Assembly (NCBI RefSeq): GCF_054482525.1
Contig: NZ_CM137006.1
Length of the DNA stretch: 64,000 nt
Direction: 5' to 3' (one strand)
The notes below the pieces were generated by a model. That model worked only from the letters and a program-made list of their open reading frames with translations, was not told the DNA's origin and did not search any database. How positions within the stretch are numbered: the stretch's first letter is position 1; every line of letters begins with the position of its first letter. The translations under genes and the position numbers were made by a program. Positions 1 through 64,000 of the stretch are shown here, piece after piece.

Positions 1-200
1 CGTGGCAAGGGCCGGTAGAGCAGCATCCTCTGGTGAATTATCTCGACCATGAAGGTGGCGCGTTATCGAACCCAACGCCAGAGCACTATCTGCCGTTGTT
101 GTATGTGTTAGGTGCGTGGGATGGGCAGGAGCCAATTACCATTCCGGTCGATGGTATAGAAATGGGCAGTTTAAGTATGCTGTCGGTGCAGATAGGTTAA
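1..200 (+). CDS. ygiD: 3' end of ygiD-like extradiol dioxygenase (partial; codons in phase with position 3, stop 198-200)
   Basis: Open frame ending TAA 198-200 translates ...HPLVNYLDHEGGALSNPTPEHYLPLLYVLGAWDGQEPITIPVDGIEMGSLSMLSVQIG; assignment by recognition and synteny next to ygiC. Confidence 0.6.
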   Translation, partial: WQGPVEQHPLVNYLDHEGGALSNPTPEHYLPLLYVLGAWDGQEPITIPVDGIEMGSLSMLSVQIG

Positions 201-206
201 TAAAAG

Positions 207-237
207 AACCCGAAGCCAGAATGACTGGCTTCGGGTG
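207..237. terminator. Stem-loop between convergent ygiD and dsbI (acccgaagccag / ctggcttcgggt)
   Basis: Perfect inverted repeat seen directly in sequence between two convergent stops. Confidence 0.6.
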
Positions 238-245
238 TTGCTGAG

Positions 246-917
246 TTAGCCTCTGATGATTTTAAGCGCCCATGCGCCACTCATAATGACCAGCAGCACC
301 AGACACATACCAAAAGCCAGCATACAAGCCTGAGCCATATTCATAAAATGCCATGGTGGTAGCAGATACCAGCCTTCAGATTGCTGATACATTTCCACAA
401 ACCACTGTTGCGTGCTGCTCAGTGTGACGCCATCAGGAACGATTGGTGCGTCATAGCCACAATCCCCGGTAGGCTTGAACCAATTTGGTGCCCACTGTGC
501 CAGCGGCAGGTTAAAGGGAAAAGTTGGATCGGTAGAGCAACCCTGTACGCCAAACAGTGAATCGGGATCCGGATTATGTACTGCATGGTGGATATCGTTC
601 AGTTTGAGCGAAAACTTCAGTCCCAAAATGCTGCCGTAAAATGCCATCACGCAGCCAATTAGCTTTAGGATGATGTTCTTTGGGTTGATCGCTGCAACCA
701 ATCCTCCAATAACCATCACAAACATGGCGTAGCGAATGTATACACATTGCTCACAGGGTGCCATGTAGAGATAGATCTGGAAGAAAGAGTGCGCCAGGAT
801 AATTAACGCGCCCATCGCAACGGCCATTAACAACCACAACAAGCGTTGCTCCTGCCATCTGACCAGTGTGTCAACTGGTGATGTGCGAAGATCTTTCCAC
901 ATTCCCTTAATACCCAT
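246..917 (-). CDS. dsbI: DsbB-family membrane thiol oxidase DsbI
   Basis: 223-aa ORF, multi-helix hydrophobic protein with paired Cys; last gene of assT-dsbL-dsbI arrangement. Confidence 0.8.
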
Positions 918-931
918 AGCCTGTTTCCCTG

Positions 932-1600
932 TTATTTGCTTGCTAACTCGCGGATAAGGTCTGCCATTGAGTCAATAGATTTAATACTCTTGGTGTAGAT
1001 CAGGTATTTACCATTGACGACATACGCCGGAACGCCCTGGATTTTTGCAACTTCATAAGAGGCTTTCCATTTTTCCAGCGTTTCTTGAACTGCAGGCTCT
1101 TTCAGCGCGGCTTCAAAATCGGCCTGACTCATACCTGCGGCGTCCAGTCCGGTTTTGATAAAGGCAGCCGGATCTTTACCATCAGACCAGCGTTCTTTTT
1201 TGTCATGATAAGCCGCGTAATAAGCAAACTTGGCTTTCTTAAACTGAGAGTTAGCATCAAATAATGAAATACCTGCTGCTTTATCTTTATTGATCAAGAC
1301 CGCAAAGACTTCGCTTGCTTGTTTGCCGTATTCACCTTTTGTTTCCAGATGGAATGGAGTAAAAGCAACGATATCTTTCACTTTTTCCGATACCGGACCG
1401 GTAACCGCTTTGTCGTACTTGTAACAGAACGGGCAGGCGTAGCTGAATACCTTAATCAGCGTTTTGTCTGCATTCGGAATAGGTTTTTCCAGAACCATGT
1501 AATCCGTGCCTTCGGTAAATGCAGAAGCGGTAAATGAAACAGCCAAAGCTGCGGTAAGCAGTATGCTTTTAAATAGTGATGAGATCCCTAATTTCGACAT
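932..1600 (-). CDS. dsbL: Periplasmic thiol:disulfide oxidoreductase DsbL (DsbA-like)
   Basis: 222-aa ORF with signal peptide and CPFC active-site motif ([11 protein letters not shown]). Confidence 0.85.
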
Positions 1601-1617
1601 TTTTATTCCCTTCTTAA

Positions 1618-3414
1618 TTATTTGAACATCTGTTGTGGACGGACTAACAATGCACGATAGTGAGTCTGATTGGGTTTATCTGACAGCACGTCGATTTCCA
1701 CTTTCACTTCTTTGGTTTTGTAATCGATTTCGTTCAACTTACCGACGGTTGGCTGCCCGACATCGAACAAATGAATAGAACCACCGAAGCCAAACATGGT
1801 GTTACGGTCGGCTTGATATTCAATGATGGAGGTGATTGGGCTATAGAAATCGTAGCCACGTTCTTTACCGTATTCCCACACTTGCTGAACGGTGCCTTTC
1901 TTCTCATCAATCTTATATTCCACAAAGCGGGAGTATTTCATGGTTGGTAAGGCAGGTTGTTCCAGATGACGCCCATCGCCATTATCAAAAATGGTGAGCG
2001 TTCCTTTGCTGGAAATCCAGGCGGTATGCTGGGTGTAGGTAAAGTCGAAGTCTGAGTTTTCGCACAGGCCATTTTCGTTACAGGTAATTGGCTTACCGTT
2101 AGCATCAACCGGTTTCAGCAGCTTGCTGGCCAGCGGTTTTTCCCAACCTTTAGAGGGCGCAAGGATCCATTTCACTTGCTTATCACGACCAATCTTCACA
2201 ACACCCTGGTGACGAGAAGAGAGAATAATTGAGTCATCTTTTGCGTCATAAGCGATGGAATTAACGTGCGCCCAGTTACGGCCTGGCCCTACACCCAGAG
2301 CGTCGCCGAACGGTGTATCTGGTTCCAGTTTTGCCTGTTGTCCTGCATGGGCAAGGTCAACGTTAACGCAAACTGCACCTGCATCCAGCGCGCCGAGCAG
2401 TGCATCGCGTTTCGGATCGAGGATCTTCGTCAGATCCCATACATCGACAACGCGACCAGATTTATCGACTTCGAGGATATGGTCACGAATGGTGGTGACG
2501 TGTACGCCGTCATCGCGACGGTAATTGCTCTTACCTACGCGCAACAATACTGTGCCATTTGGCGTCTCAATGGATTCATGAGTAGCGTCAGCAAATCCGC
2601 GCGGTAGTTTGTGATCTTCGAGCACCTGCCCCATCATGTCGAACTCGTACCAGTGCTGACCTTGTACAGCGGTAAAGGTGCCGCGTGGCGTTTCGCGGAT
2701 ACCCATCAGATAACCACGCTTGTTGATATCGCGGTCACGACCATCGTAGAAAGTGTCTTGATCCAGCCACCAGCGGTATTCACCTTCGGTATCGACGATG
2801 AAAGTAAAGGGCGCGATATCAAAAGGGAGTGCGCCAGTTGCCGGACCCGCATCAAGGATACCGGCATTTTTATCTTTCTCACCATGCCAGTGGAGATCGG
2901 AACCTTGGGCGGTAAAGGTGTGGGTATTAACCAGATAGAGGCGATCTTCAAAACCTGGCGCGACTTTAACGACTTTGGTTTGCTGTAGGTCGGAGATGGA
3001 GCGGTTATCCATGTAATTGTTGACGATGGCCGAAGTGTGCACCACATAATCATCTTTCATGACCTTGCCGTTTTCTTTCCACTCAACGGTCACTTTGTTA
3101 GCAAATTTCTGATAAAGACCAAAAATCGGTACACCATCGTAAGTTTTTAGTGATTCCTGACCCACGGGATAGCTGATTTCTACGCCTTTTTCGCCCTTCC
3201 CATGGACGGTAACTTTGACGTCAGAAATAACATGGCTATCTAAGTCAACCAAAGCGGTCAGTGGTGCATTGCCGTAGGGATCGACAATGACCGCACCCAG
3301 TTGCCCGGCAGGCGGCGCTGGTTTAAAACCCGCAGCCATCACCCCCGATGCTGACAAACCCAGGGTTATCGCCACAGTTCCGGCTACGAGTGTTTTTCTA
3401 TATTTATCAAACAT
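1618..3414 (-). CDS. assT: Periplasmic arylsulfate sulfotransferase
   Basis: 598-aa ORF with signal peptide; sequence recognised as ASST family; operon with dsbL/dsbI. Confidence 0.85.
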   Translation of the reverse strand: MFDKYRKTLVAGTVAITLGLSASGVMAAGFKPAPPAGQLGAVIVDPYGNAPLTALVDLDSHVISDVKVTVHGKGEKGVEISYPVGQESLKTYDGVPIFGLYQKFANKVTVEWKENGKVMKDDYVVHTSAIVNNYMDNRSISDLQQTKVVKVAPGFEDRLYLVNTHTFTAQGSDLHWHGEKDKNAGILDAGPATGALPFDIAPFTFIVDTEGEYRWWLDQDTFYDGRDRDINKRGYLMGIRETPRGTFTAVQGQHWYEFDMMGQVLEDHKLPRGFADATHESIETPNGTVLLRVGKSNYRRDDGVHVTTIRDHILEVDKSGRVVDVWDLTKILDPKRDALLGALDAGAVCVNVDLAHAGQQAKLEPDTPFGDALGVGPGRNWAHVNSIAYDAKDDSIILSSRHQGVVKIGRDKQVKWILAPSKGWEKPLASKLLKPVDANGKPITCNENGLCENSDFDFTYTQHTAWISSKGTLTIFDNGDGRHLEQPALPTMKYSRFVEYKIDEKKGTVQQVWEYGKERGYDFYSPITSIIEYQADRNTMFGFGGSIHLFDVGQPTVGKLNEIDYKTKEVKVEIDVLSDKPNQTHYRALLVRPQQMFK

Positions 3415-3864
3415 GGATATATCTCCTTATATAACGCAAATATATAATAATGATGAATATCGACTGTTGAGAGGGTGCTAATAAATTCGTTACGTGAATA
3501 TAAATATTAATTCAATAAAGAGTGAGAATGCTTTTGTGTTTCTTTTAAATATGTTGTTATTCGGTGAAACAAATATTTATGTTTAATGGATAGTAGGTGG
3601 GCAATATATCAATCACAATGTTCAATACTGTGTAGTGTGATCCCTGCAACATTGTTTTTTAATTATTAAATTTAAATCTGGTGAGATAAAAGTAAAGTAT
3701 TTAAATAATATCAAATAGTTATGTTGTGATGTATTCATTTACTTTAATTACAATATCGCTTGCATATGACGATTTAACATTAAATTGAGTATTAATGTTA
3801 AATAAAGGTTGGATATGTATGCGTTTATATATTGATGGGAATTATGAATGGTGGATTATAAGAG

Positions 3865-3887
3865 ATTGCCCCGCTTATCGGGGCAAT
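3865..3887. terminator. Hairpin attgccccg-ctta-tcggggcaat just downstream of ygiC
   Basis: Perfect 9-bp inverted repeat immediately 3' of the ygiC stop. Confidence 0.5.
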
Positions 3888-3898
3888 ATTAAGCTGTA

Positions 3899-5059
3899 TT
3901 ACTCAACAAAAATATGCGGATAAAACCGAGACATATCCTGGGTGATCAATGCACGGTCTTCACGAATGCCAATTCCGGCAGGTTGATCGTTCACCAGCCA
4001 GCTACCAATCAGCATATAGCTGTCGCCGAATTTCGGTAACGGGTGGAATTGCTGAACAATCATCCCTTCTTCGCCATACGGACCTTCCGCTGCTTCAATG
4101 GTTTTGCCGTTCTCAATGATCGACACGTTTGCGCCTTCACGGGAGAAGATCGGTTTAACCACATATTTTTCCATTTGCGGATGATCATCTTCCGCAAAAT
4201 AAGCGGGCAGCAGGTTCGGGTGATTCGGGAACATCTCCCACAGTAGCGGTAGAAGCGCTTTGTTGGAGATAATGCTCTTCCACGCCGGTTCCAGCCAGCG
4301 TACGCCTGCATCCTCCAGCTTGGTGGAGAACATCTCACGCAACATAAATTCCCACGGATACAGCTTGAACAGGTTGGAAATCACCTGATCCTGTAAATCC
4401 GTGAACTGACCTTTTTCACCTAACCCGATATCGTCGATGTAGAGGAACTCGGTAGCGATTTCAGCTTCCGTCGCGCAGTCCTGCAAATACTGAATGGTTC
4501 CGCGATCTTCCACCGTGTCGCGACAGCAGGTGAGATGCAGCAACTGGAAGCCATACTGTTCACGCAGCTCAACGAAGCGATCGATCAGCTTTTCTTGCAA
4601 ACTGTTAAACTGGTCGCTGCCCTCCGGCAAGTTACCGGCGTTAAGCTGATCTTCCAGCCAGATCCACTGAAAGAACGCCGCCTCGTATAGTGACGTTGGC
4701 GTATCGGCGTTATTTTCCAGAAGTTTAGGTTCGCCAGTGCCATCCCACGCCAGATCAAGACGCGAATAAAGCGATGGCTGGTGCGTCAGCCATGACTGGC
4801 GCACAAAACTCCAGGTGTGTTTTGGTATGCGGAATTTGGTCATCAGCTCATCGCTGGCGATCACTTTTTCCACCACTTTCAGGCACATCTGGTGCAGTTC
4901 GGCGGTGACTTCTTCCAGCTTTTCAACCTGAGCGAGGGTCAACTTGTAGTAAGCATCTTCACACCAGTACGGCTCGCCGTACATGGTGTGAAAATTGAAA
5001 CCGTATTCGTGGGCTTTTTCGCGCCAGTCCGGGCGCTCGGTAATACTGACTCTTTCCAT
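3899..5059 (-). CDS. ygiC: Glutathionylspermidine synthase-like ATP-grasp protein YgiC
   Basis: 386-aa ORF; homologous to synthetase half of Gss; tolC-ygiB-ygiC order. Confidence 0.9.
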
Positions 5060-5064
5060 CGGTA

Positions 5065-5736
5065 TCAGCCACCCATTGAACGAGAAGAGGTGCCGGTTGC
5101 GCTACGCTGCATAGTGCTTTGTTTGGCAACAGATTCACCAAAACCGCCACGGGTAACGGTAGTGGTGGTCGCCGGTTTTGGTGCCATTGCCGTCTTCGGT
5201 ACGGTCATGGTGCGGCCTGGCTGGGCTGCGCCATAGTTTTTACCCGTCGCGTCGGTATATTTACCGTAAGCCGGGCTGGCTGGGTTTTTCGAGGAGAACA
5301 GCGGCTGCTGTGCAAATCCCGCGCCGCCGCCCATCAGACGCCCCATCATGTAACCGGCCATCAGCGGCATCCAGAAACTCCCGCTGGATTGCTGGGCCTG
5401 CGCCTGGTTTTCCGGTGCCATGCCAGCCTGGGCTGGTGCCTGCTGGCACTGACCTTCGCCAAATTCAGCAATACAGTCTTCACGAGTGGCGTATTTCGGC
5501 GCAGTACGTTCGGCTTCTTTCAGCGCATTGTTGTACGCAGTGGTACATTCGGCGCTTTTGCCTGGGTTTGCAGCTGAACAGTCGTCAGCATTTTGATAGA
5601 GAGACACTGTTTCATCACTCTTTTCACAGCCAGCCAGCATAAAAACAGTGGCAACCGCGAGAGCGACTGGTGTCAGATGGCGTGCGCTCCAGTTTTTGCG
5701 GAACGATGCGTGGCGTATGGATTTTGTCCGTTTCAT
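5065..5736 (-). CDS. ygiB: DUF1190 lipoprotein-like protein YgiB
   Basis: ORF track 5065..5769; start trimmed to MKRTKSIRH (223 aa) by recognition; Gly/Ala/Gln-rich. Confidence 0.85.
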
Positions 5737-5883
5737 TTTTGTCTTCCGGGACCAGTGGTAAATACCCATCAGAATAGAGGATGGCTGGTCGAAATTGAAG
5801 CGAGAAGGGGGAAGAATGCGGCAGATAACCCGTATCTTTACGTTGCCTTACGTTCAGACGGGGCCGAAGCCCCGTCGTCGTCA

Positions 5884-7365
5884 TCAGTTACGGAAAGGGT
5901 TATGACCGTTACTGGTGGTAGTGCGTGCGGATGTTTGCTGAACGACGGGTGCCGGGCTATCAGGCGCATAACCATCAGCAATAGCATTCTGTTCCGGCGT
6001 TTGCGGGGCAACGTTTTCCGGATTAGTGGAAACCGGTTTGCTCAGCGCATTGTTCAGTGCCAGCAGATCCTGCTCGTTCAACGTACCCAGAGCTGACTTA
6101 ATATTCAACTGGTTAATCAGGTAGTTATAACGCGCATTTGCCAGCTCTTGCTTAGCGTTGTACAGCGTGGTAGTCGCATCCAACACATCAACAATGGTAC
6201 GCGTACCAACCGAGTAACCCGCTTCCATCGCGTCTAATGAGCTTTGAGCGGAAACTACGGCTTGTTTGTAGGCGTTAATGCTACTGATAGAAGCATTAAT
6301 GTTGTTGAAGGAGGAACGTACGGTTTGTACGACGCTACGATGCGCGCTTTCCAGTTGCTCGCTGGCACCAACAAAGTTGTACTGGGCCTGTTTCACCTGC
6401 GAGTTAACCATTCCGCCCTGATAAATCGGCAGCGAGAAGCTCAGGCCAACTTTGTTCTGGCCCATATTGCTATCGTCATACTGGGTACCAGCGGCACCAC
6501 GGGTTTTCGAACCGCTATAAGAGGTGTCAGAAATCCCGGTAGAAGCCGTTAAATCCAGAGTCGGTAAGTGACCATCCTGCGCCTGGCGAATTTGCTCGCG
6601 CGCCAGGTCCTGGCTCAAGCGCGCCTGTAACAACGACAGGTTGCGTTTTTCGGCTTCTTTCAGCAGCGTGTTAACCGGCTGTGGTTTGTCGGTTTTAAAG
6701 TTTTCGACATTCAGCGCCGCCAGTTCCGGATAGTAGTTACCGGTGATCTGGCGCAGCTGCTCTACCGCGTTATCAAGGTTATTACGTGCGGTCACTTCGT
6801 TCGCCAGCACGGTATCGTACTGTGCGCGGGCGTTCTGCACGTCAGTGATCGCTACCAGGCCCACGTTAAAACGTTGGGTGGTTTGATCTAATTGACGGTA
6901 GATCGCTTCTTTTTGCGCCTGTGTATAGGAAAGAACGTCAATAGCATTCAACACGTTGAAATAAGCGGTCGCGGTGTTGAGGATCAAGGTTTGTTGATCG
7001 GTCTGATACGTGACGTCCTGAATCCCAGCTGCTTTTTCCTGCAGCGTTAACGCACGCCATTTCGACATATCAAAAATGGATTGAGTTAACTGCAGGGACG
7101 CACTGGTCGCGTTAGAGTTGATGCCGTTCGCGTCGCGGTAGCCGTTGCTATAGGTGTAATCTGCACCTAAACCTAGCTGTGGCAGTAATGGACTGCGCGC
7201 TTCATTAATTTTTTCAAAGGCAGCATCACGATCGGCGGCAGACTTACGCAATTCCGGGTTACTAAGGCGTGCTTGCTGATAAACTTGCATCAGGTTCTCG
7301 GCCTGGCTCAACGAACTGAACCCAGAAAGGCTCAGGCCGATAAGAATGGGGAGCAATTTCTTCAT
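5884..7365 (-). CDS. tolC: Outer membrane efflux channel TolC
   Basis: ORF track 5884..7404; start trimmed to MKKLLPILIGLSLSGFSSLSQA signal peptide (493 aa). Confidence 0.95.
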   Translation of the reverse strand: MKKLLPILIGLSLSGFSSLSQAENLMQVYQQARLSNPELRKSAADRDAAFEKINEARSPLLPQLGLGADYTYSNGYRDANGINSNATSASLQLTQSIFDMSKWRALTLQEKAAGIQDVTYQTDQQTLILNTATAYFNVLNAIDVLSYTQAQKEAIYRQLDQTTQRFNVGLVAITDVQNARAQYDTVLANEVTARNNLDNAVEQLRQITGNYYPELAALNVENFKTDKPQPVNTLLKEAEKRNLSLLQARLSQDLAREQIRQAQDGHLPTLDLTASTGISDTSYSGSKTRGAAGTQYDDSNMGQNKVGLSFSLPIYQGGMVNSQVKQAQYNFVGASEQLESAHRSVVQTVRSSFNNINASISSINAYKQAVVSAQSSLDAMEAGYSVGTRTIVDVLDATTTLYNAKQELANARYNYLINQLNIKSALGTLNEQDLLALNNALSKPVSTNPENVAPQTPEQNAIADGYAPDSPAPVVQQTSARTTTSNGHNPFRN

Positions 7366-7569
7366 TTGCATTCCTTGTGGTGAAGCAGTATTTAGCGCGA
7401 TCAAACTGTAAAATTATTGCGGATTCTAGCAGAAGCCGCTACCGCAAAAGGTTGGCGTTACGTGCCATAGGGCGTTAATGTGCCTCAATTTAACACATGA
7501 CTGCTCAAACGGCAGTCAAACGTCGCTGAAATTCACATTTAATTCACTATTAGTGCCAGGACATTAACA

Positions 7570-8199
7570 ATGCTTAAGCCAGACAACCTGCCCGTTACAT
7601 TTGGCAAAAACGATGTAGAAATTATTGCACGAGAAACACTTTATCGCGGCTTTTTTTCATTAGATCTTTATAGATTTCGTCATCGTCTATTCAACGGGCA
7701 AATGAGTCATGAGGTACGGCGGGAAATTTTTGAGCGCGGTCACGCCGCAGTCTTGCTACCCTTTGACCCAGTGCGTGATGAAGTTGTGCTGATTGAGCAG
7801 ATTCGAATTGCCGCGTACGACACTAGCGAAACCCCCTGGCTACTGGAGATGGTTGCCGGAATGATTGAAGAGGGTGAAAGTGTGGAAGATGTTGCCCGTC
7901 GCGAAGCGATTGAAGAGGCGGGGCTGATAGTCAAACGGACCAAACCGGTGTTAAGTTTCCTGGCAAGCCCGGGGGGCACCAGTGAGCGTTCGTCAATTAT
8001 GGTGGGCGAAGTGGACGCCACGACCGCAAGCGGTATTCACGGTCTGGCTGATGAAAACGAAGATATTCGCGTTCATGTGGTAAGCCGGGAACAGGCATAC
8101 CAGTGGGTAGAAGAGGGGAAAATCGACAACGCAGCGTCGGTCATCGCTTTGCAATGGCTGCAGCTGCATCATCAAGCGTTAAAAAATGAGTGGGCATAA
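7570..8199 (+). CDS. nudF: ADP-ribose pyrophosphatase (Nudix)
   Basis: 209-aa ORF with Nudix box; divergent from tolC. Confidence 0.9.
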   Translation: MLKPDNLPVTFGKNDVEIIARETLYRGFFSLDLYRFRHRLFNGQMSHEVRREIFERGHAAVLLPFDPVRDEVVLIEQIRIAAYDTSETPWLLEMVAGMIEEGESVEDVARREAIEEAGLIVKRTKPVLSFLASPGGTSERSSIMVGEVDATTASGIHGLADENEDIRVHVVSREQAYQWVEEGKIDNAASVIALQWLQLHHQALKNEWA

Positions 8200-8622
8200 A
8201 TGAAGCGTTACACACCTGACTTTCCTGAAATGATGCGCCTGTGCGAGATGAACTTTTCACAATTGCGCCGTTTGTTACCGCGCAATGACGCACCCGGCGA
8301 AACTGTAAGCTATCAGGTGGCAAACGCACAATATCGGCTGACGATTGTGGAATCGACCCGATACACTACCCTGGTGACAATAGAACAGACTGCGCCCGCG
8401 ATCAGTTACTGGAGCCTTCCGTCAATGACGGTGCGTCTGTATCATGACGCGGTGGTGGCTGAAGTGTGTTCAAGCCAGCAGATTTTTCGCTTCAAAGCGC
8501 GGTATGATTATCCTAATAAAAAGTTGCATCAACGCGACGAAAAGCATCAAATTAATCAGTTTTTAGCGGACTGGTTGCGATACTGTTTAGCACATGGAGC
8601 GATGGCGATTCCGGTTTATTAG
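8200..8622 (+). CDS. yqiB: DUF1249 protein YqiB
   Basis: 140-aa ORF starting immediately after nudF stop. Confidence 0.85.
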
Positions 8623-8646
8623 CGTCGTGAAACCTAAGGACACCAT

Positions 8647-9474
8647 TTGGAAAGCCTGTTAACCCTTCCTCTGGCTGGTGAGGCCAGAGTCAGGATTTTA
8701 CAAATTACCGACACTCACCTGTTTGCACAAAAGCACGAAGCCCTGTTAGGGGTAAACACCTGGGAAAGCTACCAGGCGGTGCTGGAGGCGATTCGGCCAC
8801 ACCAGCACGAATTCGACCTGATTGTCGCGACAGGTGATTTAGCGCAGGATCAATCCTCTGCGGCCTATCAGCATTTCGCTGAAGGCATCGCAAGTTTTCG
8901 TGCGCCCTGCGTCTGGCTGCCGGGCAACCACGATTTCCAGCCCGCGATGTACAGCGCGTTACAGGATGCGGGTATCTCCCCGGCGAAGCGGGTGTTTATT
9001 GGTGAGCAATGGCAAATCCTGTTGCTGGATAGCCAGGTGTTTGGCGTGCCGCACGGTGAGCTGAGCGAGTTTCAGCTTGAGTGGCTGGAACGTAAACTGG
9101 CCGATGCGCCAGAACGCCATACGTTGCTGCTGCTGCATCATCATCCGCTACCTGCGGGTTGTAGTTGGCTTGATCAACACAGCCTGCGTAACGCGGGCGA
9201 ACTGGATACCGTGCTGGCGAAGTTTCCGCACGTCAAATACTTGCTGTGCGGTCATATTCATCAGGAGCTGGATCTCGACTGGAACGGTCGCCGCTTGCTG
9301 GCAACGCCGTCGACCTGTGTGCAGTTTAAGCCGCACTGTTCTAACTTTACGCTGGACACCATCGCGCCCGGCTGGCGTACTCTCGAGTTACATGCTGATG
9401 GCACGCTGACCACCGAGGTGCATCGCCTGGCGGACGCACGCTTCCAACCTGATACCGCTTCAGAAGGCTACTGA
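8647..9474 (+). CDS. cpdA: 3',5'-cyclic AMP phosphodiesterase
   Basis: 275-aa metallophosphoesterase ORF (DTHLF, GNHD motifs); apparent TTG start. Confidence 0.9.
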
Positions 9475-10055
9475 TGTCTACGCTTCTTTATTTACACGGT
9501 TTCAACAGCTCGCCGCGCTCTGCAAAAGCGAGCTTGTTAAAAAACTGGTTGGCGGAACATCACCCTGACGTAGAGATGATCATTCCGCAGTTGCCGCCGT
9601 ATCCTTCCGATGCGGCAGAACTGCTGGAATCCATTGTCCTGGAACATGGCGGCGATTCGCTGGGTATTGTCGGTTCGTCACTGGGGGGATATTACGCCAC
9701 CTGGTTGTCGCAATGTTTTATGCTGCCCGCAGTGGTGGTAAACCCGGCGGTGCGCCCGTTTGAACTGCTGACGGACTATCTCGGTCAGAACGAGAACCCC
9801 TACACCGGGCAGCAATATGTGCTAGAGTCACGCCATATTTACGATCTCAAAGTCATGCAGATTGACCCGCTGGAAGCGCCGGATTTGATCTGGCTGCTGC
9901 AACAGACGGGAGATGAAGTGCTGGATTACCGCCAGGCGGTGGCGTACTACGCTTCCTGCCGCCAGACTGTCATAGAAGGCGGCAACCACGCATTCACGGG
10001 CTTCGAAGATTATTTCAACCCGATCGTCGATTTTCTTGGTCTGCACCATCTCTGA
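9474..10055 (+). CDS. yqiA: Esterase YqiA (alpha/beta hydrolase)
   Basis: 193-aa ORF, start overlaps cpdA stop (TGATG). Confidence 0.9.
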
Positions 10056-10080
10056 CGATCAACTCGAATTGCTAACTTAA

Positions 10081-11976
<1,896 letters not shown>

Positions 11977-12004
11977 TAATCCTCCCGCCAGAAGAATAAA
12001 AAAT

Positions 12005-12037
12005 AGCCCGGTATACAAGTGTATACCGGGCTTTTTT
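12005..12037. terminator. Bidirectional rho-independent terminator (agcccggtatac..gtataccgggct + T-run)
   Basis: Perfect stem followed by TTTTTT between convergent parE and receptor gene. Confidence 0.75.
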
Positions 12038-12039
12038 GA

Positions 12040-14181
12040 TCAAAATTCCATTTTCACCGTGAATTGCACTTCACGCGGATCGCCAATCTGATTCCCCAGA
12101 TTATTTGTGGCGATGGAAGAGGTGTAATACGTTTTATCAAACAGGTTTTTGACGTTTAATTGCAGTGTGACCGGATACTGCAATTTCATTTTGTATGCAG
12201 CGAAGGCATCGGCAACGAAATAGCCTGGCAGATAATAGTCAGCCCCATTGGTTGCCGAACGACGGCTTACGCCATGTCCACCACCGCCAAACGTCAGTGT
12301 GTTATTGCCAGGCATGTTATGAATGTCATAAGTCAGGAATAGCGAACCGGTATGACGAGGAACATTCGGCAATGGTTTCCCTGCATAATCAGGATCCTCC
12401 AGAACCTTAGCATCGGTATAGCCGTAGCTGGCAATGATATTAATGTTTTCAGTTAATGCTCCCGCAAGGTCGACTTCTACCCCTCTTGAACGAACACGGC
12501 CTGCCGTTTTGGCAATGCTTTCATCACCAATACTTTCGGTATACAACACGTTACGTTTATGGATATCAAACAGCGCAATATCTGCGGTGATACCATCGAA
12601 TAGCTCGAATTTTGCCCCGACTTCGTAAGCATTAGATGATTCCGGTGGAAGATCGCCAATGTAGCTGGCAATTGACGACTGCGGCATAAATGTTTGCGAA
12701 TAATTGGCAAATAAGGATACCGATGGCGTCAGTTTGTAGACTAACCCCAGTTTGGGCGTCCATTGTTCATCGCGGCTGTCAGTATTGACATTAAAAGGAC
12801 GGCCTTTACCCGCATACTGCGTGTAATACTGATAGCGGATCCCGGCGACGGCAATCCAGTTATCGGTCAGATAGAGCGCGTCCTGTGCATACGCTGAGTA
12901 GCTCTCCTGTTTGATCGTCTGATCACTGTCCGACGCCGAAACCGTTGTGCATTTGCTGGTATTGCCATAAACGGGGTTGTAGATATTGAAATCTTTAGCG
13001 TTTTTACAGCGAATCATATCTGTGCGCAGAAGATCATAATATTCATATGACACCCCACCCAGAATCTCATTATAGAACCCAGCAATATCAGCATTCCCTT
13101 GCAGATCCGCACGAGTAGAATGCATACGCTGGGTAGATCCCTGAGTTGCATCAACACGCCGTGTCAGCGTTCCTGTCGTTGCATCATACGCGGTAACGCG
13201 AGCCTGATTGTCGCTGTATTTATCCTGGCTGTAGCTGTAATCAAAGCGCGCTGTCCACTGGCTATTGAGATGATATTCTGCGTTGAGTTGCGCCAGATCG
13301 GACTGACCATCTGTAATATTAAACGGTTCGTCAAAACGTATTTTTCGATCAACGTTTACGGGCTGTTTCGTCGTAAGGTCGAAAATCGTTCCACGATCGA
13401 ACGGAGTTTTATAGTCCCGATGGGAATAGAGCATGGTTACTGTTGCATTATCACCAAACCAGGTGAGTGACGGGGCAATAAATGTACTGCGCTCTTTACC
13501 GAAGTTTCGCCAGTAATCTTCATCCTGCACTTCCCCCGTCAGGCGGTATGCCAGCTGAGTGCCTTCAATGGGACCTGTGATATCAAGTTGCCCAGTGCCT
13601 CCGCCAAAACTGGAGGACGTGGCTGAGACAGAACCATGGAATGTTTTTTCCGGGCGCTTGGTCACGACGTTAATCAATCCACCAGGATCGAGAATGCCAT
13701 ACAGCGTGGAGGCCGGACCTTTTAGCACTTCCACACGTTCTGTGGCGGCGTTGAAACTGCGAGGAAGTACAGTTCGCAGGCCGTTGGTCATGATGGAGCC
13801 ATCCCGGTTTGCGCCAAACCCACGGCGTACAAAAGCATCCTGAGTCCCGCCTAATGTATTGGTCTGTACCACGTTACTGACGTTATAAAGCGCCTCATCC
13901 AGCGTTGTCGCATTCTGGTTTTCCAGAACCTGATCGCTAACCGTATTGACCACCTGCGGGATATCCAGCATCGGCATATCGGTTAATGTCGCCGTAGAGG
14001 TGCTCAGAGGTTGATAACCATCGGTTGCCTCAGTTGCGGTATTTGCATCTGCTGTAACAGTGATTGTTTCGCCATCTTTGGTCGTTACAGAGTCTGTTGC
14101 ATGAATCATCGGTGCCGCAAAAAGCAGTGAAAAGAGCGCCCGACCTTTGAGTCCTGAGAATGAAGGTGTGAACATAGCCAT
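12040..14181 (-). CDS. TonB-dependent outer membrane siderophore receptor (Fit-like, FitA?)
   Basis: 713-aa ORF with signal peptide, plug region and C-terminal terminal-Phe beta-barrel; divergent from ABC importer operon. Confidence 0.85.
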   Translation of the reverse strand: MAMFTPSFSGLKGRALFSLLFAAPMIHATDSVTTKDGETITVTADANTATEATDGYQPLSTSTATLTDMPMLDIPQVVNTVSDQVLENQNATTLDEALYNVSNVVQTNTLGGTQDAFVRRGFGANRDGSIMTNGLRTVLPRSFNAATERVEVLKGPASTLYGILDPGGLINVVTKRPEKTFHGSVSATSSSFGGGTGQLDITGPIEGTQLAYRLTGEVQDEDYWRNFGKERSTFIAPSLTWFGDNATVTMLYSHRDYKTPFDRGTIFDLTTKQPVNVDRKIRFDEPFNITDGQSDLAQLNAEYHLNSQWTARFDYSYSQDKYSDNQARVTAYDATTGTLTRRVDATQGSTQRMHSTRADLQGNADIAGFYNEILGGVSYEYYDLLRTDMIRCKNAKDFNIYNPVYGNTSKCTTVSASDSDQTIKQESYSAYAQDALYLTDNWIAVAGIRYQYYTQYAGKGRPFNVNTDSRDEQWTPKLGLVYKLTPSVSLFANYSQTFMPQSSIASYIGDLPPESSNAYEVGAKFELFDGITADIALFDIHKRNVLYTESIGDESIAKTAGRVRSRGVEVDLAGALTENINIIASYGYTDAKVLEDPDYAGKPLPNVPRHTGSLFLTYDIHNMPGNNTLTFGGGGHGVSRRSATNGADYYLPGYFVADAFAAYKMKLQYPVTLQLNVKNLFDKTYYTSSIATNNLGNQIGDPREVQFTVKMEF

Positions 14182-14278
14182 TTAGTCTGTTATCCCAAAA
14201 ACTCGCGGATTGTCGCGAGTGAAAATTGTTTCTTATTGCTCACTAAGCACTATCCGTTTGTTATTTCACCATCGGATA

Positions 14279-14302
14279 TGTAATTGAGAATCATTCAATC
14301 AT
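14279..14302. promoter_or_regulatory. Candidate Fur box in divergent promoter region
   Basis: taattgagaatcattcaatc resembles GATAATGATAATCATTATC (about 13/19 by eye); AT-rich divergent region. Confidence 0.3.
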
Positions 14303-14554
14303 GCGGTGATGTAGTAGTAAATGAGAAATAACAAAAAATTGCTACATGTGTTTTTATGAGAGGTTAATGCAATTCAATTGATGGTAATTTATTAATATTT
14401 AATGGTTTTATTTTTATCTTTAAAAATATTTCACCTGTTATTTACCTTGTTTTTGTGTGGCTTTTAACTGCTTGACTACTACATTTTGTGGCGTCAAACT
14501 CTCAAAGGAGAATGAGTTTTATTTTTGTTTGTCTTTGATTAAGTTGGCGTACAC

Positions 14555-15364
14555 GTGGCACATAACGCAAAAGGGCAGGGGCTGATCCTCGACAATGTTT
14601 CTGCCGGGTATCACAAGAAAATCATTGTTGATGGTGTTTCTTTCTCCGTTCCCACAGAAAAAATGACCGTTCTGGTTGGGGCAAACGGCTGTGGAAAGTC
14701 GACGTTGCTCAGCACCATTGCACGTATCTTGCAACCCATGGGCGGTTCGATATTGCTGGATGGTAAAGCGATTCACGAGCAACCAACGAAAGCGTTATCC
14801 CGTAGACTTGGGATCTTGCCGCAGTCGCCATTATTGCCGGAGGGCTTAACCGTTTATGAACTGGTGTCGCGTGGGCGTTTTCCCTGGCAGAATTTCATTC
14901 GTCAATGGAGCGACGCCGATGAGCTGGCGGTAGAAGAGGCCCTGAAATTAACGGGTACGCAGGAGTTTGCACATTTACCTGTTGAAAAACTCTCTGGTGG
15001 GCAGCGCCAGCGTTGCTGGATTGCGATGGTGTTGGCGCAAAAGACGCCTTATATCCTGCTGGATGAACCCACAACCTGGCTTGATTTACGTTATCAGGTT
15101 GAAATTCTTGAGTTATTACATGATTTAACACGTCATCACGGGCGTACAGTCGTCGTGGTGTTGCATGATCTGAATTTTGCCGTCAATTATGGCGATACGT
15201 TGATATTTTTACGCCAGGGGAAAGTGGTGCGTGTGTTGAATGAGGGGGAGCATTGCACGCCTGAGCTGGTAAAAGCGGTCTTTGACGTTGATGTTCACGC
15301 ATCAATAAATCCTCTGACGGGAAAGCCGTTCTTCATGCCGTTTCGTGGTGTAGAAAAAGTATGA
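14555..15364 (+). CDS. Iron-siderophore ABC transporter ATP-binding protein (FhuC/FecE-like)
   Basis: 269-aa ORF with Walker A GANGCGKST and LSGGQRQR signature; GTG start forced by in-frame stop at 14540. Confidence 0.85.
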   Translation: MAHNAKGQGLILDNVSAGYHKKIIVDGVSFSVPTEKMTVLVGANGCGKSTLLSTIARILQPMGGSILLDGKAIHEQPTKALSRRLGILPQSPLLPEGLTVYELVSRGRFPWQNFIRQWSDADELAVEEALKLTGTQEFAHLPVEKLSGGQRQRCWIAMVLAQKTPYILLDEPTTWLDLRYQVEILELLHDLTRHHGRTVVVVLHDLNFAVNYGDTLIFLRQGKVVRVLNEGEHCTPELVKAVFDVDVHASINPLTGKPFFMPFRGVEKV

Positions 15365-16344
15365 TGCGCACAGGGCTGGTTACTGTAATTTTCCTCGCCT
15401 TACTGCTGGTGGGATGCGTGGTATATCCAGGGATTGGTGCCCGATTTATTGCACCACAAACGGTATTGCAGGCATTTCTTCATTTTGAACCGCAAAACTT
15501 CGATCACAACGTAATTGTAAGACTCCGTTTGCCGCGTTTAGCGGCAGCATTGCTTACCGGTGCTTCTCTTGGAGTTGCTGGTGCTTTGTTGCAGGCTGTC
15601 ATTCGTAACCCATTGGGGGAGCCACATATTTTAGGCTTAAATGCCGGAGCCGCTCTTGCTGTCGTTGCTGCCAGTGCGCTTGGGCTGGCCTTTCCGGTTG
15701 GACGCCCACTGCTGGCATCTACGGGCGGCGCGTTATTGTTCCTGTTGATATTGCTGCTTTCCTCCGCAGGGCGTTCAGGGTTAACGCCAATGAAAGTTAC
15801 TTTATGCGGCGTGGCGCTATCGGCGTTCGTGTCCTCAATAACGGCTGCAATCCTGATTCTTGACGAACAAACACTGCTGGCGATGCGGACATGGCTAGCA
15901 GGTGATTTAGCGGGGCAGGATTGGGCGACGCTGGGTACGTCCGCCTGGTTTTCTCTGGGGGGATTTGTGTTAGCCCTTTACCTTGCACCCTCCCTTAACA
16001 TGTTGGCACTGGGCGATCGCATGGCGCAGGGGCTGGGCGTCTCTGTACTCCGCACGCGAACATTCACCCTGCTTGCGATCGCGTTGCTCTGTGGCGCAGC
16101 CGTATCGATTGCTGGCCCCATTGGTTTTGTCGGCCTGCTAGTACCGCAGATTGTCCGGCGTCTGGTATCAGCGGATCTGCGCGTTCTGCTCCCTCTTTCA
16201 GCTTGTGTCGGCGCACTTTTGTTATTACTGGCAGATATTATTGCCCGTACGCTTTTCACGCCCCATGAATTAGCGACCGGTGTCATGACGGCGTTAGTTG
16301 GTGCGCCTGTTTTTGTCATTATGGCGACGAGGATGTTCAAATGA
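15361..16344 (+). CDS. FecCD-family ABC permease
   Basis: 327-aa hydrophobic ORF, 4-nt overlap with upstream ATPase gene. Confidence 0.85.
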   Translation: MMRTGLVTVIFLALLLVGCVVYPGIGARFIAPQTVLQAFLHFEPQNFDHNVIVRLRLPRLAAALLTGASLGVAGALLQAVIRNPLGEPHILGLNAGAALAVVAASALGLAFPVGRPLLASTGGALLFLLILLLSSAGRSGLTPMKVTLCGVALSAFVSSITAAILILDEQTLLAMRTWLAGDLAGQDWATLGTSAWFSLGGFVLALYLAPSLNMLALGDRMAQGLGVSVLRTRTFTLLAIALLCGAAVSIAGPIGFVGLLVPQIVRRLVSADLRVLLPLSACVGALLLLLADIIARTLFTPHELATGVMTALVGAPVFVIMATRMFK

Positions 16345-17390
16345 GTCGGATAATGAACGTCGGGCTACGCCCACTACGTGTTGGTAAGTTTTCGACACTG
16401 GTACGCCCTAAAAATCTGCTGTTGCTTGGTGGGCTGTTTCTGTTTGCGGTTGGAATACTGATATTCGGTCTGATGCAGGGTTCTTTCTCTGTTCCGGCAT
16501 CGGAAGTAGGACGAGCGTTGTTTGCTCCAGAAAACGTAAGCACAGACGCACGTTATATTGTGCAGGATATTCGCTTGCCGAGAGTCATCATGGCATTGCT
16601 ATGCGGGGCCATGTTAGGTATGGCAGGGGCCGCAATGCAATCCATTGCACGTAACGGCCTTGCCGATCCTGGGTTAATCGGCGTCAAAGAAGGATGTAGC
16701 GTGGCTGTGCTGTGGCTGATTTTCCAGTTTCCAATGCTGGGAGTGTTCTGGCGTCCAGTGGCTGGTCTTGCTGGTGGCCTGTTGGTGGCTTTAATCGTGA
16801 TTTTTTGTGCGCGCGATATTTCCCGCCCGCGATTTGTTCTGATTGGTATTGGTGTTTCCTGGTTTTTCGCCGCCGGTATCGGTGTATTTATGACCACTGC
16901 AGATGTTCGAGATGTACAAACTGCATTGATGTGGTTATCGGGAAGCCTGCATGCAGCTAACTGGATGTTAGTCGGTATTTCAGCCTGTTGGATGTTGCCA
17001 GCCGCTCTTTTATTGCTGTTCACCGCCAGGACGGCGGATATCGCTCTGCTTGGTCATCAGGTTGCAACCGGGTTAGGGGTGAATAGTTCTCGTCTGGCGT
17101 TGTTACGTGTCGCCGCACCCATAATCCTGACAGCCGTCTGCGTTTCGTGTGTTGGTAACATCGGTTTTGTCGGATTGATAGCACCCCATATATCACGTTT
17201 TATGCTACGTGGCGGGCAGACGACATTACTGCTGGGGAGCGCGGTATCGGGGGCGTTGTTAGTTATTCTGGCGGATAGCATTGGTCGTTTGGCTTTTTTG
17301 CCTTTGCAACTGCCTGCCGGAATCATTATCTCACTGATTGGTGGACCATTTTTTTTGCTACTGCTCTGGCAGCGCAGGAACAGTTTTTAA
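16341..17390 (+). CDS. FecCD-family ABC permease (second)
   Basis: 349-aa hydrophobic ORF, overlaps previous permease stop. Confidence 0.85.
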   Translation: MSRIMNVGLRPLRVGKFSTLVRPKNLLLLGGLFLFAVGILIFGLMQGSFSVPASEVGRALFAPENVSTDARYIVQDIRLPRVIMALLCGAMLGMAGAAMQSIARNGLADPGLIGVKEGCSVAVLWLIFQFPMLGVFWRPVAGLAGGLLVALIVIFCARDISRPRFVLIGIGVSWFFAAGIGVFMTTADVRDVQTALMWLSGSLHAANWMLVGISACWMLPAALLLLFTARTADIALLGHQVATGLGVNSSRLALLRVAAPIILTAVCVSCVGNIGFVGLIAPHISRFMLRGGQTTLLLGSAVSGALLVILADSIGRLAFLPLQLPAGIIISLIGGPFFLLLLWQRRNSF

Positions 17391-17400
17391 CGGGAGTTAT

Positions 17401-18348
17401 ATGCGTTTATTTTTTTCTCTGCTGATACTGTTGTCATTTTTTTCCCGTGCAACAGAACCTGTTCAGGTATTTACTGATGATTTAGGGCGCAAAGTCACTG
17501 TTCCTGCTCATCCAAAGAGAATTGTCTCTTTACACGATCTTGATATCACTATTCCTCTGATTGAGCTCGGTGTACCTCCTGTCGCCAGCCACGGGCGAAC
17601 TCGGCCTGACGGTAGCCATTTCATTCGATCTGGCGCGTTATTGACAGGTGTCGACTTTGATAATTCATCGATCGCCTTTATTGGTACCGCTGATATTGAT
17701 ATTGAAGCGATTGTGGCGGCAAAGCCTGACTTGATCATCACAGAACCGACCCGTAATACGCCCATTGAACAACTTGAAAAAATTGCGCCCACGGTGAGCA
17801 TTGATCATCTCAAAGGGGGCGCGCCAGAAATCTATCGCAAGCTGGCAGAACTTACAGGAACGCAGTCGCAGCTGGCGATACTTGAACGCCGCTATCAGGC
17901 ACAAATCAATGCGCTGAAGGCGACGCTGGACAGCCAAAAAATAACGGTATCGGTGATTCAGGCAAACCAGGGAAAAATTAATGTGATGCATAGCTATCAT
18001 TCGCTGGGGCGGGTATTACGCGATGCTGGTTTTCGTTTTCCGCCGCTGATTGAGAGCATTCCTGAAGGTGGGCGAATGGATGTGAGCGCGGAGCGTTTAC
18101 CTGAACTGGATGCCGATTTTGTTTTTGCAACCTGGCGCGGTGACACCGGTGGTAAACCTCAGGATGAGCTGGCAGCAATGGAAAAAGTCATGCCGGGATG
18201 GTGTCAGTTTCTGACTGCCTGTCGTTCCGGGCGTTATGTGCTGATTTCTCGTGAAGAGGCAATTTCTAACTCCTTTGCATCACTGGGGCTGATGGCTGCG
18301 CAGATACAATCACAAATTGCAGGGCGACCTCTACCGGAGGCTAAATGA
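17401..18348 (+). CDS. Periplasmic siderophore-binding protein (cluster A SBP)
   Basis: ORF track 17338..18348; start trimmed to MRLFFSLLILLSFFSRA signal peptide preceded by GGGAG. Confidence 0.8.
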   Translation: MRLFFSLLILLSFFSRATEPVQVFTDDLGRKVTVPAHPKRIVSLHDLDITIPLIELGVPPVASHGRTRPDGSHFIRSGALLTGVDFDNSSIAFIGTADIDIEAIVAAKPDLIITEPTRNTPIEQLEKIAPTVSIDHLKGGAPEIYRKLAELTGTQSQLAILERRYQAQINALKATLDSQKITVSVIQANQGKINVMHSYHSLGRVLRDAGFRFPPLIESIPEGGRMDVSAERLPELDADFVFATWRGDTGGKPQDELAAMEKVMPGWCQFLTACRSGRYVLISREEAISNSFASLGLMAAQIQSQIAGRPLPEAK

Positions 18349-19232
18349 TCCAGAAAGATAAAGCGCGGGTTGATATTTTTGGTGAGCGTTTTCGCACTCG
18401 CGCGAGTCAGTTAACGCCTGGGTTAAGAGCTGTCGCCAGCTACATTAATGAGCATCGTGAAGTGGTACTCGAGCAAACGGCGATGGAAATTGCGGCCACG
18501 TTGAACACTTCCGATGCCACAGTTATCAGGGCTATACAGGCCCTGGGGTTTGCCGGGCTGCGTGATCTGAAACGCACTCTGGAACAGTGGCTTGGTCCAG
18601 CCCTTAGTTCCAGCGAAAAGATGTCTACGACGGTGAGTAACTTGACGAGCGATGTTAACACCGCAATCGACTTTGTTCTTGAAGGGCATTTGTATACCTG
18701 TAATGTCCTGTCAGAGCCTGAAAACCGCCACGCGCTTGCGCAAGCTGTAGCGTTGTTGGTGCAGGCACGGCAAGTCGCAATTTTTGGCATTGGCGCTTCG
18801 GGTATTCTGGCGGACTATACCGCACGACTATTCAACCGCATAGGTTTGCCTGCCACGGCACTAAACCGTACGGGGATTGGCCTTGCCGAGCAACTGATCG
18901 CGCTTCAACGTGGCGATGTTCTGATCATGATGGCGCAAAAATCTGCGCACCGGGAAGGGCTGACAACGCTTCGTGAGGCGAGGCGGCTGGGGATCCCTGT
19001 TATTTTGCTGACAAACGCGCTGGATTCGCGTTTTAGCAAAGACGCCAGTATCGTGATTCATGTTCCGCGCGGGGATGAAAAAGGGAAAACGCCGCTACAT
19101 GGTACGGTATTGTTGTGTCTGGAAATGATTGTCTGGTCGGTAGCTTCCGCAGTGCCGCAGCGTGCGGTTAAAACCATTAAGCGAATTAACGATTTCCATC
19201 GAGGACTGAAAACGGGAAGAAAGAATGGCTAA
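18345..19232 (+). CDS. RpiR/MurR-family transcriptional regulator (HTH + SIS domain)
   Basis: 295-aa ORF; N-terminal HTH, C-terminal SIS-like phosphosugar-binding region; start overlaps binding-protein stop (ATGA). Confidence 0.75.
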   Translation: MIQKDKARVDIFGERFRTRASQLTPGLRAVASYINEHREVVLEQTAMEIAATLNTSDATVIRAIQALGFAGLRDLKRTLEQWLGPALSSSEKMSTTVSNLTSDVNTAIDFVLEGHLYTCNVLSEPENRHALAQAVALLVQARQVAIFGIGASGILADYTARLFNRIGLPATALNRTGIGLAEQLIALQRGDVLIMMAQKSAHREGLTTLREARRLGIPVILLTNALDSRFSKDASIVIHVPRGDEKGKTPLHGTVLLCLEMIVWSVASAVPQRAVKTIKRINDFHRGLKTGRKNG

Positions 19233-19276
19233 TCTGGGCTGAGACCGGTAGCAACACCGGCCTCTTTTCAGGAATG

Positions 19277-19591
19277 TTAAATCCCCGGTTGCAGGATGCG
19301 GATATTCATCTCCAGCACATCGCCTTTTACGGCCTCGCTGTACGCTTTCATGTGCGGGGTCTGCAAGTGCGCTTCAAGATGCGCGATGCTTTCCCACTGC
19401 TCAATCATCACGATAGAATCCGGTGCCATAGACTGGAAACTCACGCCAGCAGCGCAATCCACCATTGGCGCATAGCCGTGGCAACCTTCTTCTTTCAGTA
19501 CGGTTGGAACGATTTTAGCAAACTGATCCAACACTGCCTGACGGTGATGTTGACCAGGACGAGTACGGATTTCTGCGATTACTGTAATCAT
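19277..19591 (-). CDS. ygiN: Quinol monooxygenase YgiN
   Basis: 104-aa ORF recognised. Confidence 0.9.
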   Translation of the reverse strand: MITVIAEIRTRPGQHHRQAVLDQFAKIVPTVLKEEGCHGYAPMVDCAAGVSFQSMAPDSIVMIEQWESIAHLEAHLQTPHMKAYSEAVKGDVLEMNIRILQPGI

Positions 19592-19621
19592 GGTTAACTC
19601 CTTCTAAAGCCAGAGCTCTAG

Positions 19622-20203
19622 TTAACCAAAAATTTCCACAAGATGCTTGCGATATTCTTCAGTATAGCGGGGAACATCAGGCATTTTTATCACGTCATTA
19701 GCGATAAATGTCGGCAGCGGTTCCATGCCAAGGAATTGGTTTGCTTTATGGAACGGCAGGTACACACCGTCAACACCAACGCCGTGGAAGAACTGATCTT
19801 TTTCGGTGAAGGCTTCCATTGGTGCGTTCCAGGTCAGAGAAAGCATATATTTTTTGCCCTGTACCAGGCCGCCGGAGCCGTATTTTTTCGACGGATCTTT
19901 GCGGGTACGACCATCGCTGGCATACAGCGTCCCGTGACCTTCGGTGAATACATCATCAATGTATTTTTTCACTGTCCACGGCGCGCCCATCCACCAGCCT
20001 GGCATCTGCCAGATCACCGCATCAGCCCAGAGAAAGTTTTGTACTTCCGCTTTGACATCGTAGTCGCTGTCGGCGCGAACGATGCGGACATCATGCCCGA
20101 GGTCGCGCAGTGTGCCATCCGCGACTTCGGTCAGGGTGTCGTTCAGTTGACCATTGGAGTGGGCGAATTTTTTCGCGCCGTTGATAATCAGGATGTTGCT
20201 CAT
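19622..20203 (-). CDS. mdaB: NADPH:quinone oxidoreductase MdaB
   Basis: 193-aa ORF recognised. Confidence 0.9.
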   Translation of the reverse strand: MSNILIINGAKKFAHSNGQLNDTLTEVADGTLRDLGHDVRIVRADSDYDVKAEVQNFLWADAVIWQMPGWWMGAPWTVKKYIDDVFTEGHGTLYASDGRTRKDPSKKYGSGGLVQGKKYMLSLTWNAPMEAFTEKDQFFHGVGVDGVYLPFHKANQFLGMEPLPTFIANDVIKMPDVPRYTEEYRKHLVEIFG

Positions 20204-20312
20204 TTTTTAACCTCAAGGTGAGACGTTTGCCGACTATAGTACGTCACAGAGCGGTACGGTGAAATTAGCAAAATGTGCAAAGTCTTTTGCGAATTTAGCA
20301 AAAGTCTTACCC

Positions 20313-21662
20313 TTACCAGCTTATCTTCGCCTCAAATCCACCTTGTTCCGCATTCCCAAATTCAACATTCATGTCATGCAGCTTGGCGATTCGCTGGACA
20401 ATCGATAGCCCAAGTCCACTGCCGGTAGCGGTTTGTCCGGGTGGGCGATAGAAGCGTTCGCCAATTCTCGCCAGTGCCTCTGGTGTCACACCGGGGCCGT
20501 TATCCCTCACGATGAAATTATCGGCATTCAGCGTGACGTCTACCACGCTACCTTGTGAACTGTAACGCACGGCGTTATCCAGCAAATTTCGCACCAACAA
20601 ACTTAGCAATAGCGGTTGTCCGGTGCGTTTGATGCCGTTGGCATTGAGTGTCAGTCGCACGTCAATGTTCGCCTGCTGCGCCGTGTGGTAAATATCCATC
20701 ACCGACGATTGCAGGAGATCTTCAAGCGGGATCTCCGCGACGTCCTGAAGGTTATCCAGTGAGTCCAGCCGCGATAGCGTGAGCAGTTGATCAACCAGAC
20801 GAGTAGCGCGATCGATCCCGGAATGTAATTGAAGCAGCGCTTTTTTCCGCGCCTGCGGATCATCGTCAGAGAGCTGCGCAACTTCGGTTTGCACTTTCAG
20901 CGCCGTTAACGGGCTACGAAGTTCGTGAGCTGCGTCGGAGGTAAAGCGTCGTTCACGAACCATCATCGCATGTGTGCGGGCGAACAGTTGATTCAACGAC
21001 TCAACCAGTGGACGCACTTCGCTGGGTACGCCCGTCGCGTTTAGTGGTTTTTCCGAGTCAGGGTCACGCATACGTAGTGCCAGCGCCAGTTTGTTCAGCG
21101 GCGCGAGTTCACGACCCAGTAGTACCATCATGATGATTAACATAATCGGCAGTGCGACAAGCCACGGGAGCAATTGTCCGGCAACAATCGCCAGCGCCAT
21201 GTCTTCACGGTATTCCCATTCCTGACCCACAACGATGCGATATTTGCCATCAGGTGAGGTCATCCAGACAAAACGCCAGGGATCGTCTTCACCGACCAGT
21301 TGCCCGTCAGCAAAACCTTCCCGCTGATAGCTATAGGGAATATCTTCTCCGTTATCGCCATCGTTAAGGACCATTCTGCCGTCGTGAGTAAAGATGGCAA
21401 AGGTCAGCGCATCGTCATCAACATGACCGTGTTTTAATTTATTTGGCGTCTGTGCCATGCGATCTGCCGCGTTGATTTCGTTGAGATCGAGCGTACTTAA
21501 CCGTTTGGCAAACAGCATCAGTTGGGTGTCGAACAACTCATCGACGTTATCCGTTGTTTGTTTCCAGGCGACAAAGCTGGAAAGCAGCCAGGTCACCGAG
21601 GCCAGAATTAAAAAGATTAGCGTCAGCCTGACTCGCAGACTAAGACGTTGGGTAAATTTCAT
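20313..21662 (-). CDS. qseC: Sensor histidine kinase QseC
   Basis: 449-aa ORF, two TM segments, H-box AAHELRSPL. Confidence 0.9.
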
Positions 21663-22318
21663 TTCTCACCTAATGTGTAGCCAATACCATGAACGGTACG
21701 AATAAAATCACTGCCGAGTTTGCGTCGCAGATGATGCACATGCACTTCAACGGCATTACTGGTGACCTCTTCGTCCCAGGTATACAGTTTCTCTTCAATC
21801 AGTTTGCGCGGCAGTACCCGACCAGCGTTACGCATCAGTAATTCCAGCAGGGCAAATTCTTTTGGTTTCAGCGTTAAGGGTTCGCCAGTCAGTGTGGCGA
21901 TACGTTTGCCGGGGTCGAGCATGACGTTGCCGTGGCGCAGCTCGTTGCTGGCCTGGCCGTTGGTTCGGCGCATCAGAGCTTCCAGCCTGGCGGCGACTTC
22001 TATCAACGCAAAAGGTTTACACAGATAATCGTCAGCTCCCAGGCGCAGCCCTTCTACACGTTCCGCCAGCGCATCGCGCGCGGTCAGGATCAATACCGGC
22101 TCACGCTGACCTTTTTCTCGCCATTCGCGCAAAATATCGCGACCATCCATGCCTGGTAAGGTTAAATCCAGGATCACCGCATCATAAGGCGCGCTATATA
22201 GCGCCTCTTTTCCCTGACGACCTTGTGTAAACCAGTCGACGCTAAAACCCATTTTACTAAGGCCCGTTTTGATGCCGTCGCCAATCAGCATGTCATCTTC
22301 TATCAGTAAAATTCGCAT
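21659..22318 (-). CDS. qseB: Response regulator QseB (OmpR family)
   Basis: 219-aa ORF; overlaps qseC start. Confidence 0.9.
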
Positions 22319-22469
22319 TTTTTCATCCCTGCGATAACCGTATTTGCTGCCAGTAAACCGTGTTGTAACGCGCTCTGTACAGCATTAAATTTTATTTTTT
22401 TCCCTTAAGAAGTTGTTAAGGACTATCTTGTTAAATGCTCGGAAACAGACATTAAAGGGAGTAATAAAC

Positions 22470-22862
22470 ATGAAAAAATTCGCAGCAGTAATCGCAGTAA
22501 TGGCCCTGTGCAGTGCACCGGTGATGGCAGCAGAGCAGGGAGGTTTTTCTGGCCCATCGGCAACGCAAAGTCAGGCCGGAGGATTCCAGGGGCCGAACGG
22601 CAGCGTAACGACCGTAGAAAGCGCAAAATCCCTGCGTGACGACACCTGGGTAACCCTGCGCGGCAATATCGTTGAACGCATCTCTGACGATCTCTACGTG
22701 TTCAAAGATGCCAGCGGTACTATCAATGTGGATATCGATCACAAACGCTGGAACGGCGTGACGGTGACGCCGAAAGATACGGTTGAGATTCAGGGTGAAG
22801 TCGATAAAGACTGGAACTCTGTTGAAATTGACGTCAAACAGATCCGCAAAGTAAATCCGTAA
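22470..22862 (+). CDS. ygiW: Periplasmic BOF/OB-fold protein YgiW (VisP)
   Basis: ORF track 22413..22862; start trimmed to MKKFAAVIAVMALCSAPVMA (130 aa). Confidence 0.85.
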   Translation: MKKFAAVIAVMALCSAPVMAAEQGGFSGPSATQSQAGGFQGPNGSVTTVESAKSLRDDTWVTLRGNIVERISDDLYVFKDASGTINVDIDHKRWNGVTVTPKDTVEIQGEVDKDWNSVEIDVKQIRKVNP

Positions 22863-22914
22863 TTGTTACCGCTCCCGGGACGCGTTCCCGGGAATAATTT
22901 CGCAGGGAGGCAAA

Positions 22915-23397
22915 ATGACAAACCTGACACTGGATGTAAATATTATCGATTTCCCATCAATCCCTGTGGCGATGTTGCCGCACCGTTGTAGCCCTGAGTT
23001 GCTCAACTACAGCGTGGCGAAATTTATCATGTGGCGTAAAGAGACGGGGCTTTCTCCTGTTAACCAAAGCCAGACTTTTGGCGTCGCCTGGGACGACCCT
23101 GCCACCACCGCACCAGAAGCGTTTCGCTTTGATATCTGCGGCAGCGTTAGCGAACCGATCCCCGATAATCGTTATGGCGTAAGTAATGGTGAACTTACCG
23201 GTGGACGTTATGCTGTGGCCCGCCATGTTGGCGAGCTGGACGATATTTCACACACGATATGGGGCATCATTCGCCACTGGCTTCCGGCAAGCGGCGAAAA
23301 AATGCGCAAAGCCCCGATCCTGTTTCACTACACCAATCTTGCCGAAGGGATGACAGAGCAGCGACTGGAAACGGATGTTTATGTACCGTTAGCGTGA
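22915..23397 (+). CDS. ygiV: GyrI-like / AraC effector-domain protein YgiV
   Basis: 160-aa ORF recognised. Confidence 0.8.
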   Translation: MTNLTLDVNIIDFPSIPVAMLPHRCSPELLNYSVAKFIMWRKETGLSPVNQSQTFGVAWDDPATTAPEAFRFDICGSVSEPIPDNRYGVSNGELTGGRYAVARHVGELDDISHTIWGIIRHWLPASGEKMRKAPILFHYTNLAEGMTEQRLETDVYVPLA

Positions 23398-23505
23398 TGG
23401 GGAATCTTTACCGGAGTGTGAGCCAAATCACTCGCGATAAGTTTGAGCGAACAATGCCACAGGCGTATTGTTGTTGGGCTTATAATTTCTCCGGTAAGGA
23501 ATACC

Positions 23506-25113
23506 ATGTATACGCGAAATTTATTATGGCTGGTCAGCCTGGTAAGTGCGGCTCCTCTCTACGCTGCTGACGTTCCCGCCAACACACCGCTCGCCCCGCA
23601 ACAAGTCTTTCGTTACAACAATCATAGCGACCCAGGCACGCTCGACCCGCAAAAGGTAGAGGAGAATACTGCCGCGCAGATTGTGCTGGATCTGTTTGAA
23701 GGTCTGGTATGGATGGACGGTGAAGGCCAGGTGCAGCCCGCTCAGGCTGAACGCTGGGAGATACTGGACGGCGGCAAGCGCTATATTTTCCATCTGCGTA
23801 GCGGTTTGCAGTGGTCAGACGGTCAGCCTCTGACGGCAGAGGATTTTGTCCTCGGCTGGCAGCGCGCGGTTGACCCGAAAACGGCAAGCCCTTTTGCTGG
23901 CTATCTGGCACAGGCGCACATTAACAATGCCGCGGCTATTGTTGCGGGTAAAGCAGATGTTACATCGCTGGGTGTCAAAGCGACGGATGATCGTACTCTT
24001 GAAGTTACGCTTGGGCAGCCAGTTCCTTGGTTCACGACGATGCTCACCTGGCCGACGCTGTTCCCGGTTCCTCATCATGTCATCGCTAAACATGGCGATA
24101 GCTGGAGTAAGCCAGAGAACATGGTTTACAACGGTGCCTTTGTGCTTGATCAGTGGGTAGTTAACGAAAAGATTACTGCACGCAAAAATCCAAAGTACCG
24201 CGATGCGCAACATACAGTATTGCAACAGGTTGAGTATCTGGCGCTGGATAATTCGGTCACCGGCTATAACCGCTATCGCGCGGGAGAGGTCGATCTCACC
24301 TGGGTTCCGGCGCAGCAAATTCCCGCCATTGAATAATCACTGCCTGGCGAGCTACGAATTATCCCGCGTCTGAACAGCGAATATTACAACTTTAACCTTG
24401 AGAAACCGCCATTTAACGATGTGCGGGTGCGTCGGGCGCTATATCTTACGGTTGATCGACAGCTTATTGCGCAAAAGGTACTGGGGTTGAGAACGCCCGC
24501 AACCACGCTGACGCCGCCAGAGGTAAAAGGCTTTAGCGCGACGACGTTCGATGAACTGCAAAAGCCAATGAGTGAGCGTGTCGCGATGGCAAAAGCCTTG
24601 CTCAAACAGGCGGGATACGACGCCTCTCATCCGCTACGCTTTGAGCTGTTCTACAACAAGTACGATCTGCATGAAAAGACCGCGATAGTGTTGTCTTCCG
24701 AATGGAAAAAATGGCTGGGTGCACAGGTGACGCTGCGCACAATGGAGTGGAAAACCTATCTTGATGCCCGACGAGCCGGTGATTTCATGCTGTCTCGGCA
24801 GTCGTGGGATGCGACGTACAATGATGCTTCCAGCTTCCTGAACACGCTCAAAAGCGATAGTGAAGAAAACGTCGGTCACTGGAAAAATGCGCAGTATGAC
24901 GCCTTACTAAACCAGGCCACGCAGATCACTGATGCGACAAAGCGTAATGCGTTGTATCAGCAGGCAGAAGTGATCATCAACCAGCAGGCACCGCTGATTC
25001 CTATCTACTATCAGCCGTTAATCAAACTACTTAAACCCTACGTTGGCGGTTTTCCGCTGCATAATCCCCAGGATTATGTCTACAGCAAAGAGTTGTATAT
25101 CAAGACACATTGA
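23506..25113 (+). pseudogene. ygiS: ygiS (OppA-like periplasmic binding protein) interrupted by in-frame TAA at 24334-24336
   Basis: ORFs 23443..24336 and 24421..25113 are in the same frame, separated only by one stop codon; combined length 535 codons. Confidence 0.8.
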
Positions 25114-25250
25114 TGTCTTTATCGCCGCCGGAGCACGTCCGGCGGCGCTATTCACGCTGATCTCCTGTGACTCGACGCGGCAGATAATGTAGTATCTCCG
25201 GCAATATTGCCCCTTTGAAGGCTGGCGAATAAGTTGAGGAATCAGAATTA

Positions 25251-27509
25251 ATGAGCGATATGGCAGAGCGCCTTGCGCTACATGAATTTACGGAAAACGC
25301 CTACTTAAACTACTCCATGTACGTGATCATGGACCGTGCGTTGCCGTTTATTGGCGATGGTCTGAAACCTGTTCAGCGCCGCATTGTGTATGCGATGTCT
25401 GAGCTGGGCCTGAATGCCAGCGCCAAATTTAAAAAATCGGCCCGTACCGTCGGTGACGTACTGGGTAAATACCATCCGCACGGCGATATCGCCTGTTATG
25501 AAGCGATGGTCCTGATGGCGCAGCCGTTCTCTTACCGTTATCCGCTGGTTGATGGTCAGGGGAACTGGGGTGCGCCGGACGATCCGAAATCGTTCGCGGC
25601 AATGCGTTACACCGAATCCCGGTTGTCGAAATATTCCGAGCTGCTATTGAGCGAGCTGGGGCAGGGGACGGCTGACTGGGTGCCAAACTTCGACGGCACT
25701 TTGCAGGAGCCGAAAATGCTGCCTGCCCGTCTGCCAAACATTTTGCTTAACGGCACCACCGGTATTGCCGTCGGCATGGCGACCGATATTCCACCGCATA
25801 ACCTGCGTGAAGTGGCTCAGGCGGCAATTGCCTTAATCGACCAGCCGAAAACCACGCTCGATCAGCTGCTGGATATCGTGCAGGGGCCGGATTATCCGAC
25901 TGAAGCGGAAATTATCACTTCGCGCGCCGAGATTCGTAAAATCTACGAGAACGGACGTGGTTCAGTGCGTATGCGCGCGGTTTGGAAGAAAGAAGATGGC
26001 GCGGTGGTTATCAGCGCATTGCCGCATCAGGTTTCAGGTGCGCGTGTACTGGAGCAAATTGCTGCGCAAATGCGCAACAAAAAGCTGCCGATGGTTGACG
26101 ATCTGCGCGATGAATCTGACCACGAGAACCCGACCCGTCTGGTGATTGTGCCGCGTTCCAACCGCGTGGATATGGATCAGGTGATGAACCACCTCTTCGC
26201 TACCACCGATCTGGAAAAGAGCTATCGCATTAACCTCAATATGATCGGTCTGGATGGTCGTCCGGCGGTGAAAAACCTGCTGGAAATCCTCTCCGAATGG
26301 CTGGTGTTCCGCCGCGATACCGTGCGCCGCCGACTGAACTATCGTCTGGAGAAAGTCCTCAAGCGCCTGCATATCCTCGAAGGTTTGCTGGTGGCGTTTC
26401 TCAATATCGACGAAGTGATTGAGATCATTCGTAATGAAGATGAACCGAAACCGGCGCTGATGTCGCGGTTTGGCCTTACGGAAACCCAGGCGGAAGCGAT
26501 CCTCGAACTGAAACTGCGTCATCTTGCCAAACTGGAAGAGATGAAGATTCGCGGTGAGCAGAGTGAGCTGGAAAAAGAGCGCGACCAGTTGCAGGGCATT
26601 TTGGCTTCCGAGCGTAAAATGAATAACCTGCTGAAGAAAGAACTGCAGGCAGACGCGCAAGCCTACGGTGACGAACGTCGTTCGCCGTTGCAGGAACGCG
26701 AAGAAGCGAAAGCGATGAGCGAGCACGACATGCTGCCGTCTGAACCTGTCACCATTGTGCTGTCGCAGATGGGCTGGGTACGCAGCGCTAAAGGCCATGA
26801 TATCGACGCGCCGGGCCTGAATTATAAAGCGGGCGATAGCTTCAAAGCGGCGGTGAAAGGTAAGAGCAACCAACCGGTAGTGTTTGTTGATTCCACCGGT
26901 CGTAGCTATGCCATCGACCCGATTACGCTGCCGTCGGCGCGTGGTCAGGGCGAACCGCTCACCGGCAAATTAACGTTGCCGCCTGGAGCGACCGTTGACC
27001 ATATGCTGATGGAAAGCGACGATCAGAAACTGCTGATGGCTTCCGATGCGGGTTACGGTTTCGTCTGCACCTTTAACGATCTGGTGGCGCGTAACCGTGC
27101 AGGTAAGGCTTTGATCACCTTACCGGAAAATGCCCATGTTATGCCGCCGGTGGTGATTGAGGATGCTTCCGATATGCTGCTGGCAATCACTCAGGCAGGC
27201 CGTATGTTGATGTTCCCGGTAAGCGATCTGCCGCAGTTGTCGAAGGGCAAAGGCAATAAGATTATCAACATTCCGTCGGCAGAAGCCGCGCGTGGCGAGG
27301 ATGGTCTGGCGCAACTGTACGTTCTACCACCGCAAAGCACGCTGACCATTCATGTTGGGAAACGCAAAATTAAACTGCGTCCGGAAGAGCTACAGAAAGT
27401 CACTGGCGAACGTGGACGCCGCGGTACGTTGATGCGCGGTTTGCAGCGTATCGATCGTGTTGAGATCGACTCTCCTCGCCGTGCCAGCAGCGGTGATAGC
27501 GAAGAGTAA
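25251..27509 (+). CDS. parC: DNA topoisomerase IV subunit A
   Basis: 752-aa ORF recognised. Confidence 0.95.
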
Positions 27510-27550
27510 TATGCCGGGGAGGGCGCTGTTTCCTCCCGCTTGCAAGGAAC

Positions 27551-27580
27551 GCCGGATGAAACGTTAAGTCGTCATCCGGC
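27551..27580. repeat. REP-like palindrome (gccggatga...tcatccggc)
   Basis: Inverted repeat with GCCGGATG / CATCCGGC arms downstream of parC. Confidence 0.55.
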
Positions 27581-27742
27581 AGCGTATTCAACCCCCGGAA
27601 ACGATAAAAATTCCCTTGAAACCGTTGTTTATTCATGCGTTGCGATTAACAATACGCTTTTCCAGAGAGCTGCTTTTAACAATGCCCTAACCTGATTTCA
27701 GGTGACGTACAATGCCAGTCTCTCAGACCTTCAGAGGGTGTT

Positions 27743-28480
27743 ATGCTATATATCTTTCGTCTTATTATTACCGTGATTTACAGCATTTTAGTCTGTGTAT
27801 TCGGCTCCATTTACTGCCTTTTCAGCCCGCGTAATCCGAAACATGTGGCCACCTTTGGGCATATGTTTGGCCGTCTTGCGCCGCTGTTCGGCCTGAAAGT
27901 GGAGTGCCGCAAACCTGCAGACGCTGAAAGTTACGGCAATGCTATCTATATCGCTAACCACCAGAACAACTATGACATGGTGACAGCATCGAACATTGTG
28001 CAACCGCCGACGGTAACGGTTGGTAAAAAGAGCTTGCTGTGGATCCCCTTCTTCGGGCAGTTGTACTGGTTAACCGGTAACTTATTGATCGACAGAAACA
28101 ATCGCACTAAAGCTCACGGCACTATTGCGGAAGTCGTGAATCACTTCAAAAAACGCCGTATTTCCATCTGGATGTTCCCGGAAGGAACCCGCAGCCGTGG
28201 TCGCGGCCTGCTACCGTTCAAGACCGGGGCATTTCACGCGGCAATTGCGGCGGGCGTCCCGATTATTCCCGTGTGCGTCTCTACAACTTCGAATAAGATT
28301 AATCTTAATCGGCTACACAACGGTCTGGTGATTGTCGAAATGCTGCCGCCAATTGACGTCAGTCAGTATGGCAAAGATCAGGTTCGCGAGTTGGCTGCCC
28401 ATTGTCGTTCGATAATGGAACAAAAAATCGCTGAGCTCGATAAAGAAGTCGCAGAGCGCGAAGCCGCCGGAAAAGTTTAA
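27743..28480 (+). CDS. plsC: 1-acyl-sn-glycerol-3-phosphate acyltransferase
   Basis: 245-aa ORF with HQNNYD acyltransferase motif. Confidence 0.95.
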   Translation: MLYIFRLIITVIYSILVCVFGSIYCLFSPRNPKHVATFGHMFGRLAPLFGLKVECRKPADAESYGNAIYIANHQNNYDMVTASNIVQPPTVTVGKKSLLWIPFFGQLYWLTGNLLIDRNNRTKAHGTIAEVVNHFKKRRISIWMFPEGTRSRGRGLLPFKTGAFHAAIAAGVPIIPVCVSTTSNKINLNRLHNGLVIVEMLPPIDVSQYGKDQVRELAAHCRSIMEQKIAELDKEVAEREAAGKV

Positions 28481-28554
28481 GTCGGCAATCTGTATTTTTG
28501 CGGGGAACACTTTCCTGCACGGTATTACTTTAGCCAGTTTTACATGGAGCAAAT

Positions 28555-29967
28555 ATGTCAATCAGTCGGCGTCAGTTCATTCAGGCATCGGGGATTGCAC
28601 TTTGTGCAGGCGCTGTTCCCCTGAAGGCCAGCGCAGCCGGGCAACAGCAACCGCTACCCGTTCCGCCGCTACTTGAATCTCGCCGTGGGCAACCGCTGTT
28701 TATGACTGTACAACGTGCGCACTGGTCATTTACGCCAGGGACACGCGCGTCGGTCTGGGGAATCAATGGTCGTTACCTGGGGCCGACTATCCGCGTCTGG
28801 AAGGGCGACGATGTTAAGCTTATTTACAGCAACCGCCTGACAGAAAATGTCTCAATGACGGTGGCCGGGCTACAGGTACCAGGCCCGCTGATGGGCGGTC
28901 CGGCACGGATGATGTCGCCAAACGCTGACTGGGCACCCGTACTGCCCATTCGCCAGAACGCAGCTACTCTGTGGTATCACGCCAATACTCCCAACCGCAC
29001 GGCTCAGCAGGTCTATAACGGCCTTGCCGGAATGTGGCTGGTGGAAGATGAAGTCAGCAAGTCGCTGCCTATCCCCAACCATTATGGTGTGGATGATTTT
29101 CCGGTCATTATCCAGGATAAACGGCTGGATAACTTTGGTACGCCAGAATACAACGAACCGGGAAGCGGCGGCTTTGTTGGTGATACGCTGCTGGTTAACG
29201 GTGTACAAAGCCCGTACGTTGAAGTCTCGCGTGGCTGGGTGCGCTTGCGACTGCTGAACGCGTCGAACTCTCGTCGCTATCAACTACAGATGAACGATGG
29301 TCGCCCGTTACATGTGATTTCTGGCGATCAGGGATTCCTGCCTGCTCCTGTATCGGTGAAGCAACTTTCGCTGGCACCGGGCGAGCGCCGCGAGATTCTG
29401 GTGGATATGAGCAACGGCGATGAAGTGTCGATCACCTGTGGCGAAGCGGCGAGCATTGTTGATCGTATTCGTGGCTTCTTTGAGCCATCCAGTATTCTGG
29501 TTTCTACCCTGGTGCTAACGCTGCGCCCAACCGGCCTTCTGCCGCTGGTCACAGACAGTCTTCCGATGCGCTTGCTGCCAACTGAAATCATGGCTGGTTC
29601 GCCAATTCGCAGTCGCGATATCAGTCTGGGTGATGACCCGGGTATTAATGGACAGCTGTGGGACGTCAACCGTATTGATGTCACCGCGCAGCAAGGAACG
29701 TGGGAACGCTGGACGGTACGCGCGGACGAGCCGCAAGCGTTCCATATTGAAGGCGTAATGTTCCAGATCCGTAGCGTGAATGGCGCGATGCCGTTCCCGG
29801 AAGACAGAGGCTGGAAAGATACCGTTTGGGTTGACGGACAAGTGGAGCTGCTTGTTTATTTCGGTCAGCCTTCCTGGGCGCACTTCCCGTTCTACTTCAA
29901 CAGTCAGACGCTGGAAATGGCGGACCGTGGCTCGATTGGGCAACTGTTGGTCAATCCGGTACCGTAA
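28555..29967 (+). CDS. ftsP: Cell division protein FtsP (SufI), multicopper-oxidase fold, Tat substrate
   Basis: 470-aa ORF with twin-arginine signal SRRQFIQASG. Confidence 0.95.
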   Translation: MSISRRQFIQASGIALCAGAVPLKASAAGQQQPLPVPPLLESRRGQPLFMTVQRAHWSFTPGTRASVWGINGRYLGPTIRVWKGDDVKLIYSNRLTENVSMTVAGLQVPGPLMGGPARMMSPNADWAPVLPIRQNAATLWYHANTPNRTAQQVYNGLAGMWLVEDEVSKSLPIPNHYGVDDFPVIIQDKRLDNFGTPEYNEPGSGGFVGDTLLVNGVQSPYVEVSRGWVRLRLLNASNSRRYQLQMNDGRPLHVISGDQGFLPAPVSVKQLSLAPGERREILVDMSNGDEVSITCGEAASIVDRIRGFFEPSSILVSTLVLTLRPTGLLPLVTDSLPMRLLPTEIMAGSPIRSRDISLGDDPGINGQLWDVNRIDVTAQQGTWERWTVRADEPQAFHIEGVMFQIRSVNGAMPFPEDRGWKDTVWVDGQVELLVYFGQPSWAHFPFYFNSQTLEMADRGSIGQLLVNPVP

Positions 29968-30077
29968 TCTTCATACTCGCCCGAGGAGGGCGAGTATGGA
30001 ATACCTTTCGATTTCTCTTTCGTTCCGGCTTATAATCCCCGGCCTTTGATTATTTTTTTATCATTTCTGGAAGCAAA

Positions 30078-32297
30078 ATGAGCTCTATCTCCCTGATCCA
30101 ACCGGATCGCGACCTGTTCTCCTGGCCGCAGTACTGGGCCGCCTGTTTTGGACCGGCACCGTTTTTGCCGATGTCTCGTGAAGAGATGGATCAACTTGGC
30201 TGGGATAGCTGCGACATCATTTTGGTTACTGGCGACGCGTATGTCGATCACCCAAGCTTCGGGATGGCGATTTGCGGTCGTATGCTGGAAGCGCAGGGCT
30301 TTCGCGTCGGGATCATCGCCCAGCCGGACTGGAGCAGCAAAGACGACTTTATGCGTCTGGGTAAACCGAATCTGTTTTTCGGTGTTACTGCTGGCAACAT
30401 GGATTCGATGATCAACCGTTATACCGCCGATCGCCGTTTACGTCATGACGATGCCTACACGCCGGATAACGTCGCGGGTAAGCGCCCGGATCGCGCCACA
30501 CTGGTTTATACCCAGCGTTGTAAAGAGGCGTGGAAAGATGTACCGGTGATCCTCGGCGGTATTGAGGCTAGTCTGCGCCGTACCGCGCATTATGATTACT
30601 GGTCCGATACCGTGCGCCGTTCCGTGCTGGTGGATTCGAAAGCCGACATGCTGATGTTTGGTAACGGTGAGCGTCCGCTGGTGGAAGTGGCGCATCGTCT
30701 GGCGATGGGCGAGCCAATTAGTGAAATCCGCGATGTGCGTAATACCGCGATTATCGTGAAAGAGGCGCTGCCTGGCTGGAGCGGCGTGGATTCCACCCGT
30801 CTTGATACCCCTGGAAAAATCGACCCAATCCCGCATCCGTATGGTGAAGATTTGCCGTGCGCGGATAACAAACCGGTGGCACCGAAAAAGCAGGAAGCCA
30901 AAGCCGTAACCGTGCAGCCACCGCGCCCGAAACCGTGGGAAAAAACCTACGTGTTGCTGCCTTCTTTCGAGAAAGTGAAGGGCGATAAAGTGCTGTACGC
31001 CCATGCTTCGCGTATTCTGCACCACGAAACCAACCCAGGCTGTGCCCGCGCATTGATGCAAAAACACGGCGACCGCTATGTGTGGATCAACCCGCCTGCT
31101 ATTCCGCTTTCTACCGAAGAGATGGACAGCGTTTTTGCGCTGCCATACAAGCGCGTGCCACATCCGGCCTATGGCAATGCCCGTATTCCGGCTTACGAAA
31201 TGATCCGTTTTTCGGTCAACATTATGCGTGGCTGCTTTGGCGGCTGCTCTTTCTGTTCTATCACCGAGCACGAAGGGCGCATTATTCAGAGCCGTTCCGA
31301 AGATTCGATCATTAATGAGATCGAAGCGATCCGCGACACCGTTCCAGGTTTTACGGGCGTGATTTCCGATCTTGGTGGGCCAACTGCCAACATGTATATG
31401 TTGCGCTGCAAATCGCCACGCGCTGAACAAACTTGTCGCCGTTTGTCGTGCGTTTATCCGGATATTTGTCCGCACATGGACACGAACCACGAACCAACGA
31501 TCAACCTCTATCGCCGTGCGCGTGATCTGAAAGGCATTAAAAAGATCCTGATTGCCTCTGGTGTGCGTTATGACATAGCCGTAGAAGATCCGCGCTATAT
31601 CAAAGAACTGGCGACCCATCACGTCGGCGGTTATCTGAAGATTGCCCCGGAACATACCGAAGAAGGGCCGTTATCGAAGATGATGAAGCCGGGCATGGGC
31701 AGCTATGACCGCTTTAAAGAGCTGTTCGATACTTACTCAAAACAGGCAGGTAAAGAGCAGTATCTGATCCCCTATTTCATCTCCGCGCACCCCGGTACGC
31801 GTGATGAAGATATGGTGAATCTGGCGCTGTGGCTGAAAAAGCACCGCTTCCGCCTCGACCAGGTGCAGAACTTCTATCCGTCGCCGCTGGCGAACTCAAC
31901 CACCATGTATTACACCGGGAAAAACCCGCTGGCGAAGATTGGTTATAAGAGCGAAGACGTCTTCGTACCGAAGGGCGACAAACAGCGTCGTTTGCATAAA
32001 GCGTTGTTGCGTTACCACGATCCGGCAAACTGGCCGTTAATCCGCCAGGCGCTGGAAGCGATGGGCAAAAAGCATCTGATTGGCAGCCGTCGCGATTGCT
32101 TAGTGCCTGCGCCAACCATTGAAGAGATGCGTGAAGCTCGTCGCCAGAACCGCAATACCCGTCCGGCGTTGACGAAACATACGCCGATGGCGACCCAGCG
32201 TCAGACGCCTGCTACGGCAAAAAAAGCGTCGTCTACGCAATCTCGTCCGGTGAATGCTGGTGCGAAGAAACGGCCTAAAGCGGCGGTTGGACGTTAA
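30078..32297 (+). CDS. ygiQ: Radical SAM protein YgiQ (UPF0313)
   Basis: 739-aa ORF with CFGGCSFC radical-SAM cysteine motif. Confidence 0.9.
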
Positions 32298-32302
32298 AAA
32301 AT

Positions 32303-32339
32303 ATCCCCGGCAACTGACACGCTACCGGGGATTTTTTTA
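32303..32339. terminator. Bidirectional rho-independent terminator (atccccgg...ccggggat + T-run)
   Basis: Inverted repeat plus TTTTTTT between convergent ygiQ and yqhH. Confidence 0.75.
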
Positions 32340-32597
32340 TCATTCTGCGTACATACGCAAGCAGCGCAGGCAATCAAAATAGTCCTGAGCATCAAGACGC
32401 GTATTGGCTCTGTTAGCTTCGGATTTGGCAGCATAGATTTGTGGGCGTAGTGCTTTCATATCCTGCTCAAGCCGGGCGATTTTGGCATTTAATGTTTGCA
32501 CATTGCTCGCCAGCTGATTGACCTTTTGCTCATTGACGCAGCCACTGAGCAAGCAGGTTGCCAGAACAACAGCTCCCACGGTGAAAATCGTTTTCAT
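32340..32597 (-). CDS. yqhH: Lpp-like outer membrane lipoprotein YqhH
   Basis: 85-aa ORF, lipobox LSGC, coiled-coil. Confidence 0.85.
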
Positions 32598-32647
32598 ATA
32601 GTGTTCCCTTTTATTTATTGTTCCGGCTAATTGTTATTTAATTCAGC

Positions 32648-33574
32648 TCATTGCTTTAATCTGGCGGCAGTTTTTGCCTCAATCTGCTTAAGTAGGCTGC
32701 CGCTGTTCGGGCGGATAAAATCAGCGATTTCCCACTTGCCTTCGCGCCGCTGTAAAACCAGTTCTTGCTCTTCGTTGTTGCCATTGGTCAGCGTAAAACG
32801 AACATGAATGCGGGCGGAATCGGCGGTTTTCTCCAGGACTCGAATTTCATCAACGCGTGAAAATAGCGACTCTTCGCCAAAACAGATCGGATTGTCGTAA
32901 ATAAATTGCCGTTCTATTTGCATATCTTCATCGGGATTATTGGCCGTCTTGAAGGTGGTTTTATAGAAGGCATTAACCGCCTGGCGGTAAGAGTCGGAAA
33001 CCACCCACGTCCACGGCCAGCTATAATCAGCAATATGTTCAAAGAGTTCGGCAACAAAGGCTTCCGGCTGTTCTTTTTGCAACGAAGCTAAAGCGGCCAG
33101 CGTTTTTTCATTCTCGCTATTAACTGCTTGTAAGACGCTGCCATGATTGCTGACAATATCGTCAATGACCCAACGACCATTTTCCGCCACCATTTTCAGT
33201 GTCTGCGTGGTCTTTTCTTTATCATCTTTAAAGATACGAAAGCGCACAACGGCATCGGCATGATCGGCGTCAGTTTGGGTTATCGCAACGCTTTCTAGCA
33301 CCAGATCGCCAAAATCCTGACAATCACAAACCGGATCATAATCCAGCCAGCCAATATTGCCCGGCAGCGTAAGATTGTCGTTCAGGGTAAGCGCCTGTTG
33401 AATACGCGCAGAAGTTATCGCCCGCTCTCCAGTTTCACCAAAATAAGGGGCAGTGGCATCTGATTTATAGTTCTGATAAATATGCCGGACTGTTTGTTCT
33501 ACGGTCTGTGAGGGGGGCTGTGCGTGTACGGTAAAACTTGCCAGGGCTGCTAAAAACAGAAGTATTATTTTCAT
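32648..33574 (-). CDS. yqhG: DUF3828 periplasmic protein YqhG
   Basis: 308-aa ORF with signal peptide. Confidence 0.85.
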   Translation of the reverse strand: MKIILLFLAALASFTVHAQPPSQTVEQTVRHIYQNYKSDATAPYFGETGERAITSARIQQALTLNDNLTLPGNIGWLDYDPVCDCQDFGDLVLESVAITQTDADHADAVVRFRIFKDDKEKTTQTLKMVAENGRWVIDDIVSNHGSVLQAVNSENEKTLAALASLQKEQPEAFVAELFEHIADYSWPWTWVVSDSYRQAVNAFYKTTFKTANNPDEDMQIERQFIYDNPICFGEESLFSRVDEIRVLEKTADSARIHVRFTLTNGNNEEQELVLQRREGKWEIADFIRPNSGSLLKQIEAKTAARLKQ

Positions 33575-33773
33575 CTGTTTTTCACCTCTCCGTTGCGTTT
33601 ATCCCGGATATAGATGAGTTGTTCTTTTAAGAGCTTCCGGCTCTGCATGATGATGTCCTTATATTTGGCATTCCTGAACAAGGAAGAGTAACAACGGGCG
33701 GGACGCGAGGGGAATAAATGATTTCTGAAAAGTCCGGTAGCGGAACATTACCGCCACCGGGAGAATTTGCATG

Positions 33774-34601
33774 TTAGCCGCCGAACTGGTCAGGATCGGG
33801 ACCGAGACGCTTGCCCTGATCGAGTTTTGCAATTTCGCCGAGTTCGTCTTTGTCGAGACGGAAATCCCAGACATCAAAGTTTTCGGCAATACGTGAAGGT
33901 GTGACCGATTTCGGGATCACCACCAGGCCGCTATCCAGATGCCAGCGGATAACAATCTGCGCCGGGGTTTTGCCGTATTTATCTGCCAGATCGCGAATGA
34001 CTTTCTGATCGAAAACGCCTTTCCCTCCTTGCGCTAATGGGCTCCAGGATTCGGTCTGGATTTTGTGTGTCGCGTTCCAGGCGTGTAGCTGGCGTTGTTG
34101 CATCAGCGGATGAAGTTCGATCTGGTTTATCACAGGCGTCACGCCAGTTTCATCAATCAGGCGTTGCAGGTGATGGATCTGGAAGTTGCACACGCCGATG
34201 CTTTTGATTAATCCCTCTTTTTGCAATTCGATCATGCCTTTCCATGCTTCGACATAATGGTCGATAGCGGGAACGGGCCAGTGCATTAAGTAGAGGTCGA
34301 TATAATCAAGCTGGAGTTTTTTCAGGCTGTCGAGCAGGGCTTCGCGGGGGCGCTTGTGGTCGTCGTTCCACAGCTTAGTGGTGATGAACAGTTCTTCTCT
34401 GTTGACTGAGGCATTTTTCAGGGCTTTGCCGACACCTTCTTCGTTCTTGTAGGCCGCGGCGGTATCAATCGAGCGATAACCCACTTCTAACGCTTTTTGA
34501 ATGGCGGTGATTACTTCCTCATTACTTGCTTGCCAGACGCCCAGTCCCAGCTGGGGCATGACATTGCCATCCTGTAGCTTAATAACGGTTGGATTAGCCA
34601 T
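33774..34601 (-). CDS. dkgA: 2,5-diketo-D-gluconate reductase A / methylglyoxal reductase (AKR)
   Basis: 275-aa aldo-keto reductase ORF recognised. Confidence 0.9.
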   Translation of the reverse strand: MANPTVIKLQDGNVMPQLGLGVWQASNEEVITAIQKALEVGYRSIDTAAAYKNEEGVGKALKNASVNREELFITTKLWNDDHKRPREALLDSLKKLQLDYIDLYLMHWPVPAIDHYVEAWKGMIELQKEGLIKSIGVCNFQIHHLQRLIDETGVTPVINQIELHPLMQQRQLHAWNATHKIQTESWSPLAQGGKGVFDQKVIRDLADKYGKTPAQIVIRWHLDSGLVVIPKSVTPSRIAENFDVWDFRLDKDELGEIAKLDQGKRLGPDPDQFGG

Positions 34602-34705
34602 ACGTTCCTCCTTTATATGAACTCACCGGAGCAGGCTCCGGTGAGGTGTTGTGAACTTAAGTCTGGACGAAATGCCCGAAAACGAAAGTTTGAGGCGTAA
34701 AAAGC

Positions 34706-35869
34706 TTAGCGGGCGGCTTCGTATATACGGCGGCTGACATCCAACGTAATGTCATGATTTTCGCCCAGTTGGGTCATGCCGTGCTCTTCCAGTTTTTTCA
34801 GCAAAGCCGGGATGGAGCTGCCGTCCAGACCGTAGTCGGAGAGGTGGGTCGGCACGCCTAATTGCTCAAAGAAATTGCGGGTTGCGGCAATCGCGGCGTC
34901 AATACGCTCATCGTCGGAACCTTCAGTGATGTTCCAGACGCGTTCAGCATATTGCAGCAGCTTAGCGCGCTTGGTATCGCGTTTTTCATTCCACAGTGCA
35001 GGCAGGACGATAGCCAGTGTTTGTGCGTGATCCAGACCGTGCATCGCAGTCAGTTCGTGGCCCAGCATATGCGTTGCCCAGTCCTGCGGTACGCCAGCGC
35101 CGATCAAACCGTTCAGCGCCTGAGTCGCCGCCCACATAACGTTGGCGCGCACATCGTAGTTTTCTGGCTCTTTCAGGGCTTTCGGACCATCTTCGATCAG
35201 CGTCAACAAAATGCCTTCTGCGAAACGGTCCTGAATTTTGGCATCAACCGGTTTGGTAACATACTGTTCCACGGTGTGCACAAAGGCATCCACTACACCG
35301 TTAGCCACCTGACGCGGCGGCAGGGTGTAGGTATAAACCGGATCGAGCACGGCAAATACCGGCTGAACATGGGCAGAATGGAATGCCTGCTTGTCGCCTG
35401 TGGTTTTACGGGAGATCACCGCGCCTGCGTTGGATTCTGAACCGGTTGCTGGCAGCGTCAGCACACAGCCCATCGGGATGGCGCTTTTAATCTCTTTACC
35501 GCCCGTTTGCAGAATGTGCCACGGATCGATATTTTCCGGATAGTTAGCCGCTGCGGCGATAAATTTGGTGCCGTCCAGTACAGAACCGCCGCCAACCGCC
35601 AGCAGGAAAGTCACTTTTTGTTCGCGAACCAGTTTCACGGCGTTCATCAGCGTTTCATAAGCCGGGTTTGGCTCAATACCGCCAAATTCCAGCACGTCCA
35701 TGCCTTTCAGGGCATCCAGAACTTGATCGAGAACGCCGGTTTTTTTCACGCTGCCGCCGCCGTAGGTAATCAATACGCGAGCATCGTGAGGAATTTGTTC
35801 GCGTAAACCAGCGATTGCGCCTTTACCAAACAGAATGCGGGTTGGGGTGTGCAGATTAAAGTTGTTCAT
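34706..35869 (-). CDS. yqhD: NADPH-dependent aldehyde reductase YqhD (iron-containing ADH)
   Basis: ORF track 34706..35893; start trimmed to [15 protein letters not shown] (387 aa). Confidence 0.9.
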
Positions 35870-36005
35870 TACTTGCTCCCTTTGCTGGGTCAATATGAGG
35901 GCAGAGATCGGTCTGCCTGATGTTTTTCATTGTGGTCGCCAGCGCCGTACCTCTCAATGCTCATTTCTGCCAATGTCTTGCCTATTTCTCCAGAGTGCTG
36001 GAGAA

Positions 36006-36962
36006 ATGCTACAAAATTGCGCACAATCAAATTGCCGCATTATTCCTAAGAAATTACGCGATATGAAACGTGAAGAGATTTGCCGCTTGCTGGCGGATAA
36101 AGTTAATAAACTGAAAAATAAAGAAAATAGTTTGTCAGAGCTGTTGCCCGATGTGCGTTTGTTGTATGGCGAGACGCCTTTCGCACGCACACCGGTGATG
36201 TACGAGCCTGGCATCATAATTCTCTTTTCCGGACATAAAATCGGTTATATCAATGAACGCGTGTTTCGTTATGATGCCAATGAATACCTGCTGCTGACGG
36301 TGCCGTTGCCGTTTGAGTGCGAAACCTATGCCACGTCAGAGGTGCCGCTGGCAGGGTTGCGTCTCAATGTCGATATTTTGCAGTTACAGGAACTGTTGAT
36401 GGACATTGGCGAAGATGAGCATTTCCAGCCGTCGATGGCAGCCAGCGGGATTAACTCTGCCACGTTATCAGAAGAGATTTTATGCGCGGCGGAGCGGTTA
36501 CTCGACGTGATGGAGCGACCGCTGGATGCGCGTATTCTCGGCAAACAGATCATCCGCGAAATTCTGTACTACGTGCTGACCGGACCTTGCGGTGGCGCGT
36601 TACTGGCACTGGTCAGCCGCCAGACTCACTTCAGCCTGATTAGCCGCGTGCTGAAACGGATTGAGAATAAATACACCGAAAACCTGAGCGTCGAGCAACT
36701 GGCGGCAGAAGCCAACATGAGCGTATCGGCGTTCCACCATAATTTTAAGTCTGTCACCAGCACCTCGCCGTTGCAGTATTTGAAGAATTACCGTCTGCAT
36801 AAGGCGCGGATGATGATCATCCACGACGGCATGAAAGCCAGTGCGGCAGCGATGCGCGTCGGTTACGAAAGCGCATCGCAATTTAGCCGTGAGTTTAAAC
36901 GTTACTTTGGTGTGACGCCGGGGGAAGATGCGGCAAGAATGCGGGCGATGCAGGGGTATTAA
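36006..36962 (+). CDS. yqhC: AraC-family activator YqhC
   Basis: ORF track 35835..36962; start trimmed to [10 protein letters not shown] (318 aa); C-terminal AraC HTH. Confidence 0.85.
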
Positions 36963-37001
36963 ATACGTTCCCGGTACAGCAGCCGGGAACGGGGAAAATC
37001 G

Positions 37002-37661
37002 TCAGGCGTTACAGTATTTTTTTTTAATCACCACAAACAGCGTGCCTAACAAGCCAGCGGTTAACAAGGCAATTGGCAGGATCATCAGGAACGTCATTAC
37101 CTGATCTTCATGGCGTTTAACGAACGGAATCATGCTTAAGGCATAGCCGAAACTGGTTACTACGCTGACCCACAGCAATCCGCTTAACCAGTTGAAAAAC
37201 TGGAAACGGCGGTTTGGCAGACCGGAAATTCCCGCCATGGTTGGCAGCAACGTACGGACAAATGCAAGAAAACGTCCAGCCAGCAGCGCCAGCAGACCGT
37301 GGCGGTCAAACATGCAGGTGGCGCGCTGGTGATATTTAGCAGGAAGCTGTGCCAGCCAGCCTTTCACCGTTTTGGTATTCCCTAACCAGCGCCCCTGAAT
37401 ATAACTTAACCAGCAGCCCAGACTTGCTGCGGCGGTCAGAATCGCAATCGTAGGCAGAAAATCCATAACCCCCTGGGCAATCAATGCGCCAGCCAATATC
37501 AACAAGCTGTCGCCTGGCAAAAATGAGGCGGGCAGCAGGCCGTTTTCTAAAAACAGCGTGGCAAACATGACAAAGTAAACAACGCTAACAATATGAGGAT
37601 CCGCCAGCGCGGCAAAGTCGTGTTGCCAGAGCGCAGCGATGATATCTTGAATAACAGCCAT
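37002..37661 (-). CDS. yghB: DedA-family inner membrane protein YghB
   Basis: 219-aa hydrophobic ORF recognised. Confidence 0.9.
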
Positions 37662-37800
37662 GGACTTTCCTGTGGAACAGCGTTTAAGCCTTTATCTGCC
37701 TATTGTACTCCTGAATCGTCCGGGACGCCTTGATCCCGGACGCAACAATTTAAGACTTTTCACAATAAAATGTCTGCAAAATTGTCCAAAAGTGGCAATG

Positions 37801-38988
37801 TTATACAATTCGCGCAAAACCGGCGTCCAGATCGGCAATCAGATCGTCGACATCTTCCAGACCAATATGCAGGCGAATCAAGGTCCCGCTAAAATCGATC
37901 TCGCCTTGTGGACGAATGGCGGCGATATGTTCTGGTTGATTTGCCAGGATCAACGATTCATAACCGCCCCACGAGTAGGCCATGCTGAATAAACTGAAGT
38001 TATCCAGATAGTTCACCAGCTCTTCATCATTGAGTTTTTTCTTAAGCACAAAGGAAAATAGCCCGCTGCTACCTGTAAAGTCTCGTTTCCAGAATTCGTG
38101 GCCTTTACTGCCAGGCAGAGCAGGGTGGTTAACTCGCGCTACTTGCGGATGTTCTGCCAGCCATTCAGCCACTTTCAGACTGCTTTCATGATGTTGACGC
38201 AGGCGAACACCCAAAGTGCGCAGGCCACGGCTGGTTATATAGGCGGTATCGGCATCGACCATCTGCCCCATCAGATAGGCATTCTCCCGCAGCTGCTCCC
38301 AGCAACGGGCATTGCATACGGCAGTACCAATCATCGCATCTGAATGCCCCACCAGATATTTGGTGGCTGCCTGAATGGAAACATCAATGCCAAAATCCAG
38401 CGCCTTAAACAGCACACCGGCCGCCCAGGTGTTATCGATCATAATGATGGCATCCGGCACCACACTGCGCACGGCGGCAACAATCGCCGGAACGTCGTGG
38501 ACTTCCATGGTGATGGAGCCTGGGGATTCCAGAAACACGATTTTAGTGTTTGGCTGCACATGTTTAACGATATTTGCGCCAATCAGCGGATCAAACCACG
38601 ATGTCGTTACGCCCAGTTTGCTGAGGATTTTGCTACAGAAATCCTGACTCGGTTCATAGGCGGTGTTGGTCATCAACACATGATCGCCCTGTTCGACAAA
38701 AGCAAGAATAGAATTAGCAACCGCCGCCGCCCCGCAGGGGAACAGCACGCAGCCTGCGCCACCCTCCAGTTCGCACATCGCTTGTTGTAAGGAAAAATGG
38801 GTTAACGTTCCGCGCCGTCCATAAAACAACTCGCCATTGGCGCGATTGCGCGTCGCGTGTTTTTTGGCTTCCACACTGTCAAAGACCAGCGAAGAAGCGC
38901 GCTGAATCACGCTATTTACCGCGCCGAGAGTGTATTTTTTGCTGCGTCCTGCGTTCACCAGTTGAGTATCAAGCTTTTTGTCCGCCAT
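37801..38988 (-). CDS. metC: Cystathionine beta-lyase
   Basis: ORF track 37801..39123; start trimmed to [15 protein letters not shown] (395 aa); PLP lysine motif region. Confidence 0.95.
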
Positions 38989-39239
38989 GTCGGGATTCCT
39001 GTTTTTATACGTCTGGATGTCTAAACTAGCATGAATATTCGCGGGCGCATCCTGAAGAATTGGCATAAAGCAGAAAATTTTCGCAAATGGCGTGCTGGTG
39101 ACTTTTTTACTGCGTAAACGCAAGGAAAAGAAAGCAAAGGTACGGCAGTATGCAAATAGTAATGAGAACGACTATCAATTCGACGTCGTTTTGATATTAT
39201 TATGCGCAGATTTTGTGACTTGCGTCCTGGAGATACACA

Positions 39240-39974
39240 GTGGGTAATAATTTAATGCAGACGGACCTTTCCGTCTGGGGTATGTATCAGCACGCCGATA
39301 TTGTCGTTAAGTGCGTGATGATTGGGCTTATTTTGGCCTCCGTAGTCACCTGGGCAATCTTCTTCAGTAAGAGCGTAGAGTTCTTCAATCAGAAGCGTCG
39401 CCTTAAGCGCGAGCAGCAACTGCTGGCTGAAGCGCGTTCCTTAAACCAGGCCAACGATATCGCCGCTGATTTTGGTAGCAAAAGCTTAAGCCTGCATTTG
39501 CTCAATGAAGCGCAGAATGAGCTGGAACTGTCAGAAGGCAGCGACGATAACGAAGGTATTAAAGAACGTACCAGCTTCCGTCTGGAGCGTCGGGTCGCCG
39601 CAGTAGGTCGTCAAATGGGCCGCGGTAACGGCTATCTGGCAACCATCGGCGCGATTTCGCCGTTCGTTGGTCTGTTTGGTACGGTCTGGGGCATCATGAA
39701 CAGCTTTATTGGTATCGCGCAAACGCAGACCACTAACCTGGCAGTCGTTGCGCCGGGTATCGCAGAAGCTCTGTTAGCAACGGCAATCGGCCTCGTGGCA
39801 GCGATTCCGGCGGTCGTTATCTATAACGTATTTGCACGCCAGATTGGCGGCTTTAAAGCGATGCTGGGTGATGTTGCAGCGCAGGTATTGTTGCTGCAAA
39901 GCCGTGACCTGGATCTGGAAGCCAGCGCCGCTGCGCATCCGGTTCGTGTCGCACAAAAATTACGCGCAGGATAA
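39240..39974 (+). CDS. exbB: TonB-system energiser ExbB
   Basis: 244-aa ORF recognised. Confidence 0.95.
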   Translation: MGNNLMQTDLSVWGMYQHADIVVKCVMIGLILASVVTWAIFFSKSVEFFNQKRRLKREQQLLAEARSLNQANDIAADFGSKSLSLHLLNEAQNELELSEGSDDNEGIKERTSFRLERRVAAVGRQMGRGNGYLATIGAISPFVGLFGTVWGIMNSFIGIAQTQTTNLAVVAPGIAEALLATAIGLVAAIPAVVIYNVFARQIGGFKAMLGDVAAQVLLLQSRDLDLEASAAAHPVRVAQKLRAG

Positions 39975-39980
39975 TGTCCG

Positions 39981-40406
39981 ATGGCAATGCATCTTAACGA
40001 AAACCTCGACGATAATGGCGAAATGCATGATATCAACGTGACGCCGTTTATCGACGTGATGTTGGTTCTGCTGATTATCTTTATGGTGGCGGCACCGTTA
40101 GCGACGGTAGATGTGAAGGTGAACTTGCCTGCTTCTACCAGCACGCCGCAGCCGCGCCCGGAAAAACCGGTTTATCTGTCGGTGAAGGCGGACAACTCGA
40201 TGTTTATCGGTAACGATCCGGTCACCGATGAAACAATGGTTACGGCGCTGAATGCGTTAACTGAAGGTAAGAAAGACACCACCATCTTCTTCCGTGCGGA
40301 TAAAACCGTCGATTACGAGACGTTGATGAAGGTAATGGATACGCTGCATCAGGCGGGTTATCTGAAGATAGGTCTGGTCGGCGAAGAAACCGCCAAAGCG
40401 AAATAA
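39981..40406 (+). CDS. exbD: TonB-system energiser ExbD
   Basis: 141-aa ORF recognised. Confidence 0.95.
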   Translation: MAMHLNENLDDNGEMHDINVTPFIDVMLVLLIIFMVAAPLATVDVKVNLPASTSTPQPRPEKPVYLSVKADNSMFIGNDPVTDETMVTALNALTEGKKDTTIFFRADKTVDYETLMKVMDTLHQAGYLKIGLVGEETAKAK

Positions 40407-40411
40407 AAATG

Positions 40412-40446
40412 ATGCCCGGTTGCTTTTCACAACCGGGCATTTTTTT
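40412..40446. terminator. Bidirectional rho-independent terminator (gcccggttg...caaccgggc + T-run)
   Basis: Inverted repeat plus TTTTTTT between convergent exbD and yghA. Confidence 0.75.
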
Positions 40447-41329
40447 AACCTAAATGCTCGCCGCCGCACACACCGTGCACTTCTGCGGTGACGTAGCTCG
40501 ACTCCTGACTTGCCAGATAAACATATACAGGGGCCAGTTCCGCCGGTTGCCCCGCACGCTTCATCGGCGTTTTCTGACCAAACTGCGGGATCTTATCCTG
40601 CGTCTGTCCGCCGGAAATTTGCAGTGCTGTCCAGATCGGGCCTGGCGCGACAATATTCACCCGAATACCTTTCTCCGCGACCTGTTTTGCCAGGCCTCGG
40701 CTGTAGTTCAGAATCGCCGCCTTCGTAGCCGCATAGTCCAGTAAATGCGGGCTTGGCTGGTATGCCTGGATTGACGAAGTGGTGATGATACTGGCACCTT
40801 TCGGTAGCAGGGGTATCGCTTCCTGGGTTAGCCAGAACAGCGCGAAAACGTTAATGGCAAAGGTCTTTTGAAACTGTTCGCTGGTGAGGTCTGCAATATC
40901 AGGAATGGCAACCTGTTTCCCGGCGACCAGCGCCATAATATCCAGCCCGCCTAACGCCTTGTGCGCTTCGTGAACCAGCGAACGGGCGAATTTCTCATCG
41001 CTTAAATCGCCTGGCAGCAGAACGGCTTTGCGTCCGCATTCTTCAATGATCTTTTTCACATCCTGAGCGTCTTGTTCTTCTACGGGAAGATAACTAATCG
41101 CCACGTCAGCCCCTTCACGCGCGTAAGCAATGGCGGCAGCGCGACCGATTCCGGAATCGCCCCCTGTCACCAGTGCTTTACGATCTTTCAGGCGACCGCT
41201 ACCAACATAGGTTTTCTCGCCGCAATCCGGTACCGGTGTCATCTTCGCCTGGATGCCTGGCGTCGGTTGTTTCTGTTTGGGATATTCACCAGTGTAATAC
41301 TGCGTGGTCGGGTCTTTTAAATGAGACAT
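40445..41329 (-). CDS. yghA: SDR-family oxidoreductase YghA
   Basis: 294-aa ORF with TGGDSGIG Rossmann motif. Confidence 0.9.
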
Positions 41330-41450
41330 CGTTTTTCTCCCTTCAGGTTCAACGTCCTTTAAGGGTAGACGCTCTCGATGCGTTGATAAGGGAACCAGGA
41401 AGATCCCTAAACCTCGGATTTATGCGACAAAGGTTTAACGGATATGTTGA

Positions 41451-42014
<564 letters not shown>

Positions 42015-42053
42015 TCTGATTCGGGCGCGGTTCTCGCGCCCGTTATTAACAGG

Positions 42054-43094
42054 TCATTTATCGGAAGACGCCTGCCACAGATTCAGCTCGCCATCGGCGA
42101 TATGCTGATCAATCTGCGCCAGCTCCTCGGTGCTAAATGTCAGATTATTCAGCGCCTGCACGTTCTCCTCAAGTTGCTCCGCGCGGCTGGCACCAATCAA
42201 TACCGACGTCACTCGCTCATCTTTCAGCAACCAGCTTAACGCCATTTGCGCCATTGATTGTCCACGCTGCTGTGCCATTTCATTCAATAAGCGCAGGCTG
42301 TTGAGGTTGGCTTCGGTGAGCATTTTCGGCGTCAGACCACGAACTTTATTCCCTTCACGATGCATCCGTGAATCTTGCGGAATGCCGTTGAGATATTTTC
42401 CGGTCAGCAATCCCTGAGCCAGAGGAGTAAAGGCAATGCAGCCCACGCCGTTATTTTGCAGGGTATCCAGCAGGCCGCTTTTATCCACCCAGCGGTTCAG
42501 TAAATTGTACGAAGGTTGATGAATTAACAGCGGAATTTTCCACTCGCGCAGTAACTCGACCATTTTTTGCGTCCGCTCTGGCGAGTAAGAGGAGATCCCG
42601 ACATACAGCGCCTTACCGCTTTGTACCGCATGAGCCAGCGCAGAGGCGGTTTCTTCCATCGGCGTATTTTCATCGACGCGATGAGAGTAAAAGATATCGA
42701 CATACTCAAGCCCCATACGCTTCAGGCTTTGGTCGAGGCTGGCGAGCAGGTATTTACGTGAACCGCCAGAGCCGTAAGGGCCGGGCCACATATCGTAGCC
42801 AGCCTTGGTAGAGATAATCAGTTCATCGCGATAAGCGGCAAAATCCTCCCGCAGCAGGCGACCAAAGTTCTCTTCTGCGCTTCCTGGAGGCGGCCCGTAA
42901 TTATTGGCTAAATCAAAGTGCGTAATGCCCAAATCAAACGCTTTACGCAGGATCGCACGCTGTGATTCCAGCGCGTTAACGTGACCGAAATTGTGCCATA
43001 AACCGAGCGATAACGCGGGCAGGCGCAAACCACTTTTTCCGCAATAGCGGTACTGCATCTGCCCGTAACGTTCGGGATTCGCTAACCAGACCAT
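42054..43094 (-). CDS. gpr: L-glyceraldehyde 3-phosphate reductase (AKR)
   Basis: 346-aa ORF recognised (yghZ). Confidence 0.9.
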   Translation of the reverse strand: MVWLANPERYGQMQYRYCGKSGLRLPALSLGLWHNFGHVNALESQRAILRKAFDLGITHFDLANNYGPPPGSAEENFGRLLREDFAAYRDELIISTKAGYDMWPGPYGSGGSRKYLLASLDQSLKRMGLEYVDIFYSHRVDENTPMEETASALAHAVQSGKALYVGISSYSPERTQKMVELLREWKIPLLIHQPSYNLLNRWVDKSGLLDTLQNNGVGCIAFTPLAQGLLTGKYLNGIPQDSRMHREGNKVRGLTPKMLTEANLNSLRLLNEMAQQRGQSMAQMALSWLLKDERVTSVLIGASRAEQLEENVQALNNLTFSTEELAQIDQHIADGELNLWQASSDK

Positions 43095-43250
43095 GACCTC
43101 TCCTTTCCACCGTTCAATTTCGAAACAATGTTTCTAGTTTAGCGATTCGCCAGCGCGTATCCCGTAGTCTGGCTCACAGAGTGACGAAAAACTGGGCAAA
43201 AACACGTGCTTATGCTTTGCTTAAAAAAACACCAGCTGAGGAGTGCAACG

Positions 43251-44138
43251 ATGCCGCGTTTAACCGCCAAAGATTTCCCACAAGAGTTGCTGGATTACTA
43301 CGACTATTACGCTCACGGGAAAATCTCGAAACGTGAGTTCCTCAACCTTGCGGCGAAGTATGCGGTGGGCGGGATGACGGCATTAGCGTTGTTTGATTTG
43401 CTCAAGCCAAATTATGCGCTGGCGACTCAGGTAGAGTTTACCGACCCGGAAATTGTTGCTGAGTACATCACGTATCCTTCGCCAAATGGTCACGGCGAGG
43501 TGCGGGGTTATCTGGTGAAGCCCGCAAAGATGAGCGGCAAAACGCCAGCCGTGGTGGTGGTGCATGAGAATCGTGGACTGAATCCGTATATCGAAGATGT
43601 GGCACGGCGAGTGGCGAAGGCGGGGTATATCGCCCTGGCTCCTGACGGCTTAAGTTCCGTTGGAGGTTATCCGGGTAATGATGATAAAGGTCGTGAGCTG
43701 CAACAGCAGGTTGATCCAACCAAACTGATGAATGATTTCTTTGCCGCAATTGAGTTTATGCAAAGCTATCCGCAAGCGACAGGCAAAGTGGGTATTACTG
43801 GATTTTGCTATGGCGGTGGCGTATCGAACGCGGCAGCGGTCGCTTACCCGGAACTGGCCTGCGCGGTGCCGTTTTATGGTCGTCAGGCACCCACTGCCGA
43901 TGTGGCGAAGATTGAAGCGCCTTTACTACTCCACTACGCGGAACTGGACACCCGAATCAACGAGGGCTGGCCTGCTTACGAGGCGGCGTTGAAAGCCAAT
44001 AATAAGGTCTATGAGGCGTATATCTATCCGGGGGTTAATCACGGATTCCATAATGATTCCACGCCCCGTTATGACAAATCTGCCGCCGATCTTGCCTGGC
44101 AAAGGACGCTGAAATGGTTCGATAAATATCTCTCCTGA
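43251..44138 (+). CDS. yghX: Dienelactone hydrolase family protein YghX (intact here)
   Basis: ORF track 43206..44138; likely start MPRLTAKDF; alpha/beta hydrolase. Confidence 0.75.
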   Translation: MPRLTAKDFPQELLDYYDYYAHGKISKREFLNLAAKYAVGGMTALALFDLLKPNYALATQVEFTDPEIVAEYITYPSPNGHGEVRGYLVKPAKMSGKTPAVVVVHENRGLNPYIEDVARRVAKAGYIALAPDGLSSVGGYPGNDDKGRELQQQVDPTKLMNDFFAAIEFMQSYPQATGKVGITGFCYGGGVSNAAAVAYPELACAVPFYGRQAPTADVAKIEAPLLLHYAELDTRINEGWPAYEAALKANNKVYEAYIYPGVNHGFHNDSTPRYDKSAADLAWQRTLKWFDKYLS

Positions 44139-44218
44139 TGGGTTTATCTCTTACAGGATTACGTCTTAAACAAGCATGAAAAAATAGCGTGCGCAAATGT
44201 CGTTCTTTGCCTAAAATA

Positions 44219-44244
44219 TCGCTATATATGACAATATATAGCGA
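44219..44244. promoter_or_regulatory. Perfect 11-bp inverted repeat tcgctatatat-gaca-atatatagcga upstream of yghW
   Basis: Seen directly; ends 13 bp before yghW start codon. Confidence 0.4.
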
Positions 44245-44256
44245 ATGAGGTGAACG

Positions 44257-44544
44257 ATGAATAACCATTTTGGTAAAGGCTTAATGGCGGGATTAAAAGC
44301 AACGCATGCCGACAGTGCGGTTAATGTGACAAAATTCTGTGCCGATTATAAACGCGGTTTTGTATTAGGCTACTCACACCGGATGTACGAAAAGACCGGA
44401 GATCGCCAGCTTAGCGCCTGGGAAGCGGGTATTCTGACGCGCCGTTATGGACTGGATAAAGAGATGGTAATGGATTTCTTTCGTGAGAATAATTCCTGTT
44501 CTACGTTGCGCTTTTTTATGGCCGGTTATCGCCTAGAAAATTGA
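44257..44544 (+). CDS. yghW: DUF2623 protein YghW
   Basis: 95-aa ORF recognised. Confidence 0.8.
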
Positions 44545-44732
44545 TCAAACATACGTATTATCTTGCTTTAATTAATTACACTAATGCTTCTTCCCTTCGT
44601 TTTAGTGCCCCGCCGCAGTATCATGATATCGATAACCATAATAAATGTGTGGTAAATGGCGCATCGATCGCATTATTGATTTTGCGATTGAGGCAAAATA
44701 TATGCCAGGTCTTCGCAACGGAATAACTATAA

Positions 44733-45851
44733 ATGACTGGAGATAACACCCTCATCCATTCTCACGGCATTAACCGTCGTGATTTCATGAAGCTTTGTGC
44801 AGCATTAGCCGCCACCATGGGGTTAAGTAGCAAAGCCGCTGCAGAGATGGCCGAATCGGTTACTAACCCGCAGCGTCCGCCAGTTATCTGGATTGGCGCG
44901 CAGGAGTGTACCGGTTGTACGGAATCTCTGCTTCGTGCAACGCATCCAACGGTAGAAAACCTCGTGCTGGAGACTATCTCTCTGGAGTATCACGAAGTGC
45001 TTTCCGCCGCCTTCGGTCATCAGGTCGAAGAGAACAAACATAACGCTCTCGAGAAGTACAAAGGGCAGTATGTGTTAGTGGTGGATGGTTCCATCCCATT
45101 AAAAGATAACGGTATTTATTGCATGGTTGCCGGTGAGCCGATTGTGGATCACATCCGCAAAGCGGCGGAAGGCGCAGCAGCCATTATCGCTATCGGTTCC
45201 TGCTCTGCGTGGGGCGGTGTTGCCGCGGCTGGGGTTAACCCAACTGGCGCGGTCAGTCTGCAAGAAGTTCTGCCAGGCAAAACTGTAATCAACATTCCTG
45301 GCTGCCCGCCGAACCCGCACAACTTTCTAGCGACCGTTGCGCACATCATCACTTACGGCAAGCCGCCGAAACTGGATGACAAAAACCGTCCGACTTTCGC
45401 CTACGGTCGTCTGATTCACGAACACTGCGAACGTCGCCCGCACTTCGATGCTGGTCGTTTTGCCAAAGAGTTCGGTGATGAAGGCCACCGCGAAGGCTGG
45501 TGCCTGTACCACCTCGGCTGTAAAGGGCCAGAAACTTACGGCAACTGCTCAACGCTGCAATTCTGCGATGTTGGCGGTGTGTGGCCGGTGGCGATTGGTC
45601 ACCCGTGCTATGGCTGTAACGAAGAAGGTATCGGCTTCCATAAAGGCATCCATCAGCTTGCCAACGTCGAAAACCAGACTCCGCGTTCACAGAAACCGGA
45701 TGTTAACGCTAAAGAAGGCGGCAACGTCTCGGCAGGCGCTATTGGTTTGCTCGGCGGTGTGGTTGGGCTGGTTGCCGGTGTCAGCGTGATGGCGGTGCGT
45801 GAACTGGGTCGTCAGCAAAAGAAAGATAACGCTGACTCACGGGGAGAATAA
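44733..45851 (+). CDS. hybO: Hydrogenase-2 small subunit (Tat signal)
   Basis: 372-aa ORF with RRDFMK twin-arginine motif and C-terminal TM anchor. Confidence 0.95.
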
Positions 45852-45853
45852 CC

Positions 45854-46840
45854 GTGAACAGACGTAATTTTATTAAAGCAGCCTCCTGCGGGGCATTGCT
45901 GACGGGCGCGCTGCCGTCTGTCAGTCATGCGGCTGCTGAAAACCGCCCGCCAATTCCGGGATCGCTGGGGATGTTGTACGACTCGACCTTGTGCGTTGGC
46001 TGCCAGGCGTGCGTCACCAAGTGTCAGGATATCAATTTCCCTGAACGTAACCCGCAAGGGGAACAGACCTGGTCGAACAACGACAAACTGTCGCCGTACA
46101 CCAATAACATCATTCAGGTGTGGACCAGCGGCACAGGGGTCAACAAAGACCAGGAGGAGAACGGCTACGCGTACATTAAGAAACAGTGTATGCACTGCGT
46201 CGATCCGAACTGTGTCTCTGTGTGCCCGGTCTCTGCACTGAAAAAAGATCCGAAAACCGGCATTGTCCATTACGACAAAGATGTGTGCACCGGCTGCCGT
46301 TACTGCATGGTCGCCTGCCCATACAATGTGCCGAAGTACGACTACAACAACCCGTTTGGTGCGCTGCATAAGTGCGAGCTGTGCAACCAGAAAGGTGTGG
46401 AACGTCTCGATAAAGGCGGTCTGCCTGGCTGCGTAGAAGTGTGCCCGGCGGGCGCGGTGATTTTTGGTACGCGTGAAGAGCTGATGGCGGAGGCGAAAAA
46501 ACGTCTGGCGCTGAAGCCGGGCAGCGAATACCACTATCCGCGTCAGACGCTGAAATCTGGCGACACTTACCTGCATACGGTGCCGAAATATTATCCGCAT
46601 CTGTACGGCGAGAAAGAGGGCGGCGGTACTCAGGTTCTGGTACTGACGGGTGTGCCTTATGAAAATCTCGACCTGCCGAAACTGGACGATCTTTCTACTG
46701 GTGCGCGTTCCGAAAATATTCAACACACCTTGTATAAAGGCATGATGCTACCACTGGCTGTGCTGGCGGGCTTAACCGTGCTGGTTCGTCGCAACACTAA
46801 AAACGACCATCACGACGGAGGAGACGATCATGAGTCATGA
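45854..46840 (+). CDS. hybA: Hydrogenase-2 ferredoxin-type 4Fe-4S subunit
   Basis: 328-aa ORF with multiple CxxCxxCxxxCP clusters. Confidence 0.95.
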
Positions 46841-57972: not shown

Positions 57973-58220
57973 TATTTATTCTCCAGCCATGGAAGTAGAG
58001 TTTCCATTAATTGCGCAGGGGTTTTGACATCCAGCAGAATATTAATAGGAATGGAAATATCGAATCTGTCTTCCAGCATCATTAAGAGATCCATCACTTT
58101 GATCGACTCCAGGCCAAGATCGTTGACGAGATCGCTGTCGGGCTTAATTTCCACACCGTTTTCGACCAAATCCTGTAAACAGGAAAGGATGTAATCCATT
58201 ACTATTTCACGATTTACCAT
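57972..58220 (-). CDS. Acyl carrier protein-like
   Basis: 82-aa acidic ORF with DLGLESIK phosphopantetheine-site-like motif. Confidence 0.7.
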   Translation of the reverse strand: MVNREIVMDYILSCLQDLVENGVEIKPDSDLVNDLGLESIKVMDLLMMLEDRFDISIPINILLDVKTPAQLMETLLPWLENK

Positions 58221-58251
58221 AGAAACGTTAACACACCTTTAAACAAGACAA

Positions 58252-59166
58252 TCAAAATAGCCCGTTGCGTAATGCGTGTTCCAGGCTAATCCCGGGAAAC
58301 CAATTAATATCTTCAGAAATACGGTTATTACTTGCCGACCAGTCGGCGTGGGTTAATTCACGAATTTTCGAGCGGGTCAGCATAGGTTCTTTACCTGCCA
58401 GGCGACTCAACGCGGTACTGATATCCGCAAGGCCGGTGAGTACCGGCAGAGGAATGCCAACCATTCGCACGGAACCGCAACGGGCGTCGGCGGCAAGTTG
58501 CTGTACGCGTTGCCAGTCATAGCCGCCGACGACGCCATCGCATAATTCATAGGTTTGCGTCTGTATAGTTTCGGCGCTTAACCACTGACCCACTGCTTGC
58601 GCGAAATCGGTGACGTGCAGAAAAGAGAGCTGTGTATCTGGCGCACCAAGTCGTGGCAGCAGGCCGCGCAGCATCCAGTCAAACAGCGGTTTTAACTCTT
58701 TATCGCCGGGACCATACACGGCTGTCGGGCGAAAAACGCCCAGCGTAATTTCGTCCGCCATTGCTGCCAGTCGTTGCTCGGCGACGTATTTGGATTTTGC
58801 ATACCAGGAGAGCTCGGGATGGCGCGCCGCCAGCGAAGAGATAAACAGAAAACGTTGGCAAAAGCCGCTCTCTTTTGCTGCTTGCATCAGGCGCAGGCTG
58901 CCGTCAACGTTACAGCGGGTGAAAATCTCTTCTTTGTGCCCGCGCACTTGCCCGGCGCAATGGACCACTACGCTGGCTCCGGCAACCAGCTCGCTAAGTG
59001 AATGAGTATCTTCCAGCGAACCGCGCACCCAGGTGAGATTATCATTGACGTGAGCGCGGGCAGTACGCGTCAATGCGCGAACGTGAAAGCCGCGGGCGAG
59101 CAGGTTATCGATAATATATTTACCGATAAACCCGGTAGCGCCCGTCACCGCGACAGTTTGATTCAT
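58252..59166 (-). CDS. NAD(P)-dependent epimerase/dehydratase-family reductase (extended SDR)
   Basis: 304-aa ORF with N-terminal GATGFIG Rossmann motif and YxxxK; 4-nt overlap with upstream ligase gene. Confidence 0.8.
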   Translation of the reverse strand: MNQTVAVTGATGFIGKYIIDNLLARGFHVRALTRTARAHVNDNLTWVRGSLEDTHSLSELVAGASVVVHCAGQVRGHKEEIFTRCNVDGSLRLMQAAKESGFCQRFLFISSLAARHPELSWYAKSKYVAEQRLAAMADEITLGVFRPTAVYGPGDKELKPLFDWMLRGLLPRLGAPDTQLSFLHVTDFAQAVGQWLSAETIQTQTYELCDGVVGGYDWQRVQQLAADARCGSVRMVGIPLPVLTGLADISTALSRLAGKEPMLTRSKIRELTHADWSASNNRISEDINWFPGISLEHALRNGLF

Positions 59167-60914
59167 GCCAGGGATTCCTGCACATTAAGACTGGCAGCAT
59201 AAGCCTTCTGATAACGTTTTTTCGCTTCCGCACGGGCAGGCTTGCCGGAGGACGTTCGGGGAATACTGTGGGGCGGCAACAGATCGATAGCCGCGGTCAC
59301 GCCAAATTCGCTTTGGATCCGTGCCGCCAGCGCGTGGATAAGCTGCCCGCGACGTTCTTCGTCGCTGATCCGACACTGGATCTGCAAAATGATTTTTTCC
59401 TGGGCGGTAACAAAAGCAATCGCATCGCCAGAATGAATTTCCGGTTCCTGTTCCGCTATATATTCAATATCCTGCGGCCAGATATTACGGCCACGAATAA
59501 TAATCAGATCTTTAATGCGTCCGGTGACATACAGATAACCGTCCAGCAGATAACCGAGGTCGCCGGTGTCTAACCAGCCCGTCGCGGCAATCTCGTCTTG
59601 CGAAACCTGGTCGCCAAAGTAACCGCTCATCAGACTGGGACCGGAGATGCAAATATGGCCTACCACACGTTCCGCGACCGGCATACCTGCTTCATTGCGG
59701 ATTTCAATACCATGTTCCGGCAACGCTTTGCCGCAGTTGACGAAAGTCGATACGGCGCGTGTCTCTGCACCCGGCGCGACGGCTTTACCCTGATATTCGA
59801 GGATGTCGCGATCCACTTCGTTAACCACAACCCCGGAGGCTTCATCAGAGAAGCTGACAGCCAGCGCATTTTCTGCCAGTCCGTAGCACGGCATGAAAGT
59901 TTTATCGTCAAAGTTGACCTGACGGAAACATTCAGCGAATTGATGGAGTTGTTCTGCGGAGATGGGTTCTGCACCAATACCAGCGACGCGCCAGCAGGAA
60001 AGATCCAGTTCAGCGAGATCTTTTTCATTCACGCGGCGCTGGCACAATTCATAGCCAAACGGCGGCGCAACGGAAACGGTGCCGCGATTTTTACTGATCA
60101 ATTTAAGCCATTGCAGAGGACGCATGGCAAAATCCTGAGTGCGCAAATAATCTACTGAGAGTTGCGTGGCGACGGGGGTCAGGAGAAAGCCGACCAGTCC
60201 CATATCATGGTAGAAAGGCAGCCAGGAGACGCAGCGGTCGCCAGGGCGTAATTTTATGCCATCGTGGCTTATAGCACGTAGATTAGCCATCACTTCGCGA
60301 TGGGTGATAATGACGCCACGGGGAAAACGGGTGCTGCCGGAGGTGTACTGGAGGTAGGCGATATCGTTCGGAACTGGACGCTGGAGCGCAACATCGGCTT
60401 CCGGTAATGCCTTAAACCAGGCGTGGCTTAAAACATGTAATTCGGGGTTGTTGTTATGCGTCGCGGCATTGACCAGTGGCAACCACTCATCACCAGTGAT
60501 AATGGCTGCGGGCTGGCAACTTGCCAGTAAACCCTGCAGCTTGGCGCTCCAGGAATCCCGCTGACCGACGCCCATGGGAATCGCCAACGGGACGGCGACT
60601 AAGCCGGCATACTGGCAGGCAAAAAAAGCCTCTACGAACCCGCTACTGGTTTCGGCAATCAGTGCCACGCGATCGCCTTTTTTCAGGTTTAGCGATAACA
60701 ACCGCTTCGCACCAGCTTCGGCACGCGCTTTTAACGTCTGATATTCCAGTTGATCTTCAAGTTGGCAACGTCTGTCATAAAAATTCATTCCAGCGCTACT
60801 CAGAGCGGCATAGTCCAAAGCATCAACCAGCGTTGGAAAATCGGCATAGCGCATAGGTAGGGAATGCGTAAAGATTTTATTAGACATATACACCACGAAA
60901 AAATTGGATATCAA
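59163..60914 (-). CDS. Fatty acyl-AMP ligase / acyl-CoA synthetase family (start uncertain: M1 at 60914 or M10 at 60887)
   Basis: 583-aa ORF with AMP-binding core YTSGSTRFPRG and C-terminal SSGK; resembles FAAL enzymes. Confidence 0.8.
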   Translation of the reverse strand: MISNFFVVYMSNKIFTHSLPMRYADFPTLVDALDYAALSSAGMNFYDRRCQLEDQLEYQTLKARAEAGAKRLLSLNLKKGDRVALIAETSSGFVEAFFACQYAGLVAVPLAIPMGVGQRDSWSAKLQGLLASCQPAAIITGDEWLPLVNAATHNNNPELHVLSHAWFKALPEADVALQRPVPNDIAYLQYTSGSTRFPRGVIITHREVMANLRAISHDGIKLRPGDRCVSWLPFYHDMGLVGFLLTPVATQLSVDYLRTQDFAMRPLQWLKLISKNRGTVSVAPPFGYELCQRRVNEKDLAELDLSCWRVAGIGAEPISAEQLHQFAECFRQVNFDDKTFMPCYGLAENALAVSFSDEASGVVVNEVDRDILEYQGKAVAPGAETRAVSTFVNCGKALPEHGIEIRNEAGMPVAERVVGHICISGPSLMSGYFGDQVSQDEIAATGWLDTGDLGYLLDGYLYVTGRIKDLIIIRGRNIWPQDIEYIAEQEPEIHSGDAIAFVTAQEKIILQIQCRISDEERRGQLIHALAARIQSEFGVTAAIDLLPPHSIPRTSSGKPARAEAKKRYQKAYAASLNVQESLA

Positions 60915-61257
60915 AAATAAAATGACAATAATGCGGTGGATTATATAGGCATAAAAGATAAATGAGATAGTATTTTCATCAGTGTGAAAATGAACATTGA
61001 TTTAAATAATGAATTTGAGTTTTTTGTTTTTATTGTGAATGATATTTAATTTATGAATATATTAAGAAGGAGCCTTGTCCGGTCGCCTTAAATCGACAAA
61101 AGGCATTGTGGCGCTTCTGTGTAGTCTCTGACCTTATCGTAATCATTAATAAATACTATTTATTCGTCGTTTGTATTCATTGGGTTGATTATTAAGGTGC
61201 CGTTCGTTGCTGTTGCAACCTGTTTGTCACCGTTAATTATTTGTTACCCACAGAACT

Positions 61258-62400
61258 ATGGAATGCGATCTGCTGATGATTAAAATTGAAAAAGTAATTA
61301 ATAAAAATGACCTTAAGGCATTTATCGCTTTTCCGTCATCACTTTATCCCGACGATCCAAACTGGATACCCCCTTTATTCATTGAACGCAACGAGCATTT
61401 GTCTGCGAAAAATCCGGGGACGGACCATATCATCTGGCAGGCGTGGGTGGCAAAAAAAGCGGGGCAGATAGTTGGGCGTATTACCGCGCAAATAGATACC
61501 TTGCACCGCGAGCGTTACGGCAAAGATACCGGTCATTTCGGCATGATTGACGCCATTGATGATCCGCAGGTTTTTGCCGCGTTGTTTGGCGCAGCGGAAG
61601 CGTGGTTGAAGTCACAAGGTGCAAGTAAGATCAGCGGGCCTTTCAGCCTGAATATCAATCAGGAAAGCGGATTACTGATTGAAGGTTTTGACACTCCGCC
61701 CTGTGCGATGATGCCACACGGCAAACCGTGGTATGCCGCGCATATTGAACAACTGGGTTATCACAAAGGCATTGATTTACTGGCGTGGTGGATGCAGCGA
61801 ACCGATCTCACTTTCTCTCCGGCGCTAAAAAAACTGATGGATCAGGTGCGCAAAAAGGTGACCATTCGCTGCATCAATCGTCAGCGGTTTGCCGAAGAGA
61901 TGCAGATCCTGCGTGAGATTTTCAACTCTGGCTGGCAGCACAACTGGGGATTTGTGCCGTTTACCGAACATGAATTCGCGACCATGGGCGATCAACTTAA
62001 ATATCTGGTGCCGGACGATATGATCTATATCGCTGAGATTGATTCTGCACCCTGCGCGTTTATTGTCGGCTTGCCGAACATCAACGAGGCGATTGCCGAT
62101 CTGAACGGATCGCTCTTTCCCTTCGGCTGGGCAAAATTGCTGTGGCGTTTGAAAGTCAGCGGTGTGCGAACTGCGCGAGTACCGCTGATGGGCGTGCGCG
62201 ACGAGTATCAGTTCAGCCGCATCGGCCCGGTGATTGCGCTGTTATTGATTGAAGCCTTACGCGATCCGTTTGCCCGCCGGAAGATCGATGCGCTGGAGAT
62301 GTCATGGATCCTCGAAACCAATACAGGCATGAATAACATGCTGGAACGCATTGGGGCGGAGCCGTACAAGCGTTACCGATTGTATGAAAAGCAAATTTAA
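61258..62400 (+). CDS. yghO: YghO family protein, intact (function unknown; possible N-acyltransferase-like fold)
   Basis: 380-aa ORF recognised as YghO; divergent from ligase operon. Confidence 0.7.
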   Translation: MECDLLMIKIEKVINKNDLKAFIAFPSSLYPDDPNWIPPLFIERNEHLSAKNPGTDHIIWQAWVAKKAGQIVGRITAQIDTLHRERYGKDTGHFGMIDAIDDPQVFAALFGAAEAWLKSQGASKISGPFSLNINQESGLLIEGFDTPPCAMMPHGKPWYAAHIEQLGYHKGIDLLAWWMQRTDLTFSPALKKLMDQVRKKVTIRCINRQRFAEEMQILREIFNSGWQHNWGFVPFTEHEFATMGDQLKYLVPDDMIYIAEIDSAPCAFIVGLPNINEAIADLNGSLFPFGWAKLLWRLKVSGVRTARVPLMGVRDEYQFSRIGPVIALLLIEALRDPFARRKIDALEMSWILETNTGMNNMLERIGAEPYKRYRLYEKQI

Positions 62401-62406
62401 TACCAG

Positions 62407-63171
62407 CTAACTCAGGTTCATCTCCAGCGGCACCGCCGAGCGAATCAAATGGTGGCCTTCCAGCTCGATATCGTGGAGATTCTTTTTCACGGTCCGCACA
62501 TGATCGCGTGCTGCGCGCTGGGCGACGTGCGGCAGCCGCTGCAACACCGCGTTGTAGATCCGCGCATGCTGGCGATCGATCTGCTTTTTTTGCTGTGGTC
62601 GATGGTAGAGATTATTTACGCTGGCAAACACTGAATTAAACATCAGATCGGTCAATGATTGCAGCGTAAACACCAGCACCTGATTGTGAGAAGCCTGACA
62701 AATGGCGAGATGGAAAGCGTGATCCAACTGCGCATGTTCGATCAGCGAAATCTCTTTGTTATTCTCACTGGCGGCGAGCATTTTTTCATAACAGCGAGTT
62801 ATCACAACAAAATCAGCCTGCGTTCCCAGCGTTGCCGCCAGCCTTGCCGATTCGCCCTCCAGTAATGCGCGAACGTCGAGCAGATCGTACAGCGTTCGCG
62901 GCTGCGTGCTGAACAGATGAATTAGCGGGCTGGTGTCCTGCACCCGATTAAGCCGTGCGACACGAGAATCGCGACCCTGCGCCGTTTCAATAATCCCGCG
63001 CCCGCGCAGCACGGTCAGCCCTTCACGCAGTGCGGAGCGTGAGAAGCCGAGCTTTTCACACAGTCGACGTTCCGAGGGAAGCGGCTGACCGACCTTCAGT
63101 ACGCCGTCGATAATTAACCGTTCGATACTCTCTGCAACCACTTCGCAAATAGGGCGACGTTCATCTTTCAT
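62407..63171 (-). CDS. glcC: GntR/FadR-family glycolate regulator
   Basis: ORF track 62407..63231; start trimmed to MKDERRPICEVV (254 aa). Confidence 0.9.
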   Translation of the reverse strand: MKDERRPICEVVAESIERLIIDGVLKVGQPLPSERRLCEKLGFSRSALREGLTVLRGRGIIETAQGRDSRVARLNRVQDTSPLIHLFSTQPRTLYDLLDVRALLEGESARLAATLGTQADFVVITRCYEKMLAASENNKEISLIEHAQLDHAFHLAICQASHNQVLVFTLQSLTDLMFNSVFASVNNLYHRPQQKKQIDRQHARIYNAVLQRLPHVAQRAARDHVRTVKKNLHDIELEGHHLIRSAVPLEMNLS

Positions 63172-63421
63172 TCCCGGACCTCGTGCACAGGTAGGACCAA
63201 TTTTTCTGTTCTTAACTCGCAAAACACGCACATCACGTAAGTGATTATGTTACATCAATTTAACATTGAGTTAACCAAGACAAGGTCACAGAGCTGGAAA
63301 AAAAATGGTCTGACCGGTAGCTAAAGAGATAGACGAAAACGAAAAGCCCGCTTAATAACTGTTCACAGAAGCAGCGCGCAAAAATCAGCTGCCACACAAC
63401 ACAACAAAGCGAAGCCTACTC

Positions 63422-64000
63422 ATGAGCATCTTGTACGAAGAGCGTCTTGATGGCGCTTTACCCGATGTCGACCGCACATCGGTACTGATGGCACTGCGTG
63501 AGCATGTCCCTGGACTTGAGATCCTGCATACCGATGAGGAGATCATTCCTTACGAGTGTGACGGGTTGAGCGCGTATCGCACGCGTCCATTACTGGTTGT
63601 TCTGCCTAAGCAGATGGAACAGGTGACGGCGATTCTGGCTGTCTGCCACCGCCTGCGTGTGCCGGTGGTGACCCGTGGTGCAGGCACCGGGCTTTCTGGT
63701 GGCGCGCTGCCGCTGGAAAAAGGTGTGTTGTTGGTGATGGCGCGCTTTAAAGAGATCCTCGACATTAACCCCGTTGGTCGCCGCGCGCGCGTGCAGCCGG
63801 GCGTGCGTAACCTGGCGATCTCCCAGGCCGTTGCGCCGCATAATCTCTATTACGCGCCGGATCCTTCCTCACAAATCGCCTGCTCGATTGGCGGCAATGT
63901 GGCGGAAAATGCCGGCGGCGTCCACTGCCTGAAATATGGTCTGACCGTACATAACCTGCTGAAAATTGAAGTGCAAACGCTGGATGGCGAGGCGCTGACG
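63422..64000 (+). CDS. glcD: Glycolate oxidase FAD-binding subunit (partial, 5' part)
   Basis: ORF from ATG 63422 translating MSILYEERLDGALPDV...; runs off window end. Confidence 0.9.
   Translation, partial: MSILYEERLDGALPDVDRTSVLMALREHVPGLEILHTDEEIIPYECDGLSAYRTRPLLVVLPKQMEQVTAILAVCHRLRVPVVTRGAGTGLSGGALPLEKGVLLVMARFKEILDINPVGRRARVQPGVRNLAISQAVAPHNLYYAPDPSSQIACSIGGNVAENAGGVHCLKYGLTVHNLLKIEVQTLDGEALT

Follow-up and report, generated by a model that had tools for sequence, protein, structure and literature searches.

An intact assT-dsbL-dsbI operon in the ygiC-ygiD interval of an Escherichia coli chromosome

Results

The window analysed here is a stretch of 64,000 nucleotides from contig NZ_CM137006.1 (RefSeq assembly GCF_054482525.1). 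Near its left end, ygiD and ygiC are separated by a module that encodes an arylsulfate sulfotransferase and a DsbA-like/DsbB-like protein pair. The annotation of the two flanking genes was taken from a 100%-identical record, GF131. The features of the locus are as follows.

1-200, plus strand: 3' end of ygiD (4,5-DOPA dioxygenase extradiol); left flank, outside the module
201-3898, genes on minus strand: the assT-dsbL-dsbI module, exactly 3,698 bp
208-236, minus strand: predicted intrinsic terminator of the operon, between the convergent ygiD and dsbI (terminator scan)
246-917, minus strand: dsbI, 223 aa; DsbB-family inner-membrane quinone-linked oxidase
918-931, minus strand: 14-bp spacer with the ribosome-binding site GGGAAA for dsbI
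932-1600, minus strand: dsbL, 222 aa; periplasmic DsbA-like dithiol oxidase
1601-1617, minus strand: 17-bp spacer with the ribosome-binding site AAGAAGGG for dsbL
1618-3414, minus strand: assT (astA), 598 aa; PAPS-independent aryl-sulfate sulfotransferase, predicted to be periplasmic
3415-3865, minus strand: operon regulatory region, AT-rich with about 25% G+C (composition profile)
3423-3428, minus strand: ribosome-binding site AAGGAG in the assT upstream region
3866-3886, minus strand: hairpin TTGCCCCG-ATAAG-CGGGGCAA, directly after the ygiC stop codon and inside the module (read from the sequence)
3899-5059, minus strand: ygiC; right flank, outside the module

Layout and borders of the module

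The preliminary description had placed an assT-dsbL-dsbI operon at 246-3414. Three same-strand open reading frames lie at exactly these coordinates, with database matches far beyond chance, and they are the only genes of the module. They share one strand, a single regulatory region upstream and a single terminator, and the spacers between assT and dsbL (17 bp) and between dsbL and dsbI (14 bp) are short and contain ribosome-binding sites. Judged by this arrangement, assT-dsbL-dsbI is a tricistronic operon with one predicted transcript. In the literature the genes form a co-expressed tricistronic operon (PMC7810732, PMC13426309), and a single transcript has been reported for strain CFT073 (PMC7810732).

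The position between ygiD, which ends at 200, and ygiC was also as described. In alignments, homology to K-12 stops at the ygiD stop codon, at about window 200-203, and restarts exactly at the ygiC stop codon (window 3899). Identity is 98.3% from there onwards and only 93% over the ygiD end, and both module ends coincide exactly with the stop codons of the flanking genes. The operon is absent from K-12, as had been stated: in MG1655, ygiC and ygiD are 37 bp apart and separated by a hairpin spacer alone. The coding G+C content of the module is 42-53%, near that of the flanking genes (composition profile).

The sulfotransferase

AssT is identical at 570 of 571 residues to the crystallised CFT073 enzyme (PDB 3ELQ, 3ETS and 3ETT; 1337 bits and E = 0 for 3ELQ). 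It matches PF05935 (454 bits) and PF17425 (99.8 bits), both above the Pfam gathering threshold of 24.2. An N-terminal Ig-like domain and a six-bladed beta-propeller follow its 27-aa signal peptide. The precursor extends 27 residues (MFDKYRKTLVAGTVAITLGLSASGVMA) beyond the N terminus of the mature protein that was crystallised, and AssT is predicted to reach the periplasm by way of this cleaved signal peptide. Active-site residues were taken from PMC13426309 in mature numbering. The catalytic His436, which carries the sulfo-histidine, is present at precursor position 463, as are the sulfuryl-binding residues His252, His356, Asn358, Arg374 and Thr501 (precursor 279, 383, 385, 401 and 528). Given the 570/571 identity to a characterised enzyme, the protein should have sulfotransferase activity on phenolic sulfate donors. 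AssT has a single structural disulfide, Cys418-Cys424 (PMC8405906), and both cysteines are conserved here at precursor positions 445 and 451. Colonisation of the mouse bladder was reported to be independent of AssT (PMC7810732). Several human isolates carry an IS3 element within assT, so the gene appears dispensable in some lineages.

The disulfide-forming pair

The DsbA-like protein with a CPFC motif and its DsbB-like partner were both recovered next to assT. DsbL begins with a signal peptide of 27 aa, and its CPFC motif occupies residues 56-59. It is identical to PDB 3C7M at 193 of 195 residues (E = 2e-126) and scores 49.6 bits against Pfam DSBA (thioredoxin/DsbA fold). On the NCBIfam DsbA equivalog it reaches 78 bits, far under the cut-off of 279, and matches to K-12 DsbA structures have E values of about 1e-12, against 1e-126 for the DsbL structure. 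By these scores DsbL is distinct from the housekeeping DsbA. It is also reported to be the more oxidising of the two (-95 vs -122 mV; PMC8405906).

DsbI scores 417.7 bits on its own NCBIfam equivalog (NF003304, cut-off 212), just 82.9 bits on the DsbB equivalog (cut-off 157) and 84 bits against Pfam DsbB. In an alignment with the E. coli DsbB structure, Cys55/Cys58, Arg62 and Cys127/Cys153 correspond to DsbB Cys41/Cys44, Arg48 and Cys104/Cys130. A hydropathy scan gave overlapping hydrophobic stretches at residues 23-105 and 191-223, consistent with four membrane spans.

Regulatory region and terminators

The 208-236 terminator lies 9 nt past the dsbI stop codon and consists of a 12-bp G+C-rich stem followed by UUCUUUUAUU. 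Its RNA fold is at -25.3 kcal/mol (z = -7.0), and none of 200 shuffled sequences was as stable. The hairpin at 3866-3886 is probably the terminator of ygiC; its stem is preserved in other Escherichia species by different sequences.

Upstream of assT, a conserved core spans about 3588-3660 (AAAACAATGTTGCAGGGATCACACT...ATTGT...CCTACTATC). Footprints in the upstream region are kept across Escherichia species, and the core is kept in Salmonella, Citrobacter, Pseudocitrobacter and Intestinirhabdus irrespective of the slot that holds the module. A conserved TGTNG-N6-TCACA element, which reads TGTTG-N6-TCACA at about window 3636-3651, resembles a CRP site and is a candidate for one. A simple scan of the minus (coding) strand found no sigma-70 consensus promoter. 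Within the 484-bp AT-rich region, an Rfam search for a hidden RNA gave just one sub-threshold snoRNA match of the kind expected by chance, the sole open reading frames were low-complexity stretches of 20-42 codons, and no yqiD-like remnant was found. The corresponding upstream region of Pseudocitrobacter contains a yqiD-like gene.

Among four E. coli strains the upstream region is 98.8-99.8% identical and the coding sequences 94-99%. Unusual conservation of the upstream region was considered and rejected because the adjoining 5' end of assT and ygiC are equally conserved; the real feature is therefore a patchy, recombination-like divergence within assT and dsbL.

In Salmonella Typhi the assT cluster is repressed by H-NS and activated by LeuO (PMC4264507), and experimental evidence for this regulation comes from Salmonella only (serovar Typhi). 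H-NS probably silences the upstream region studied here as well, with LeuO relieving the silencing.

Comparison with known systems

Characterised AssT, DsbL and DsbI of CFT073 are 99-100% identical to the proteins of the window. The CFT073 operon shares the gene order, the ygiC/ygiD slot, the 3,698-bp length and the end sequences. DsbI is 100% identical in DNA and protein, AssT differs at one residue (Val149 for Ile, precursor numbering) and DsbL at three, one of them in the signal peptide. At the DNA level the module is 97.7% identical as a mosaic, with 100% in dsbI, 99.0% upstream, 97.6% in assT and 94.5% in dsbL. CFT073 has a chaperone-usher fimbrial operon between yqiD and ribB, which the window strain lacks. 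Structures from the CFT073 operon are available for AssT (3ELQ/3ETS/3ETT/4P04-4P07) and DsbL (3C7M).

The system had been described as known from uropathogenic E. coli and Salmonella. Both do carry it, but the Salmonella slot is a different one. The Salmonella enterica cluster has the same gene order (86% identity for AssT, 88% for DsbL and 85% for DsbI), the same upstream regulatory core and the same tolC-ribB neighbourhood, but is found in the interval from yqiD/zupT to ribB, not in the ygiC-ygiD one. A structure of Salmonella DsbL has also been deposited (3L9U).

K-12 DsbA/DsbB resemble the pair in combining a thioredoxin-fold CXXC oxidase with a four-helix membrane partner that has two cysteine pairs. 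They differ in the active site (CPHC in DsbA, CPFC in DsbL) and in the length of the membrane protein (176 aa in DsbB, 223 aa in DsbI), the second periplasmic loop being longer in DsbI. More remotely, Campylobacter AstA is homologous to AssT at 40-47% identity and has DsbL-like and DsbI-like genes beside it, but its locus differs in gene order and copy number and its sequences are much more distant.

Distribution and evolution

The module is present in 1,508 of 5,426 complete E. coli genomes (28%), and in all carriers it is full length (at least 80% of the module). It was found in CFT073, ST131, SE15 (a healthy-adult commensal), 042 (EAEC) and E2348/69 (EPEC), and isolates from possum, sheep, seawater and sediment carry it too. 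K-12, O157:H7, O111:H11 and the ExPEC strain IAI39 lack it. Among a few reference strains grouped by phylogroup, those of B2 and D carry the module and those examined from A, B1, E and F do not. No usable literature was found on the distribution of the module by phylogroup. We infer that its presence or absence in E. coli follows lineage.

Outside typical E. coli, the same ygiC-ygiD slot is occupied in E. whittamii, Escherichia sp. MOD1-EC7003, the divergent, E. coli-labelled SCPM-O-B-8794 and Pseudocitrobacter. In Citrobacter, Salmonella and Intestinirhabdus the module lies between yqiD and ribB, a slot about 2 kb from ygiC-ygiD in Citrobacter and Salmonella. The order assT-dsbL-dsbI is constant in every Enterobacterales locus examined (Escherichia, Pseudocitrobacter, Citrobacter, Salmonella, Intestinirhabdus, Budvicia, Leminorella, Limnobaculum and Edwardsiella).

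All three genes have dN/dS values of 0.007-0.12 among four strains, with dS up to 0.29. Divergence is patchy along the module, as in the comparison with CFT073 (identical dsbI, 94.5% in dsbL), and allelic divergence within E. coli is as deep as that between species. No integrase, tRNA, direct repeat or IS was found at the module borders, and no remnant of the K-12 spacer inside it. The plasmid collection held no genuine matches; three were returned, in two 4.9-Mb records and one of 0.7 Mb, and these were taken to be chromosomal sequence. In its borders, gene content, composition and plasmid carriage the module is unlike a mobile genomic or pathogenicity island.

Discussion

As judged from the sequence, the known assT-dsbL-dsbI operon is present in intact form at window 201-3898, and nothing in the sequence speaks against that identity. 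Publications on this operon, its structures and how it works go back to 2008, and routine PGAP annotation recognises it, so it is already known. We are highly confident in an overall explanation that joins this operon and its published mechanism to the expression proposed below and to an old polymorphism that follows lineage. The first observation on the operon in the preliminary description is thus confirmed, and its interpretation is supported with the caveats given below.

Following published work on CFT073 and Salmonella, AssT would be exported to the periplasm. There it would take the sulfuryl group off a phenolic sulfate ester and hand it to a second phenol, independently of PAPS, in a ping-pong reaction via a sulfo-His436 intermediate. 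The enzyme would require one disulfide, Cys418-Cys424, which the very oxidising DsbA paralogue DsbL would insert through its CPFC site. The DsbB paralogue DsbI would then re-oxidise DsbL at the inner membrane and pass the electrons to quinones. Transcription would start within the 484-bp AT-rich upstream region and stop at the 208-236 hairpin.

The pair had been called dedicated to AssT. The genes are indeed linked, but the relation is not exclusive: DsbA/DsbB also fold AssT (PMC7810732, PMC8405906), so DsbL/DsbI are not strictly necessary. In vivo, DsbL can partly replace DsbA, and the Salmonella protein restores motility and Pef fimbriae; in vitro, AssT is oxidised by DsbA at a similar rate (PMC8405906). 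These results would suit a second general oxidative-folding system that mainly serves other envelope or virulence proteins and for which AssT is one client encoded nearby, a view that we nevertheless consider unlikely. The three genes travel together in fixed order across the Enterobacterales loci examined, and DsbA-/DsbB-like genes adjoin AssT homologues in Campylobacter too. Such strict linkage fits a client-specific pair, which is the conclusion of Grimshaw et al. 2008 as cited in PMC8405906.

The module had also been regarded as inserted and as pathogen-associated accessory content. The first term describes the comparison with K-12 correctly, but other Escherichia share the slot and signatures of mobility were not found at the borders. 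As to the second, the module is in CFT073 and not in K-12, but with 28% of genomes carrying it, among them SE15, 042, E2348/69 and environmental isolates, and with IAI39 lacking it, the wording is overstated. A recently acquired virulence islet that flags an extraintestinal or uropathogenic strain would accord with the AT-rich upstream region and with the absence of the module from K-12, O157:H7 and O111:H11. That account is largely refuted, and we give it only a small chance. The module ends at the flanking stop codons with none of the border features sought, its coding G+C content is close to that of its neighbours, it has no real plasmid carriage, it occupies the identical slot in other Escherichia species, and its alleles diverge as deeply as species do; the commensal, EAEC, EPEC, possum, sheep, seawater and sediment carriers and the empty ExPEC strain IAI39 tell against it as well.

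The slot shared with other Escherichia and the range of commensal, EAEC, EPEC and environmental carriers argue for old Escherichia content. From its sequence pattern the module looks like old, freely recombining Escherichia/Enterobacteriaceae content under strong purifying selection and not like a recent island. We lean, by a modest degree, towards ancestral Escherichia content with its own regulatory region, slot-shifted within the tolC-ribB neighbourhood and retained as an old polymorphism, as opposed to a uropathogen-specific acquisition. An ancient insertion at the root of Escherichia, after which the empty allele spread, is just as possible as ancestral presence and later loss, and the K-12-type empty site, a short hairpin spacer resembling the ygiC-ygiD spacers of Citrobacter and Salmonella, agrees with such an insertion.

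That the genes are a silent or decaying remnant, intact by chance and out of use, is very improbable: the CFT073 chromosomal copy is silent under standard laboratory assay conditions (PMC7810732), assT is interrupted by IS3 in several human isolates and the simple scan found no consensus promoter, but the three reading frames are full length with every catalytic residue, dN/dS is low despite appreciable dS, all 1,508 carriers retain at least 80% of the module and regulatory blocks are conserved across genera.

As a discovery the operon matters little, and its practical value lies in annotation. The strain's second disulfide-forming pair in the periplasm bears on the study of DsbA inhibitors, and its PAPS-independent sulfotransferase is of interest for biocatalysis and for the gut metabolism of phenolic compounds and drugs. 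Presence of the module should not be taken as a virulence flag, since it follows lineage and occurs in commensal and environmental isolates; it seems to mark particular E. coli lineages rather than pathogens. If the module is indeed an ancestral polymorphism, this would contradict the published claim that commensal and enteric pathotypes lack it, and would suggest that the module serves phenolic-sulfate metabolism in the gut and not virulence.

Organization and identity of the operon

In every defining feature that can be tested at the sequence level, the module in the window is the published assT-dsbL-dsbI operon. The gene coordinates in the preliminary description match exactly three consecutive minus-strand entries of the ORF list, and the locus is laid out as follows:

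ends at 200, ygiD, convergent with the module, on its downstream side
208-236, terminator hairpin, a 12-bp G+C-rich stem followed by UUCUUUUAUU, 9 nt past the dsbI stop
917-246, minus strand, dsbI (223 aa)
1600-932, minus strand, dsbL (222 aa)
3414-1618, minus strand, assT (598 aa)
3899-5059, minus strand, ygiC, upstream of the module beyond a 484-bp spacer

The genes are separated by only 17 bp (assT/dsbL) and 14 bp (dsbL/dsbI), with a purine-rich ribosome-binding site in both spacers. At the module, the window is 100% identical to the chromosome of GF131, an E. coli strain isolated from chicken meat in Switzerland, and the PGAP names in the GF131 record are aryl-sulfate sulfotransferase, DsbA/DsbL, and DsbI.

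Compared directly with the CFT073 proteins, AssT differs at a single residue (Val149/Ile, precursor numbering), DsbL at three, and DsbI at none, dsbI being identical at the DNA level as well. AssT contains both Pfam ASST domains and aligns to the crystallised CFT073 enzyme (PDB 3ELQ, 3ETS, 3ETT, 4P07) with one substitution over 571 mature residues (1337 bits). All six functional residues checked from a 2026 review (PMC13426309) are kept: His436, which is transiently sulfated according to that review, His252, His356, Asn358, Arg374, and Thr501. The two cysteines of the one AssT disulfide, Cys418 and Cys424 (PMC8405906), are likewise present.

DsbL is identical to PDB 3C7M at 193 of 195 residues, and matches Salmonella DsbL (3L9U) at E = 1e-121 but K-12 DsbA structures at only ~1e-12; its score for the NCBIfam DsbA equivalog is far under the cut-off. 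The CPFC motif previously noticed in the DsbA-like protein lies at DsbL residues 56-59. The crystallised AssT and DsbL chains have their mature N-terminus at residue 28 of the respective ORFs, implying a 27-residue signal peptide for both proteins. DsbI belongs to the DsbB family (Pfam) and passed the NCBIfam DsbI equivalog (417.7 bits, cut-off 212). In the alignment to solved DsbB, its Cys55/Cys58 fall on Cys41/Cys44, its Arg62 on Arg48, and its Cys127/Cys153 on Cys104/Cys130, and its hydropathy profile fits four membrane spans.

Function and the DsbL/DsbI-AssT partnership

By analogy with the characterised proteins, AssT would transfer sulfuryl groups from one phenolic compound to another without PAPS, in a ping-pong reaction via sulfo-His436 (PMC13426309). 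DsbL (E°' about -95 mV, PMC8405906) would introduce the required disulfide into AssT, and DsbI would re-oxidise DsbL, as concluded by Grimshaw et al. 2008 (cited in PMC6067686, PMC7810732, and PMC8405906). All Enterobacterales loci retrieved keep assT, dsbL, and dsbI together with their order unchanged, and this constant linkage supports a client-specific partnership; Campylobacter AssT homologues also adjoin DsbA- and DsbB-like genes. The Dsb pair had been described as dedicated to AssT, which should not be read as exclusive, since DsbA/DsbB also fold AssT and DsbL partly substitutes for DsbA (PMC7810732, PMC8405906).

Regulatory sequences

The terminator hairpin has a predicted fold of -25.3 kcal/mol (z = -7.0). 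At the other end of the operon, the 484-bp upstream region has a G+C content of about 25% and contains blocks kept across Escherichia species, with a core (~3588-3660) that is conserved also in Salmonella, Citrobacter, Pseudocitrobacter, and Intestinirhabdus. A promoter scan of the coding strand for a sigma-70 consensus found none. The S. Typhi cluster is repressed by H-NS and activated by LeuO (PMC4264507), and the CFT073 chromosomal gene is silent under laboratory assay conditions (PMC7810732). These observations lead us to infer that the operon in the window may be similarly silenced.

The C. amalonaticus/Intestinirhabdus loci (L015, L020) have ~100-190 bp extra between the regulatory core and the assT ribosome-binding site. 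This insertion, at columns about 410-600 of the alignment of assT upstream regions (A2), just upstream of assT, contains a GGCCCCGAAGGGG motif resembling a hairpin and is possibly a small repeat element.

The occupied and empty ygiC-ygiD site

The reported absence of the operon from K-12 was borne out: ygiC and ygiD are 37 bp apart in MG1655, with no operon between them. K-12 homology to the window ends at the ygiD stop (200) and restarts at the ygiC stop (3899). The 37-bp spacer is a hairpin that has nothing in common with the module ends and resembles the ygiC-ygiD spacers of Citrobacter and Salmonella. In the window, as in CFT073, SE15, and 042, the module has a length of exactly 3,698 bp, and its ends are the same in all four. 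A mobile island failed every test: inspection of the module borders for repeats, an integrase, a tRNA, or an IS found none, and coding G+C (42-53%) is near that of the flanking genes.

K-12 and IAI39 share one empty haplotype, identical through the junction and the entire ygiD, and the ygiD end differs by ~7% between occupied and empty haplotypes. This pattern fits an old two-allele polymorphism that would have spread by homologous recombination. The empty state may have arisen by secondary loss or may be the older of the two.

Distribution in E. coli

The module is carried by 1,508 of 5,426 complete E. coli genomes (28%), each with at least 80% of it covered. All but one of the remaining genomes gave flank-only matches, the pattern of an empty ygiC-ygiD site that is shared by every non-carrier among the matches listed. 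Matches in the plasmid collection (two 4.9-Mb records and one 0.7-Mb record) are taken to be chromosomal sequence.

Carriers include UPEC CFT073, ST131, EPEC E2348/69, EAEC 042, and SE15, a healthy-adult commensal, as well as isolates from possum, sheep, dog, dolphin, chicken, seawater, sediment, and wastewater. Non-carriers include K-12, O157:H7, O111:H11, and IAI39, a phylogroup F extraintestinal pathogen. Of the earlier label 'pathogen-associated accessory content', the accessory part stands, but the link to pathogens is overstated, given SE15, the animal and environmental carriers, and the absence from IAI39; 'lineage-associated accessory gene set' is the better label. In several human isolates (H102-H107, e.g. 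NZ_CP146681.1 728906-733914) an IS3-family element splits assT in two, and the enzyme is therefore dispensable in some lineages.

Other variable loci in the window

A 7.3-kb accessory block between parE and ygiN (11973-19276) carries genes for a MurR/RpiR regulator, a TonB-dependent siderophore receptor, and the ATPase, two permeases, and binding protein of an iron-siderophore ABC transporter. CFT073, SE15, and 042 also have this block, IAI39 does not, and in the small set of strains compared it is found together with the assT module. The qseC-mdaB spacer (20204-20312) is just 109 bp and lacks ygiZ, as well as the hcp gene and hypothetical gene found there in CFT073 and IAI39; the arrangement in 042 is the same as in the window. 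The ABC transporter substrate-binding protein gene ygiS (23506-25113, plus strand) is interrupted by an in-frame stop (codon 266) and is therefore a pseudogene in this strain. Between ygiS and ygiV, IAI39 has the mqsRA toxin-antitoxin genes, which the window and CFT073 lack. A further accessory block between ygiQ and ftsP (about 30038-37511) comprises genes for a GntR/FadR regulator, three enzymes (one of the mannitol-dehydrogenase family, a zinc alcohol dehydrogenase, and an Ldh-family oxidoreductase), and a three-part TRAP transporter; CFT073 has at least the mannitol-dehydrogenase-family gene through the TRAP transporter, and IAI39 has none of the block between ygiQ and ftsP.

History across genera and allele divergence

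One genome per species was scanned, and flanking proteins were then located by tblastn. The ygiC-ygiD slot is occupied in E. whittamii, Escherichia sp. MOD1-EC7003, the divergent E. coli-labelled SCPM-O-B-8794, and Pseudocitrobacter. In Citrobacter, Salmonella, and Intestinirhabdus the yqiD/zupT-ribB slot is used instead, so that the Salmonella cluster and the window module differ in location. Budvicia, Leminorella, Limnobaculum, and Edwardsiella carry the module in unrelated contexts. From these placements, the module is judged to have long resided in the tolC-ribB neighbourhood, where it has occupied two slots about 2 kb apart.

The yqiD-ribB spacer is itself a variable slot (1006-1268 in comparison locus L001, 39008-44607 in L056, about 5600-9260 in L010/L011). 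Nothing occupies it in the window strain or K-12; in CFT073, SE15, and 042 it is filled by a four-gene chaperone-usher fimbrial operon, and in Citrobacter, Salmonella, and Intestinirhabdus by assT-dsbL-dsbI itself. In Pseudocitrobacter vendiensis (L007, 5419-5643) a divergent 74-aa yqiD-like gene lies upstream of assT, between ygiC and assT, mirroring the yqiD-assT adjacency of Citrobacter and Salmonella; no yqiD-like gene was found in the E. coli ygiC-assT spacer. This difference suggests that yqiD accompanied the module when it moved in one lineage but not in another.

The E. coli alleles diverge in a mosaic fashion. Relative to CFT073, dsbI is 100% identical and dsbL only 94.5% (dS 0.27), and over its first 300 bp SE15 assT is as distant from other E. 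coli alleles as assT of other Escherichia species is. dN/dS values of 0.007-0.12 for all three genes indicate sustained purifying selection. The operon was already known, and the only additions made here are the correction of its supposed pathotype specificity, its two-slot history in the Enterobacteriaceae, and its mosaic alleles.

Follow-up and report, generated by a model that had tools for sequence, protein, structure and literature searches.

The question raised by this locus is what 484 bp of AT-rich DNA are doing between assT and ygiC in Escherichia coli. AssT is a periplasmic aryl-sulfate sulfotransferase, and DsbL and DsbI are its dedicated folding pair. We analyzed a window of 64,000 nt (contig NZ_CM137006.1 of RefSeq assembly GCF_054482525.1), the 5' part of which is, by gene layout, the E. 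coli tolC–ribB neighbourhood. An initial annotation, made from the letters of this DNA, had described the gap as an unusually long leader of assT, had suggested that it could hold silencer sites or a small RNA, and had seen in its composition a sign of horizontal acquisition. The genes that frame the gap are the following.

246–917, minus strand: dsbI, from the gene layout
932–1600, minus strand: dsbL, from the gene layout
1618–3414, minus strand: assT, start codon at 3412–3414
3415–3898, minus strand: the assT–ygiC intergenic region (IGR), 484 bp, non-coding, 27.7% GC
3899–5059, minus strand: ygiC, stop codon at 3899–3901; ygiB and tolC come next, also on the minus strand

The descriptive part of the initial annotation was confirmed. 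The gene layout places no protein gene in the 484 bp that separate the start of assT from the stop of ygiC, and strain GF131, which is 100% identical, carries the same gene annotation, with RefSeq free of features across 3415–3898. The GC content of the IGR was 0.277, compared to 0.512 for the whole window, and the lowest-GC frame of 484 bp in the 64 kb (start 3384, GC 0.260) overlapped the IGR almost fully. Frames of this length with a GC content of 0.30 or lower made up 0.28% of the window. Among the stretches of the window without an ORF of at least 120 aa, the IGR ranked fourth in length, and it was the only one of the four longest with a GC content below 0.4. The repeated TTAAAT and ATATT tracts were present as described: counting both strands, TTAAAT occurred nine times in the IGR, compared to 2.1 ± 1.5 times in composition-matched shuffles (P of about 0.001), and ATATT occurred 14 times, compared to 5.8 times in shuffles (P = 0.007). 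As both motifs were enriched over shuffles, the tracts exceed what base composition alone yields.

We consider it likely that the IGR combines the terminator of ygiC with the cis-regulatory and leader region of assT-dsbL-dsbI, the latter carrying a core promoter of the sigma-70 type that is silenced by H-NS and relieved by a counter-silencer. The anatomy of the region, its conservation and its absence of a coding or RNA-structure signal are demonstrated here, beginning with the ygiC end.

3865–3887, minus strand: ygiC 3' hairpin, AUUGCCCCG-loop-CGGGGCAAU, starting 11 nt past the ygiC stop codon

This GC-rich hairpin had a folding energy of −15.4 kcal/mol (z = −3.4 against shuffles), and we assigned it to ygiC rather than to assT. 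In the second of two IGR haplotypes found in E. coli (haplotype B, see below) it had the same stem and an altered loop, and in Escherichia sp. MOD1 and E. albertii unrelated hairpins of equal stability were found at the corresponding position. The position of the hairpin was kept, with differing sequences, in four lineages, and the element appears to be conserved in function and not in sequence. The tail after the stem was UCUCUUAUAAU in the window, a weak U-tract under the scan threshold of five T in eight, and UUUAUUAUACUU in haplotype B; a terminator scan of the IGR called no terminator, the hairpin at 3865–3887 included. The hairpin is probably the terminator of ygiC, which would insulate assT from read-through from the co-oriented tolC-ygiBC genes. 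The description of the whole gap as the leader of assT has to be narrowed correspondingly: about 440 bp lie on the assT side, and about 35–45 bp at the ygiC end belong to ygiC.

Conservation on the assT side was assessed with a comparative set of AssT relatives from 52 loci. Cross-genus conservation upstream of assT was limited to two stretches, the ribosome-binding region TATATAAGGAGATATATCCATG and a core of about 75 bp. The features placed in and around these stretches are listed below.

3415–3583, minus strand: predicted 5' UTR, 169 nt, AT-rich and unstructured, if the core promoter is used
3423–3428, minus strand: Shine-Dalgarno sequence AAGGAG of assT, 8 nt ahead of the ATG at 3414
3587–3661, minus strand: conserved core upstream of assT (block B), about 75 bp
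3590–3595, minus strand: predicted −10 element TACTAT (TAGTAT in haplotype B), its TA..AT columns invariant in 16 sequences
3613–3618, minus strand: predicted −35 element TTGTGA (TTGTTA in haplotype B), with a 17-bp spacer that is fixed in 16 sequences
3636–3651, no strand assigned: CRP-like site TGTGATCCCTGCAACA, agreeing with 8 of 10 CRP core positions

At the ribosome-binding site of assT, TATATAAGGAGATAT was nearly invariant in 16 Enterobacteriaceae sequences. A profile of the core matched upstream of assT in all 25 of the 25 Enterobacteriaceae loci (nhmmer E-values from 1e-12 to 1e-19) and had no match in the assT loci of Budviciaceae, Edwardsiella or Campylobacter. The alignment of the core, comprising 16 Enterobacteriaceae sequences from five genera, had zero internal gaps. 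The core of E. coli aligned locally to that of Salmonella with a z-score of 9.6, and the nhmmer E-value for S. enterica arizonae was 7e-18.

In a weight-matrix scan, the −35/−10 pair of the core was the sole promoter-like element found at one shared aligned position across the 16 sequences. It mostly took the form TTGTnn-17-TAsTAT and ranked within the top six candidates for 14 of these sequences, with variant hexamers at this position in C. braakii, C. amalonaticus and Intestinirhabdus. The position of the −10 element predicts a transcription start at about 3583. Two genera carried a repeat-like insertion of 140–200 bp downstream of the core promoter, and the leader thus tolerates large insertions. 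Three observations weigh against the core promoter, which remains the best explanation: a generic promoter scan missed it (8 of 12 positions, compared to a threshold of nine), the same scan gave fewer promoter-like sites in the IGR than in shuffles, and AT-rich DNA offers many alternative −10-like hexamers. The sole site called by the generic scan, on the plus strand at 3681–3709, was rejected, having an indel in haplotype B and not being conserved. A palindrome, ACAATATT-G-AATATTGT, overlaps the −35 element.

The CRP-like site was centred at about −60.5/−61.5 from a start that is itself only predicted. Its GATCACA and TG were invariant across genera, as was its spacing to the −35 element in 16 sequences. 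Matches as good as this one occurred 27 times in the window, compared to 26.4 expected, i.e., at the chance level, which excludes the site as a statistically supported call. Because of this match frequency, the idea of CRP binding is an argument from conservation and position. A literature search for a link between CRP and the assT locus found none. The IGR site can be compared with CRP-dependent promoters of class I (the lac P1 type), where the site (consensus TGTGA-N6-TCACA) is centred near −61.5. It resembles them in its TGTGA-N6-nnACA form with one perfect half-site, and its distance of about 61 bp to the predicted start would fit them; it differs from them in its weak second half-site (three of five positions) and its chance-level match. 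If bound, the candidate site at about −61 might add catabolite control.

Of 5426 complete E. coli genomes, 1508 carried the IGR, in two forms: 1246 copies matched the window at 95% identity or more, 262 were about 79% identical, and none fell between. A search with the second haplotype as the query gave the mirror-image result. The two haplotypes differed unevenly along their length. Three blocks were well conserved between them.

3415–3505, minus strand: block A, proximal part of the leader, 92% identical, its last 45 nt or so also conserved in Citrobacter and Salmonella
3590–3678: block B, at the conserved core, 90% identical
3736–3806, no strand assigned: block C, distal, 86% identical

The segments at 3506–3589, 3679–3735 and 3807–3862 were 58–62% identical and contained indels, and the heterogeneity between blocks and segments was highly significant (chi-square P = 2e-10). 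This is the pattern that spaced protein-binding modules would be expected to give. Within block A, TCGATATTC is a loose match to the high-affinity motif of H-NS. Block C contained a perfect 12-bp inverted repeat, ATTTAACATTAA at 3772–3783 and TTAATGTTAAAT at 3792–3803, the arms of which form a weaker promoter-like pair directed toward assT (−35 TTAACA at 3796–3801, −10 TTAAAT at 3772–3777, spacer of 18). Its counterpart in Citrobacter and Salmonella, TTAACA-18-TAAAAT, was the top-scoring promoter candidate there, and block C may hold a second, distal promoter-like element. The length of the IGR was 483–484 bp in four lineages, compared to 457–464 bp in MOD1 and E. albertii. Coordinates are now available for the core promoter, the candidate activator site, blocks A, B and C, and the probable insulator at the ygiC end.

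AT-rich promoter regions that are silenced by H-NS and counter-silenced by other proteins are familiar from E. coli and Salmonella, with bgl, proU, ompS1 and casA as examples. The assT region is similar to these in that a tract of at least 70% AT lies upstream of the leader and extends into it, that the operon is conditional and silent in the laboratory, and that an antagonist of the LTTR type is known for an assT ortholog. Composition and orthology suggest H-NS occupancy at assT as well.

The antagonist in question is LeuO: as summarized in PMC4264507, which cites Gallego-Hernandez 2012, the assT-dsbL-dsbI operon of S. Typhi is repressed by H-NS and activated by LeuO in a manner that depends on growth conditions. 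The same source mentions H-NS/LeuO antagonism for ompS1 and cas. H-NS filaments form on AT-rich DNA (CFT073, PMC9765446), and chromosomal assT of uropathogenic E. coli (UPEC) is reported to lack expression in standard cultures (PMC7810732). Given the filaments that form on AT-rich DNA and the H-NS/LeuO control in S. Typhi, an H-NS-silenced promoter with counter-silencer modules is the best reading of the IGR. Transcription would most likely start at about 3583 from the conserved sigma-70-type promoter and yield a 169-nt, AT-rich, unstructured leader. A silencing filament of H-NS would form on the continuous tract of 73% AT and would hold the assT operon off in ordinary culture, and LeuO or another counter-silencer would lift this repression under specific conditions, by analogy with the S. 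Typhi operon. The action of H-NS and LeuO in E. coli is, like CRP binding, what we infer from these parallels and from the sequence. A silenced promoter would account for the silence of assT-dsbL-dsbI in laboratory cultures of extraintestinal pathogenic E. coli. Among the readings offered by the initial annotation, that of silencer sites therefore seems a reasonable one and, on indirect evidence, the best supported.

By this analogy, we regard the IGR as the E. coli counterpart of the H-NS/LeuO-type control region described earlier for the Salmonella ortholog. The AT-rich tract runs across the promoter and the leader, and homology to the Salmonella control region was seen through S. enterica arizonae, S. 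Typhi being outside the retrieved loci; silence of the operon in laboratory growth is taken from the literature on UPEC (PMC7810732). The operons are orthologous, with the AssT of E. coli 86% identical to that of S. enterica arizonae, and in both the upstream DNA is AT-rich, of similar length, and shares the core of about 75 bp and the ribosome-binding region. Two differences were seen. The two sequences could be aligned only in the core and at the ribosome-binding region, and the upstream neighbour is the ygiC terminator in Escherichia and the divergent gene yqiD in Salmonella and Citrobacter.

The second difference suggests a history for the distal part of the IGR. Escherichia carries assT-dsbL-dsbI between ygiC and ygiD, both in E. 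coli and in four further lineages (E. albertii, E. whittamii, sp. MOD1 and SCPM, a strain of the cryptic clades). Citrobacter, Salmonella and Intestinirhabdus resemble K-12 in having ygiC next to ygiD, and their operon is found past zupT, with assT divergent from yqiD. Pseudocitrobacter also has the operon between ygiC and ygiD, with the addition of a yqiD-like ORF that sits between ygiC and assT and is divergent from assT. The distal 90 bp or so of the E. coli IGR (about 3796–3865) could accordingly be what decay has left of the start of a yqiD-like gene, and the IGR a formerly divergent control region that has lost its partner. The distances agree with this: the start-to-start gap between yqiD and assT is 394–397 bp in C. 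youngae and S. arizonae, and E. coli has an AAGG...ATG 399 bp upstream of the assT ATG. A profile of the yqiD 5' region also had its best matches on block C, collinear and in the correct orientation. The similarity itself, however, was not distinguishable from chance, with local alignment P-values of 0.07–0.95, z-scores of −0.7 to 0.5 in the comparison with the yqiD region of E. coli itself, and nhmmer E-values of 0.26–1.2. The would-be ORF ends after six codons, and its disruptions differ from one allele to the next. We regard such a remnant as possible but doubtful. It is compatible with our reading of the IGR as a control region of assT.

The control region as we describe it has to be set against the view that the AT-rich tract is a compositional scar left by a recent acquisition of the assT island, without regulatory logic. 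The operon is accessory: its distribution over the 5426 complete E. coli genomes is patchy (1508 carry it), and in K-12, which lacks it, an unrelated spacer of 37 bp with another hairpin lies between ygiC and ygiD, the junctions falling exactly at both stop codons. Its absence from K-12, together with the adjacency of ygiC and ygiD in Citrobacter and Salmonella, indicates that the operon is accessory and has moved within the neighbourhood at some point. The island as a whole has 45% GC, and the GC3 of dsbL is low (0.43). The GC3 values of assT (0.50) and dsbI (0.55) are near-native, however, and the borders of the operon carry no annotated integrase, IS element or tRNA, so that of the usual marks of a recent island we found the patchy distribution and, in coding composition, an anomaly of dsbL GC3 only. 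That E. albertii, E. whittamii, MOD1 and SCPM have the operon at this site too points to an old polymorphism or loss, and accessory status fits old transfer and loss alike. The upstream region alone is low in GC, and most genera retain this there together with conserved blocks: the 400 bp upstream of assT were AT-rich in every Enterobacteriaceae locus (GC 0.23–0.33, and 0.39 in Intestinirhabdus, which has a GC-rich insertion there). Because the tract is conserved with the operon across genera, the composition of assT and dsbI is ordinary and the borders have no annotated mobility genes, the tract is no evidence of recent import, and we consider a recent scar improbable. Horizontal acquisition thus does not follow from the AT-rich tract, as the initial annotation had proposed, since AT-rich upstream DNA accompanies assT across Enterobacteriaceae in two neighbourhoods. 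AT-rich upstream DNA at this locus is an old, conserved regulatory feature on our reading, which corrects the shortcut from such DNA to recent gene transfer.

An independent small RNA, or a structured leader RNA such as a riboswitch or thermosensor, could be accommodated in the length of the IGR. The strong conservation of block A within Escherichia would fit it, and the symmetric pair in block C could drive plus-strand transcription as well, in the direction of the hairpin at 3865–3887. That hairpin, however, lacks a U-tract on the plus strand. A covariance-model scan for known small RNA families, which the initial annotation had proposed and which we ran as a permissive Rfam scan of the IGR, gave no family at threshold: the best matches scored 21.8 bits (gathering threshold 47) and 21.4 bits (gathering threshold 70), both on the ygiC hairpin. 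The predicted fold of the leader (−18.5 kcal/mol, z = −0.13) was no better than that of shuffles. Compensatory change was seen in one of the 21 predicted pairs in a leader alignment of six Escherichia sequences, and the gapless alignment of 16 core sequences had zero consensus pairs. The sole terminator-like hairpin is that of ygiC. The small RNA was thus not borne out, and an RNA element of either kind is very improbable. Small proteins fared no better: of the ORFs of at least 18 aa in the IGR, none stayed open across six Escherichia alleles, being interrupted by stops or frameshifts. One candidate, a 22-codon frame antisense to the ribosome-binding site of assT, was rejected, as it was intact only where the DNA is conserved and broken in MOD1 and E. 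albertii.

That the IGR is an unconstrained spacer of accidental length and composition is hardly credible, since, even with three segments that are just 58–62% identical between haplotypes and contain indels, its core is conserved across genera, its block structure is significant, its diversity within haplotypes (0.2–3.3%) is generally not above that of the flanking genes and its length of 483–484 bp has been retained in four lineages.

The two-haplotype structure was an unexpected side finding and a worthwhile one. Among nine strains, IGRs of the same type differed by 0.0–3.3% and IGRs of different types by 21.6–23.5%, whereas the flanking genes were 0.4–3.6% apart irrespective of IGR type. 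We compared the genealogies of the IGR and its flanks with a four-taxon site test, using two E. coli of different IGR types (the window and ECSC054), E. whittamii, and SCPM, a divergent strain labelled E. coli with genes 92–95% identical. In the IGR, 40 informative sites grouped the window with SCPM and ECSC054 with E. whittamii, and five supported the species grouping; in the flanking genes, 127 paired the two E. coli and 15 supported the haplotype grouping (Fisher's exact P = 4e-20). Each E. coli haplotype therefore groups with another Escherichia lineage. Divergence at four-fold sites was 1–10% between the two E. coli strains and 18–32% between species, compared to about 40% in the variable segments of the IGR. 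By this measure the haplotype split looks as if it predates these species, or else as if the IGR had undergone repeated exchange, its breakpoints lying near the edges of the genes.

Divergent intergenic alleles are known as 'switched' IGRs, and the associated regulatory switching is attributed to Oren et al. 2014 in the account given in PMC5890482 (Piggy). That paper defines switched IGRs as alleles of one species that lie between the same two genes and are less than 90% identical, and the ygiC–assT alleles, at 78% identity, fall well under this value. The likeness extends to the presence of two divergent alleles between the same gene pair with a genealogy discordant with the flanks. The assT alleles differ from switched IGRs in being homologous, of equal length and composed of the same functional blocks. 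As the closest relative of each allele is found in another Escherichia species, the picture is more that of an old dimorphism than of replacement by foreign DNA.

Whether the dimorphism has regulatory consequences is a separate matter. We think it rather unlikely, on present evidence, that the haplotypes are ancient, functionally distinct regulatory alleles of assT-dsbL-dsbI maintained side by side across Escherichia species. In favour of such alleles are the discordant site counts of the IGR and its flanks, the divergence of about 40% in the variable segments and the very low diversity inside each haplotype. Their upkeep could come from balancing or niche-specific selection, or from repeated recombination confined to the promoter region. 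If the alleles are functionally distinct, strains sharing the same enzymes would turn on the silenced operon on different occasions. With the same coding genes downstream of promoter regions that are 22% apart, the two haplotypes provide a natural experiment on promoter-region switching in a silenced accessory operon.

The 484-bp intergenic region between assT and ygiC (window 3415–3898) occurred in E. coli as two discrete haplotypes, found in 1246 and 262 genomes, respectively, with zero intermediates. Divergence between the haplotypes was 22%, whereas their flanks differed by only 0.4–3.6%. The loci compared represented type A, the version present in the window (L001, L059–L062), and type B (L002, L056–L058). 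Type A clustered with a strain from a cryptic clade; E. whittamii fell with type B. The search of E. coli genomes with this region yielded 1510 matching places, including a single one in a plasmid sequence record; two copies were present in one genome.

Divergence at four-fold sites between the window and the type B strain ECSC054 was 1.0% in dsbL (932–1600) versus 9.0% in assT (1618–3414) and 9.6% in ygiC. This disparity indicates a mosaic recombination history inside the assT-dsbL-dsbI operon.

In haplotype B (L002) and E. whittamii (L024), a perfect 17-bp palindrome, ACAATATTGAATATTGT, was located between the CRP-like site and the predicted -35 element, overlapping the latter. The window allele (3619–3635) contained two mismatches. 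The palindrome is a possible operator for some dimeric factor.

A repeat-like insertion of 140–200 bp, with the termini TAAATAATTCGAnTTGC...TGAAnTATGACGnGTAT, was found within the assT leader, 3' of the conserved core promoter, in two species:
L015 3783–3981, leader insertion, C. amalonaticus
L020 3838–3981, leader insertion, Intestinirhabdus alba
The insertion may resemble an ERIC/IRU element.

Pseudocitrobacter possessed a yqiD-like ORF of 74 aa between ygiC and assT, divergent from assT, with its 3' end overlapping the end of ygiC:
L007 3419–3643, minus strand, yqiD-like ORF, Pseudocitrobacter (also in L023)
A search for yqiD after zupT in the same Pseudocitrobacter locus, L007, gave no match. 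In strains APEC O1 (L059) and SC434 (L061), a fimbrial-like gene (positions 1–1020) was located beside yqiD, where other strains have ribB; the yqiD homologue of both was annotated as a mere hypothetical protein.

At the opposite border of the operon, a convergent ygiD/dsbI hairpin, ACCCGAAGCCAG-AATGA-CTGGCTTCGGGT, was present (window ~209–237). K-12, which lacks the operon, possessed a 37-bp ygiC-ygiD spacer (L003 4083–4119) with an unrelated hairpin, ACCGGATGGCnnnnGCCATCCGGT.

Four further AT-rich, mostly ORF-free stretches were noted within the 64-kb window, and these may be H-NS-type regulatory regions too:
~60864–61347, AT-rich stretch, GC 0.31
~54218–54701, AT-rich stretch, GC 0.33
~14159–14642, AT-rich stretch, GC 0.35
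~56582–57065, AT-rich stretch, GC 0.36

Follow-up and report, generated by a model that had tools for sequence, protein, structure and literature searches.

The fit iron-uptake locus between parE and ygiN of E. coli: a candidate FitR operator and replaced phosphate-binding serines in the FitR SIS domain

Results

The window, that is, the whole 64-kb stretch of DNA analyzed here, carries at positions 12040-19232 the published fit locus (fitA, fitBCDE and fitR) of pathogenic E. coli. A TonB-dependent receptor gene lies divergent from a five-gene operon for an importer and a regulator, and all of the open reading frames (ORFs) were found exactly where the earlier note on this DNA had placed them. 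The locus and its borders are as follows.

12005-12032, both strands: bidirectional terminator-like hairpin between the parE and fitA stops (12 pairs, called on both strands in a terminator scan); left edge of the island
12040-14181, minus strand: fitA, TonB-dependent outer-membrane siderophore receptor, 713 aa (ORF; TIGR01783; published qPCR primers match at 13361 and 13418)
14182-14554, no strand: fitA-fitB divergent regulatory region, AT-rich (GC 0.37 in the composition window 14000-14499)
14555-15364, plus strand: fitB, ABC ATPase, 269 aa, GTG start as in RefSeq (ORF, RefSeq, published primers match)
15361-16344, plus strand: fitC, FecCD-family permease, 327 aa (ORF, RefSeq, NCBIfam, primers)
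16341-17390, plus strand: fitD, FecCD-family permease, 349 aa from the first ATG (RefSeq start 12 nt later, at 16353; primers match)
17401-18348, plus strand: fitE, periplasmic siderophore-type binding protein, 315 aa (longest ORF from 17338; published primers match)
18345-19232, plus strand: fitR, HTH_6 + SIS (RpiR/MurR-family) autorepressor, 295 aa (Pfam; ATGA overlap with fitE; fitR primers with 0-1 mismatch)
19245-19260, plus strand: terminator-like hairpin 3' of fitR; right edge of the island, ahead of ygiN (19277-19591, minus strand)

The island had earlier been described as resembling Fit, and it is in fact the fit locus itself. All 17 primers of the 2008 FitR paper (Table 2, PMC2593036) map to the expected fit genes with 0-1 mismatch, the RefSeq annotation of a 99.4%-identical strain shows an identical set of six genes bordered by parE and ygiN, and FitE residues 19-315 are the chain of the crystal structures PDB 3BE5/3BE6 (E 2e-195). 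In gene order, primer sites, FitE structure sequence, FitR domains and the parE-ygiN site, we found no difference from the E. coli fit locus of Ouyang and Isaacson (2006, 2008). The locus was already known; here it is present in a further strain and shares 99-100% identity with many sequenced E. coli, and fit is carried by 1870 of the 5426 complete genomes of E. coli. The absence of the island from K-12 was borne out in a junction alignment, the parE-ygiN gap there being only 47 bp. fit is catalogued as an accessory iron-uptake system and a marker for B2, ExPEC and AIEC strains, and a passage of a 2026 genome paper gives a 'fit operon' region of 7193 bp, a length equal to that of 12040-19232. 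The ATGA overlap of the binding-protein stop with the regulator start is real (18345-18348), and fitB and fitC overlap in the same manner at 15361-15364.

The regulation of fit was described in 2008 by Ouyang and Isaacson (PMC2593036), and the pairing of an RpiR/MurR-type regulator with an iron importer, which had seemed unusual in the earlier note, was published there and is not new. In that work FitR has HTH and sugar-isomerase domains, shifts fitA-fitB intergenic DNA and acts as an autorepressor, in that its overexpression represses fit and a fitR knockout derepresses it. Fur also represses fit, and the two effects are independent (23-fold for fur, 2.2-fold for fitR and 52-fold for the double mutant). 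The effect of FitR was modest, with repression between about 1.4- and 5-fold, and hardly differed between iron-rich medium (1.35-fold) and iron-poor medium (1.48-fold). No inducer or ligand of FitR is reported in the published work (PMC2593036; reviews).

FitA scored above the cut-off of the siderophore-receptor model TIGR01783 (369 bits vs 223.5; residues 73-713), and none of the equivalog models for FhuA, FoxA, FhuE, Fiu, FecA, FauA, BtuB and heme receptors reached its cut-off with this protein. The top equivalog score was 236 bits for PRK14050 (cut-off 884); FhuA gave 229 bits (cut-off 803) and FoxA 164 (cut-off 1300). Because FitA falls below every specific cut-off, its substrate is not assignable by homology. 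Identity as a vitamin B12 receptor (TIGR01779, 42.9 bits vs 599.7) or a heme receptor (TIGR01785, 96.3 bits vs 316.85) was rejected. Among solved structures, FetA, FoxA/CntO and FhuA come closest, with E values from 1e-48 to about 1e-43. FitB, FitC and FitD scored best against Fec and Fhu NCBIfam models, the best model of FitB being FecE, under its cut-off. The parts of a FecCD-type (type II) importer are all present: two FecCD permeases, one ATPase and a Peripla_BP_2-type binding protein (models FecC/FecD/FhuB/BtuC and FecE/FepC/FhuC). After its own structure, FitE is closest to YfiY, FhuD, SirA and FepB, and all of its solved relatives at E <1e-3 are siderophore-binding proteins. By the FitA model scores and the FitE relatives, the transporter groups with siderophore systems and not with B12 or heme importers, as the earlier note had proposed.

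The K-12 system Fhu (FhuA, FhuCDB) shares with Fit a TonB-dependent receptor, a cluster-A binding protein, a FecCD-type permease, an ATPase and Fur control, and FitA, FitC, FitD and FitE all match Fhu models or structures. However, Fit scores far under the Fhu equivalog cut-offs, has two separate permease genes instead of the fused FhuB, and, unlike Fhu, includes a divergent receptor gene and a dedicated repressor. Fec is the other E. coli iron importer with a specific regulator besides Fur (PMC2593036), and FitB and FitC score best against the FecE and FecC models. In contrast to Fit, Fec is controlled by an ECF sigma/anti-sigma pair (FecIR) triggered at the N-terminal extension of the receptor; no fecI/fecR-type regulator genes are annotated by RefSeq in the fit locus.

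Fit might also not be a classical siderophore system and could take up another metal chelate, such as a nicotianamine- or opine-type metallophore as for CntO, or aid the uptake of other metals, for example cobalt or cadmium. Among solved structures, the chain of the pseudopaline receptor CntO, a sequence also named FoxA, ties for the best FitA match, but FitA resembles FetA, FoxA, CntO and FhuA to about the same degree, which is uninformative. A passage of a recent (2026) paper cites the 2006 study of Ouyang and Isaacson for Fe2+, Co2+ and Cd2+ uptake, and a 41%-identical FitR relative with a motif similar to that of FitR (QKSKHHEG) has NicO, HupE/UreJ and BOF-type metal genes as neighbors. 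On the other hand, Fur control and induction by iron limitation were published for fit in E. coli (PMC2593036) and in Klebsiella, and the nearest solved relatives of FitE all bind ferric siderophores. We consider this reading of Fit very improbable. In the reviews, the passages on the Fit substrate state only that it is not enterobactin.

Both domains proposed for the regulator were found in the Pfam search, HTH_6 at residues 15-81 (PF01418, E 1.1e-9) and SIS at residues 138-247 (PF01380, E 1.3e-13). FitR aligns over its full length to RccR (8JU9/8K3B) and NanR (4IVN), and scored far under every cut-off of the NCBIfam equivalog models. In RccR the phosphate is coordinated by S139, S183, S185 and S188, with S146, S190 and S192 as MurR equivalents (PMC11014249, PMC9177960). 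At the four RccR positions the alignment gives S152, A197, K199 and H202 in FitR, so that one of the four serines is kept. The three replacing residues are invariant among all orthologues, as is the surrounding motif M[AG]QKSAHREG, and Q198, K199, S200, H202, R203 and E204, together with H252, show no variation among genera at 66-99% identity. Over this stretch FitR reads A-Q-K-S-A-H-R-E in place of S-x-S-G-x-S/T. FitR retains the first phosphate loop (GIGASG, containing S152) as well as two basic residues, R161 and R165, that align with sugar-contact residues of RccR.

TonB-dependent receptors are the constant neighbors of FitR relatives, whether or not an ABC importer is also present. In the type-2 loci the FitR orthologue adjoins a different receptor, only 36-39% identical to FitA, and the regulator is kept there although the operon feedback is absent. 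No kinase, PTS or sugar-catabolic gene was conserved beside FitR orthologues in about 80 loci.

These results bear on the suggestion in the earlier note of a sugar-containing substrate or a sugar-phosphate effector, according to which FitR would sense a phosphosugar or a sugar borne by the substrate, and Fit would import a glycosylated siderophore or tie iron uptake to sugar metabolism. The SIS domain of FitR is genuine, its GIGASG loop is retained, and all the structurally characterized RpiR regulators (MurR, NanR and RccR) bind phosphorylated sugars (PMC11014249, PMC9177960). In some distant Fit-like operons, moreover, two PstS-family (phosphate-binding-like) proteins are encoded directly ahead of the regulator, and in Enterobacter a sugar-utilization island adjoins fitR; however, this island is not found in other genera and includes an AraC regulator of its own. 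Three of the four phosphate serines are replaced in FitR, and the single change S190A abolished ligand binding in MurR (PMC11014249, PMC9177960). The MurR authors report strong conservation of a His across the family (RccR H164, for which we took MurR H171 as the equivalent), and this position is G177 in the FitR alignment. Because the serines are replaced and the FitR relatives are linked to iron-uptake genes instead of a consistently adjoining sugar gene, the sugar-phosphate idea finds no support at the sequence level; it is weakened, not refuted, and we think it quite unlikely. Of the earlier reading, the siderophore-type island, its likeness to fit and the HTH_6 + SIS regulator have stood, and the sugar lacks support. 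With A197, K199 and H202 in place of three phosphate-holding serines, the SIS domain of FitR probably lacks the canonical mode of phosphosugar binding. Phosphate could be bound by K199, H202 and R203 in a non-canonical manner.

FitR might instead have no small-molecule effector, being a constitutive autorepressor that damps and stabilizes operon expression by negative feedback and uses its SIS domain for oligomerization. The weak published repression, about equal in both media, and the lack of a reported inducer favor this, and fitR is the last gene of the operon that FitR represses, which makes a simple negative-feedback loop. However, the invariance of the loop replacements and of H252 argues for a conserved binding site and not for a decayed pocket, and in the type-2 loci the regulator has persisted beside the receptor without such feedback. 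To us, a FitR without an effector appears doubtful.

In the fitA-fitB intergenic region, the primers of the published EMSA probe map to 14203 and 14538, and the probe shifted by FitR corresponds to 14203-14561. The following elements lie within it.

14280-14298, no strand: Fur-box-like element GTAATTGAGAATCATTCAA, fitA side (putatively assigned to Fur)
14310-14321, plus strand: candidate FitR operator half, fitA side, TGTAGTAGTAAA, which reads TTTACTACTACA on the fitA-coding strand and contains TGTAGTAGT
14341-14346, plus strand: GCTACA, possible incomplete copy in inverted orientation, about 20 nt past the fitA-side element (a weak match of the hexamer only)
14472-14483, minus strand: candidate FitR operator, inverted copy, TTGACTACTACA, overlapping the -35-like TTGACT for fitB
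14495-14500: -10-like CAAACT for fitB, 17-nt spacer from the -35-like TTGACT (presumed promoter)
14508-14526, no strand: Fur-box-like element GAGAATGAGTTTTATTTTT, fitB side (13/19 Fur consensus positions, on the minus strand; putative)

The 9-mer TGTAGTAGT occurs twice in the window, both times in this region and as an inverted pair. All 50 type-1 intergenic regions contained its fitA-side copy, and the fitB-side copy was invariant in 49 of these 50 loci, 164-189 bp from the first. The 9-mer was also found in 20 of 21 type-2 regions and, as a pair adjoining a Fur-like box, in a locus from a high-GC genome where the identity of the regulator drops to 44%. Altogether, there were 145 matches in 1.6 Mb of loci, compared to about 12 expected. 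ACTACA or GCTACA at the spacing of the partial copy was present in most type-1 loci and nearly all type-2 loci. GTAATTGAGAATCATTCAA is identical in 13 aligned type-1 loci save for a one-base deletion in one of them, and a near-identical box lies upstream of the different receptor in the type-2 loci; the GAGAATGAGTTTTATTTTT element is a conserved block in 13 genera. Because TGTAGTAGT is conserved wherever a FitR relative adjoins a TonB-dependent receptor, we regard its copies as a candidate FitR operator. To some extent, the conservation of the 9-mer could reflect promoter function, because it overlaps the -35-like hexamer. A strict sigma-70 consensus scan called neither the fitA nor the fitB promoter.

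Discussion

The locus itself adds nothing new, since the 2008 paper had already reported that FitR is an HTH and SIS protein, represses its own operon, binds the intergenic DNA and acts independently of Fur. The additions made here are the candidate operator TGTAGTAGT, the serine replacements and the linkage to iron genes, all three drawn from comparison of sequences. Taken as a whole, the region is the fit locus of ExPEC and B2-type E. coli, and it very probably encodes a siderophore importer under the control of Fur and FitR with induction by its substrate. FitA would pass a ferric chelate to the periplasmic FitE, and the chelate would be imported through the FitCD permease with the FitB ATPase. 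It is most likely a hydroxamate-type or mixed siderophore from another organism.

The divergent fitA and fitBCDER promoters are repressed by Fur-Fe2+ and independently by FitR, as published for both. FitR probably binds the inverted TGTAGTAGT pair, of which each promoter has one copy with a Fur-like box at a distance of about 10-25 bp. The fitB-side element overlaps the -35-like hexamer, and a tetrameric repressor of the RpiR type could bridge both sites. The most likely logic is substrate induction layered over iron control. When iron is scarce, Fur would open the system, and FitR would keep fit down until the ligand arrives; the imported ligand or its product, probably anionic, would then free FitR from the DNA. 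That the regulator travels with the receptor gene even without an ABC importer points to a ligand tied to the substrate of the receptor and away from sugar metabolism.

Beyond this, we tentatively raise the possibility that FitR and its relatives form a distinct RpiR/SIS branch, in which the phosphosugar pocket has been rebuilt to sense a ferric siderophore, its breakdown product or another anionic non-sugar ligand, acting through the TGTAGTAGT inverted-repeat operator beside Fur boxes at promoters of TonB-dependent receptors. If true, sensing of this kind would be new for the SIS domain, and the branch would represent a new class of substrate-specific regulators for iron uptake. Two questions have stood since 2006-2008, namely the cargo of Fit and the signal of FitR, and the comparative results make them more testable by supplying a precise candidate operator and the pocket residues K199, H202, R203 and H252.

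The proposed logic has counterparts in other regulators. PchR, YbtA and AlcR are AraC-family activators with a known ferric-siderophore co-inducer, and they are dedicated regulators encoded with the receptor or importer cluster and acting together with Fur. The same combination of a dedicated regulator and Fur is proposed for FitR, which in contrast is an RpiR-family repressor. With MurR, NanR, RccR/HexR and AlsR, FitR shares the HTH_6 and SIS domains and autorepression, and these regulators bind inverted repeats in a divergent intergenic region, as FitR probably does at its candidate site; FitR differs from them in having one of the four phosphate serines and in controlling an iron importer, not sugar catabolism. 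The arrangement of TGTAGTAGT, Fur box and receptor was seen across Enterobacterales and in at least one high-GC proteobacterium.

The fit locus and its insertion site

The region at 12040-19232 is the fit locus of Ouyang and Isaacson and was therefore already known; a candidate operator for its regulator FitR and an apparently altered pocket in this protein add a little, in testable form, to a question dating from 2008. The earlier note had delimited the six open reading frames exactly and had likened them to Fit, and this likeness was borne out. All 17 primers in Table 2 of PMC2593036 mapped to the expected genes with 0-1 mismatch, the chain of the crystal structures 3BE5/3BE6 matched FitE residues 19-315 (E 2e-195), and the gene set agreed with the published one, in which fitA encodes the receptor, fitB the ATPase, fitC and fitD the permeases and fitE the binding protein, in addition to fitR (PMC2593036). 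In a 99.4%-identical strain, the RefSeq products are a TonB-dependent siderophore receptor, an ABC ATP-binding protein, two FecCD permeases, an iron-siderophore substrate-binding protein and a MurR/RpiR family regulator. A 2026 genome paper on an avian pathogenic strain describes a 'fit operon' region of 7193 bp, a length equal to that of 12040-19232. In other papers fitA serves to mark B2 and adherent-invasive strains, and the induction of Klebsiella fitA under iron limitation has been published.

Genes of the fit locus (from the ORF list) and flanking genes
10084-11976: parE, flanking gene
12040-14181, minus strand: fitA, 713-aa protein
373 bp between fitA and fitB: AT-rich gap
14555-15364, plus strand: fitB
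15361-16344, plus strand: fitC
16341-17390, plus strand: fitD
17401-18348, plus strand: fitE
18345-19232, plus strand: fitR, 295-aa product
19277-19591, minus strand: ygiN, flanking gene

The genes overlap by ATGA at the fitB/fitC and fitE/fitR junctions, and by 4 nt at fitC/fitD according to the ORF list. In K-12 MG1655, parE and ygiN are only 47 bp apart. The insert is bounded by two terminator-like hairpins; a search of the island edges for direct repeats and mobility genes returned these hairpins only, with no clear target-site duplication. The fit stretch was found at a coverage of at least 80% in 1870 of 5426 complete E. coli genomes.

Enterobacter and its relatives also carry fit between parE and ygiN, with an extra block of 5-6 kb separating fitR from ygiN (10999-16351 in L008, a fetched locus of Enterobacter asburiae; similar in loci L006, L009, L010, L013, L014, L016, L022 and L030). 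The L008 block, the only one inspected, carries an AraC regulator, a 628-aa protein without an identified family, a LacY-like transporter and a glycoside-hydrolase-like protein, all named by eye. The parE-ygiN site appears to be a hot spot for insertions. Further along the window, ygiZ (b3027 in K-12, between qseC and mdaB) is absent from 20204-20312, and the mdaB-qseC spacing is 109 bp compared to 696 bp in K-12.

Transporter class and substrate

The siderophore-type reading of the transporter held up against the objection set in the earlier note, a grouping with vitamin B12 or heme importers. FitA passed the siderophore-receptor subfamily model (369 bits, cut-off 223.5) and fell far below the B12 and heme models (42.9 bits against 599.7 and 96.3 bits against 316.85, respectively), and the solved relatives of FitE are siderophore-binding proteins throughout (YfiY, FhuD, SirA and FepB). 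It is published or directly shown that this is a TonB-dependent uptake system composed of receptor, binding protein, two permeases and ATPase, repressed by Fur and FitR.

Homology was rejected as uninformative about the substrate, because no NCBIfam equivalog reached its cut-off with FitA or FitE and the nearest solved receptors to FitA, namely FetA, FoxA/CntO and FhuA, scored about equally. A 2018 paper stated that the Fit substrate was unknown and was not enterobactin, and passages from later papers citing the 2006 fit study disagree among themselves. Our literature search for more recent studies of the Fit substrate or of the FitE ligand returned genome surveys and structure alignments only. 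We suppose that the substrate would be a foreign ferric siderophore; it may instead be a non-siderophore metal chelate.

FitR and its conserved partner

Pfam placed HTH_6 (E 1.1e-9) and SIS (E 1.3e-13) domains on the 295-aa FitR, as the earlier note had called them for the last gene of the operon. That note also regarded such a regulator as an unusual partner of an iron importer. The pairing is real but not new, since the helix-turn-helix and sugar-isomerase domains of FitR were already noted in 2008 (PMC2593036). In the same study, fitA and fitB fusions were repressed by FitR overexpression and derepressed in a fitR knockout, and purified FitR shifted the intergenic DNA (PMC2593036). The published complementation construct pBAD-fitR1 (fitR1 forward primer at 18402) begins at codon 20 of the annotated fitR ORF, and FitR is given as 28 kDa in the paper versus about 32 kDa estimated for 295 residues; the true start codon may be worth a check.

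Many Enterobacterales carry FitR orthologues (66-99% identity). When the six E. coli proteins were compared by tblastn with 80 fetched loci, two layouts emerged around these orthologues. The first, the full fitA / fitBCDE-fitR arrangement, occurs in Escherichia, Enterobacter, Kosakonia, Phytobacter, Citrobacter, Klebsiella, Raoultella, Kluyvera and some Erwinia. The second, in Pantoea, Serratia, Rahnella and some Erwinia, consists of the regulator and, divergent from it, a TonB-dependent receptor that shares 36-39% identity with FitA, without the ABC importer. In a high-GC genome, a 44%-identical relative of FitR is the last gene of an operon encoding a receptor, an ATPase, two FecCD permeases, a binding protein and two PstS-like proteins. 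The pairing of the FitR-clade regulator with a TonB-dependent receptor is thus conserved. The more distant neighbourhoods (25-51% identity) were mixed or very short for the proteins P0124, P0129, P0132 and P0145, and suggestive contexts came from P0128 (Fit-like operon) and P0140 (metal-transport genes) alone.

The importer-less layout is exemplified by locus L047 (7445-10870) and recurs in about 20 others, with FitR orthologues of 66-74% identity. In some distant Fit-like operons, additional genes separate that of the binding protein from that of the FitR-like regulator (L039 6926-9992, also L043; L085 6010-7946 and L092 8010-9946). One of these encodes a PepSY-type membrane protein that may be a FoxB-like siderophore reductase, and two encode PstS-family-like proteins in which no signal peptide is obvious.

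A candidate FitR operator

Alignment of the fitA-fitB intergenic region across 13 genera left four invariant or nearly invariant blocks in otherwise unalignable sequence.

Conserved blocks between fitA and fitB
14280-14298: Fur-like box GTAATTGAGAATCATTCAA
14310-14321: candidate operator TGTAGTAGTAAA, fitA side, containing the 9-mer TGTAGTAGT at 14310-14318
14472-14483: inverted copy TTGACTACTACA, with the 9-mer part ACTACTACA at 14475-14483; TTGACT is a -35-like hexamer for fitB
14508-14526: second Fur-like box

The boxes are called only Fur-like because they match 13-14 of 19 positions in a simple count against the 19-mer Fur consensus. The 64-kb window has just two copies of the 9-mer TGTAGTAGT, and both lie in this region. 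Among the loci with the full layout it was present on the fitA side in 50/50 and on the fitB side in 49/50, the copies lying 164-189 bp apart, and it stood beside the same Fur-like box in 20 of 21 importer-less loci despite their different receptor protein. Over all fetched loci, 145 matches were observed when about 12 were expected. The receptor of the 44%-identity locus is also preceded by an inverted pair of it, adjoining a Fur-like box. Given this conservation, and because the published EMSA probe shifted by FitR (14203-14561) contains both copies, we propose TGTAGTAGT as the candidate FitR operator, a site not mapped in the 2008 study. If Fur and FitR have distinct sites, this would explain the independent repression measured at that time. 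Part of the conservation may come from promoter function; the -35/-10 assignments were made by eye on the alignment, and a strict sigma-70 consensus scan of the intergenic region called no promoter.

In the most probable mechanism, FitR would bind the TGTAGTAGT pair until displaced by an imported ligand or a product of this ligand, so that induction by the substrate would be superimposed on iron control. The repression by FitR is modest, 1.4- to 5-fold (PMC2593036), and this fits another explanation, that FitR may have no effector and act only as a feedback damper.

In the receptor promoter of L092 (high-GC; regulator 44% identical), TGTAGTAGT is followed about 110 bp later by TTTACTACTACA and then by the Fur-like box ATTGACAATCATTCTCAAT (1765-1773, 1886-1916).

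The SIS pocket and the effector

The earlier note suggested a sugar-containing substrate or a sugar-phosphate effector. In RccR, the phosphate of KDPG is held by S139, S183, S185 and S188, and according to the authors four conserved Ser/Thr residues hold the phosphate in NanR, MurR and RccR (PMC11014249). The contacts in MurR are S146, S190 and S192, and S190A abolishes binding (PMC9177960). HMMER alignments of FitR to RccR (8JU9/8K3B) and NanR (4IVN) gave a mutually consistent register: S152 of FitR aligns with S139 of RccR, whereas A197, K199 and H202 replace S183, S185 and S188; G177 stands at H164. Orthologues of FitR share the replacing motif M[AG]QKSAHREG without exception, and distant representatives (25-50% identity) likewise lack the serines and have LAYGRxYxE at that position. 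With three of the four phosphate-holding serines replaced in the orthologues and the serines absent from the distant representatives, the canonical phosphosugar site is probably not conserved in FitR. No sugar-catabolic gene was conserved beside the FitR clade in the roughly 80 loci compared. The sugar proposal thus finds no support in the sequence. A phosphosugar effector is weakened and no more, because the basic residues in the pocket could bind an anion.

The sugar island beside fitR in Enterobacter was considered as support for a sugar link and rejected, as it comes with an AraC regulator of its own and is limited to this group of genera. In L084 (7355-8798), a relative 41% identical to FitR has the similar pocket motif MVQKSKHHEG. 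Its gene and an operon containing BOF, HupE/UreJ and NicO-type metal-transport genes are arranged divergently, a hint that this branch of regulators is linked more generally to metal uptake.

Follow-up and report, generated by a model that had tools for sequence, protein, structure and literature searches.

A probable Fur operator in front of fitA, one of two Fur boxes in the divergent promoter region of the Escherichia coli fit iron-uptake island

In Escherichia coli K-12, the fepA-fes, fepD-entS, and fepB-entC loci share a layout in which a receptor or transport gene is divergent from an operon, with an AT-rich spacer in between and with Fur boxes that lie over the core promoter. A comparable divergent gene order with an AT-rich spacer is found in the fit system, whose regulation was described by Ouyang and Isaacson (2008; PMC2593036). 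In that study, fitA rose 23-fold when fur was mutated and 52-fold when fur and fitR were both mutated, iron deprivation induced lacZ fusions reading out of the spacer in either direction approximately three-fold, and purified FitR, a repressor of fit, shifted a spacer fragment of 347 bp; the precise positions bound by Fur and FitR were left for later identification. Further, Fur ChIP-exo was performed in nine strains (Gao et al., NAR 2023; PMC10164565), resulting in fit peaks and fit regulon entries in three of them, namely Sakai, 042, and CFT073. In these three strains, the peaks in the fit spacer occurred under iron-replete conditions only (Dataset 2), separate peaks were assigned to each fit transcription unit, all fit genes were members of the Fur regulon (Dataset 4), and the log2 fold change of fitA upon deletion of fur amounted to 8.1 (042), 3.5 (Sakai), and 3.9 (CFT073). 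Dataset 2 gives 13-bp positions and gene assignments only, with no discussion of fit, of a motif instance, or of a promoter. Fur control of fit and Fur occupancy of its spacer are thus already known (2008, 2023), and the present analysis assigns bases to a regulation earlier shown for the whole spacer (2008) or for 13-bp ChIP-exo marks (2023). Little new biology is involved, as Fur control of siderophore-uptake loci is a textbook expectation and fit belongs to the published Fur regulon. The additions are modest and consist of a map of two boxes and two promoters, an assignment at base level, the invariance across genera, and a candidate FitR operator.

The DNA analysed (64,000 nucleotides, hereafter called the window) is part of an E. 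coli chromosome, and the island between parE and ygiN is the fit iron-uptake island. This was indicated by the open reading frames and their family matches, the RefSeq annotation of an identical locus, and the gene names in strain Sakai (O157:H7), whose annotation names fitA, fitC, fitD, fitE, and fitR. Indeed, the locus is the one studied by Ouyang and Isaacson, with which it agrees in gene order, in its site between parE and ygiN, and in the length of its spacer (373 bp), and no biological difference was found. The genes and their spacer are as follows:

12040..14181, minus strand: fitA, encoding a TonB-dependent siderophore receptor of 713 amino acids (TIGR01783 match of 369 bits; named fitA in Sakai)
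14182-14554: fitA/fitB spacer of 373 bp with 31% G+C, bounded by the start codons of fitA (14181, minus strand) and fitB (GTG, 14555)
14555..19232, plus strand: fitB-fitC-fitD-fitE-fitR operon (open reading frames, family matches, and RefSeq/Sakai annotation)
14555-15364, plus strand: fitB, encoding an ABC ATPase with a GTG start, the first gene of the operon, followed in order by the genes for two permeases, a binding protein, and an RpiR-family regulator

The fit locus was present in 1870 of the 5426 complete E. coli genomes, and only two of these 1870 carried an allele with at least 99% identity over 1 kb to that of the window, which therefore represents a minor variant. The fit spacer of strain GF131 is 100% identical to that of the window. 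A 7.7-kb island that GF131 carries between ygiQ and ftsP, with a TRAP transporter, dehydrogenases, and a GntR-type regulator, is absent from the window (approximately 29968-30028), as are 233 bp that Sakai has between yghA and exbD.

A preliminary description of this DNA, made from the letters alone, had flagged the interval 14279-14302 as a candidate Fur operator, based on a partial match to the Fur consensus in the AT-rich spacer. The match is present (31% G+C in the 373-bp spacer). The flagged sequence taattgagaatcattcaatc occurs at positions 14281-14300, and the best 19-bp alignment, GTAATTGAGAATCATTCAA at 14280-14298 (Fur box 1), matches the Fur consensus GATAATGATAATCATTATC at 12 of 19 positions. 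Similarly, its core TGAGAATCATTCAAT shares 10 of the 13 positions specified in the ChIP-exo consensus TGAnAATnATTcTCA. In the right half-site of box 1, only three of seven consensus positions are matched. For scoring, a 19-bp matrix was built by consensus-seeded iteration on 16 Fur-regulated promoters of E. coli K-12 MG1655 (fepA-fes, fepD-entS, fepB-entC, fhuA, fhuE, fhuF, cirA, fiu, tonB, fecI, fecA, feoA, fur, sodA, ryhB, and sufA), which recovered the classical consensus. The following Fur boxes were retrieved in the window, those of exbB and hybO serving as internal positive controls:

14280..14298, plus strand: Fur box 1, GTAATTGAGAATCATTCAA, proximal to fitA (matrix score of 10.6 bits, ChIP-exo overlap, cross-genus conservation)
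14508..14526, minus strand: Fur box 2, AAAAATAAAACTCATTCTC on the minus strand, corresponding to gagaatgagttttattttt on the plus strand, proximal to fitB (12.0 bits, rank 5)
39158-39176: Fur box of the exbB promoter, 64 bp upstream of the exbB start at 39240 (12.4 bits, rank 3, published ChIP-exo peak)
44625-44643: Fur box upstream of hybO (13.2 bits, rank 2 in the window, published ChIP-exo peak)

With 10.6 bits, box 1 ranked sixth among approximately 128,000 strand-positions in the window. This score is modest, being in the lower quartile of the leave-one-out scores of the 16 training promoters (median 14.7 bits), yet it falls within the range of genuine sites (6.7-20.2 bits), in which box 2 likewise counts as weak. 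Hits of at least 10.6 bits numbered six in the whole window versus 1.8 expected for matched composition, and 0.049 would be expected in a spacer of the same composition, so that box 1 scores above background. When the spacer was shuffled 5000 times with dinucleotides preserved, a maximum of at least 10.6 bits was reached with a probability of 0.06, and two such sites with a probability of 0.002. Four of the six hits, namely the two fit sites, exbB, and hybO, are located within regions of published Fur ChIP-exo peaks. The two other hits were found at 32583-32601 (13.2 bits, at the start of yqhH) and at 27597-27615 (12.4 bits, upstream of plsC). No ChIP-exo peaks assigned to yqhH or plsC were seen in the Sakai list, and these two hits are therefore probably false positives. 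Weaker Fur-like stretches in the spacer (14317-14335, 14363-14381, and 14221-14239) reached only approximately 5-6 bits and were discarded; the one stretch among them whose conservation was checked (14317-14335) is poorly conserved across genera downstream of 14323. Taken alone, the sequence match of box 1 is suggestive rather than decisive.

Occupancy in vivo was addressed by re-mapping the published ChIP-exo data, the peak positions being converted from the strain records into window coordinates. The Sakai coordinates refer to the older NC_002695.1 frame and needed a shift of +128 to fit the current record; with this shift, the fit peaks of Sakai line up with the peaks seen in 042 and CFT073, and the offsets of the control sites agree. 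The marks in the spacer are:

Strain 042: 14291-14303 on the fitA side, 14504-14516 on the fitB side, and an extra mark at 14396-14408
Strain CFT073: 14291-14303 on the fitA side and 14501-14513 on the fitB side, with no other mark in the spacer
Strain Sakai (shifted by +128): 14291-14303 on the fitA side and 14502-14514 on the fitB side, with no other mark in the spacer

The fitA-side mark (14291-14303) overlaps box 1 and the fitB-side marks (14501-14516) overlap box 2, so the fit peaks of Gao et al. (2023) map onto both boxes. The distance between peak centre and motif centre was 7-10 bp for the fit boxes; for two established boxes nearby, taken from the same data as controls, it was 17-25 bp (exbB) and 7-13 bp (yqjH/nfeF); these marks are curated positions of 13 bp, which may lie up to approximately 25 bp from the motif. 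Besides the marks on the two boxes, an intragenic Fur ChIP-exo peak occurs in fitA (approximately 12686-12699), at the same place in Sakai, 042, and CFT073, where the sequence is a weak Fur match (5.3 bits at best). Extra marks occurring in one strain each were found at 14396-14408 (042, mid-spacer) and at 13679-13691 (Sakai, inside fitA), and neither of these two positions carries Fur-like sequence (matrix score below 1 bit).

Conservation was assessed by scanning one genome per species with FitA, which yielded 39 loci (FitA identity of 71-99%) from Escherichia, Enterobacter, Lelliottia, Silvania, Huaxiibacter, Citrobacter, Kosakonia, Kluyvera, Yokenella, Erwinia, Pantoea, and Affinibrenneria. 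The divergent fitA/fitB arrangement was retained in all 39, with spacers of 369-588 bp. The 19-mer of box 1 was unchanged in 34 of these loci, spanning Escherichia, Enterobacter, Lelliottia, Citrobacter, Kosakonia, Kluyvera, Yokenella, Erwinia, and Pantoea, and had one to three changes in the other loci. Expressed as column identity to the window (40 sequences), box 1 reached 0.99 and box 2 0.94, versus 0.59 for the whole spacer and 0.43 for positions 14330-14470. All 1870 fit-positive complete genomes of E. coli contained the 32-bp block that surrounds box 1, and none of the 11 positions at which the Sakai spacer differs from that of the window falls within either Fur box. An ATTGA-N7-TCAAT dyad was also considered as the conserved feature and was rejected, its last base (14299) being the sole variable column of the block.

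Fur occupancy in vivo and conservation across genera together make the call of box 1 decisive. They also exclude a chance match: an AT-rich spacer such as this one does yield a hit of at least 10.6 bits approximately 5-6% of the time, but a functionless resemblance would have to be reconciled with a 19-mer that is identical across at least nine genera while the flanking spacer has diverged, and with Fur present at the site in vivo in three strains, so that its probability is negligible. In view of the sequence match, the published occupancy in vivo, the published Fur and iron dependence, and the deep conservation, positions 14280-14298 are very probably a genuine operator through which Fur controls the fit island of E. 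coli and would occlude the fitA promoter (PfitA), with box 2 doing the same for the promoter of fitBCDE-fitR (PfitB) and FitR providing a second layer. The candidate operator of the preliminary description has thereby gained the support of a matrix score, published genetics, ChIP-exo in three strains, and cross-genus invariance, and a dependence of transcription on Fur and iron is on record in the published fur-mutant and iron-deprivation data (PMC2593036; PMC10164565). The case confirms that a true Fur operator can be recognised by reading the letters alone, starting from an incomplete match to the consensus.

As to the promoters, a strict sigma-70 scan of 14100-14650 found none, and no transcription start for fitA or fitB is among the starts listed in the EDL933 Cappable-seq tables, those listed for fit being intra-operon only, at fitR and fitD. 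Nor do the listed starts include any with EDL933 coordinates beginning 40045 to 40050, the estimated location of the fit spacer in that genome. The hexamers were read from the conservation pattern, with four conserved blocks in the spacer, and both the hexamers and the start sites are to be taken as predictions, as are the occlusion geometry and the pairing of boxes with promoters that follow from them. The putative elements, together with a repeated motif, are:

14293..14301, minus strand: putative extended -10 of PfitA, TGnTTGAAT (TG at 14301-14300, N at 14299, hexamer at 14298-14293)
14316..14321, minus strand: putative -35 of PfitA, TTTACT, 17 bp upstream of the -10
14310..14318, minus strand: ACTACTACA, first copy, immediately 3' of the -35-like hexamer of PfitA
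14472..14477, plus strand: putative -35 of PfitB, TTGACT, matching TTGACA at five of six positions
14475..14483, plus strand: ACTACTACA, second copy, immediately 3' of the -35-like hexamer of PfitB
14495..14500, plus strand: putative weak -10 of PfitB, CAAACT, 17 bp after the -35 and below the threshold of the strict scan

On the fitA side, the minus strand reads TTTACT-ACTACA, six variable bases, and C-R-T-G-N-TTGAAT-GATTCTCAATTACA. The block at 14310-14323 is 100% conserved and is separated by the variable stretch 14304-14309 from the -10 of PfitA, of which the hexamer and the TG are invariant, the only variable column in that block being the 'n' position (14299). Box 1 would hence span the -10 hexamer of PfitA and the start predicted for this promoter at about 14286. 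On the fitB side, TTGACT-ACTACA (14472-14483) is identical in all 40 sequences and is followed by eleven variable bases and the weak -10, which reads CATGAT, CAAAAT, or CAAGAT in orthologues, the initial CA and the final T being kept in all those inspected. The conserved GAGAATGAGTTTTATTTTT comes after this -10, which would place box 2 at roughly +1 to +20 of PfitB. The conservation pattern as a whole thus suggests two promoters, one per direction.

The non-consensus positions of the weak box 1 are as invariant across genera as its consensus positions, which suggests an overlapping constraint beyond Fur binding, imposed by a promoter and perhaps by FitR. The whole block could then be conserved as the fitA core promoter, as a FitR operator, or as both, with Fur bound to adjacent DNA and the resemblance to a Fur box being incidental. 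Such a reading would account for the equal invariance of the non-consensus bases and for the plausible TGnTTGAAT extended -10 inside the block, and it could draw on the likeness of TGTAAT (14279-14284) to the TGTAGT of the repeated motif and on the centre of the ChIP-exo mark, which lies 8 bp to one side of box 1. It is nevertheless quite improbable, given that the mark overlaps the 19-mer, that the 11-bp core TGAGAATCATT matches the ChIP-exo motif derived from the strains, and that nothing more Fur-like is present within 40 bp, where the runner-up scores approximately 5-6 bits and is not conserved.

The preliminary description had further placed the flagged site upstream of the GTG start of the ATPase gene. 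This holds in the literal sense, as box 1 is located 256 bp from the fitB GTG, but the site is proximal to the receptor gene (99 bp from the fitA ATG), and the ATPase operon has a box of its own. This second box, which did not appear in that description, is positioned 29 bp upstream of the fitB GTG, and the two boxes are 228 bp apart. Box 1 might still be a single operator shared by both divergent promoters, as the wording of the preliminary description (a divergent promoter, a position relative to the ATPase GTG) implies. Sharing would be in line with repression of both directions by Fur and iron (PMC2593036). Three observations speak for separate operators, namely the distance of 174 bp between box 1 and the conserved fitB-side -35 (TTGACT), the separate ChIP-exo peaks per transcription unit in three strains, and the conserved, higher-scoring second box at 14508-14526. 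Closely spaced or shared Fur sites do occur at other E. coli bidirectional iron promoters, such as fepA-fes and fepD-entS, and a single shared operator is here considered improbable. Most likely, the spacer holds two Fur operators, box 1 for the receptor gene fitA and box 2 for the ATPase operon, this pairing following from the position of each box relative to the putative promoters.

With two operators, regulation of the fit island may be envisaged as follows. When iron is plentiful, Fe2+-Fur would bind box 1, over the extended -10 and the predicted start of the leftward PfitA, thereby excluding RNA polymerase and keeping the receptor gene fitA off. Fur on box 2, which lies shortly after the -10 of the rightward PfitB, would repress the transporter operon in the same way. 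When iron is scarce, Fur would be released and both fit promoters would become active, with FitR acting as an independent, weaker layer of repression. Iron- and Fur-dependent repression of fitA would depend on the bases GAGAATCATTC of box 1.

Concerning the second layer, the motif ACTACTACA occurs in only two copies in the 64-kb window, versus 0.15 expected, in inverted orientation, and both copies are 100% conserved across genera (40 sequences). The pair is a possible, still tentative candidate for the operator of FitR, an RpiR/SIS-family repressor, in which case the -35 of each fit promoter would be overlain by a FitR site and its -10 or start by one for Fur. Such a symmetric two-repressor design would have been kept base for base in enterobacterial genera and would link iron uptake to a FitR ligand.

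Compared with the siderophore loci fepA-fes, fepD-entS, and fepB-entC, the fit island has the same divergent layout, an AT-rich spacer, and a Fur box over a (putative) core promoter. It differs in having two well-separated boxes, 228 bp apart, and a dedicated second repressor of the RpiR type, which those loci are not known to have. At base level, fit box 1 shares the core TGAGAATCATT with the Fur box of the aerobactin gene iucA (GATAATGAGAATCATTATT), whereas its flanks (GTAATT and CAA) are much further from the consensus than those of the iucA box.

Follow-up and report, generated by a model that had tools for sequence, protein, structure and literature searches.

Absence of the mqsR-mqsA module at the ygiV-ygiS junction of an Escherichia coli chromosomal segment, a probably ancestral arrangement

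The stretch of DNA analysed here, referred to as the window, is a 64-kb segment of an E. coli chromosome. Strain GF131, with 99.9% identity over the region, served to check the gene names. Three genes lie on the minus strand, mdaB (19622-20203), qseC (20313-21662) and qseB (21659-22318). They are followed on the plus strand by ygiW (22471-22862), an upstream neighbour which encodes an OB-fold stress protein according to the ORF list and the GF131 annotation, and by ygiV (22915-23397). The latter is intact and encodes a GyrI-like domain protein of 160 aa, 100% identical to YgiV of GF131; the K-12 gene is of equal length. Its TGA stop codon occupies 23395-23397, and the ATG of ygiS is found at 23506, which confirms the spacing of about 108 bp given for this interval (23398-23505) in the initial annotation. 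A long RNA hairpin is predicted on the plus strand in this spacer (23405-23500). The ygiS gene (23506-25113, plus strand), coding for a periplasmic substrate-binding protein, is present at full length. It is a pseudogene owing to an in-frame premature stop, TAA, at codon 277 (24334-24336, plus strand). The downstream neighbour parC (25251-27509, plus strand) fixes the synteny, and plsC (27743-28480, plus strand) lies beyond it.

K-12 carries the mqsR-mqsA toxin-antitoxin pair at this point. The MqsR toxin is a protein of about 98 aa. The MqsA antitoxin, encoded downstream of mqsR, has about 131 aa and consists of a Zn-binding N-terminal domain and an HTH-XRE domain. The order annotated in MG1655 is ygiV (b3023), mqsR (b3022), mqsA (b3021), ygiS (b3020) and parC, and the same order has been tabulated for K-12 with spacers of 204 bp and 132 bp (PMC5120126). 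The placement of the pair between ygiV and ygiS, which the initial annotation had given for K-12, is thus correct. The K-12 mqsR-mqsA locus (also ygiU-ygiT, b3022-b3021) and the window share qseCB, ygiW and ygiV on one side and ygiS, parC and plsC on the other. When both are aligned, they differ by a clean indel: a block of 927 bp in K-12 is replaced by the five bases GGGAA (23400-23404) in the window, with flanks that agree at every base. The common left flank, which includes the final bases of ygiV, ends in GCGTGATG and the common right flank begins with TCTTTACCGGAGTG; over the 101 bp preceding the ygiS ATG (23405-23505), identity to K-12 is 100%. Within the K-12 block lie the PmqsRA operator with two MqsA palindromes (ACCT-N4-AGGT, 32 bp apart), mqsR, mqsA and the mqsA terminator. 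The GC content of the block is 41.1%, compared to 52% for ygiV and ygiS. The difference at the ygiV-ygiS junction is not a chance matter but a presence/absence difference between homologous loci.

No trace of the module was detected in the window. Searches of its 64 kb by tblastn revealed no homologue of MqsR (K-12 protein as query, best E = 0.63) or of MqsA (best E = 0.56). Likewise, blastn with the K-12 927-bp insert gave only chance matches of at most 25 bp in the window, none of them at the locus. The paired MqsA operator palindromes are absent from the window, where a single ACCT-N4-AGGT occurs at 17457, far from the locus, with 0.4 such sites expected by chance. In addition, the 108-bp spacer is too short for an ORF of the MqsR family. 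The earlier statement that there is no room for mqsR-mqsA at this junction is therefore well founded.

To place the junction in the genus, outgroup loci were retrieved by a YgiV scan with one genome per species. Five loci of Escherichia that do not belong to the common E. coli lineages were obtained: E. albertii, E. whittamii, Escherichia sp. E1V33, Escherichia sp. MOD1-EC7003 and the divergent 'E. coli' SCPM-O-B-8794. Each of the five has ygiS, or what remains of it, immediately after ygiV, and neither MqsR nor MqsA was found in these loci. The spacer measures about 110 bp in the three that have a full-length ygiS. A junction of the form TGA-NN-GGGA(A)-TCTTT(T)ACCGGAGTG, near-identical to that of the window, is common to E. 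albertii, E. whittamii, SCPM-O-B-8794 and MOD1-EC7003, so that GGGA(A) is kept at this position in other Escherichia species. The same empty-site allele, with a 108-bp spacer, the same junction and no toxin-antitoxin genes, is found in Nissle 1917, O157:H7, GF131, E. albertii and E. whittamii; SCPM-O-B-8794 likewise agrees with the window in the length and sequence of the spacer. Within the spacer, the outgroup species show a few point substitutions relative to the window. In E. coli, the stop at ygiS codon 277 sets the window and GF131 apart from the other empty-site alleles; Nissle 1917, for example, combines the 108-bp spacer with an intact ygiS.

The distribution of the module within the species was estimated from 5,426 complete E. 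coli genomes, plasmids included. DNA of mqsRA is present in 2,298-2,299 of them (about 42%), with a median of one place per genome. The 2,298 copies are all at least 99% identical to that of K-12 and all chromosomal. An uninterrupted junction, defined as window positions 23300-23500 in one piece, was found in 3,123 of the 5,426 genomes, including Nissle 1917 and O157:H7. Carriers and uninterrupted junctions together account for 5,421 of the 5,423 genomes with any match, which means that the two sets are essentially exclusive and exhaustive. In E. coli, genomes with an empty site are in the majority.

From these comparisons we consider it very probable that the window holds the ancestral, never-occupied ygiV-ygiS junction and that K-12 represents the derived state, produced by insertion of mqsRA. 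Since the junction bases are the same in the outgroup species and a deletion would not rebuild them, the junction is best read as ancestral and free of any excision scar; mqsRA would be missing between ygiV and ygiS here because the block was never inserted in this lineage. The opposite course, in which an ancestor had mqsRA at this point and a deletion or excision left the short spacer, was implied by the initial annotation. It agrees with the presence of the module at exactly this position in K-12 and in 42% of complete E. coli genomes, and also with the fact that toxin-antitoxin modules can be lost. A true secondary loss is indeed seen in strain H9Ecoli (2248-3032 of its locus): an IS1 adjoins the last 32 bp of mqsA, and qseBC, ygiW, ygiV and mqsR are gone, most of the module having disappeared through an IS1-associated deletion. 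At the junction studied here, in contrast, the comparison with K-12 for an excision scar, suggested earlier as a check, showed a clean indel, at which neither a remnant of the 927-bp block nor an IS or repeat is present. The junction, GGGAA included, is that of Escherichia which lack mqsRA, and a deletion would have had to restore the ancestral bases exactly. Moreover, the flanking haplotype of the window lies about 2.4% away from the uniform haplotype linked to mqsRA. Loss is therefore a very unlikely origin for this arrangement. In principle, an mqsRA-carrying lineage could regain the ancestral allele without a scar by homologous recombination with an empty-site donor.

It was also considered that mqsRA or a close homologue of it might reside elsewhere on the chromosome of this strain or on a plasmid. 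The genome is readable here for 64 kb only, and genes of the MqsR family do occur on plasmids of other Proteobacteria: 73 plasmids from a variety of Proteobacteria, of which 30 are conjugative, carry toxins of this family, which is mobile on that account. Against such a relocation stand the lack of a homologue in the window and the finding that no plasmid carries mqsRA in any of the 5,426 complete E. coli genomes. Carriers (2,298-2,299) also agree in number with interrupted junctions (about 2,300). Because the two sets sum to nearly all genomes, those with an empty site have neither mqsRA nor a recognisably diverged copy elsewhere. No diverged copy at another place was recovered in the 5,426 genomes by word-11 blastn, which added just the 32-bp remnant of H9Ecoli, raising the count to 2,299; these searches were made at DNA level and are sensitive to identities of about 65-70% or more, a very distant or a plasmid-borne MqsR-family pair of this strain being outside their reach. 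Finally, the nearest complete genome, GF131, has an empty junction. A copy elsewhere in this strain is accordingly most improbable, and by analogy with the complete genomes the absence of mqsRA may be extended beyond the 64-kb window, which would make the strain almost certainly devoid of the module in its whole genome. That the module is missing through mis-assembly or collapse can be dismissed, since 3,123 genomes, finished independently of one another, and five other Escherichia assemblies show the same contiguous junction.

Returning to the insertion that we propose for K-12, carriers of mqsRA show an almost uniform flanking haplotype, with 97.5-97.8% identity to the window, whereas empty-site genomes range from 96.9 to 100%; the window itself is 97.6% identical to the mqsRA-linked haplotype. 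This uniformity fits a single insertion on one haplotype. Together with the low GC content of the block and the identity of at least 99% among its copies, it points to a foreign origin and a single acquisition. No target-site duplication or terminal inverted repeats were found around the K-12 insert. The history is then probably as follows. The mqsR-mqsA pair would have been acquired horizontally as a 927-bp block of low GC content. It would have been inserted once, just after the ygiV stop and just before the conserved hairpin which precedes ygiS, on one E. coli haplotype that is now represented in about 42% of sequenced E. coli, K-12 among them. As with Nissle 1917, O157:H7 and the sister species of Escherichia, the block would never have reached the lineage of the window, leaving the strain without the MqsR mRNA interferase and without the MqsA repressor. 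In addition, its ygiS is inactivated by a private nonsense mutation.

The spacer was further examined for structure and signals. In the predicted hairpin, an arm at 23405-23424 pairs with 23477-23484 and 23489-23500, and the 3′ arm covers the Shine-Dalgarno sequence of ygiS (UAAGGA). The minimum free energy is -40.8 kcal/mol (z = -3.2), and 1 of 200 shuffled sequences folds as well. A 13-nt inverted repeat is seen in K-12. The sequence is identical in K-12, where the mqsRA block stands directly 5′ of the hairpin, and conserved in E. albertii and E. whittamii. Since compensatory changes were observed at none of the 39 predicted pairs across 5 Escherichia sequences, the hairpin stays a prediction and its function unproven; going by the folding model, it may control translation of ygiS. 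No Rfam family matched the spacer. A scan of 22300-23700 for promoters and terminators gave nothing above shuffle expectation, a terminator-like site at 23454-23466 being weak. As there is no convincing intrinsic terminator between ygiV and ygiS, the two genes may be co-transcribed in the ancestral arrangement. In K-12, the inserted module would bring its own promoter and terminator between them.

The ygiS gene shows repeated decay. Codon 277, where the window has TAA instead of AAA, encodes Lys (AAA or AAG) in K-12 and other Escherichia, E. whittamii and E. albertii among them; outside this codon, identity of the gene to its K-12 counterpart is 98.9%. In GF131, ygiS is also marked 'internal stop' in the PGAP annotation. 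The exact 61-mer around the K277 stop is present in 1 of 4,054 ygiS-bearing complete E. coli genomes, which is that of GF131, a strain from chicken meat in Switzerland. A third allele of the locus was found in 1,357 of the 5,426 genomes: ygiS is replaced from its 23rd base on by a filler of 237 bp with 60% GC, followed by parC. The filler occupies 4614-4850 of the locus of E. coli STEC313 and corresponds to window positions 23528-25071. Positions 18-237 of it align with 93.6% identity to the 3′ end of a group II intron annotated in strain Z1323CEC0003, and the 237 bp gave no Rfam match. Genomes with this allele keep the ancestral GGGAA junction and are without mqsRA. Rough frequencies, obtained by subtraction, are 33% for the ancestral allele, 42% for the mqsRA insertion and 25% for the ygiS::intron relic. 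Independent decay has taken place in MOD1-EC7003 and E1V33, where only protein fragments remain between ygiV and parC (5553-5922 and 3713-4140 of their loci, respectively). The gene seems to be lost easily across the genus. On backgrounds without mqsRA it has been inactivated repeatedly, by a nonsense mutation here, by the intron relic in about 25% of E. coli genomes and by separate internal deletions in two other Escherichia lineages; by counts, carriers of mqsRA almost always keep it. The ygiS gene has been reported as a target of MqsR. Control of ygiS by MqsR and outright loss of ygiS might be alternative ways to limit YgiS-dependent deoxycholate uptake, with the hairpin burying the ribosome-binding site maybe as a third, ancestral layer, although we hold this scheme to be unlikely.

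Our observations agree with what has been described for such modules. According to reviews, chromosomal type II toxin-antitoxin modules, mqsRA included, are accessory and unevenly distributed among E. coli phylogroups (PMC7167474; PMC5120126), and MqsRA is missing from the B2 strain NRG857c (PMC7232551). The ygiV-ygiS locus resembles the published type II islets in its presence/absence polymorphism and in the type of element concerned, a small, low-GC, two-gene module in an intergenic position with otherwise conserved synteny. It departs from them in nothing substantive and is one instance of the kind. In two studies to which these reviews refer, Fiedoruk and colleagues in 2015 and Ramisetty and Santhosh in 2016 are said to have described chromosomal type II modules as accessory islets of horizontal origin. 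Real as the finding is, it is an ordinary one, because the uneven spread of mqsRA as an accessory pair is already in the literature, and its importance is small beyond bookkeeping. It nevertheless recalls that the ancestral map differs from that of K-12: mqsRA, which occurs in single copy and in fewer than half of the sequenced E. coli, is in all probability a late acquisition. It follows from this frequency that the roles proposed for MqsRA in biofilm formation, bile tolerance or the general stress response cannot be species-wide; the present strain lives without mqsRA, as do Nissle 1917 and O157:H7. The proposed physiological roles of MqsRA, including its link with ygiS and deoxycholate, are themselves contested (PMC6918082). 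For annotation, we suggest that the locus be recorded as 'mqsRA never acquired' and not as 'deleted', and that ygiS be flagged as a pseudogene.

A few features around the locus may be mentioned. The window also lacks ygiZ, which in K-12 lies between qseC and mdaB; the mdaB-qseC gap is here just 109 bp (20204-20312). The gene is likewise absent in GF131 and, judged by spacing, apparently in E. albertii and MOD1-EC7003. In STEC313 it is annotated, and in E. whittamii the spacing points to its presence. With ygiZ, a second small polymorphism of presence and absence lies a few kb from the mqsRA site. Upstream of ygiN, at about 12000-19300, there is a siderophore-uptake cluster with a TonB-dependent receptor, an ABC ATPase, two permeases, a substrate-binding protein and a MurR/RpiR regulator (annotation taken from the 99.9% identical region of GF131). 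It looks like an accessory island, since ygiN adjoins parE in strain H9Ecoli. None of the complete genomes is identical to the window; GF131, the closest of them, is 99.9% identical to it over 12000-29968 (about 18 kb), beyond which the relation becomes mosaic. A recombination boundary is suggested at about 29969-30027 because identity to GF131 drops there from 99.9% to 97.8%. Between ftsP and ygiQ (about 29969-30027), GF131 has an extra island of 7.7 kb which is missing from the window and encodes a TRAP transporter, an Ldh-family oxidoreductase, a zinc alcohol dehydrogenase, a mannitol dehydrogenase-family protein and a GntR regulator. The sole Rfam match in the window at the gathering threshold is the ES173 sRNA at 34640-34703 on the minus strand (99 bits, E = 2e-19).

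Follow-up and report, generated by a model that had tools for sequence, protein, structure and literature searches.

A nonsense mutation in the orphan binding-protein gene ygiS of a small Escherichia coli clone

The gene ygiS of Escherichia coli is interrupted by an in-frame TAA codon in the window, by which we mean the whole stretch of 64,000 nucleotides that was analysed. We put the probability at about 0.93 that this interruption is a real nonsense mutation and that it has turned a dispensable orphan binding-protein gene into a clone-specific pseudogene. An A-to-T change at position 24334, a genuine point mutation, converted AAA (Lys277) into TAA, and the resulting ygiS pseudogene has been inherited vertically within one small clone. 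The mutation, its ancestral state, its inheritance, its position in the protein domain and the fact that strains can dispense with the gene are established by the comparisons set out below.

The ygiS locus in the window

The window is E. coli DNA: the 1801-nt stretch from 23400 to 25200 matches 5,425 of the 5,426 complete RefSeq E. coli genomes, and in every genome that has the gene its annotation is ygiS, with the product name 'ABC transporter substrate-binding protein'. The local gene order is qseC-qseB / ygiW-ygiV-ygiS-parC-plsC, and in the window as in all compared genomes the immediate neighbours of ygiS are ygiV (GyrI-like) upstream and parC downstream. Because no permease or ATPase gene adjoins ygiS, either in the window or in any compared genome, we regard YgiS as an orphan binding protein. 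An earlier note on this DNA had spoken of a 'ygiS transport system', a description that does not survive the finding that the locus, flanked by ygiV and parC, holds no transporter genes.

A mechanically made list of open reading frames (ORFs) places two in the same frame of the plus strand, 23443..24336 and 24421..25113. Translated from 23506 to 25113, the DNA yields 536 codons, with one internal stop (codon 277, TAA at 24334-24336) and a terminal TGA; the remaining 535 positions equal the length of K-12 ygiS, whose coding sequence is 1608 nt long. The coordinates and the arithmetic by which the earlier note had joined the two ORFs into a single frame of 535 codons, the length of YgiS, are correct. 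It had also called the ORFs separated only by one TAA codon, which is right in that no other stop intervenes, but after the TAA the frame runs through another 28 sense codons (24337..24420) before it reaches a GTG. The features of the locus are as follows.

23506-25113, plus strand: ygiS pseudogene, 535 codon positions and TGA, for an OppA-like periplasmic solute-binding protein (family 5)
23495-23500, plus strand: Shine-Dalgarno-like TAAGGA, 5 nt 5' of the native ATG at 23506, read from the sequence
23506-23565, plus strand: putative signal peptide, residues 1-20, MYTRNLLWLVSLVSAAPLYA, from the OppA alignment
24334-24336, plus strand: premature stop TAA at codon 277, with T as the next base; from AAA (Lys) by A to T at 24334
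23506-24336, plus strand: N-terminal fragment by translation, 276 aa including the signal peptide, last residue Glu276
24421-25113, plus strand: C-terminal ygiS remnant, a same-frame ORF with GTG start, 230 aa, without signal peptide
24014, plus strand: lineage-specific missense change E170G (GAG to GGG), by comparison with LR-28
24046, plus strand: lineage-specific missense change A181T (GCC to ACC), by comparison with LR-28

Differences from K-12 are found around ygiS as well. K-12 carries the mqsR-mqsA toxin-antitoxin pair between ygiV and ygiS, whereas the pair is absent from the spacer of the window (23398-23505); arrangements with and without mqsRA between these genes are both common among E. 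coli genomes. Two accessory clusters, at about 12040-19300 and about 250-3400 of the window, are not in K-12 at those positions. In the annotation of the related genome GF131, the cluster between ygiN and parE encodes an iron-siderophore ABC importer, a TonB-dependent receptor and an RpiR-type regulator, while the other encodes an aryl-sulfate sulfotransferase with dsbL and dsbI. The iron-uptake cluster between ygiN and parE may resemble the 'fit' locus. The sole Rfam match above its gathering score in the window is the ES173 sRNA (34640-34703, minus strand, 99 bits).

The ancestral codon and the clone that carries TAA

The closest intact allele, that of LR-28, is 99.8% identical to the window ygiS and aligns with it gap-free over 1608 of 1608 nt; the three nucleotide differences, none of them synonymous, correspond to E170G, A181T and K277* in the window. 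The TCM3e1 allele likewise aligns without a gap over 1608 nt, with 12 differences. K-12 ygiS, which has the same length (1608 nt) and the same place upstream of parC, shares 98.8% nucleotide identity with the window, from which it differs in translation at five of the 535 codon positions (E170G, A181T, K277*, A395V and A534T) and synonymously at 13 further codons. At codons 170, 181 and 277, LR-28, TCM3e1 and K-12 all have GAG, GCC and AAA. The alignment of orthologues that the earlier note had recommended for finding the ancestral sense codon returns AAA in each of these strains; codon 277 is AAA in every intact allele examined and, judged by this comparison, is ancestrally a lysine codon. 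K277* results from an A-to-T transversion at 24334, midway along a GAAAAAT run.

The same stop is found in GF131 (NZ_CP172134.1), the complete genome of an isolate from chicken meat in Switzerland, which is 100% identical to the window over the 1801 nt, TAA included. PGAP calls its ygiS (locus tag ACHP5R_RS19575) a pseudogene with an 'internal stop', and ygiS is the only gene so flagged among the 61 distinct CDS features of the corresponding GF131 region. Together with the AAA of the intact alleles, this annotation of an identical sequence bears out the nonsense mutation that the earlier note had proposed. We surveyed the complete genomes with a probe of 55 nt that has the T at its centre; no 28-base megablast word of the probe leaves this base out, and genomes bearing the A therefore cannot seed a match. 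The T at 24334 was found in one of 5,426 complete genomes, GF131, to which the G170/T181 pair is also confined among complete genomes. Since only this one of 5,426 carries it, the TAA allele is, on this survey of sequences, a marker of one small E. coli clone.

Further members of the clone come from draft or read-based assemblies (NCBI drafts and Logan assemblies of SRA runs), in which an exact search for the 276-aa N-terminal product succeeded; the TAA is present in the six loci listed (L008-L013). All six have ATTGAATAATCA together with a separately called 230-aa downstream ORF, and the flanking SNPs differ between most of them. One of the six, GCA_036913395.1 (L012), differs from the window by 1 SNP in 20.8 kb and has the island-less arrangement described below in common with it. 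Exact copies of the 276-aa fragment are known from 59 contigs and of the 230-aa fragment from 65, counts in which some isolates are possibly included twice (NCBI and Logan).

The occurrence of the same T in these assemblies bears directly on a sequencing or assembly error, the alternative that the earlier note had left beside mutation and under which the true codon 277 would be AAA. Such an error might be suspected from the position of the change within a homopolymer of five A (GAAAAAT), which is error-prone on some platforms. However, the change is a substitution, not an indel, and the same T recurs in at least seven other independently assembled samples, namely GF131 and six other assemblies from different projects with differing flanking SNPs. 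Both fragment proteins are recorded, on the 59 and 65 contigs, and no gene other than ygiS is flagged as a pseudogene in the GF131 region. Because the T is shared by assemblies that differ in their flanking SNPs and the fragments recur across contigs, we consider error excluded and assign it a vanishingly small probability.

Close relatives that also stop at this codon had been named in the earlier note as an observation that would speak against a mutation. Such relatives do occur within the clone, but all more distant relatives are intact; the shared stop is therefore a matter of inheritance and not of an ancestral two-gene arrangement.

We also considered whether the window is GF131 itself and rejected this identification, the two being separated by 5 SNPs in 1..28,500, then by a divergent tract and by the presence or absence of an island of ~7.7 kb. 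This island, whose site in the window is at ~29969-30028 between ftsP and ygiQ, is present in GF131 and in most relatives with the TAA and is lacking from the window and L012; it carries genes for a GntR regulator, a mannitol dehydrogenase, a Zn-dependent alcohol dehydrogenase, an Ldh_2 oxidoreductase and a TRAP transporter (DctPQM). Beside the island site, the SNP-dense tract 28561-29931 holds 16 clustered SNPs in 1.4 kb of ftsP, a clustering that is consistent with a recombination or deletion boundary. 

Downstream of ygiS, the parC gene of the window (25251..27509, plus strand) bears S80I (AGC to ATC at 25489; codon 25488-25490), a classic fluoroquinolone-resistance change, and its product also shows D475E relative to K-12. 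Codon 80 is ATC in L011, L012 and the window. As GF131 and four other isolates with the TAA have the wild-type AGC, a sub-branch of the clone gained ParC S80I after the ygiS mutation.

Predicted consequence of the stop for YgiS

The intact allele encodes one Pfam domain, SBP_bac_5 (PF00496), at residues 75-453 (283 bits against a gathering cut-off of 32.4). The best solved structure for YgiS is that of OppA (1b05, E=3.6e-145), with MppA next; OppA and MppA (PDB 1b05, 3tcf and 3o9p) are full-length paralogues of YgiS that also belong to SBP_bac_5, and residues 21-535 of YgiS align to the whole mature OppA chain. Whereas OppA is encoded with its own permease and ATPase genes, ygiS is solitary. 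The protein begins with a hydrophobic leader of 20 residues, followed by ADVPA, which is aligned to mature OppA residue 1; because the OppA alignment begins at query residue 21, we take residues 1-20 to be a putative signal peptide and ADVPA the likely mature start.

YgiS of E. coli K-12 (b3020) appears as a 'putative deoxycholate-binding periplasmic protein' in some records, has the TCDB entry 3.A.1.5.41 and was still tabulated as uncharacterised in a 2024 paper (PMC10971958). According to the summaries given in PMC6918082 and PMC4963858, YgiS promotes deoxycholate uptake and lowering YgiS raises tolerance (Kwan et al., 2015), while Fraikin et al. (PMC6918082) dispute the associated regulation by MqsR. 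The substrate of YgiS is only putative.

Translation of the window allele from the ATG at 23506 would halt after 276 residues, and the product would keep its signal peptide but no more than about the N-terminal half of its one family-5 domain. The stop falls at position 185 of the 368 positions of the SBP_bac_5 profile and aligns to K258 of mature OppA, at the equivalent of which the window YgiS ends. The N-terminal fragment covers profile positions 1-185 of 368 (150 bits) and the C-terminal fragment positions 217-365 (92 bits). Everything aligned past OppA mature residue 258 would be missing from the product. In the OppA structure of Tame and co-workers from 1994, residues from about 271 to 486 reportedly make up domain III, and those from about 487 to 517 the final strand-segment of domain I. 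If so, the truncation would remove domain III entirely, together with the final segment of domain I and hence one whole lobe of the cleft. The window allele thus lacks the complete two-lobe fold, its translation ending at residue 276 of 535. Because domain III and the last domain I segment would be missing, no ligand cleft should be able to form, and from the truncation at Pfam position 185/368 and OppA residue 258 we infer that functional protein is absent, loss of YgiS function being the expected outcome.

Function might still be kept if the two halves worked as a split gene, with an N-terminal fragment and a C-terminal fragment re-initiated from the GTG at 24421 acting together or separately. 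Both fragments are open and both are predicted by gene callers, and the downstream frame is undamaged except for private SNPs. However, none of the in-frame starts at 24421, 24427, 24487 and 24568 is preceded by a Shine-Dalgarno sequence, whereas the native start has TAAGGA, and the first GTG lies 84 nt past the stop. A promoter and terminator scan of 23300..25300 gave nothing above shuffled expectation, and no internal promoter for the C-terminal ORF. The C-terminal piece has no signal peptide, so the two halves would not share a compartment; none of the more distant orthologues is split in this way; and members of the clone are gaining missense changes downstream of the stop (L289P and A393V). 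We therefore hold a functional split gene to be very improbable. The ORF 24421..25113 is probably not translated, and since it has neither a ribosome-binding site nor an export signal, this frame of 230 codons should give no periplasmic protein.

Full-length YgiS could also arise by programmed or suppressor-mediated readthrough of the TAA. The stop is followed by T, however, and TAA followed by T is among the most efficient termination signals in E. coli. The codon is neither UGA, as for selenocysteine, nor UAG, as for pyrrolysine. There is no tRNA gene in the 64-kb window, and therefore no suppressor in the window. Moreover, the stop is confined to one clone and one unrelated isolate (see below) and orthologues do not share it, contrary to what a programmed event would lead one to expect. 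Readthrough has hardly any claim to credence, and a truncated YgiS that has lost its function is the product that we expect of the pseudogene.

Loss of ygiS across E. coli and its possible drivers

The gene is not kept by all strains of the species. A query coverage of at least 80% was reached in 4,054 of 5,425 complete genomes, and ygiS is absent from about 1,357-1,371 of the ~5,425 (~25%). A deletion allele, carried by strains such as O26:H11 11368 and H19, is a natural null at the same locus that arose by a different mechanism and is common, in contrast to the rare TAA allele. In this allele, ~29 nt from the 5' end and ~40 nt from the 3' end of ygiS are left around a 236-bp filler (L006:3128-3363 in H19). 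By BLAST, the filler is single-copy, occurs in 1,357 genomes and is specific to genomes with ygiS deleted; a portion of a group II intron maturase region from another strain matches it at 93% identity, and an Rfam scan of the 236 bp found no family. The filler looks like the scar of an intron-associated deletion. A different disruption is seen in strain PA2 (L025:607-2335), where PGAP annotates ygiS as two partial pseudogenes, in a locus that exceeds the intact gene by ~121 bp. The loss is tolerated because ygiS, an orphan gene, is dispensable and has disappeared from E. coli on several occasions, and we infer that the loss in the clone is neutral.

Where it is intact, ygiS nonetheless looks constrained. 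With the three changes of the window lineage set aside, the window and K-12 differ by 13 synonymous and 2 non-synonymous codons. By contrast, the ratio of synonymous to non-synonymous changes on the window lineage is 0:3 (against 13:2, Fisher p=0.012), and becomes 1:5 (p=0.006) when the private changes of the clone (L289P, A393V and Y512Y) are added; private clone SNPs are also mildly enriched in ygiS (3/8 against 10.7% of the length, p=0.046). This pattern, drawn from small numbers, would fit relaxed constraint.

Such a relaxation may have preceded the stop. In one metagenome scaffold (L024), the single record of this combination, G170 and T181 occur in a full-length ygiS whose codon 277 is still AAA, and no allele with just one of E170G and A181T is on record. 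The consensus of this one metagenome weakly suggests that E170G and A181T came before K277*. Since both missense changes appear older than the stop, constraint on ygiS may already have disappeared or altered by the time the stop arose, a sequence that a pure 'one hit' story leaves unexplained.

The identical change of AAA to TAA at codon 277 also occurs in a K-12-like allele, in a Logan contig from ERR1609531 (L014:7244-7246). The ygiS of L014 differs from that of K-12 at 4 sites and from that of the window at 20, and it has mqsRA upstream; the fit island is missing, and parE directly adjoins ygiN. Because L014 and the window differ as close to the mutated base as 88 nt on its 5' side and 29 nt on its 3' side, the TAA of L014 is best read as an independent recurrence. 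The 276-aa form with E170/A181, on record in 21 contigs, had been considered as a large second lineage. This candidate was rejected: 9 of the 10 contigs listed simply end in the A-run, at codon 276/277, and L014 is the only one of the 10 with a real TAA.

That the same TAA turns up in the unrelated K-12-like L014 might be a sign of selection, or of a hotspot, and not of drift. Under selection, the molecular event would be the one described above and only its driver would differ: loss of ygiS in gut E. coli would be convergent and advantageous, for example through less deoxycholate entry, and K277*, having arisen twice, would be one of several adaptive null alleles. The reported part of YgiS in deoxycholate import, with the higher tolerance on its lowering that is summarised in PMC6918082 and PMC4963858, lends this some appeal, as do four independent inactivations (the deletion scar in ~25% of genomes, PA2, K277* in the clone and K277* in L014) and the non-synonymous excess on the window lineage. 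Yet ~75% of the complete genomes keep a gene of intact length, with a synonymous-rich 13:2, and the TAA allele is rare (1 of 5,426 complete genomes). Given that sequenced E. coli number in the hundreds of thousands, it is unremarkable for one particular nonsense SNP to be seen twice. We consider selection an unlikely driver, if a far more serious contender than error, a split gene or readthrough, and regard drift in a dispensable gene as the likelier origin of the pseudogene.

Public annotation already covers the gene, its family and the allele described here (the GF131 pseudogene with an 'internal stop'), and the phenomenon is routine; a literature search on ygiS pseudogenisation returned nothing relevant. 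As an ordinary clone-specific pseudogene, the case carries little weight alone. At this locus gene callers report two proteins, each named 'ABC transporter substrate-binding protein', and so inflate protein databases. The T at 24334 can serve as a clean marker SNP by which to recognise the small clone, one of whose isolates is from chicken meat. The allele is one more example of the repeated loss of ygiS, which bears on the debate over an influence of YgiS and MqsRA on bile-salt tolerance.

Follow-up and report, generated by a model that had tools for sequence, protein, structure and literature searches.

The yghX gene of Escherichia coli K-12 MG1655 (b4658) is annotated as a pseudogene that overlaps a second gene, yqhI (b4755). 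The stretch of DNA analyzed here (64,000 nucleotides of contig NZ_CM137006.1, assembly GCF_054482525.1; hereafter the window) carries the orthologous gene, which raises the question of whether an enzyme that is broken in K-12 is kept in this strain and what this enzyme might be. With a probability of roughly 0.9, positions 43,251–44,138 on the plus strand hold an intact, ancestral yghX that codes for a 295-amino-acid α/β hydrolase of the dienelactone hydrolase (DLH) family. The open reading frame runs from an ATG at 43,251 to a TGA ending at 44,138 (888 nt), and the continuous hydrolase frame that had been predicted from the sequence is uninterrupted. Its product matches the NCBIfam profile NF041440 (“YghX family hydrolase”) with 587.9 bits (E = 3e-177, cutoff 460), and the match spans residues 3–294 and profile positions 1–292 of 292. 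The Pfam DLH profile PF01738 covers residues 84–294 with profile positions 1–217 of 217 (165.8 bits, E = 1.4e-48, gathering threshold 21 bits), and the Pfam family PF23678 (YqhI-like) matches residues 1–36. The length of the reading frame and these domain matches are far beyond chance.

The start codon is defined by several observations. A Shine-Dalgarno sequence (AGGAG, 43,239–43,243, plus strand) is located 7 nt before the ATG, the enterobacterial homologs all begin with M-[P/T]-R-[L/M]-T-A-K in an alignment of 10 sequences, and PGAP places the start of the identical yghX of strain GF131 at the same ATG. A GTG at 43,206, which would extend the protein to 310 residues, was rejected, as it has no Shine-Dalgarno sequence and neither the homologs nor PGAP use it. 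Of the 296 to 310 amino acids given in the original prediction, the shorter form is borne out as 295 residues plus the stop codon, whereas the longer one is unsupported. The yghX locus is 100% identical to that of GF131, and the exact protein is already public on 155 contigs. For the adjoining 13 kb, the nearest relatives are strains other than GF131, at only 99.2%. Beyond E. coli, the full-length architecture is kept at 85–92% identity in Citrobacter, Pseudescherichia, Enterobacter, Kosakonia, Leclercia, and Lelliottia.

The surroundings of the gene are those of K-12. A comparison of the open reading frame map with the K-12 and GF131 annotations yields the order yqhA, gpr (yghZ), yghX, yghW, and hybO, which equals the K-12 order in reversed orientation. 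The position of yghX between gpr and yghW, beside the hyb operon, is orthologous to that in K-12 and GF131. An AT-rich palindrome is present upstream of yghW.

The window and K-12 share the locus and its neighbors, and they differ in two lesions that K-12 has and the window does not. Pairwise alignment and MAFFT place the first at 43,359–43,361 (plus strand), where K-12 has lost 2 bp (TA or AT of G-TAT-G) in codon Tyr37, and the second at 43,720–43,721 (plus strand), where one C of CC in codon Thr157 is missing. The window gene has neither deletion and falls outside the K-12-type pseudogene allele class. The K-12 gene had been described as a frameshifted pseudogene, to be aligned in order to locate the frameshift; this agrees with the MG1655 annotation, except that the alignment contains two frameshifts instead of one. 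When both lesions are repaired in silico, K-12 yghX encodes 295 amino acids without further stops and differs from the window protein by two residues (S172R and Y229F). At the nucleotide level, 14 substitutions separate the two genes over 888 nt. Since only two of these are nonsynonymous, yghX appears to be under purifying selection.

The first lesion also explains what is left of the gene in K-12. The 47-residue protein YqhI consists of YghX residues 1–36 (MPRL...LAAK), which correspond to positions 43,251–43,358 on the plus strand according to the K-12 annotation and PF23678, followed by 11 residues translated from the shifted frame (CGRRDDGISVV*). YqhI is the translated stump left by the breakage of yghX in K-12, a composition that is not stated in the YqhI literature searched. 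YqhI is induced in low Mg2+ in a PhoQP-independent manner, and the induction is visible in RNA-seq and absent in a reporter construct (PMC11429745).

The distribution of these alleles was determined with the intact and K-12 junction sequences at both sites in 5,426 complete E. coli genomes. At codon 37, the intact junction is found in 3,785 and the −2 bp junction in 1,251 genomes; a further 389 genomes are covered by neither junction at this site, presumably due to SNPs in the seed. At codon 157, 4,221 genomes have the intact and 1,199 the −1 bp junction. By this junction-based estimate, ∼22–23% of complete genomes carry the K-12 lesions and ∼70–78% the intact junctions. The intact gene is the majority and ancestral state in E. 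coli, so that the oddity belongs to the K-12 sub-lineage and not to the window strain. The occurrence of the same lesions in 1,199–1,251 independent genomes rules out that they are private to K-12 and excludes sequencing artifacts. The gene is intact in BL21 and in O157:H7 Sakai, the source of a crystallized protein (PDB-ID: 4ZV9). Strain S1-JOR-02-A, in which the gene is annotated as “frameshifted,” has the −2 bp lesion only, on a haplotype one substitution away from K-12. Because of this haplotype, the sequences place the −2 bp deletion at codon 37 first and the −1 bp deletion at codon 157 second in the K-12 lineage. The gene was lost independently at least once more, through a −1 deletion in a G5 run of an O145 strain.

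The protein is predicted to take on the α/β hydrolase fold of solved DLHs. The AlphaFold model (pLDDT 96.5) resembles ClcD from Pseudomonas (1DIN) with a TM-score (TMt) of 0.83, and its core superimposes on 4ZV9 with an rmsd of 0.5 Å over 235 columns. 4ZV9 (O157:H7 Sakai, NF041440 family) represents the same protein with ∼98% identity over residues 60–294. It differs by the substitutions V68F, S135N, S172R, and Y229F and by the absence of residues 1–59 from the crystal construct. A HMMER alignment to the ClcD variant 4U2C, read together with alignments of 10 enterobacterial and 31 diverse sequences, assigns the putative active site. Cys186 (43,806–43,808), which lies within G-F-C-Y-G-G, is the predicted nucleophile and equivalent to Cys123 of ClcD (a serine in the 4U2C variant); true dienelactone hydrolases likewise use a cysteine. 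Asp233 (43,947–43,949) corresponds to ClcD Asp171, His264 in V-N-H-G-F (44,040–44,042) to His202, and Glu106 in H-E-N-R-G (43,566–43,568) to Glu36, all on the plus strand. Cys186 and His264 are conserved in at least 90% of the diverse sequences, Asp233 in 31 of 31, and Cys186, His264, and Glu106 are invariant among the enterobacterial ones. The predicted triad Cys186-His264-Asp233 plus Glu106 is accordingly present and conserved. The Ser/Asp/His triad that had been anticipated is correct in that the catalytic residues are in place, but its nucleophile is a cysteine and not a serine. By analogy with the family, the Cys186 thiolate would attack the carbonyl of an ester, lactone, or thioester to form an acyl-enzyme that would then be hydrolyzed by water, with His264 and Asp233 acting as the proposed relay.

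These residues bear on the reading that yghX, despite its undamaged sequence, no longer functions or is not expressed in this strain. The gene would then be a cryptic pseudogene at an early stage and add no activity beyond K-12. A consensus scan detected no sigma-70 promoter upstream of yghX, no phenotype is known for the gene, it is dispensable in K-12, where it serves as a neutral integration site (PMC7677707), and it was lost separately in the O145 strain. However, the catalytic residues are all intact and conserved, the two amino acid changes among 14 nucleotide differences point to purifying selection, and the full-length protein is conserved over several genera. The same start codon moreover gives detectable translation in K-12, as YqhI, in epitope tagging (PMC6001520) and ribosome profiling (PMC11429745), and the upstream region of the window differs from that of K-12 at only two positions. 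A cryptic pseudogene is therefore considered highly unlikely. That the strain may keep an activity lost in K-12, as first suggested, is plausible on grounds of conservation.

The nature of this activity may deviate from the family name. ClcD possesses Arg81 and Arg206, the residues that bind the substrate carboxylate. Arg81 aligns with Arg148 of YghX, but Arg206 (R206A mutant structure, 1ZIC) aligns with Asn268, invariant among the 10 enterobacterial sequences, which leaves the arginine pair incomplete. The native substrate of YghX is probably not dienelactone, since Arg206 is replaced by Asn268 and E. coli is not known to have a chlorocatechol pathway. Genuine dienelactone hydrolase activity (carboxymethylenebutenolidase, EC 3.1.1.45), with conversion of dienelactone to maleylacetate, would fit the Pfam DLH membership, the triad and glutamate common to YghX and ClcD (1DIN, 4U2B-G), and the name “carboxymethylenebutenolidase” given to homologs in some databases. 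Yet the identity to ClcD is only ∼25–27%, and genes for a chlorocatechol or maleylacetate pathway are absent among the neighbors of yghX, whose flanks are gpr, yghW, and hyb. The 58-residue leader of YghX has no counterpart in ClcD, a cytoplasmic protein of 236 amino acids whose gene belongs to a chlorocatechol operon, a context that yghX lacks. An EC 3.1.1.45 activity appears extremely unlikely from these comparisons. The nearest non-orthologous solved structure is a putative DLH from Klebsiella pneumoniae (3F67; E = 5e-23, 28% identity), which shares the G-F-C-x-G-G nucleophile motif with YghX and lacks a YqhI-like leader. The 3F67 enzyme is weakly active on the phosphotriester FDDEP, while the purified 4ZV9 protein, EcoDLH, shows no phosphotriesterase activity (bioRxiv 10.1101/2025.10.30.685675).

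A different role has been proposed in which YghX would belong to the G-x-C-x-G acyltransferases and either polymerize or depolymerize short-chain poly-(R)-3-hydroxybutyrate (cPHB). As relayed in a review by Reusch (PMC3709699), Rychlewski et al. considered ysgA, ycjY, and yghX by bioinformatics and named yghX a candidate cPHB polymerase based on the G-x-C-x-G motif and fold similarity. The same review locates ∼75% of the cPHB polymerase activity in the periplasm, and YghX has a weak NCBIfam similarity to the catalytic domain of short-chain PHA depolymerases (23 bits, E = 4.6e-5). This score is, however, far under the curated cutoff of 150 bits, and the nearest solved structures are all DLH-type hydrolases. 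The tie to YghX is bioinformatic and not experimental, and cPHB biology was studied in K-12, which itself has no functional YghX. A cPHB-related function is thus judged unlikely. YghX is best described as a putative orphan enzyme whose structure has been solved, whose catalytic cysteine is conserved, and which may be located in the periplasm.

This possible periplasmic location is suggested by a conserved N-terminal leader (codons 1–58, 43,251–43,424, plus strand), identified by alignment with distant homologs as a candidate Tat-type export signal. The leader is composed of an acidic helix (LLDYYDYYAH), the motif K27-R28-E-F-L, a weakly hydrophobic stretch, and P53-N-Y-A-L-A58, and it aligns with a canonical RRxFL, h-region, and AxA in the distant homologs. 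Among the 31 diverse homologs, position 27 is an arginine in 26 and position 28 in 28. The h-region consists of 83% A/G/S/T/L/V/I/M, yet the pairwise identity is only 0.29. The cleavage-site pattern comprises Ala or Gly at −1 (25/31), Ala at −3 (19/31), and Pro at −6 (17/31). In YghX, the Kyte-Doolittle mean peaks at 1.55 for a segment of 15 residues and P53 precedes A56-L-A58, so that h-region and A-x-A are present and the pattern is conserved family-wide. The consecutive arginines of the Tat motif are missing, as the sequence reads S26-K27-R28-E-F-L, and Lys-Arg is found in all 120 close relatives. The Tat signal of HybO in the same window (44,733) and YghX HGKISKREFLNLAAKYAVGGMTALALFDLLKPNYALA both display a long n-region, an [S/T/N]-R-R-x-F-[L/M]-like motif, a weak h-region, and A-x-A. 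YghX is unlike Tat signals in its Lys-Arg pair, in the charged residues K36 and D49 that flank the short h-region, in the conserved acidic helix before the motif, and in its lack of a curated profile match. The curated profiles (TIGR01409 TAT_signal_seq and the Pfam Tat models) gave no match to the YghX N-terminus at E values up to 10, and the Arg-Arg homologs reach 16.4 (P0128), 14.5, and 9.0 bits, all below the cutoff of 16.7. It is about an even call that the leader is a Tat-type export signal with a natural Lys-Arg variant that would be cleaved after Ala58 to give a periplasmic mature enzyme.

Alternatively, the leader may be a folded three-helix extension that is docked on the hydrolase core as a cap or lid. 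YghX would then be cytoplasmic, and the RR/KR pair would have a structural or substrate-binding role. AlphaFold models residues 1–60 with three ordered helices (11–21, 27–37, and 44–51) at a pLDDT of 91–95 and a pTM of 0.93. The leader of the Arg-Arg-bearing homolog P0141 is modeled with equal confidence, hence the prediction carries no signal that discriminates an export signal from a cap. The contig that carries the P0141 gene is only 1.9 kb long and uninformative about its genomic context. A cap would also fit the conservation of the leader within the Enterobacteriaceae, which equals that of the core (0.91 versus 0.88), the lysine in place of the first arginine in 120 of 120 close relatives, the missing match to curated Tat profiles, and the conserved acidic helix (LYDxYxH) ahead of the motif, an atypical feature for an n-region. 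On the other hand, the diverse homologs show every Tat hallmark: RRxFL is best conserved, the composition of the h-region is kept without its sequence, and Pro −6 and AxA are present. Some homologs (P0251, P0219) have variable-length Ala/Pro-rich linkers after the leader, and the core folds and crystallizes without it (4ZV9). None of the structures recovered by a fold search of the PDB includes the YghX leader, and literature searches on DLHs as twin-arginine/Tat substrates and on yghX and the periplasm found no localization data. The folded cap is a tentative but serious alternative. The export reading as a whole, in which YghX would be a Tat-exported periplasmic cysteine hydrolase with an unusually conserved, structured Lys-Arg leader and YqhI a mere stump of this leader in the ∼23% of genomes with the −2 bp deletion, has slightly less than an even chance.

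The intact yghX of the window is a correct but ordinary observation, as the gene, its family, its pseudogene status in K-12, its sequence, and a crystal structure are already public, and by itself it adds little that is new. For this locus, K-12 should not be taken as the reference. In the engineering of K-12/W3110, yghX is routinely used as a neutral “pseudogene” integration site (PMC7677707); in BL21 and most natural isolates, the gene is conserved and probably functional. Work on YqhI in K-12 should reckon with YqhI as a truncated remnant of YghX, and this may be the reason why the reported growth defect of the yqhI deletion is not rescued by the small protein alone (PMC11429745). If the export reading is true, YqhI would not be an evolved small protein, and its low-Mg2+ induction would reflect the regulation of the ancestral hydrolase gene.

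The DLH-family hydrolase gene yghX lies on the plus strand of the window in a frame of 888 nt that starts with the ATG at 43251 and closes with a stop codon ending at 44138. The original prediction of a continuous frame is borne out by the window sequence and its ORF listing, as the 295-aa product is encoded without interruption. A 310-aa version starting at an in-frame GTG (43206) was rejected: an AGGAG sequence is located 7 nt upstream of the ATG, every enterobacterial YghX homolog in the alignment begins with M-[P/T]-R-[L/M]-T-A-K, and the NCBI pipeline annotates the identical gene of E. coli GF131 from the same ATG. Residues 84-294 of YghX match the Pfam family DLH (PF01738, E=1.4e-48), and residues 1-36 match the YqhI-like family (PF23678). 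Against the NCBIfam model NF041440 ("YghX family hydrolase"), the protein scores 587.9 bits (cutoff 460). Its neighbors yqhA, gpr/yghZ (divergent), yghW, and hybO follow the K-12 gene order, while the window is oriented opposite to K-12.

In K-12 MG1655, yghX (b4658, 3146856..3147691) is annotated as a pseudogene and overlaps with yqhI (b4755, 3147597..3147740), a CDS of 47 codons. This agrees with the frameshifted K-12 pseudogene that had been predicted, but the alignment of the two loci locates two frameshifts instead of one. The first, at window 43359-43361 in codon Tyr37, deletes 2 bp (TA/AT); the second, at 43720/43721 in codon Thr157, deletes 1 bp (one C of CC), for a combined loss of 3 bp. 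In K-12, frame 0 encodes residues 1-36 followed by CGRRDDGISVV and a stop, which is exactly YqhI. The +1 frame is stop-free over residues 38-157, and frame 0 resumes from Lys158 to the natural stop. When repaired in silico, K-12 yghX yields a 295-aa protein that differs from the window protein only at S172R and Y229F, with 14 nucleotide differences in all. These small distances argue that K-12 yghX is damaged by the two indels alone and that its inactivation is recent.

The small K-12 protein YqhI (47 aa; 4598-4741, minus strand, of the K-12 comparison segment, equivalent to window 43251-43358 plus a frameshifted tail) is composed of YghX residues 1-36 and 11 frameshift-encoded residues that stem from the 2-bp deletion. 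In the study that validated it via chromosomal epitope tagging, it appears as an sORF located between "yghX_2" and gpr (PMC6001520). Low Mg2+ reportedly induces YqhI in a PhoQP-independent manner, and the phenotype of the yqhI deletion was not complemented by the small protein (PMC11429745). Neither paper describes YqhI as a YghX remnant, and PMC11429745 mentions neither yghX nor a pseudogene. YqhI requires the 2-bp deletion and is therefore limited to the ∼23% of genomes that have it. The YqhI experiments demonstrate activity of the yghX start codon and its upstream signals in K-12. With only two upstream positions differing in the window, this lends inferential support to the intact gene being expressed in the window strain. 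The genes gadA, gadB, aldB, fbaB, and tktB belong to the RpoS regulon. In K-12 RNA-seq data the yghX transcript falls together with theirs (PMC9746237), a lead that hints at yghX being a stationary-phase or stress gene.

The yghX locus is present in 5,425 of 5,426 complete E. coli genomes, in which the alleles were counted using megablast queries that are specific to each junction and unable to seed on the alternative allele. At codon 37 (−2 bp), the K-12 junction is found in 1,251 genomes (23.1%) and the intact junction in 3,785 (69.8%), with 389 genomes in neither class, presumably due to SNPs in the seed. At codon 157 (−1 bp), the respective counts are 1,199 (22.1%) and 4,221 (77.8%), totaling 5,420. 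In approximately 52 genomes, only the first of the two lesions is present. Strain S1-JOR-02-A, annotated as "frameshifted," has the 2-bp deletion only and is one substitution away from K-12 across the locus. These genomes indicate that the 2-bp deletion came first and the 1-bp deletion later on the same haplotype. The O145 strain RM12275-C1 is also annotated as "frameshifted" and lacks one base in the G5 run of yghX (window 44030-44034), unrelated to the K-12 lesions; either yghX was lost there separately or the homopolymer was misassembled. In isolate K12a, the A7 run upstream of an intact yghX (window 43223-43229) is one base shorter (A6). The gene is intact in BL21, the protein in PDB 4ZV9 originates from O157:H7 Sakai, and full-length YghX is kept at 85-92% identity in Citrobacter, Pseudescherichia, Enterobacter, Kosakonia, Leclercia, and Lelliottia. 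Taken with the junction counts, this points to intact yghX as the ancestral majority state and to the K-12 sub-lineage as the exception.

A protein identical to that of the window is already found in public databases, on 155 contigs, under the name "YghX family hydrolase." The window strain is itself absent from the 5,426 complete genomes, of which GF131 alone matches the yghX segment at 100%; none of the others exceeds 98.3% identity. The adjoining 13 kb (30000-43100) is closest to strains other than GF131, at 99.2%. Window 30000-44260 reads as an ordinary recombination mosaic of an uncommon lineage. The sRNA ES173 (RF02753; 34640-34703, minus strand; 99 bits, gathering score 90) is the only Rfam family found across the whole window. 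Downstream of yghX, a perfect 11-4-11 palindrome, TCGCTATATAT-GACA-ATATATAGCGA (44219-44244), precedes the yghW ATG (44257) by 12 nt, and K-12 has the identical sequence. A K-12 promoter atlas places a constitutive sigma-70 promoter for yghW, TTGCCT-17-GACAAT, within this intergenic spacer (PMC3946193). TTGCCT is located at 44207-44212 and GACAAT at 44230-44235, the palindrome center. The −10 element is hence bracketed by the palindrome, which may serve as an operator.

Catalytic residues were assigned by HMMER alignment to 4U2C, the structure of a C123S variant of the Pseudomonas dienelactone hydrolase ClcD. Cys186 of YghX, within the motif G-F-C-Y-G-G, aligns with ClcD position 123, Asp233 with Asp171, His264 with His202, and Glu106 with Glu36. 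All four are invariant in 10/10 enterobacterial sequences; among 31 diverse sequences (36-68% identity), Asp233 is present throughout, and conservation reaches at least 90% for Cys186 and His264. Alignment and conservation point to a Cys-His-Asp triad. The original prediction, which had proposed Ser/Asp/His, was right in its observation and interpretation overall, but not in the number of frameshifts or the nucleophile, predicted here to be Cys186. The AlphaFold model of YghX (pLDDT 96.5) superposes on 4ZV9, the E. coli YghX core (EcoDLH), with an rmsd of 0.5 Å (235 columns); for superposition on ClcD, the TM is about 0.83. Following family precedent, the Cys186 thiolate would attack an ester or lactone carbonyl, and the acyl-enzyme would then be hydrolyzed. 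Phosphotriesterase activity was absent from purified EcoDLH, whose crystal contained an oxidized or modified active-site cysteine (bioRxiv 10.1101/2025.10.30.685675). That YghX is a true dienelactone hydrolase is unlikely, as ClcD Arg206 aligns with the invariant Asn268 and a chlorocatechol context is absent among its window and K-12 neighbors. Based on a G-x-C-x-G motif, earlier bioinformatic work put forward yghX, ysgA, and ycjY as candidate cPHB polymerases (PMC3709699); the only support for this idea in the present analysis is a similarity to a PHA depolymerase domain (NCBIfam) that stays far below threshold.

The core is preceded by a leader (residues 1-58) that is missing from the 4ZV9 construct, in which apparently an SNA tag remnant is followed by Gln60. 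In distant homologs, this region takes the form ...LYDxYxH-xxxx-RRxFL, an Ala/Gly/Ser/Thr/Leu-rich stretch, and P-x-x-A-x-A. The position of Lys27 is Arg in 26/31 and that of Arg28 in 28/31 diverse homologs. Across these 31 sequences, conservation within the leader is highest at the RR motif (pairwise identity 0.51 versus 0.41 in the core). The h-region is stable in composition (83% small or hydrophobic residues), while its sequence varies (0.29). Ala or Gly occupies position −1 in 25 of the sequences, and Ala occupies position −3 in 19. This pattern matches a Tat signal peptide signature, and Tat export of YghX itself is a candidate to which we assign a probability of about 50%. Somewhat less probable is a cytoplasmic YghX with a folded N-terminal cap, in line with the Lys-Arg found at the RR position in 120/120 close relatives. 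Against export, none of the curated Tat profiles matches YghX, and the RR homologs only come near the cutoff (16.4 versus 16.7 bits). Leader and core are equally well conserved within Enterobacteriaceae (0.91 versus 0.88), and AlphaFold predicts three ordered helices (pLDDT 91-95). The N terminus of P0141, a distant homolog with a textbook RR leader that was modeled for calibration, is equally confident (pLDDT 89-97), which indicates that such models do not discriminate signal from cap among YghX homologs. No YghX localization data were found in the searchable literature. A convenient comparator for Tat export within the window is hybO (44733-45851, plus strand), 0.6 kb downstream of yghX, which has a textbook Tat leader.

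An intact yghX is already known and ordinary, a conserved core-genome gene with a lineage-restricted pseudogene in K-12. The remaining value lies in the reinterpretation of YqhI and in a possible Lys-Arg Tat leader, still a candidate, on an orphan cysteine hydrolase.
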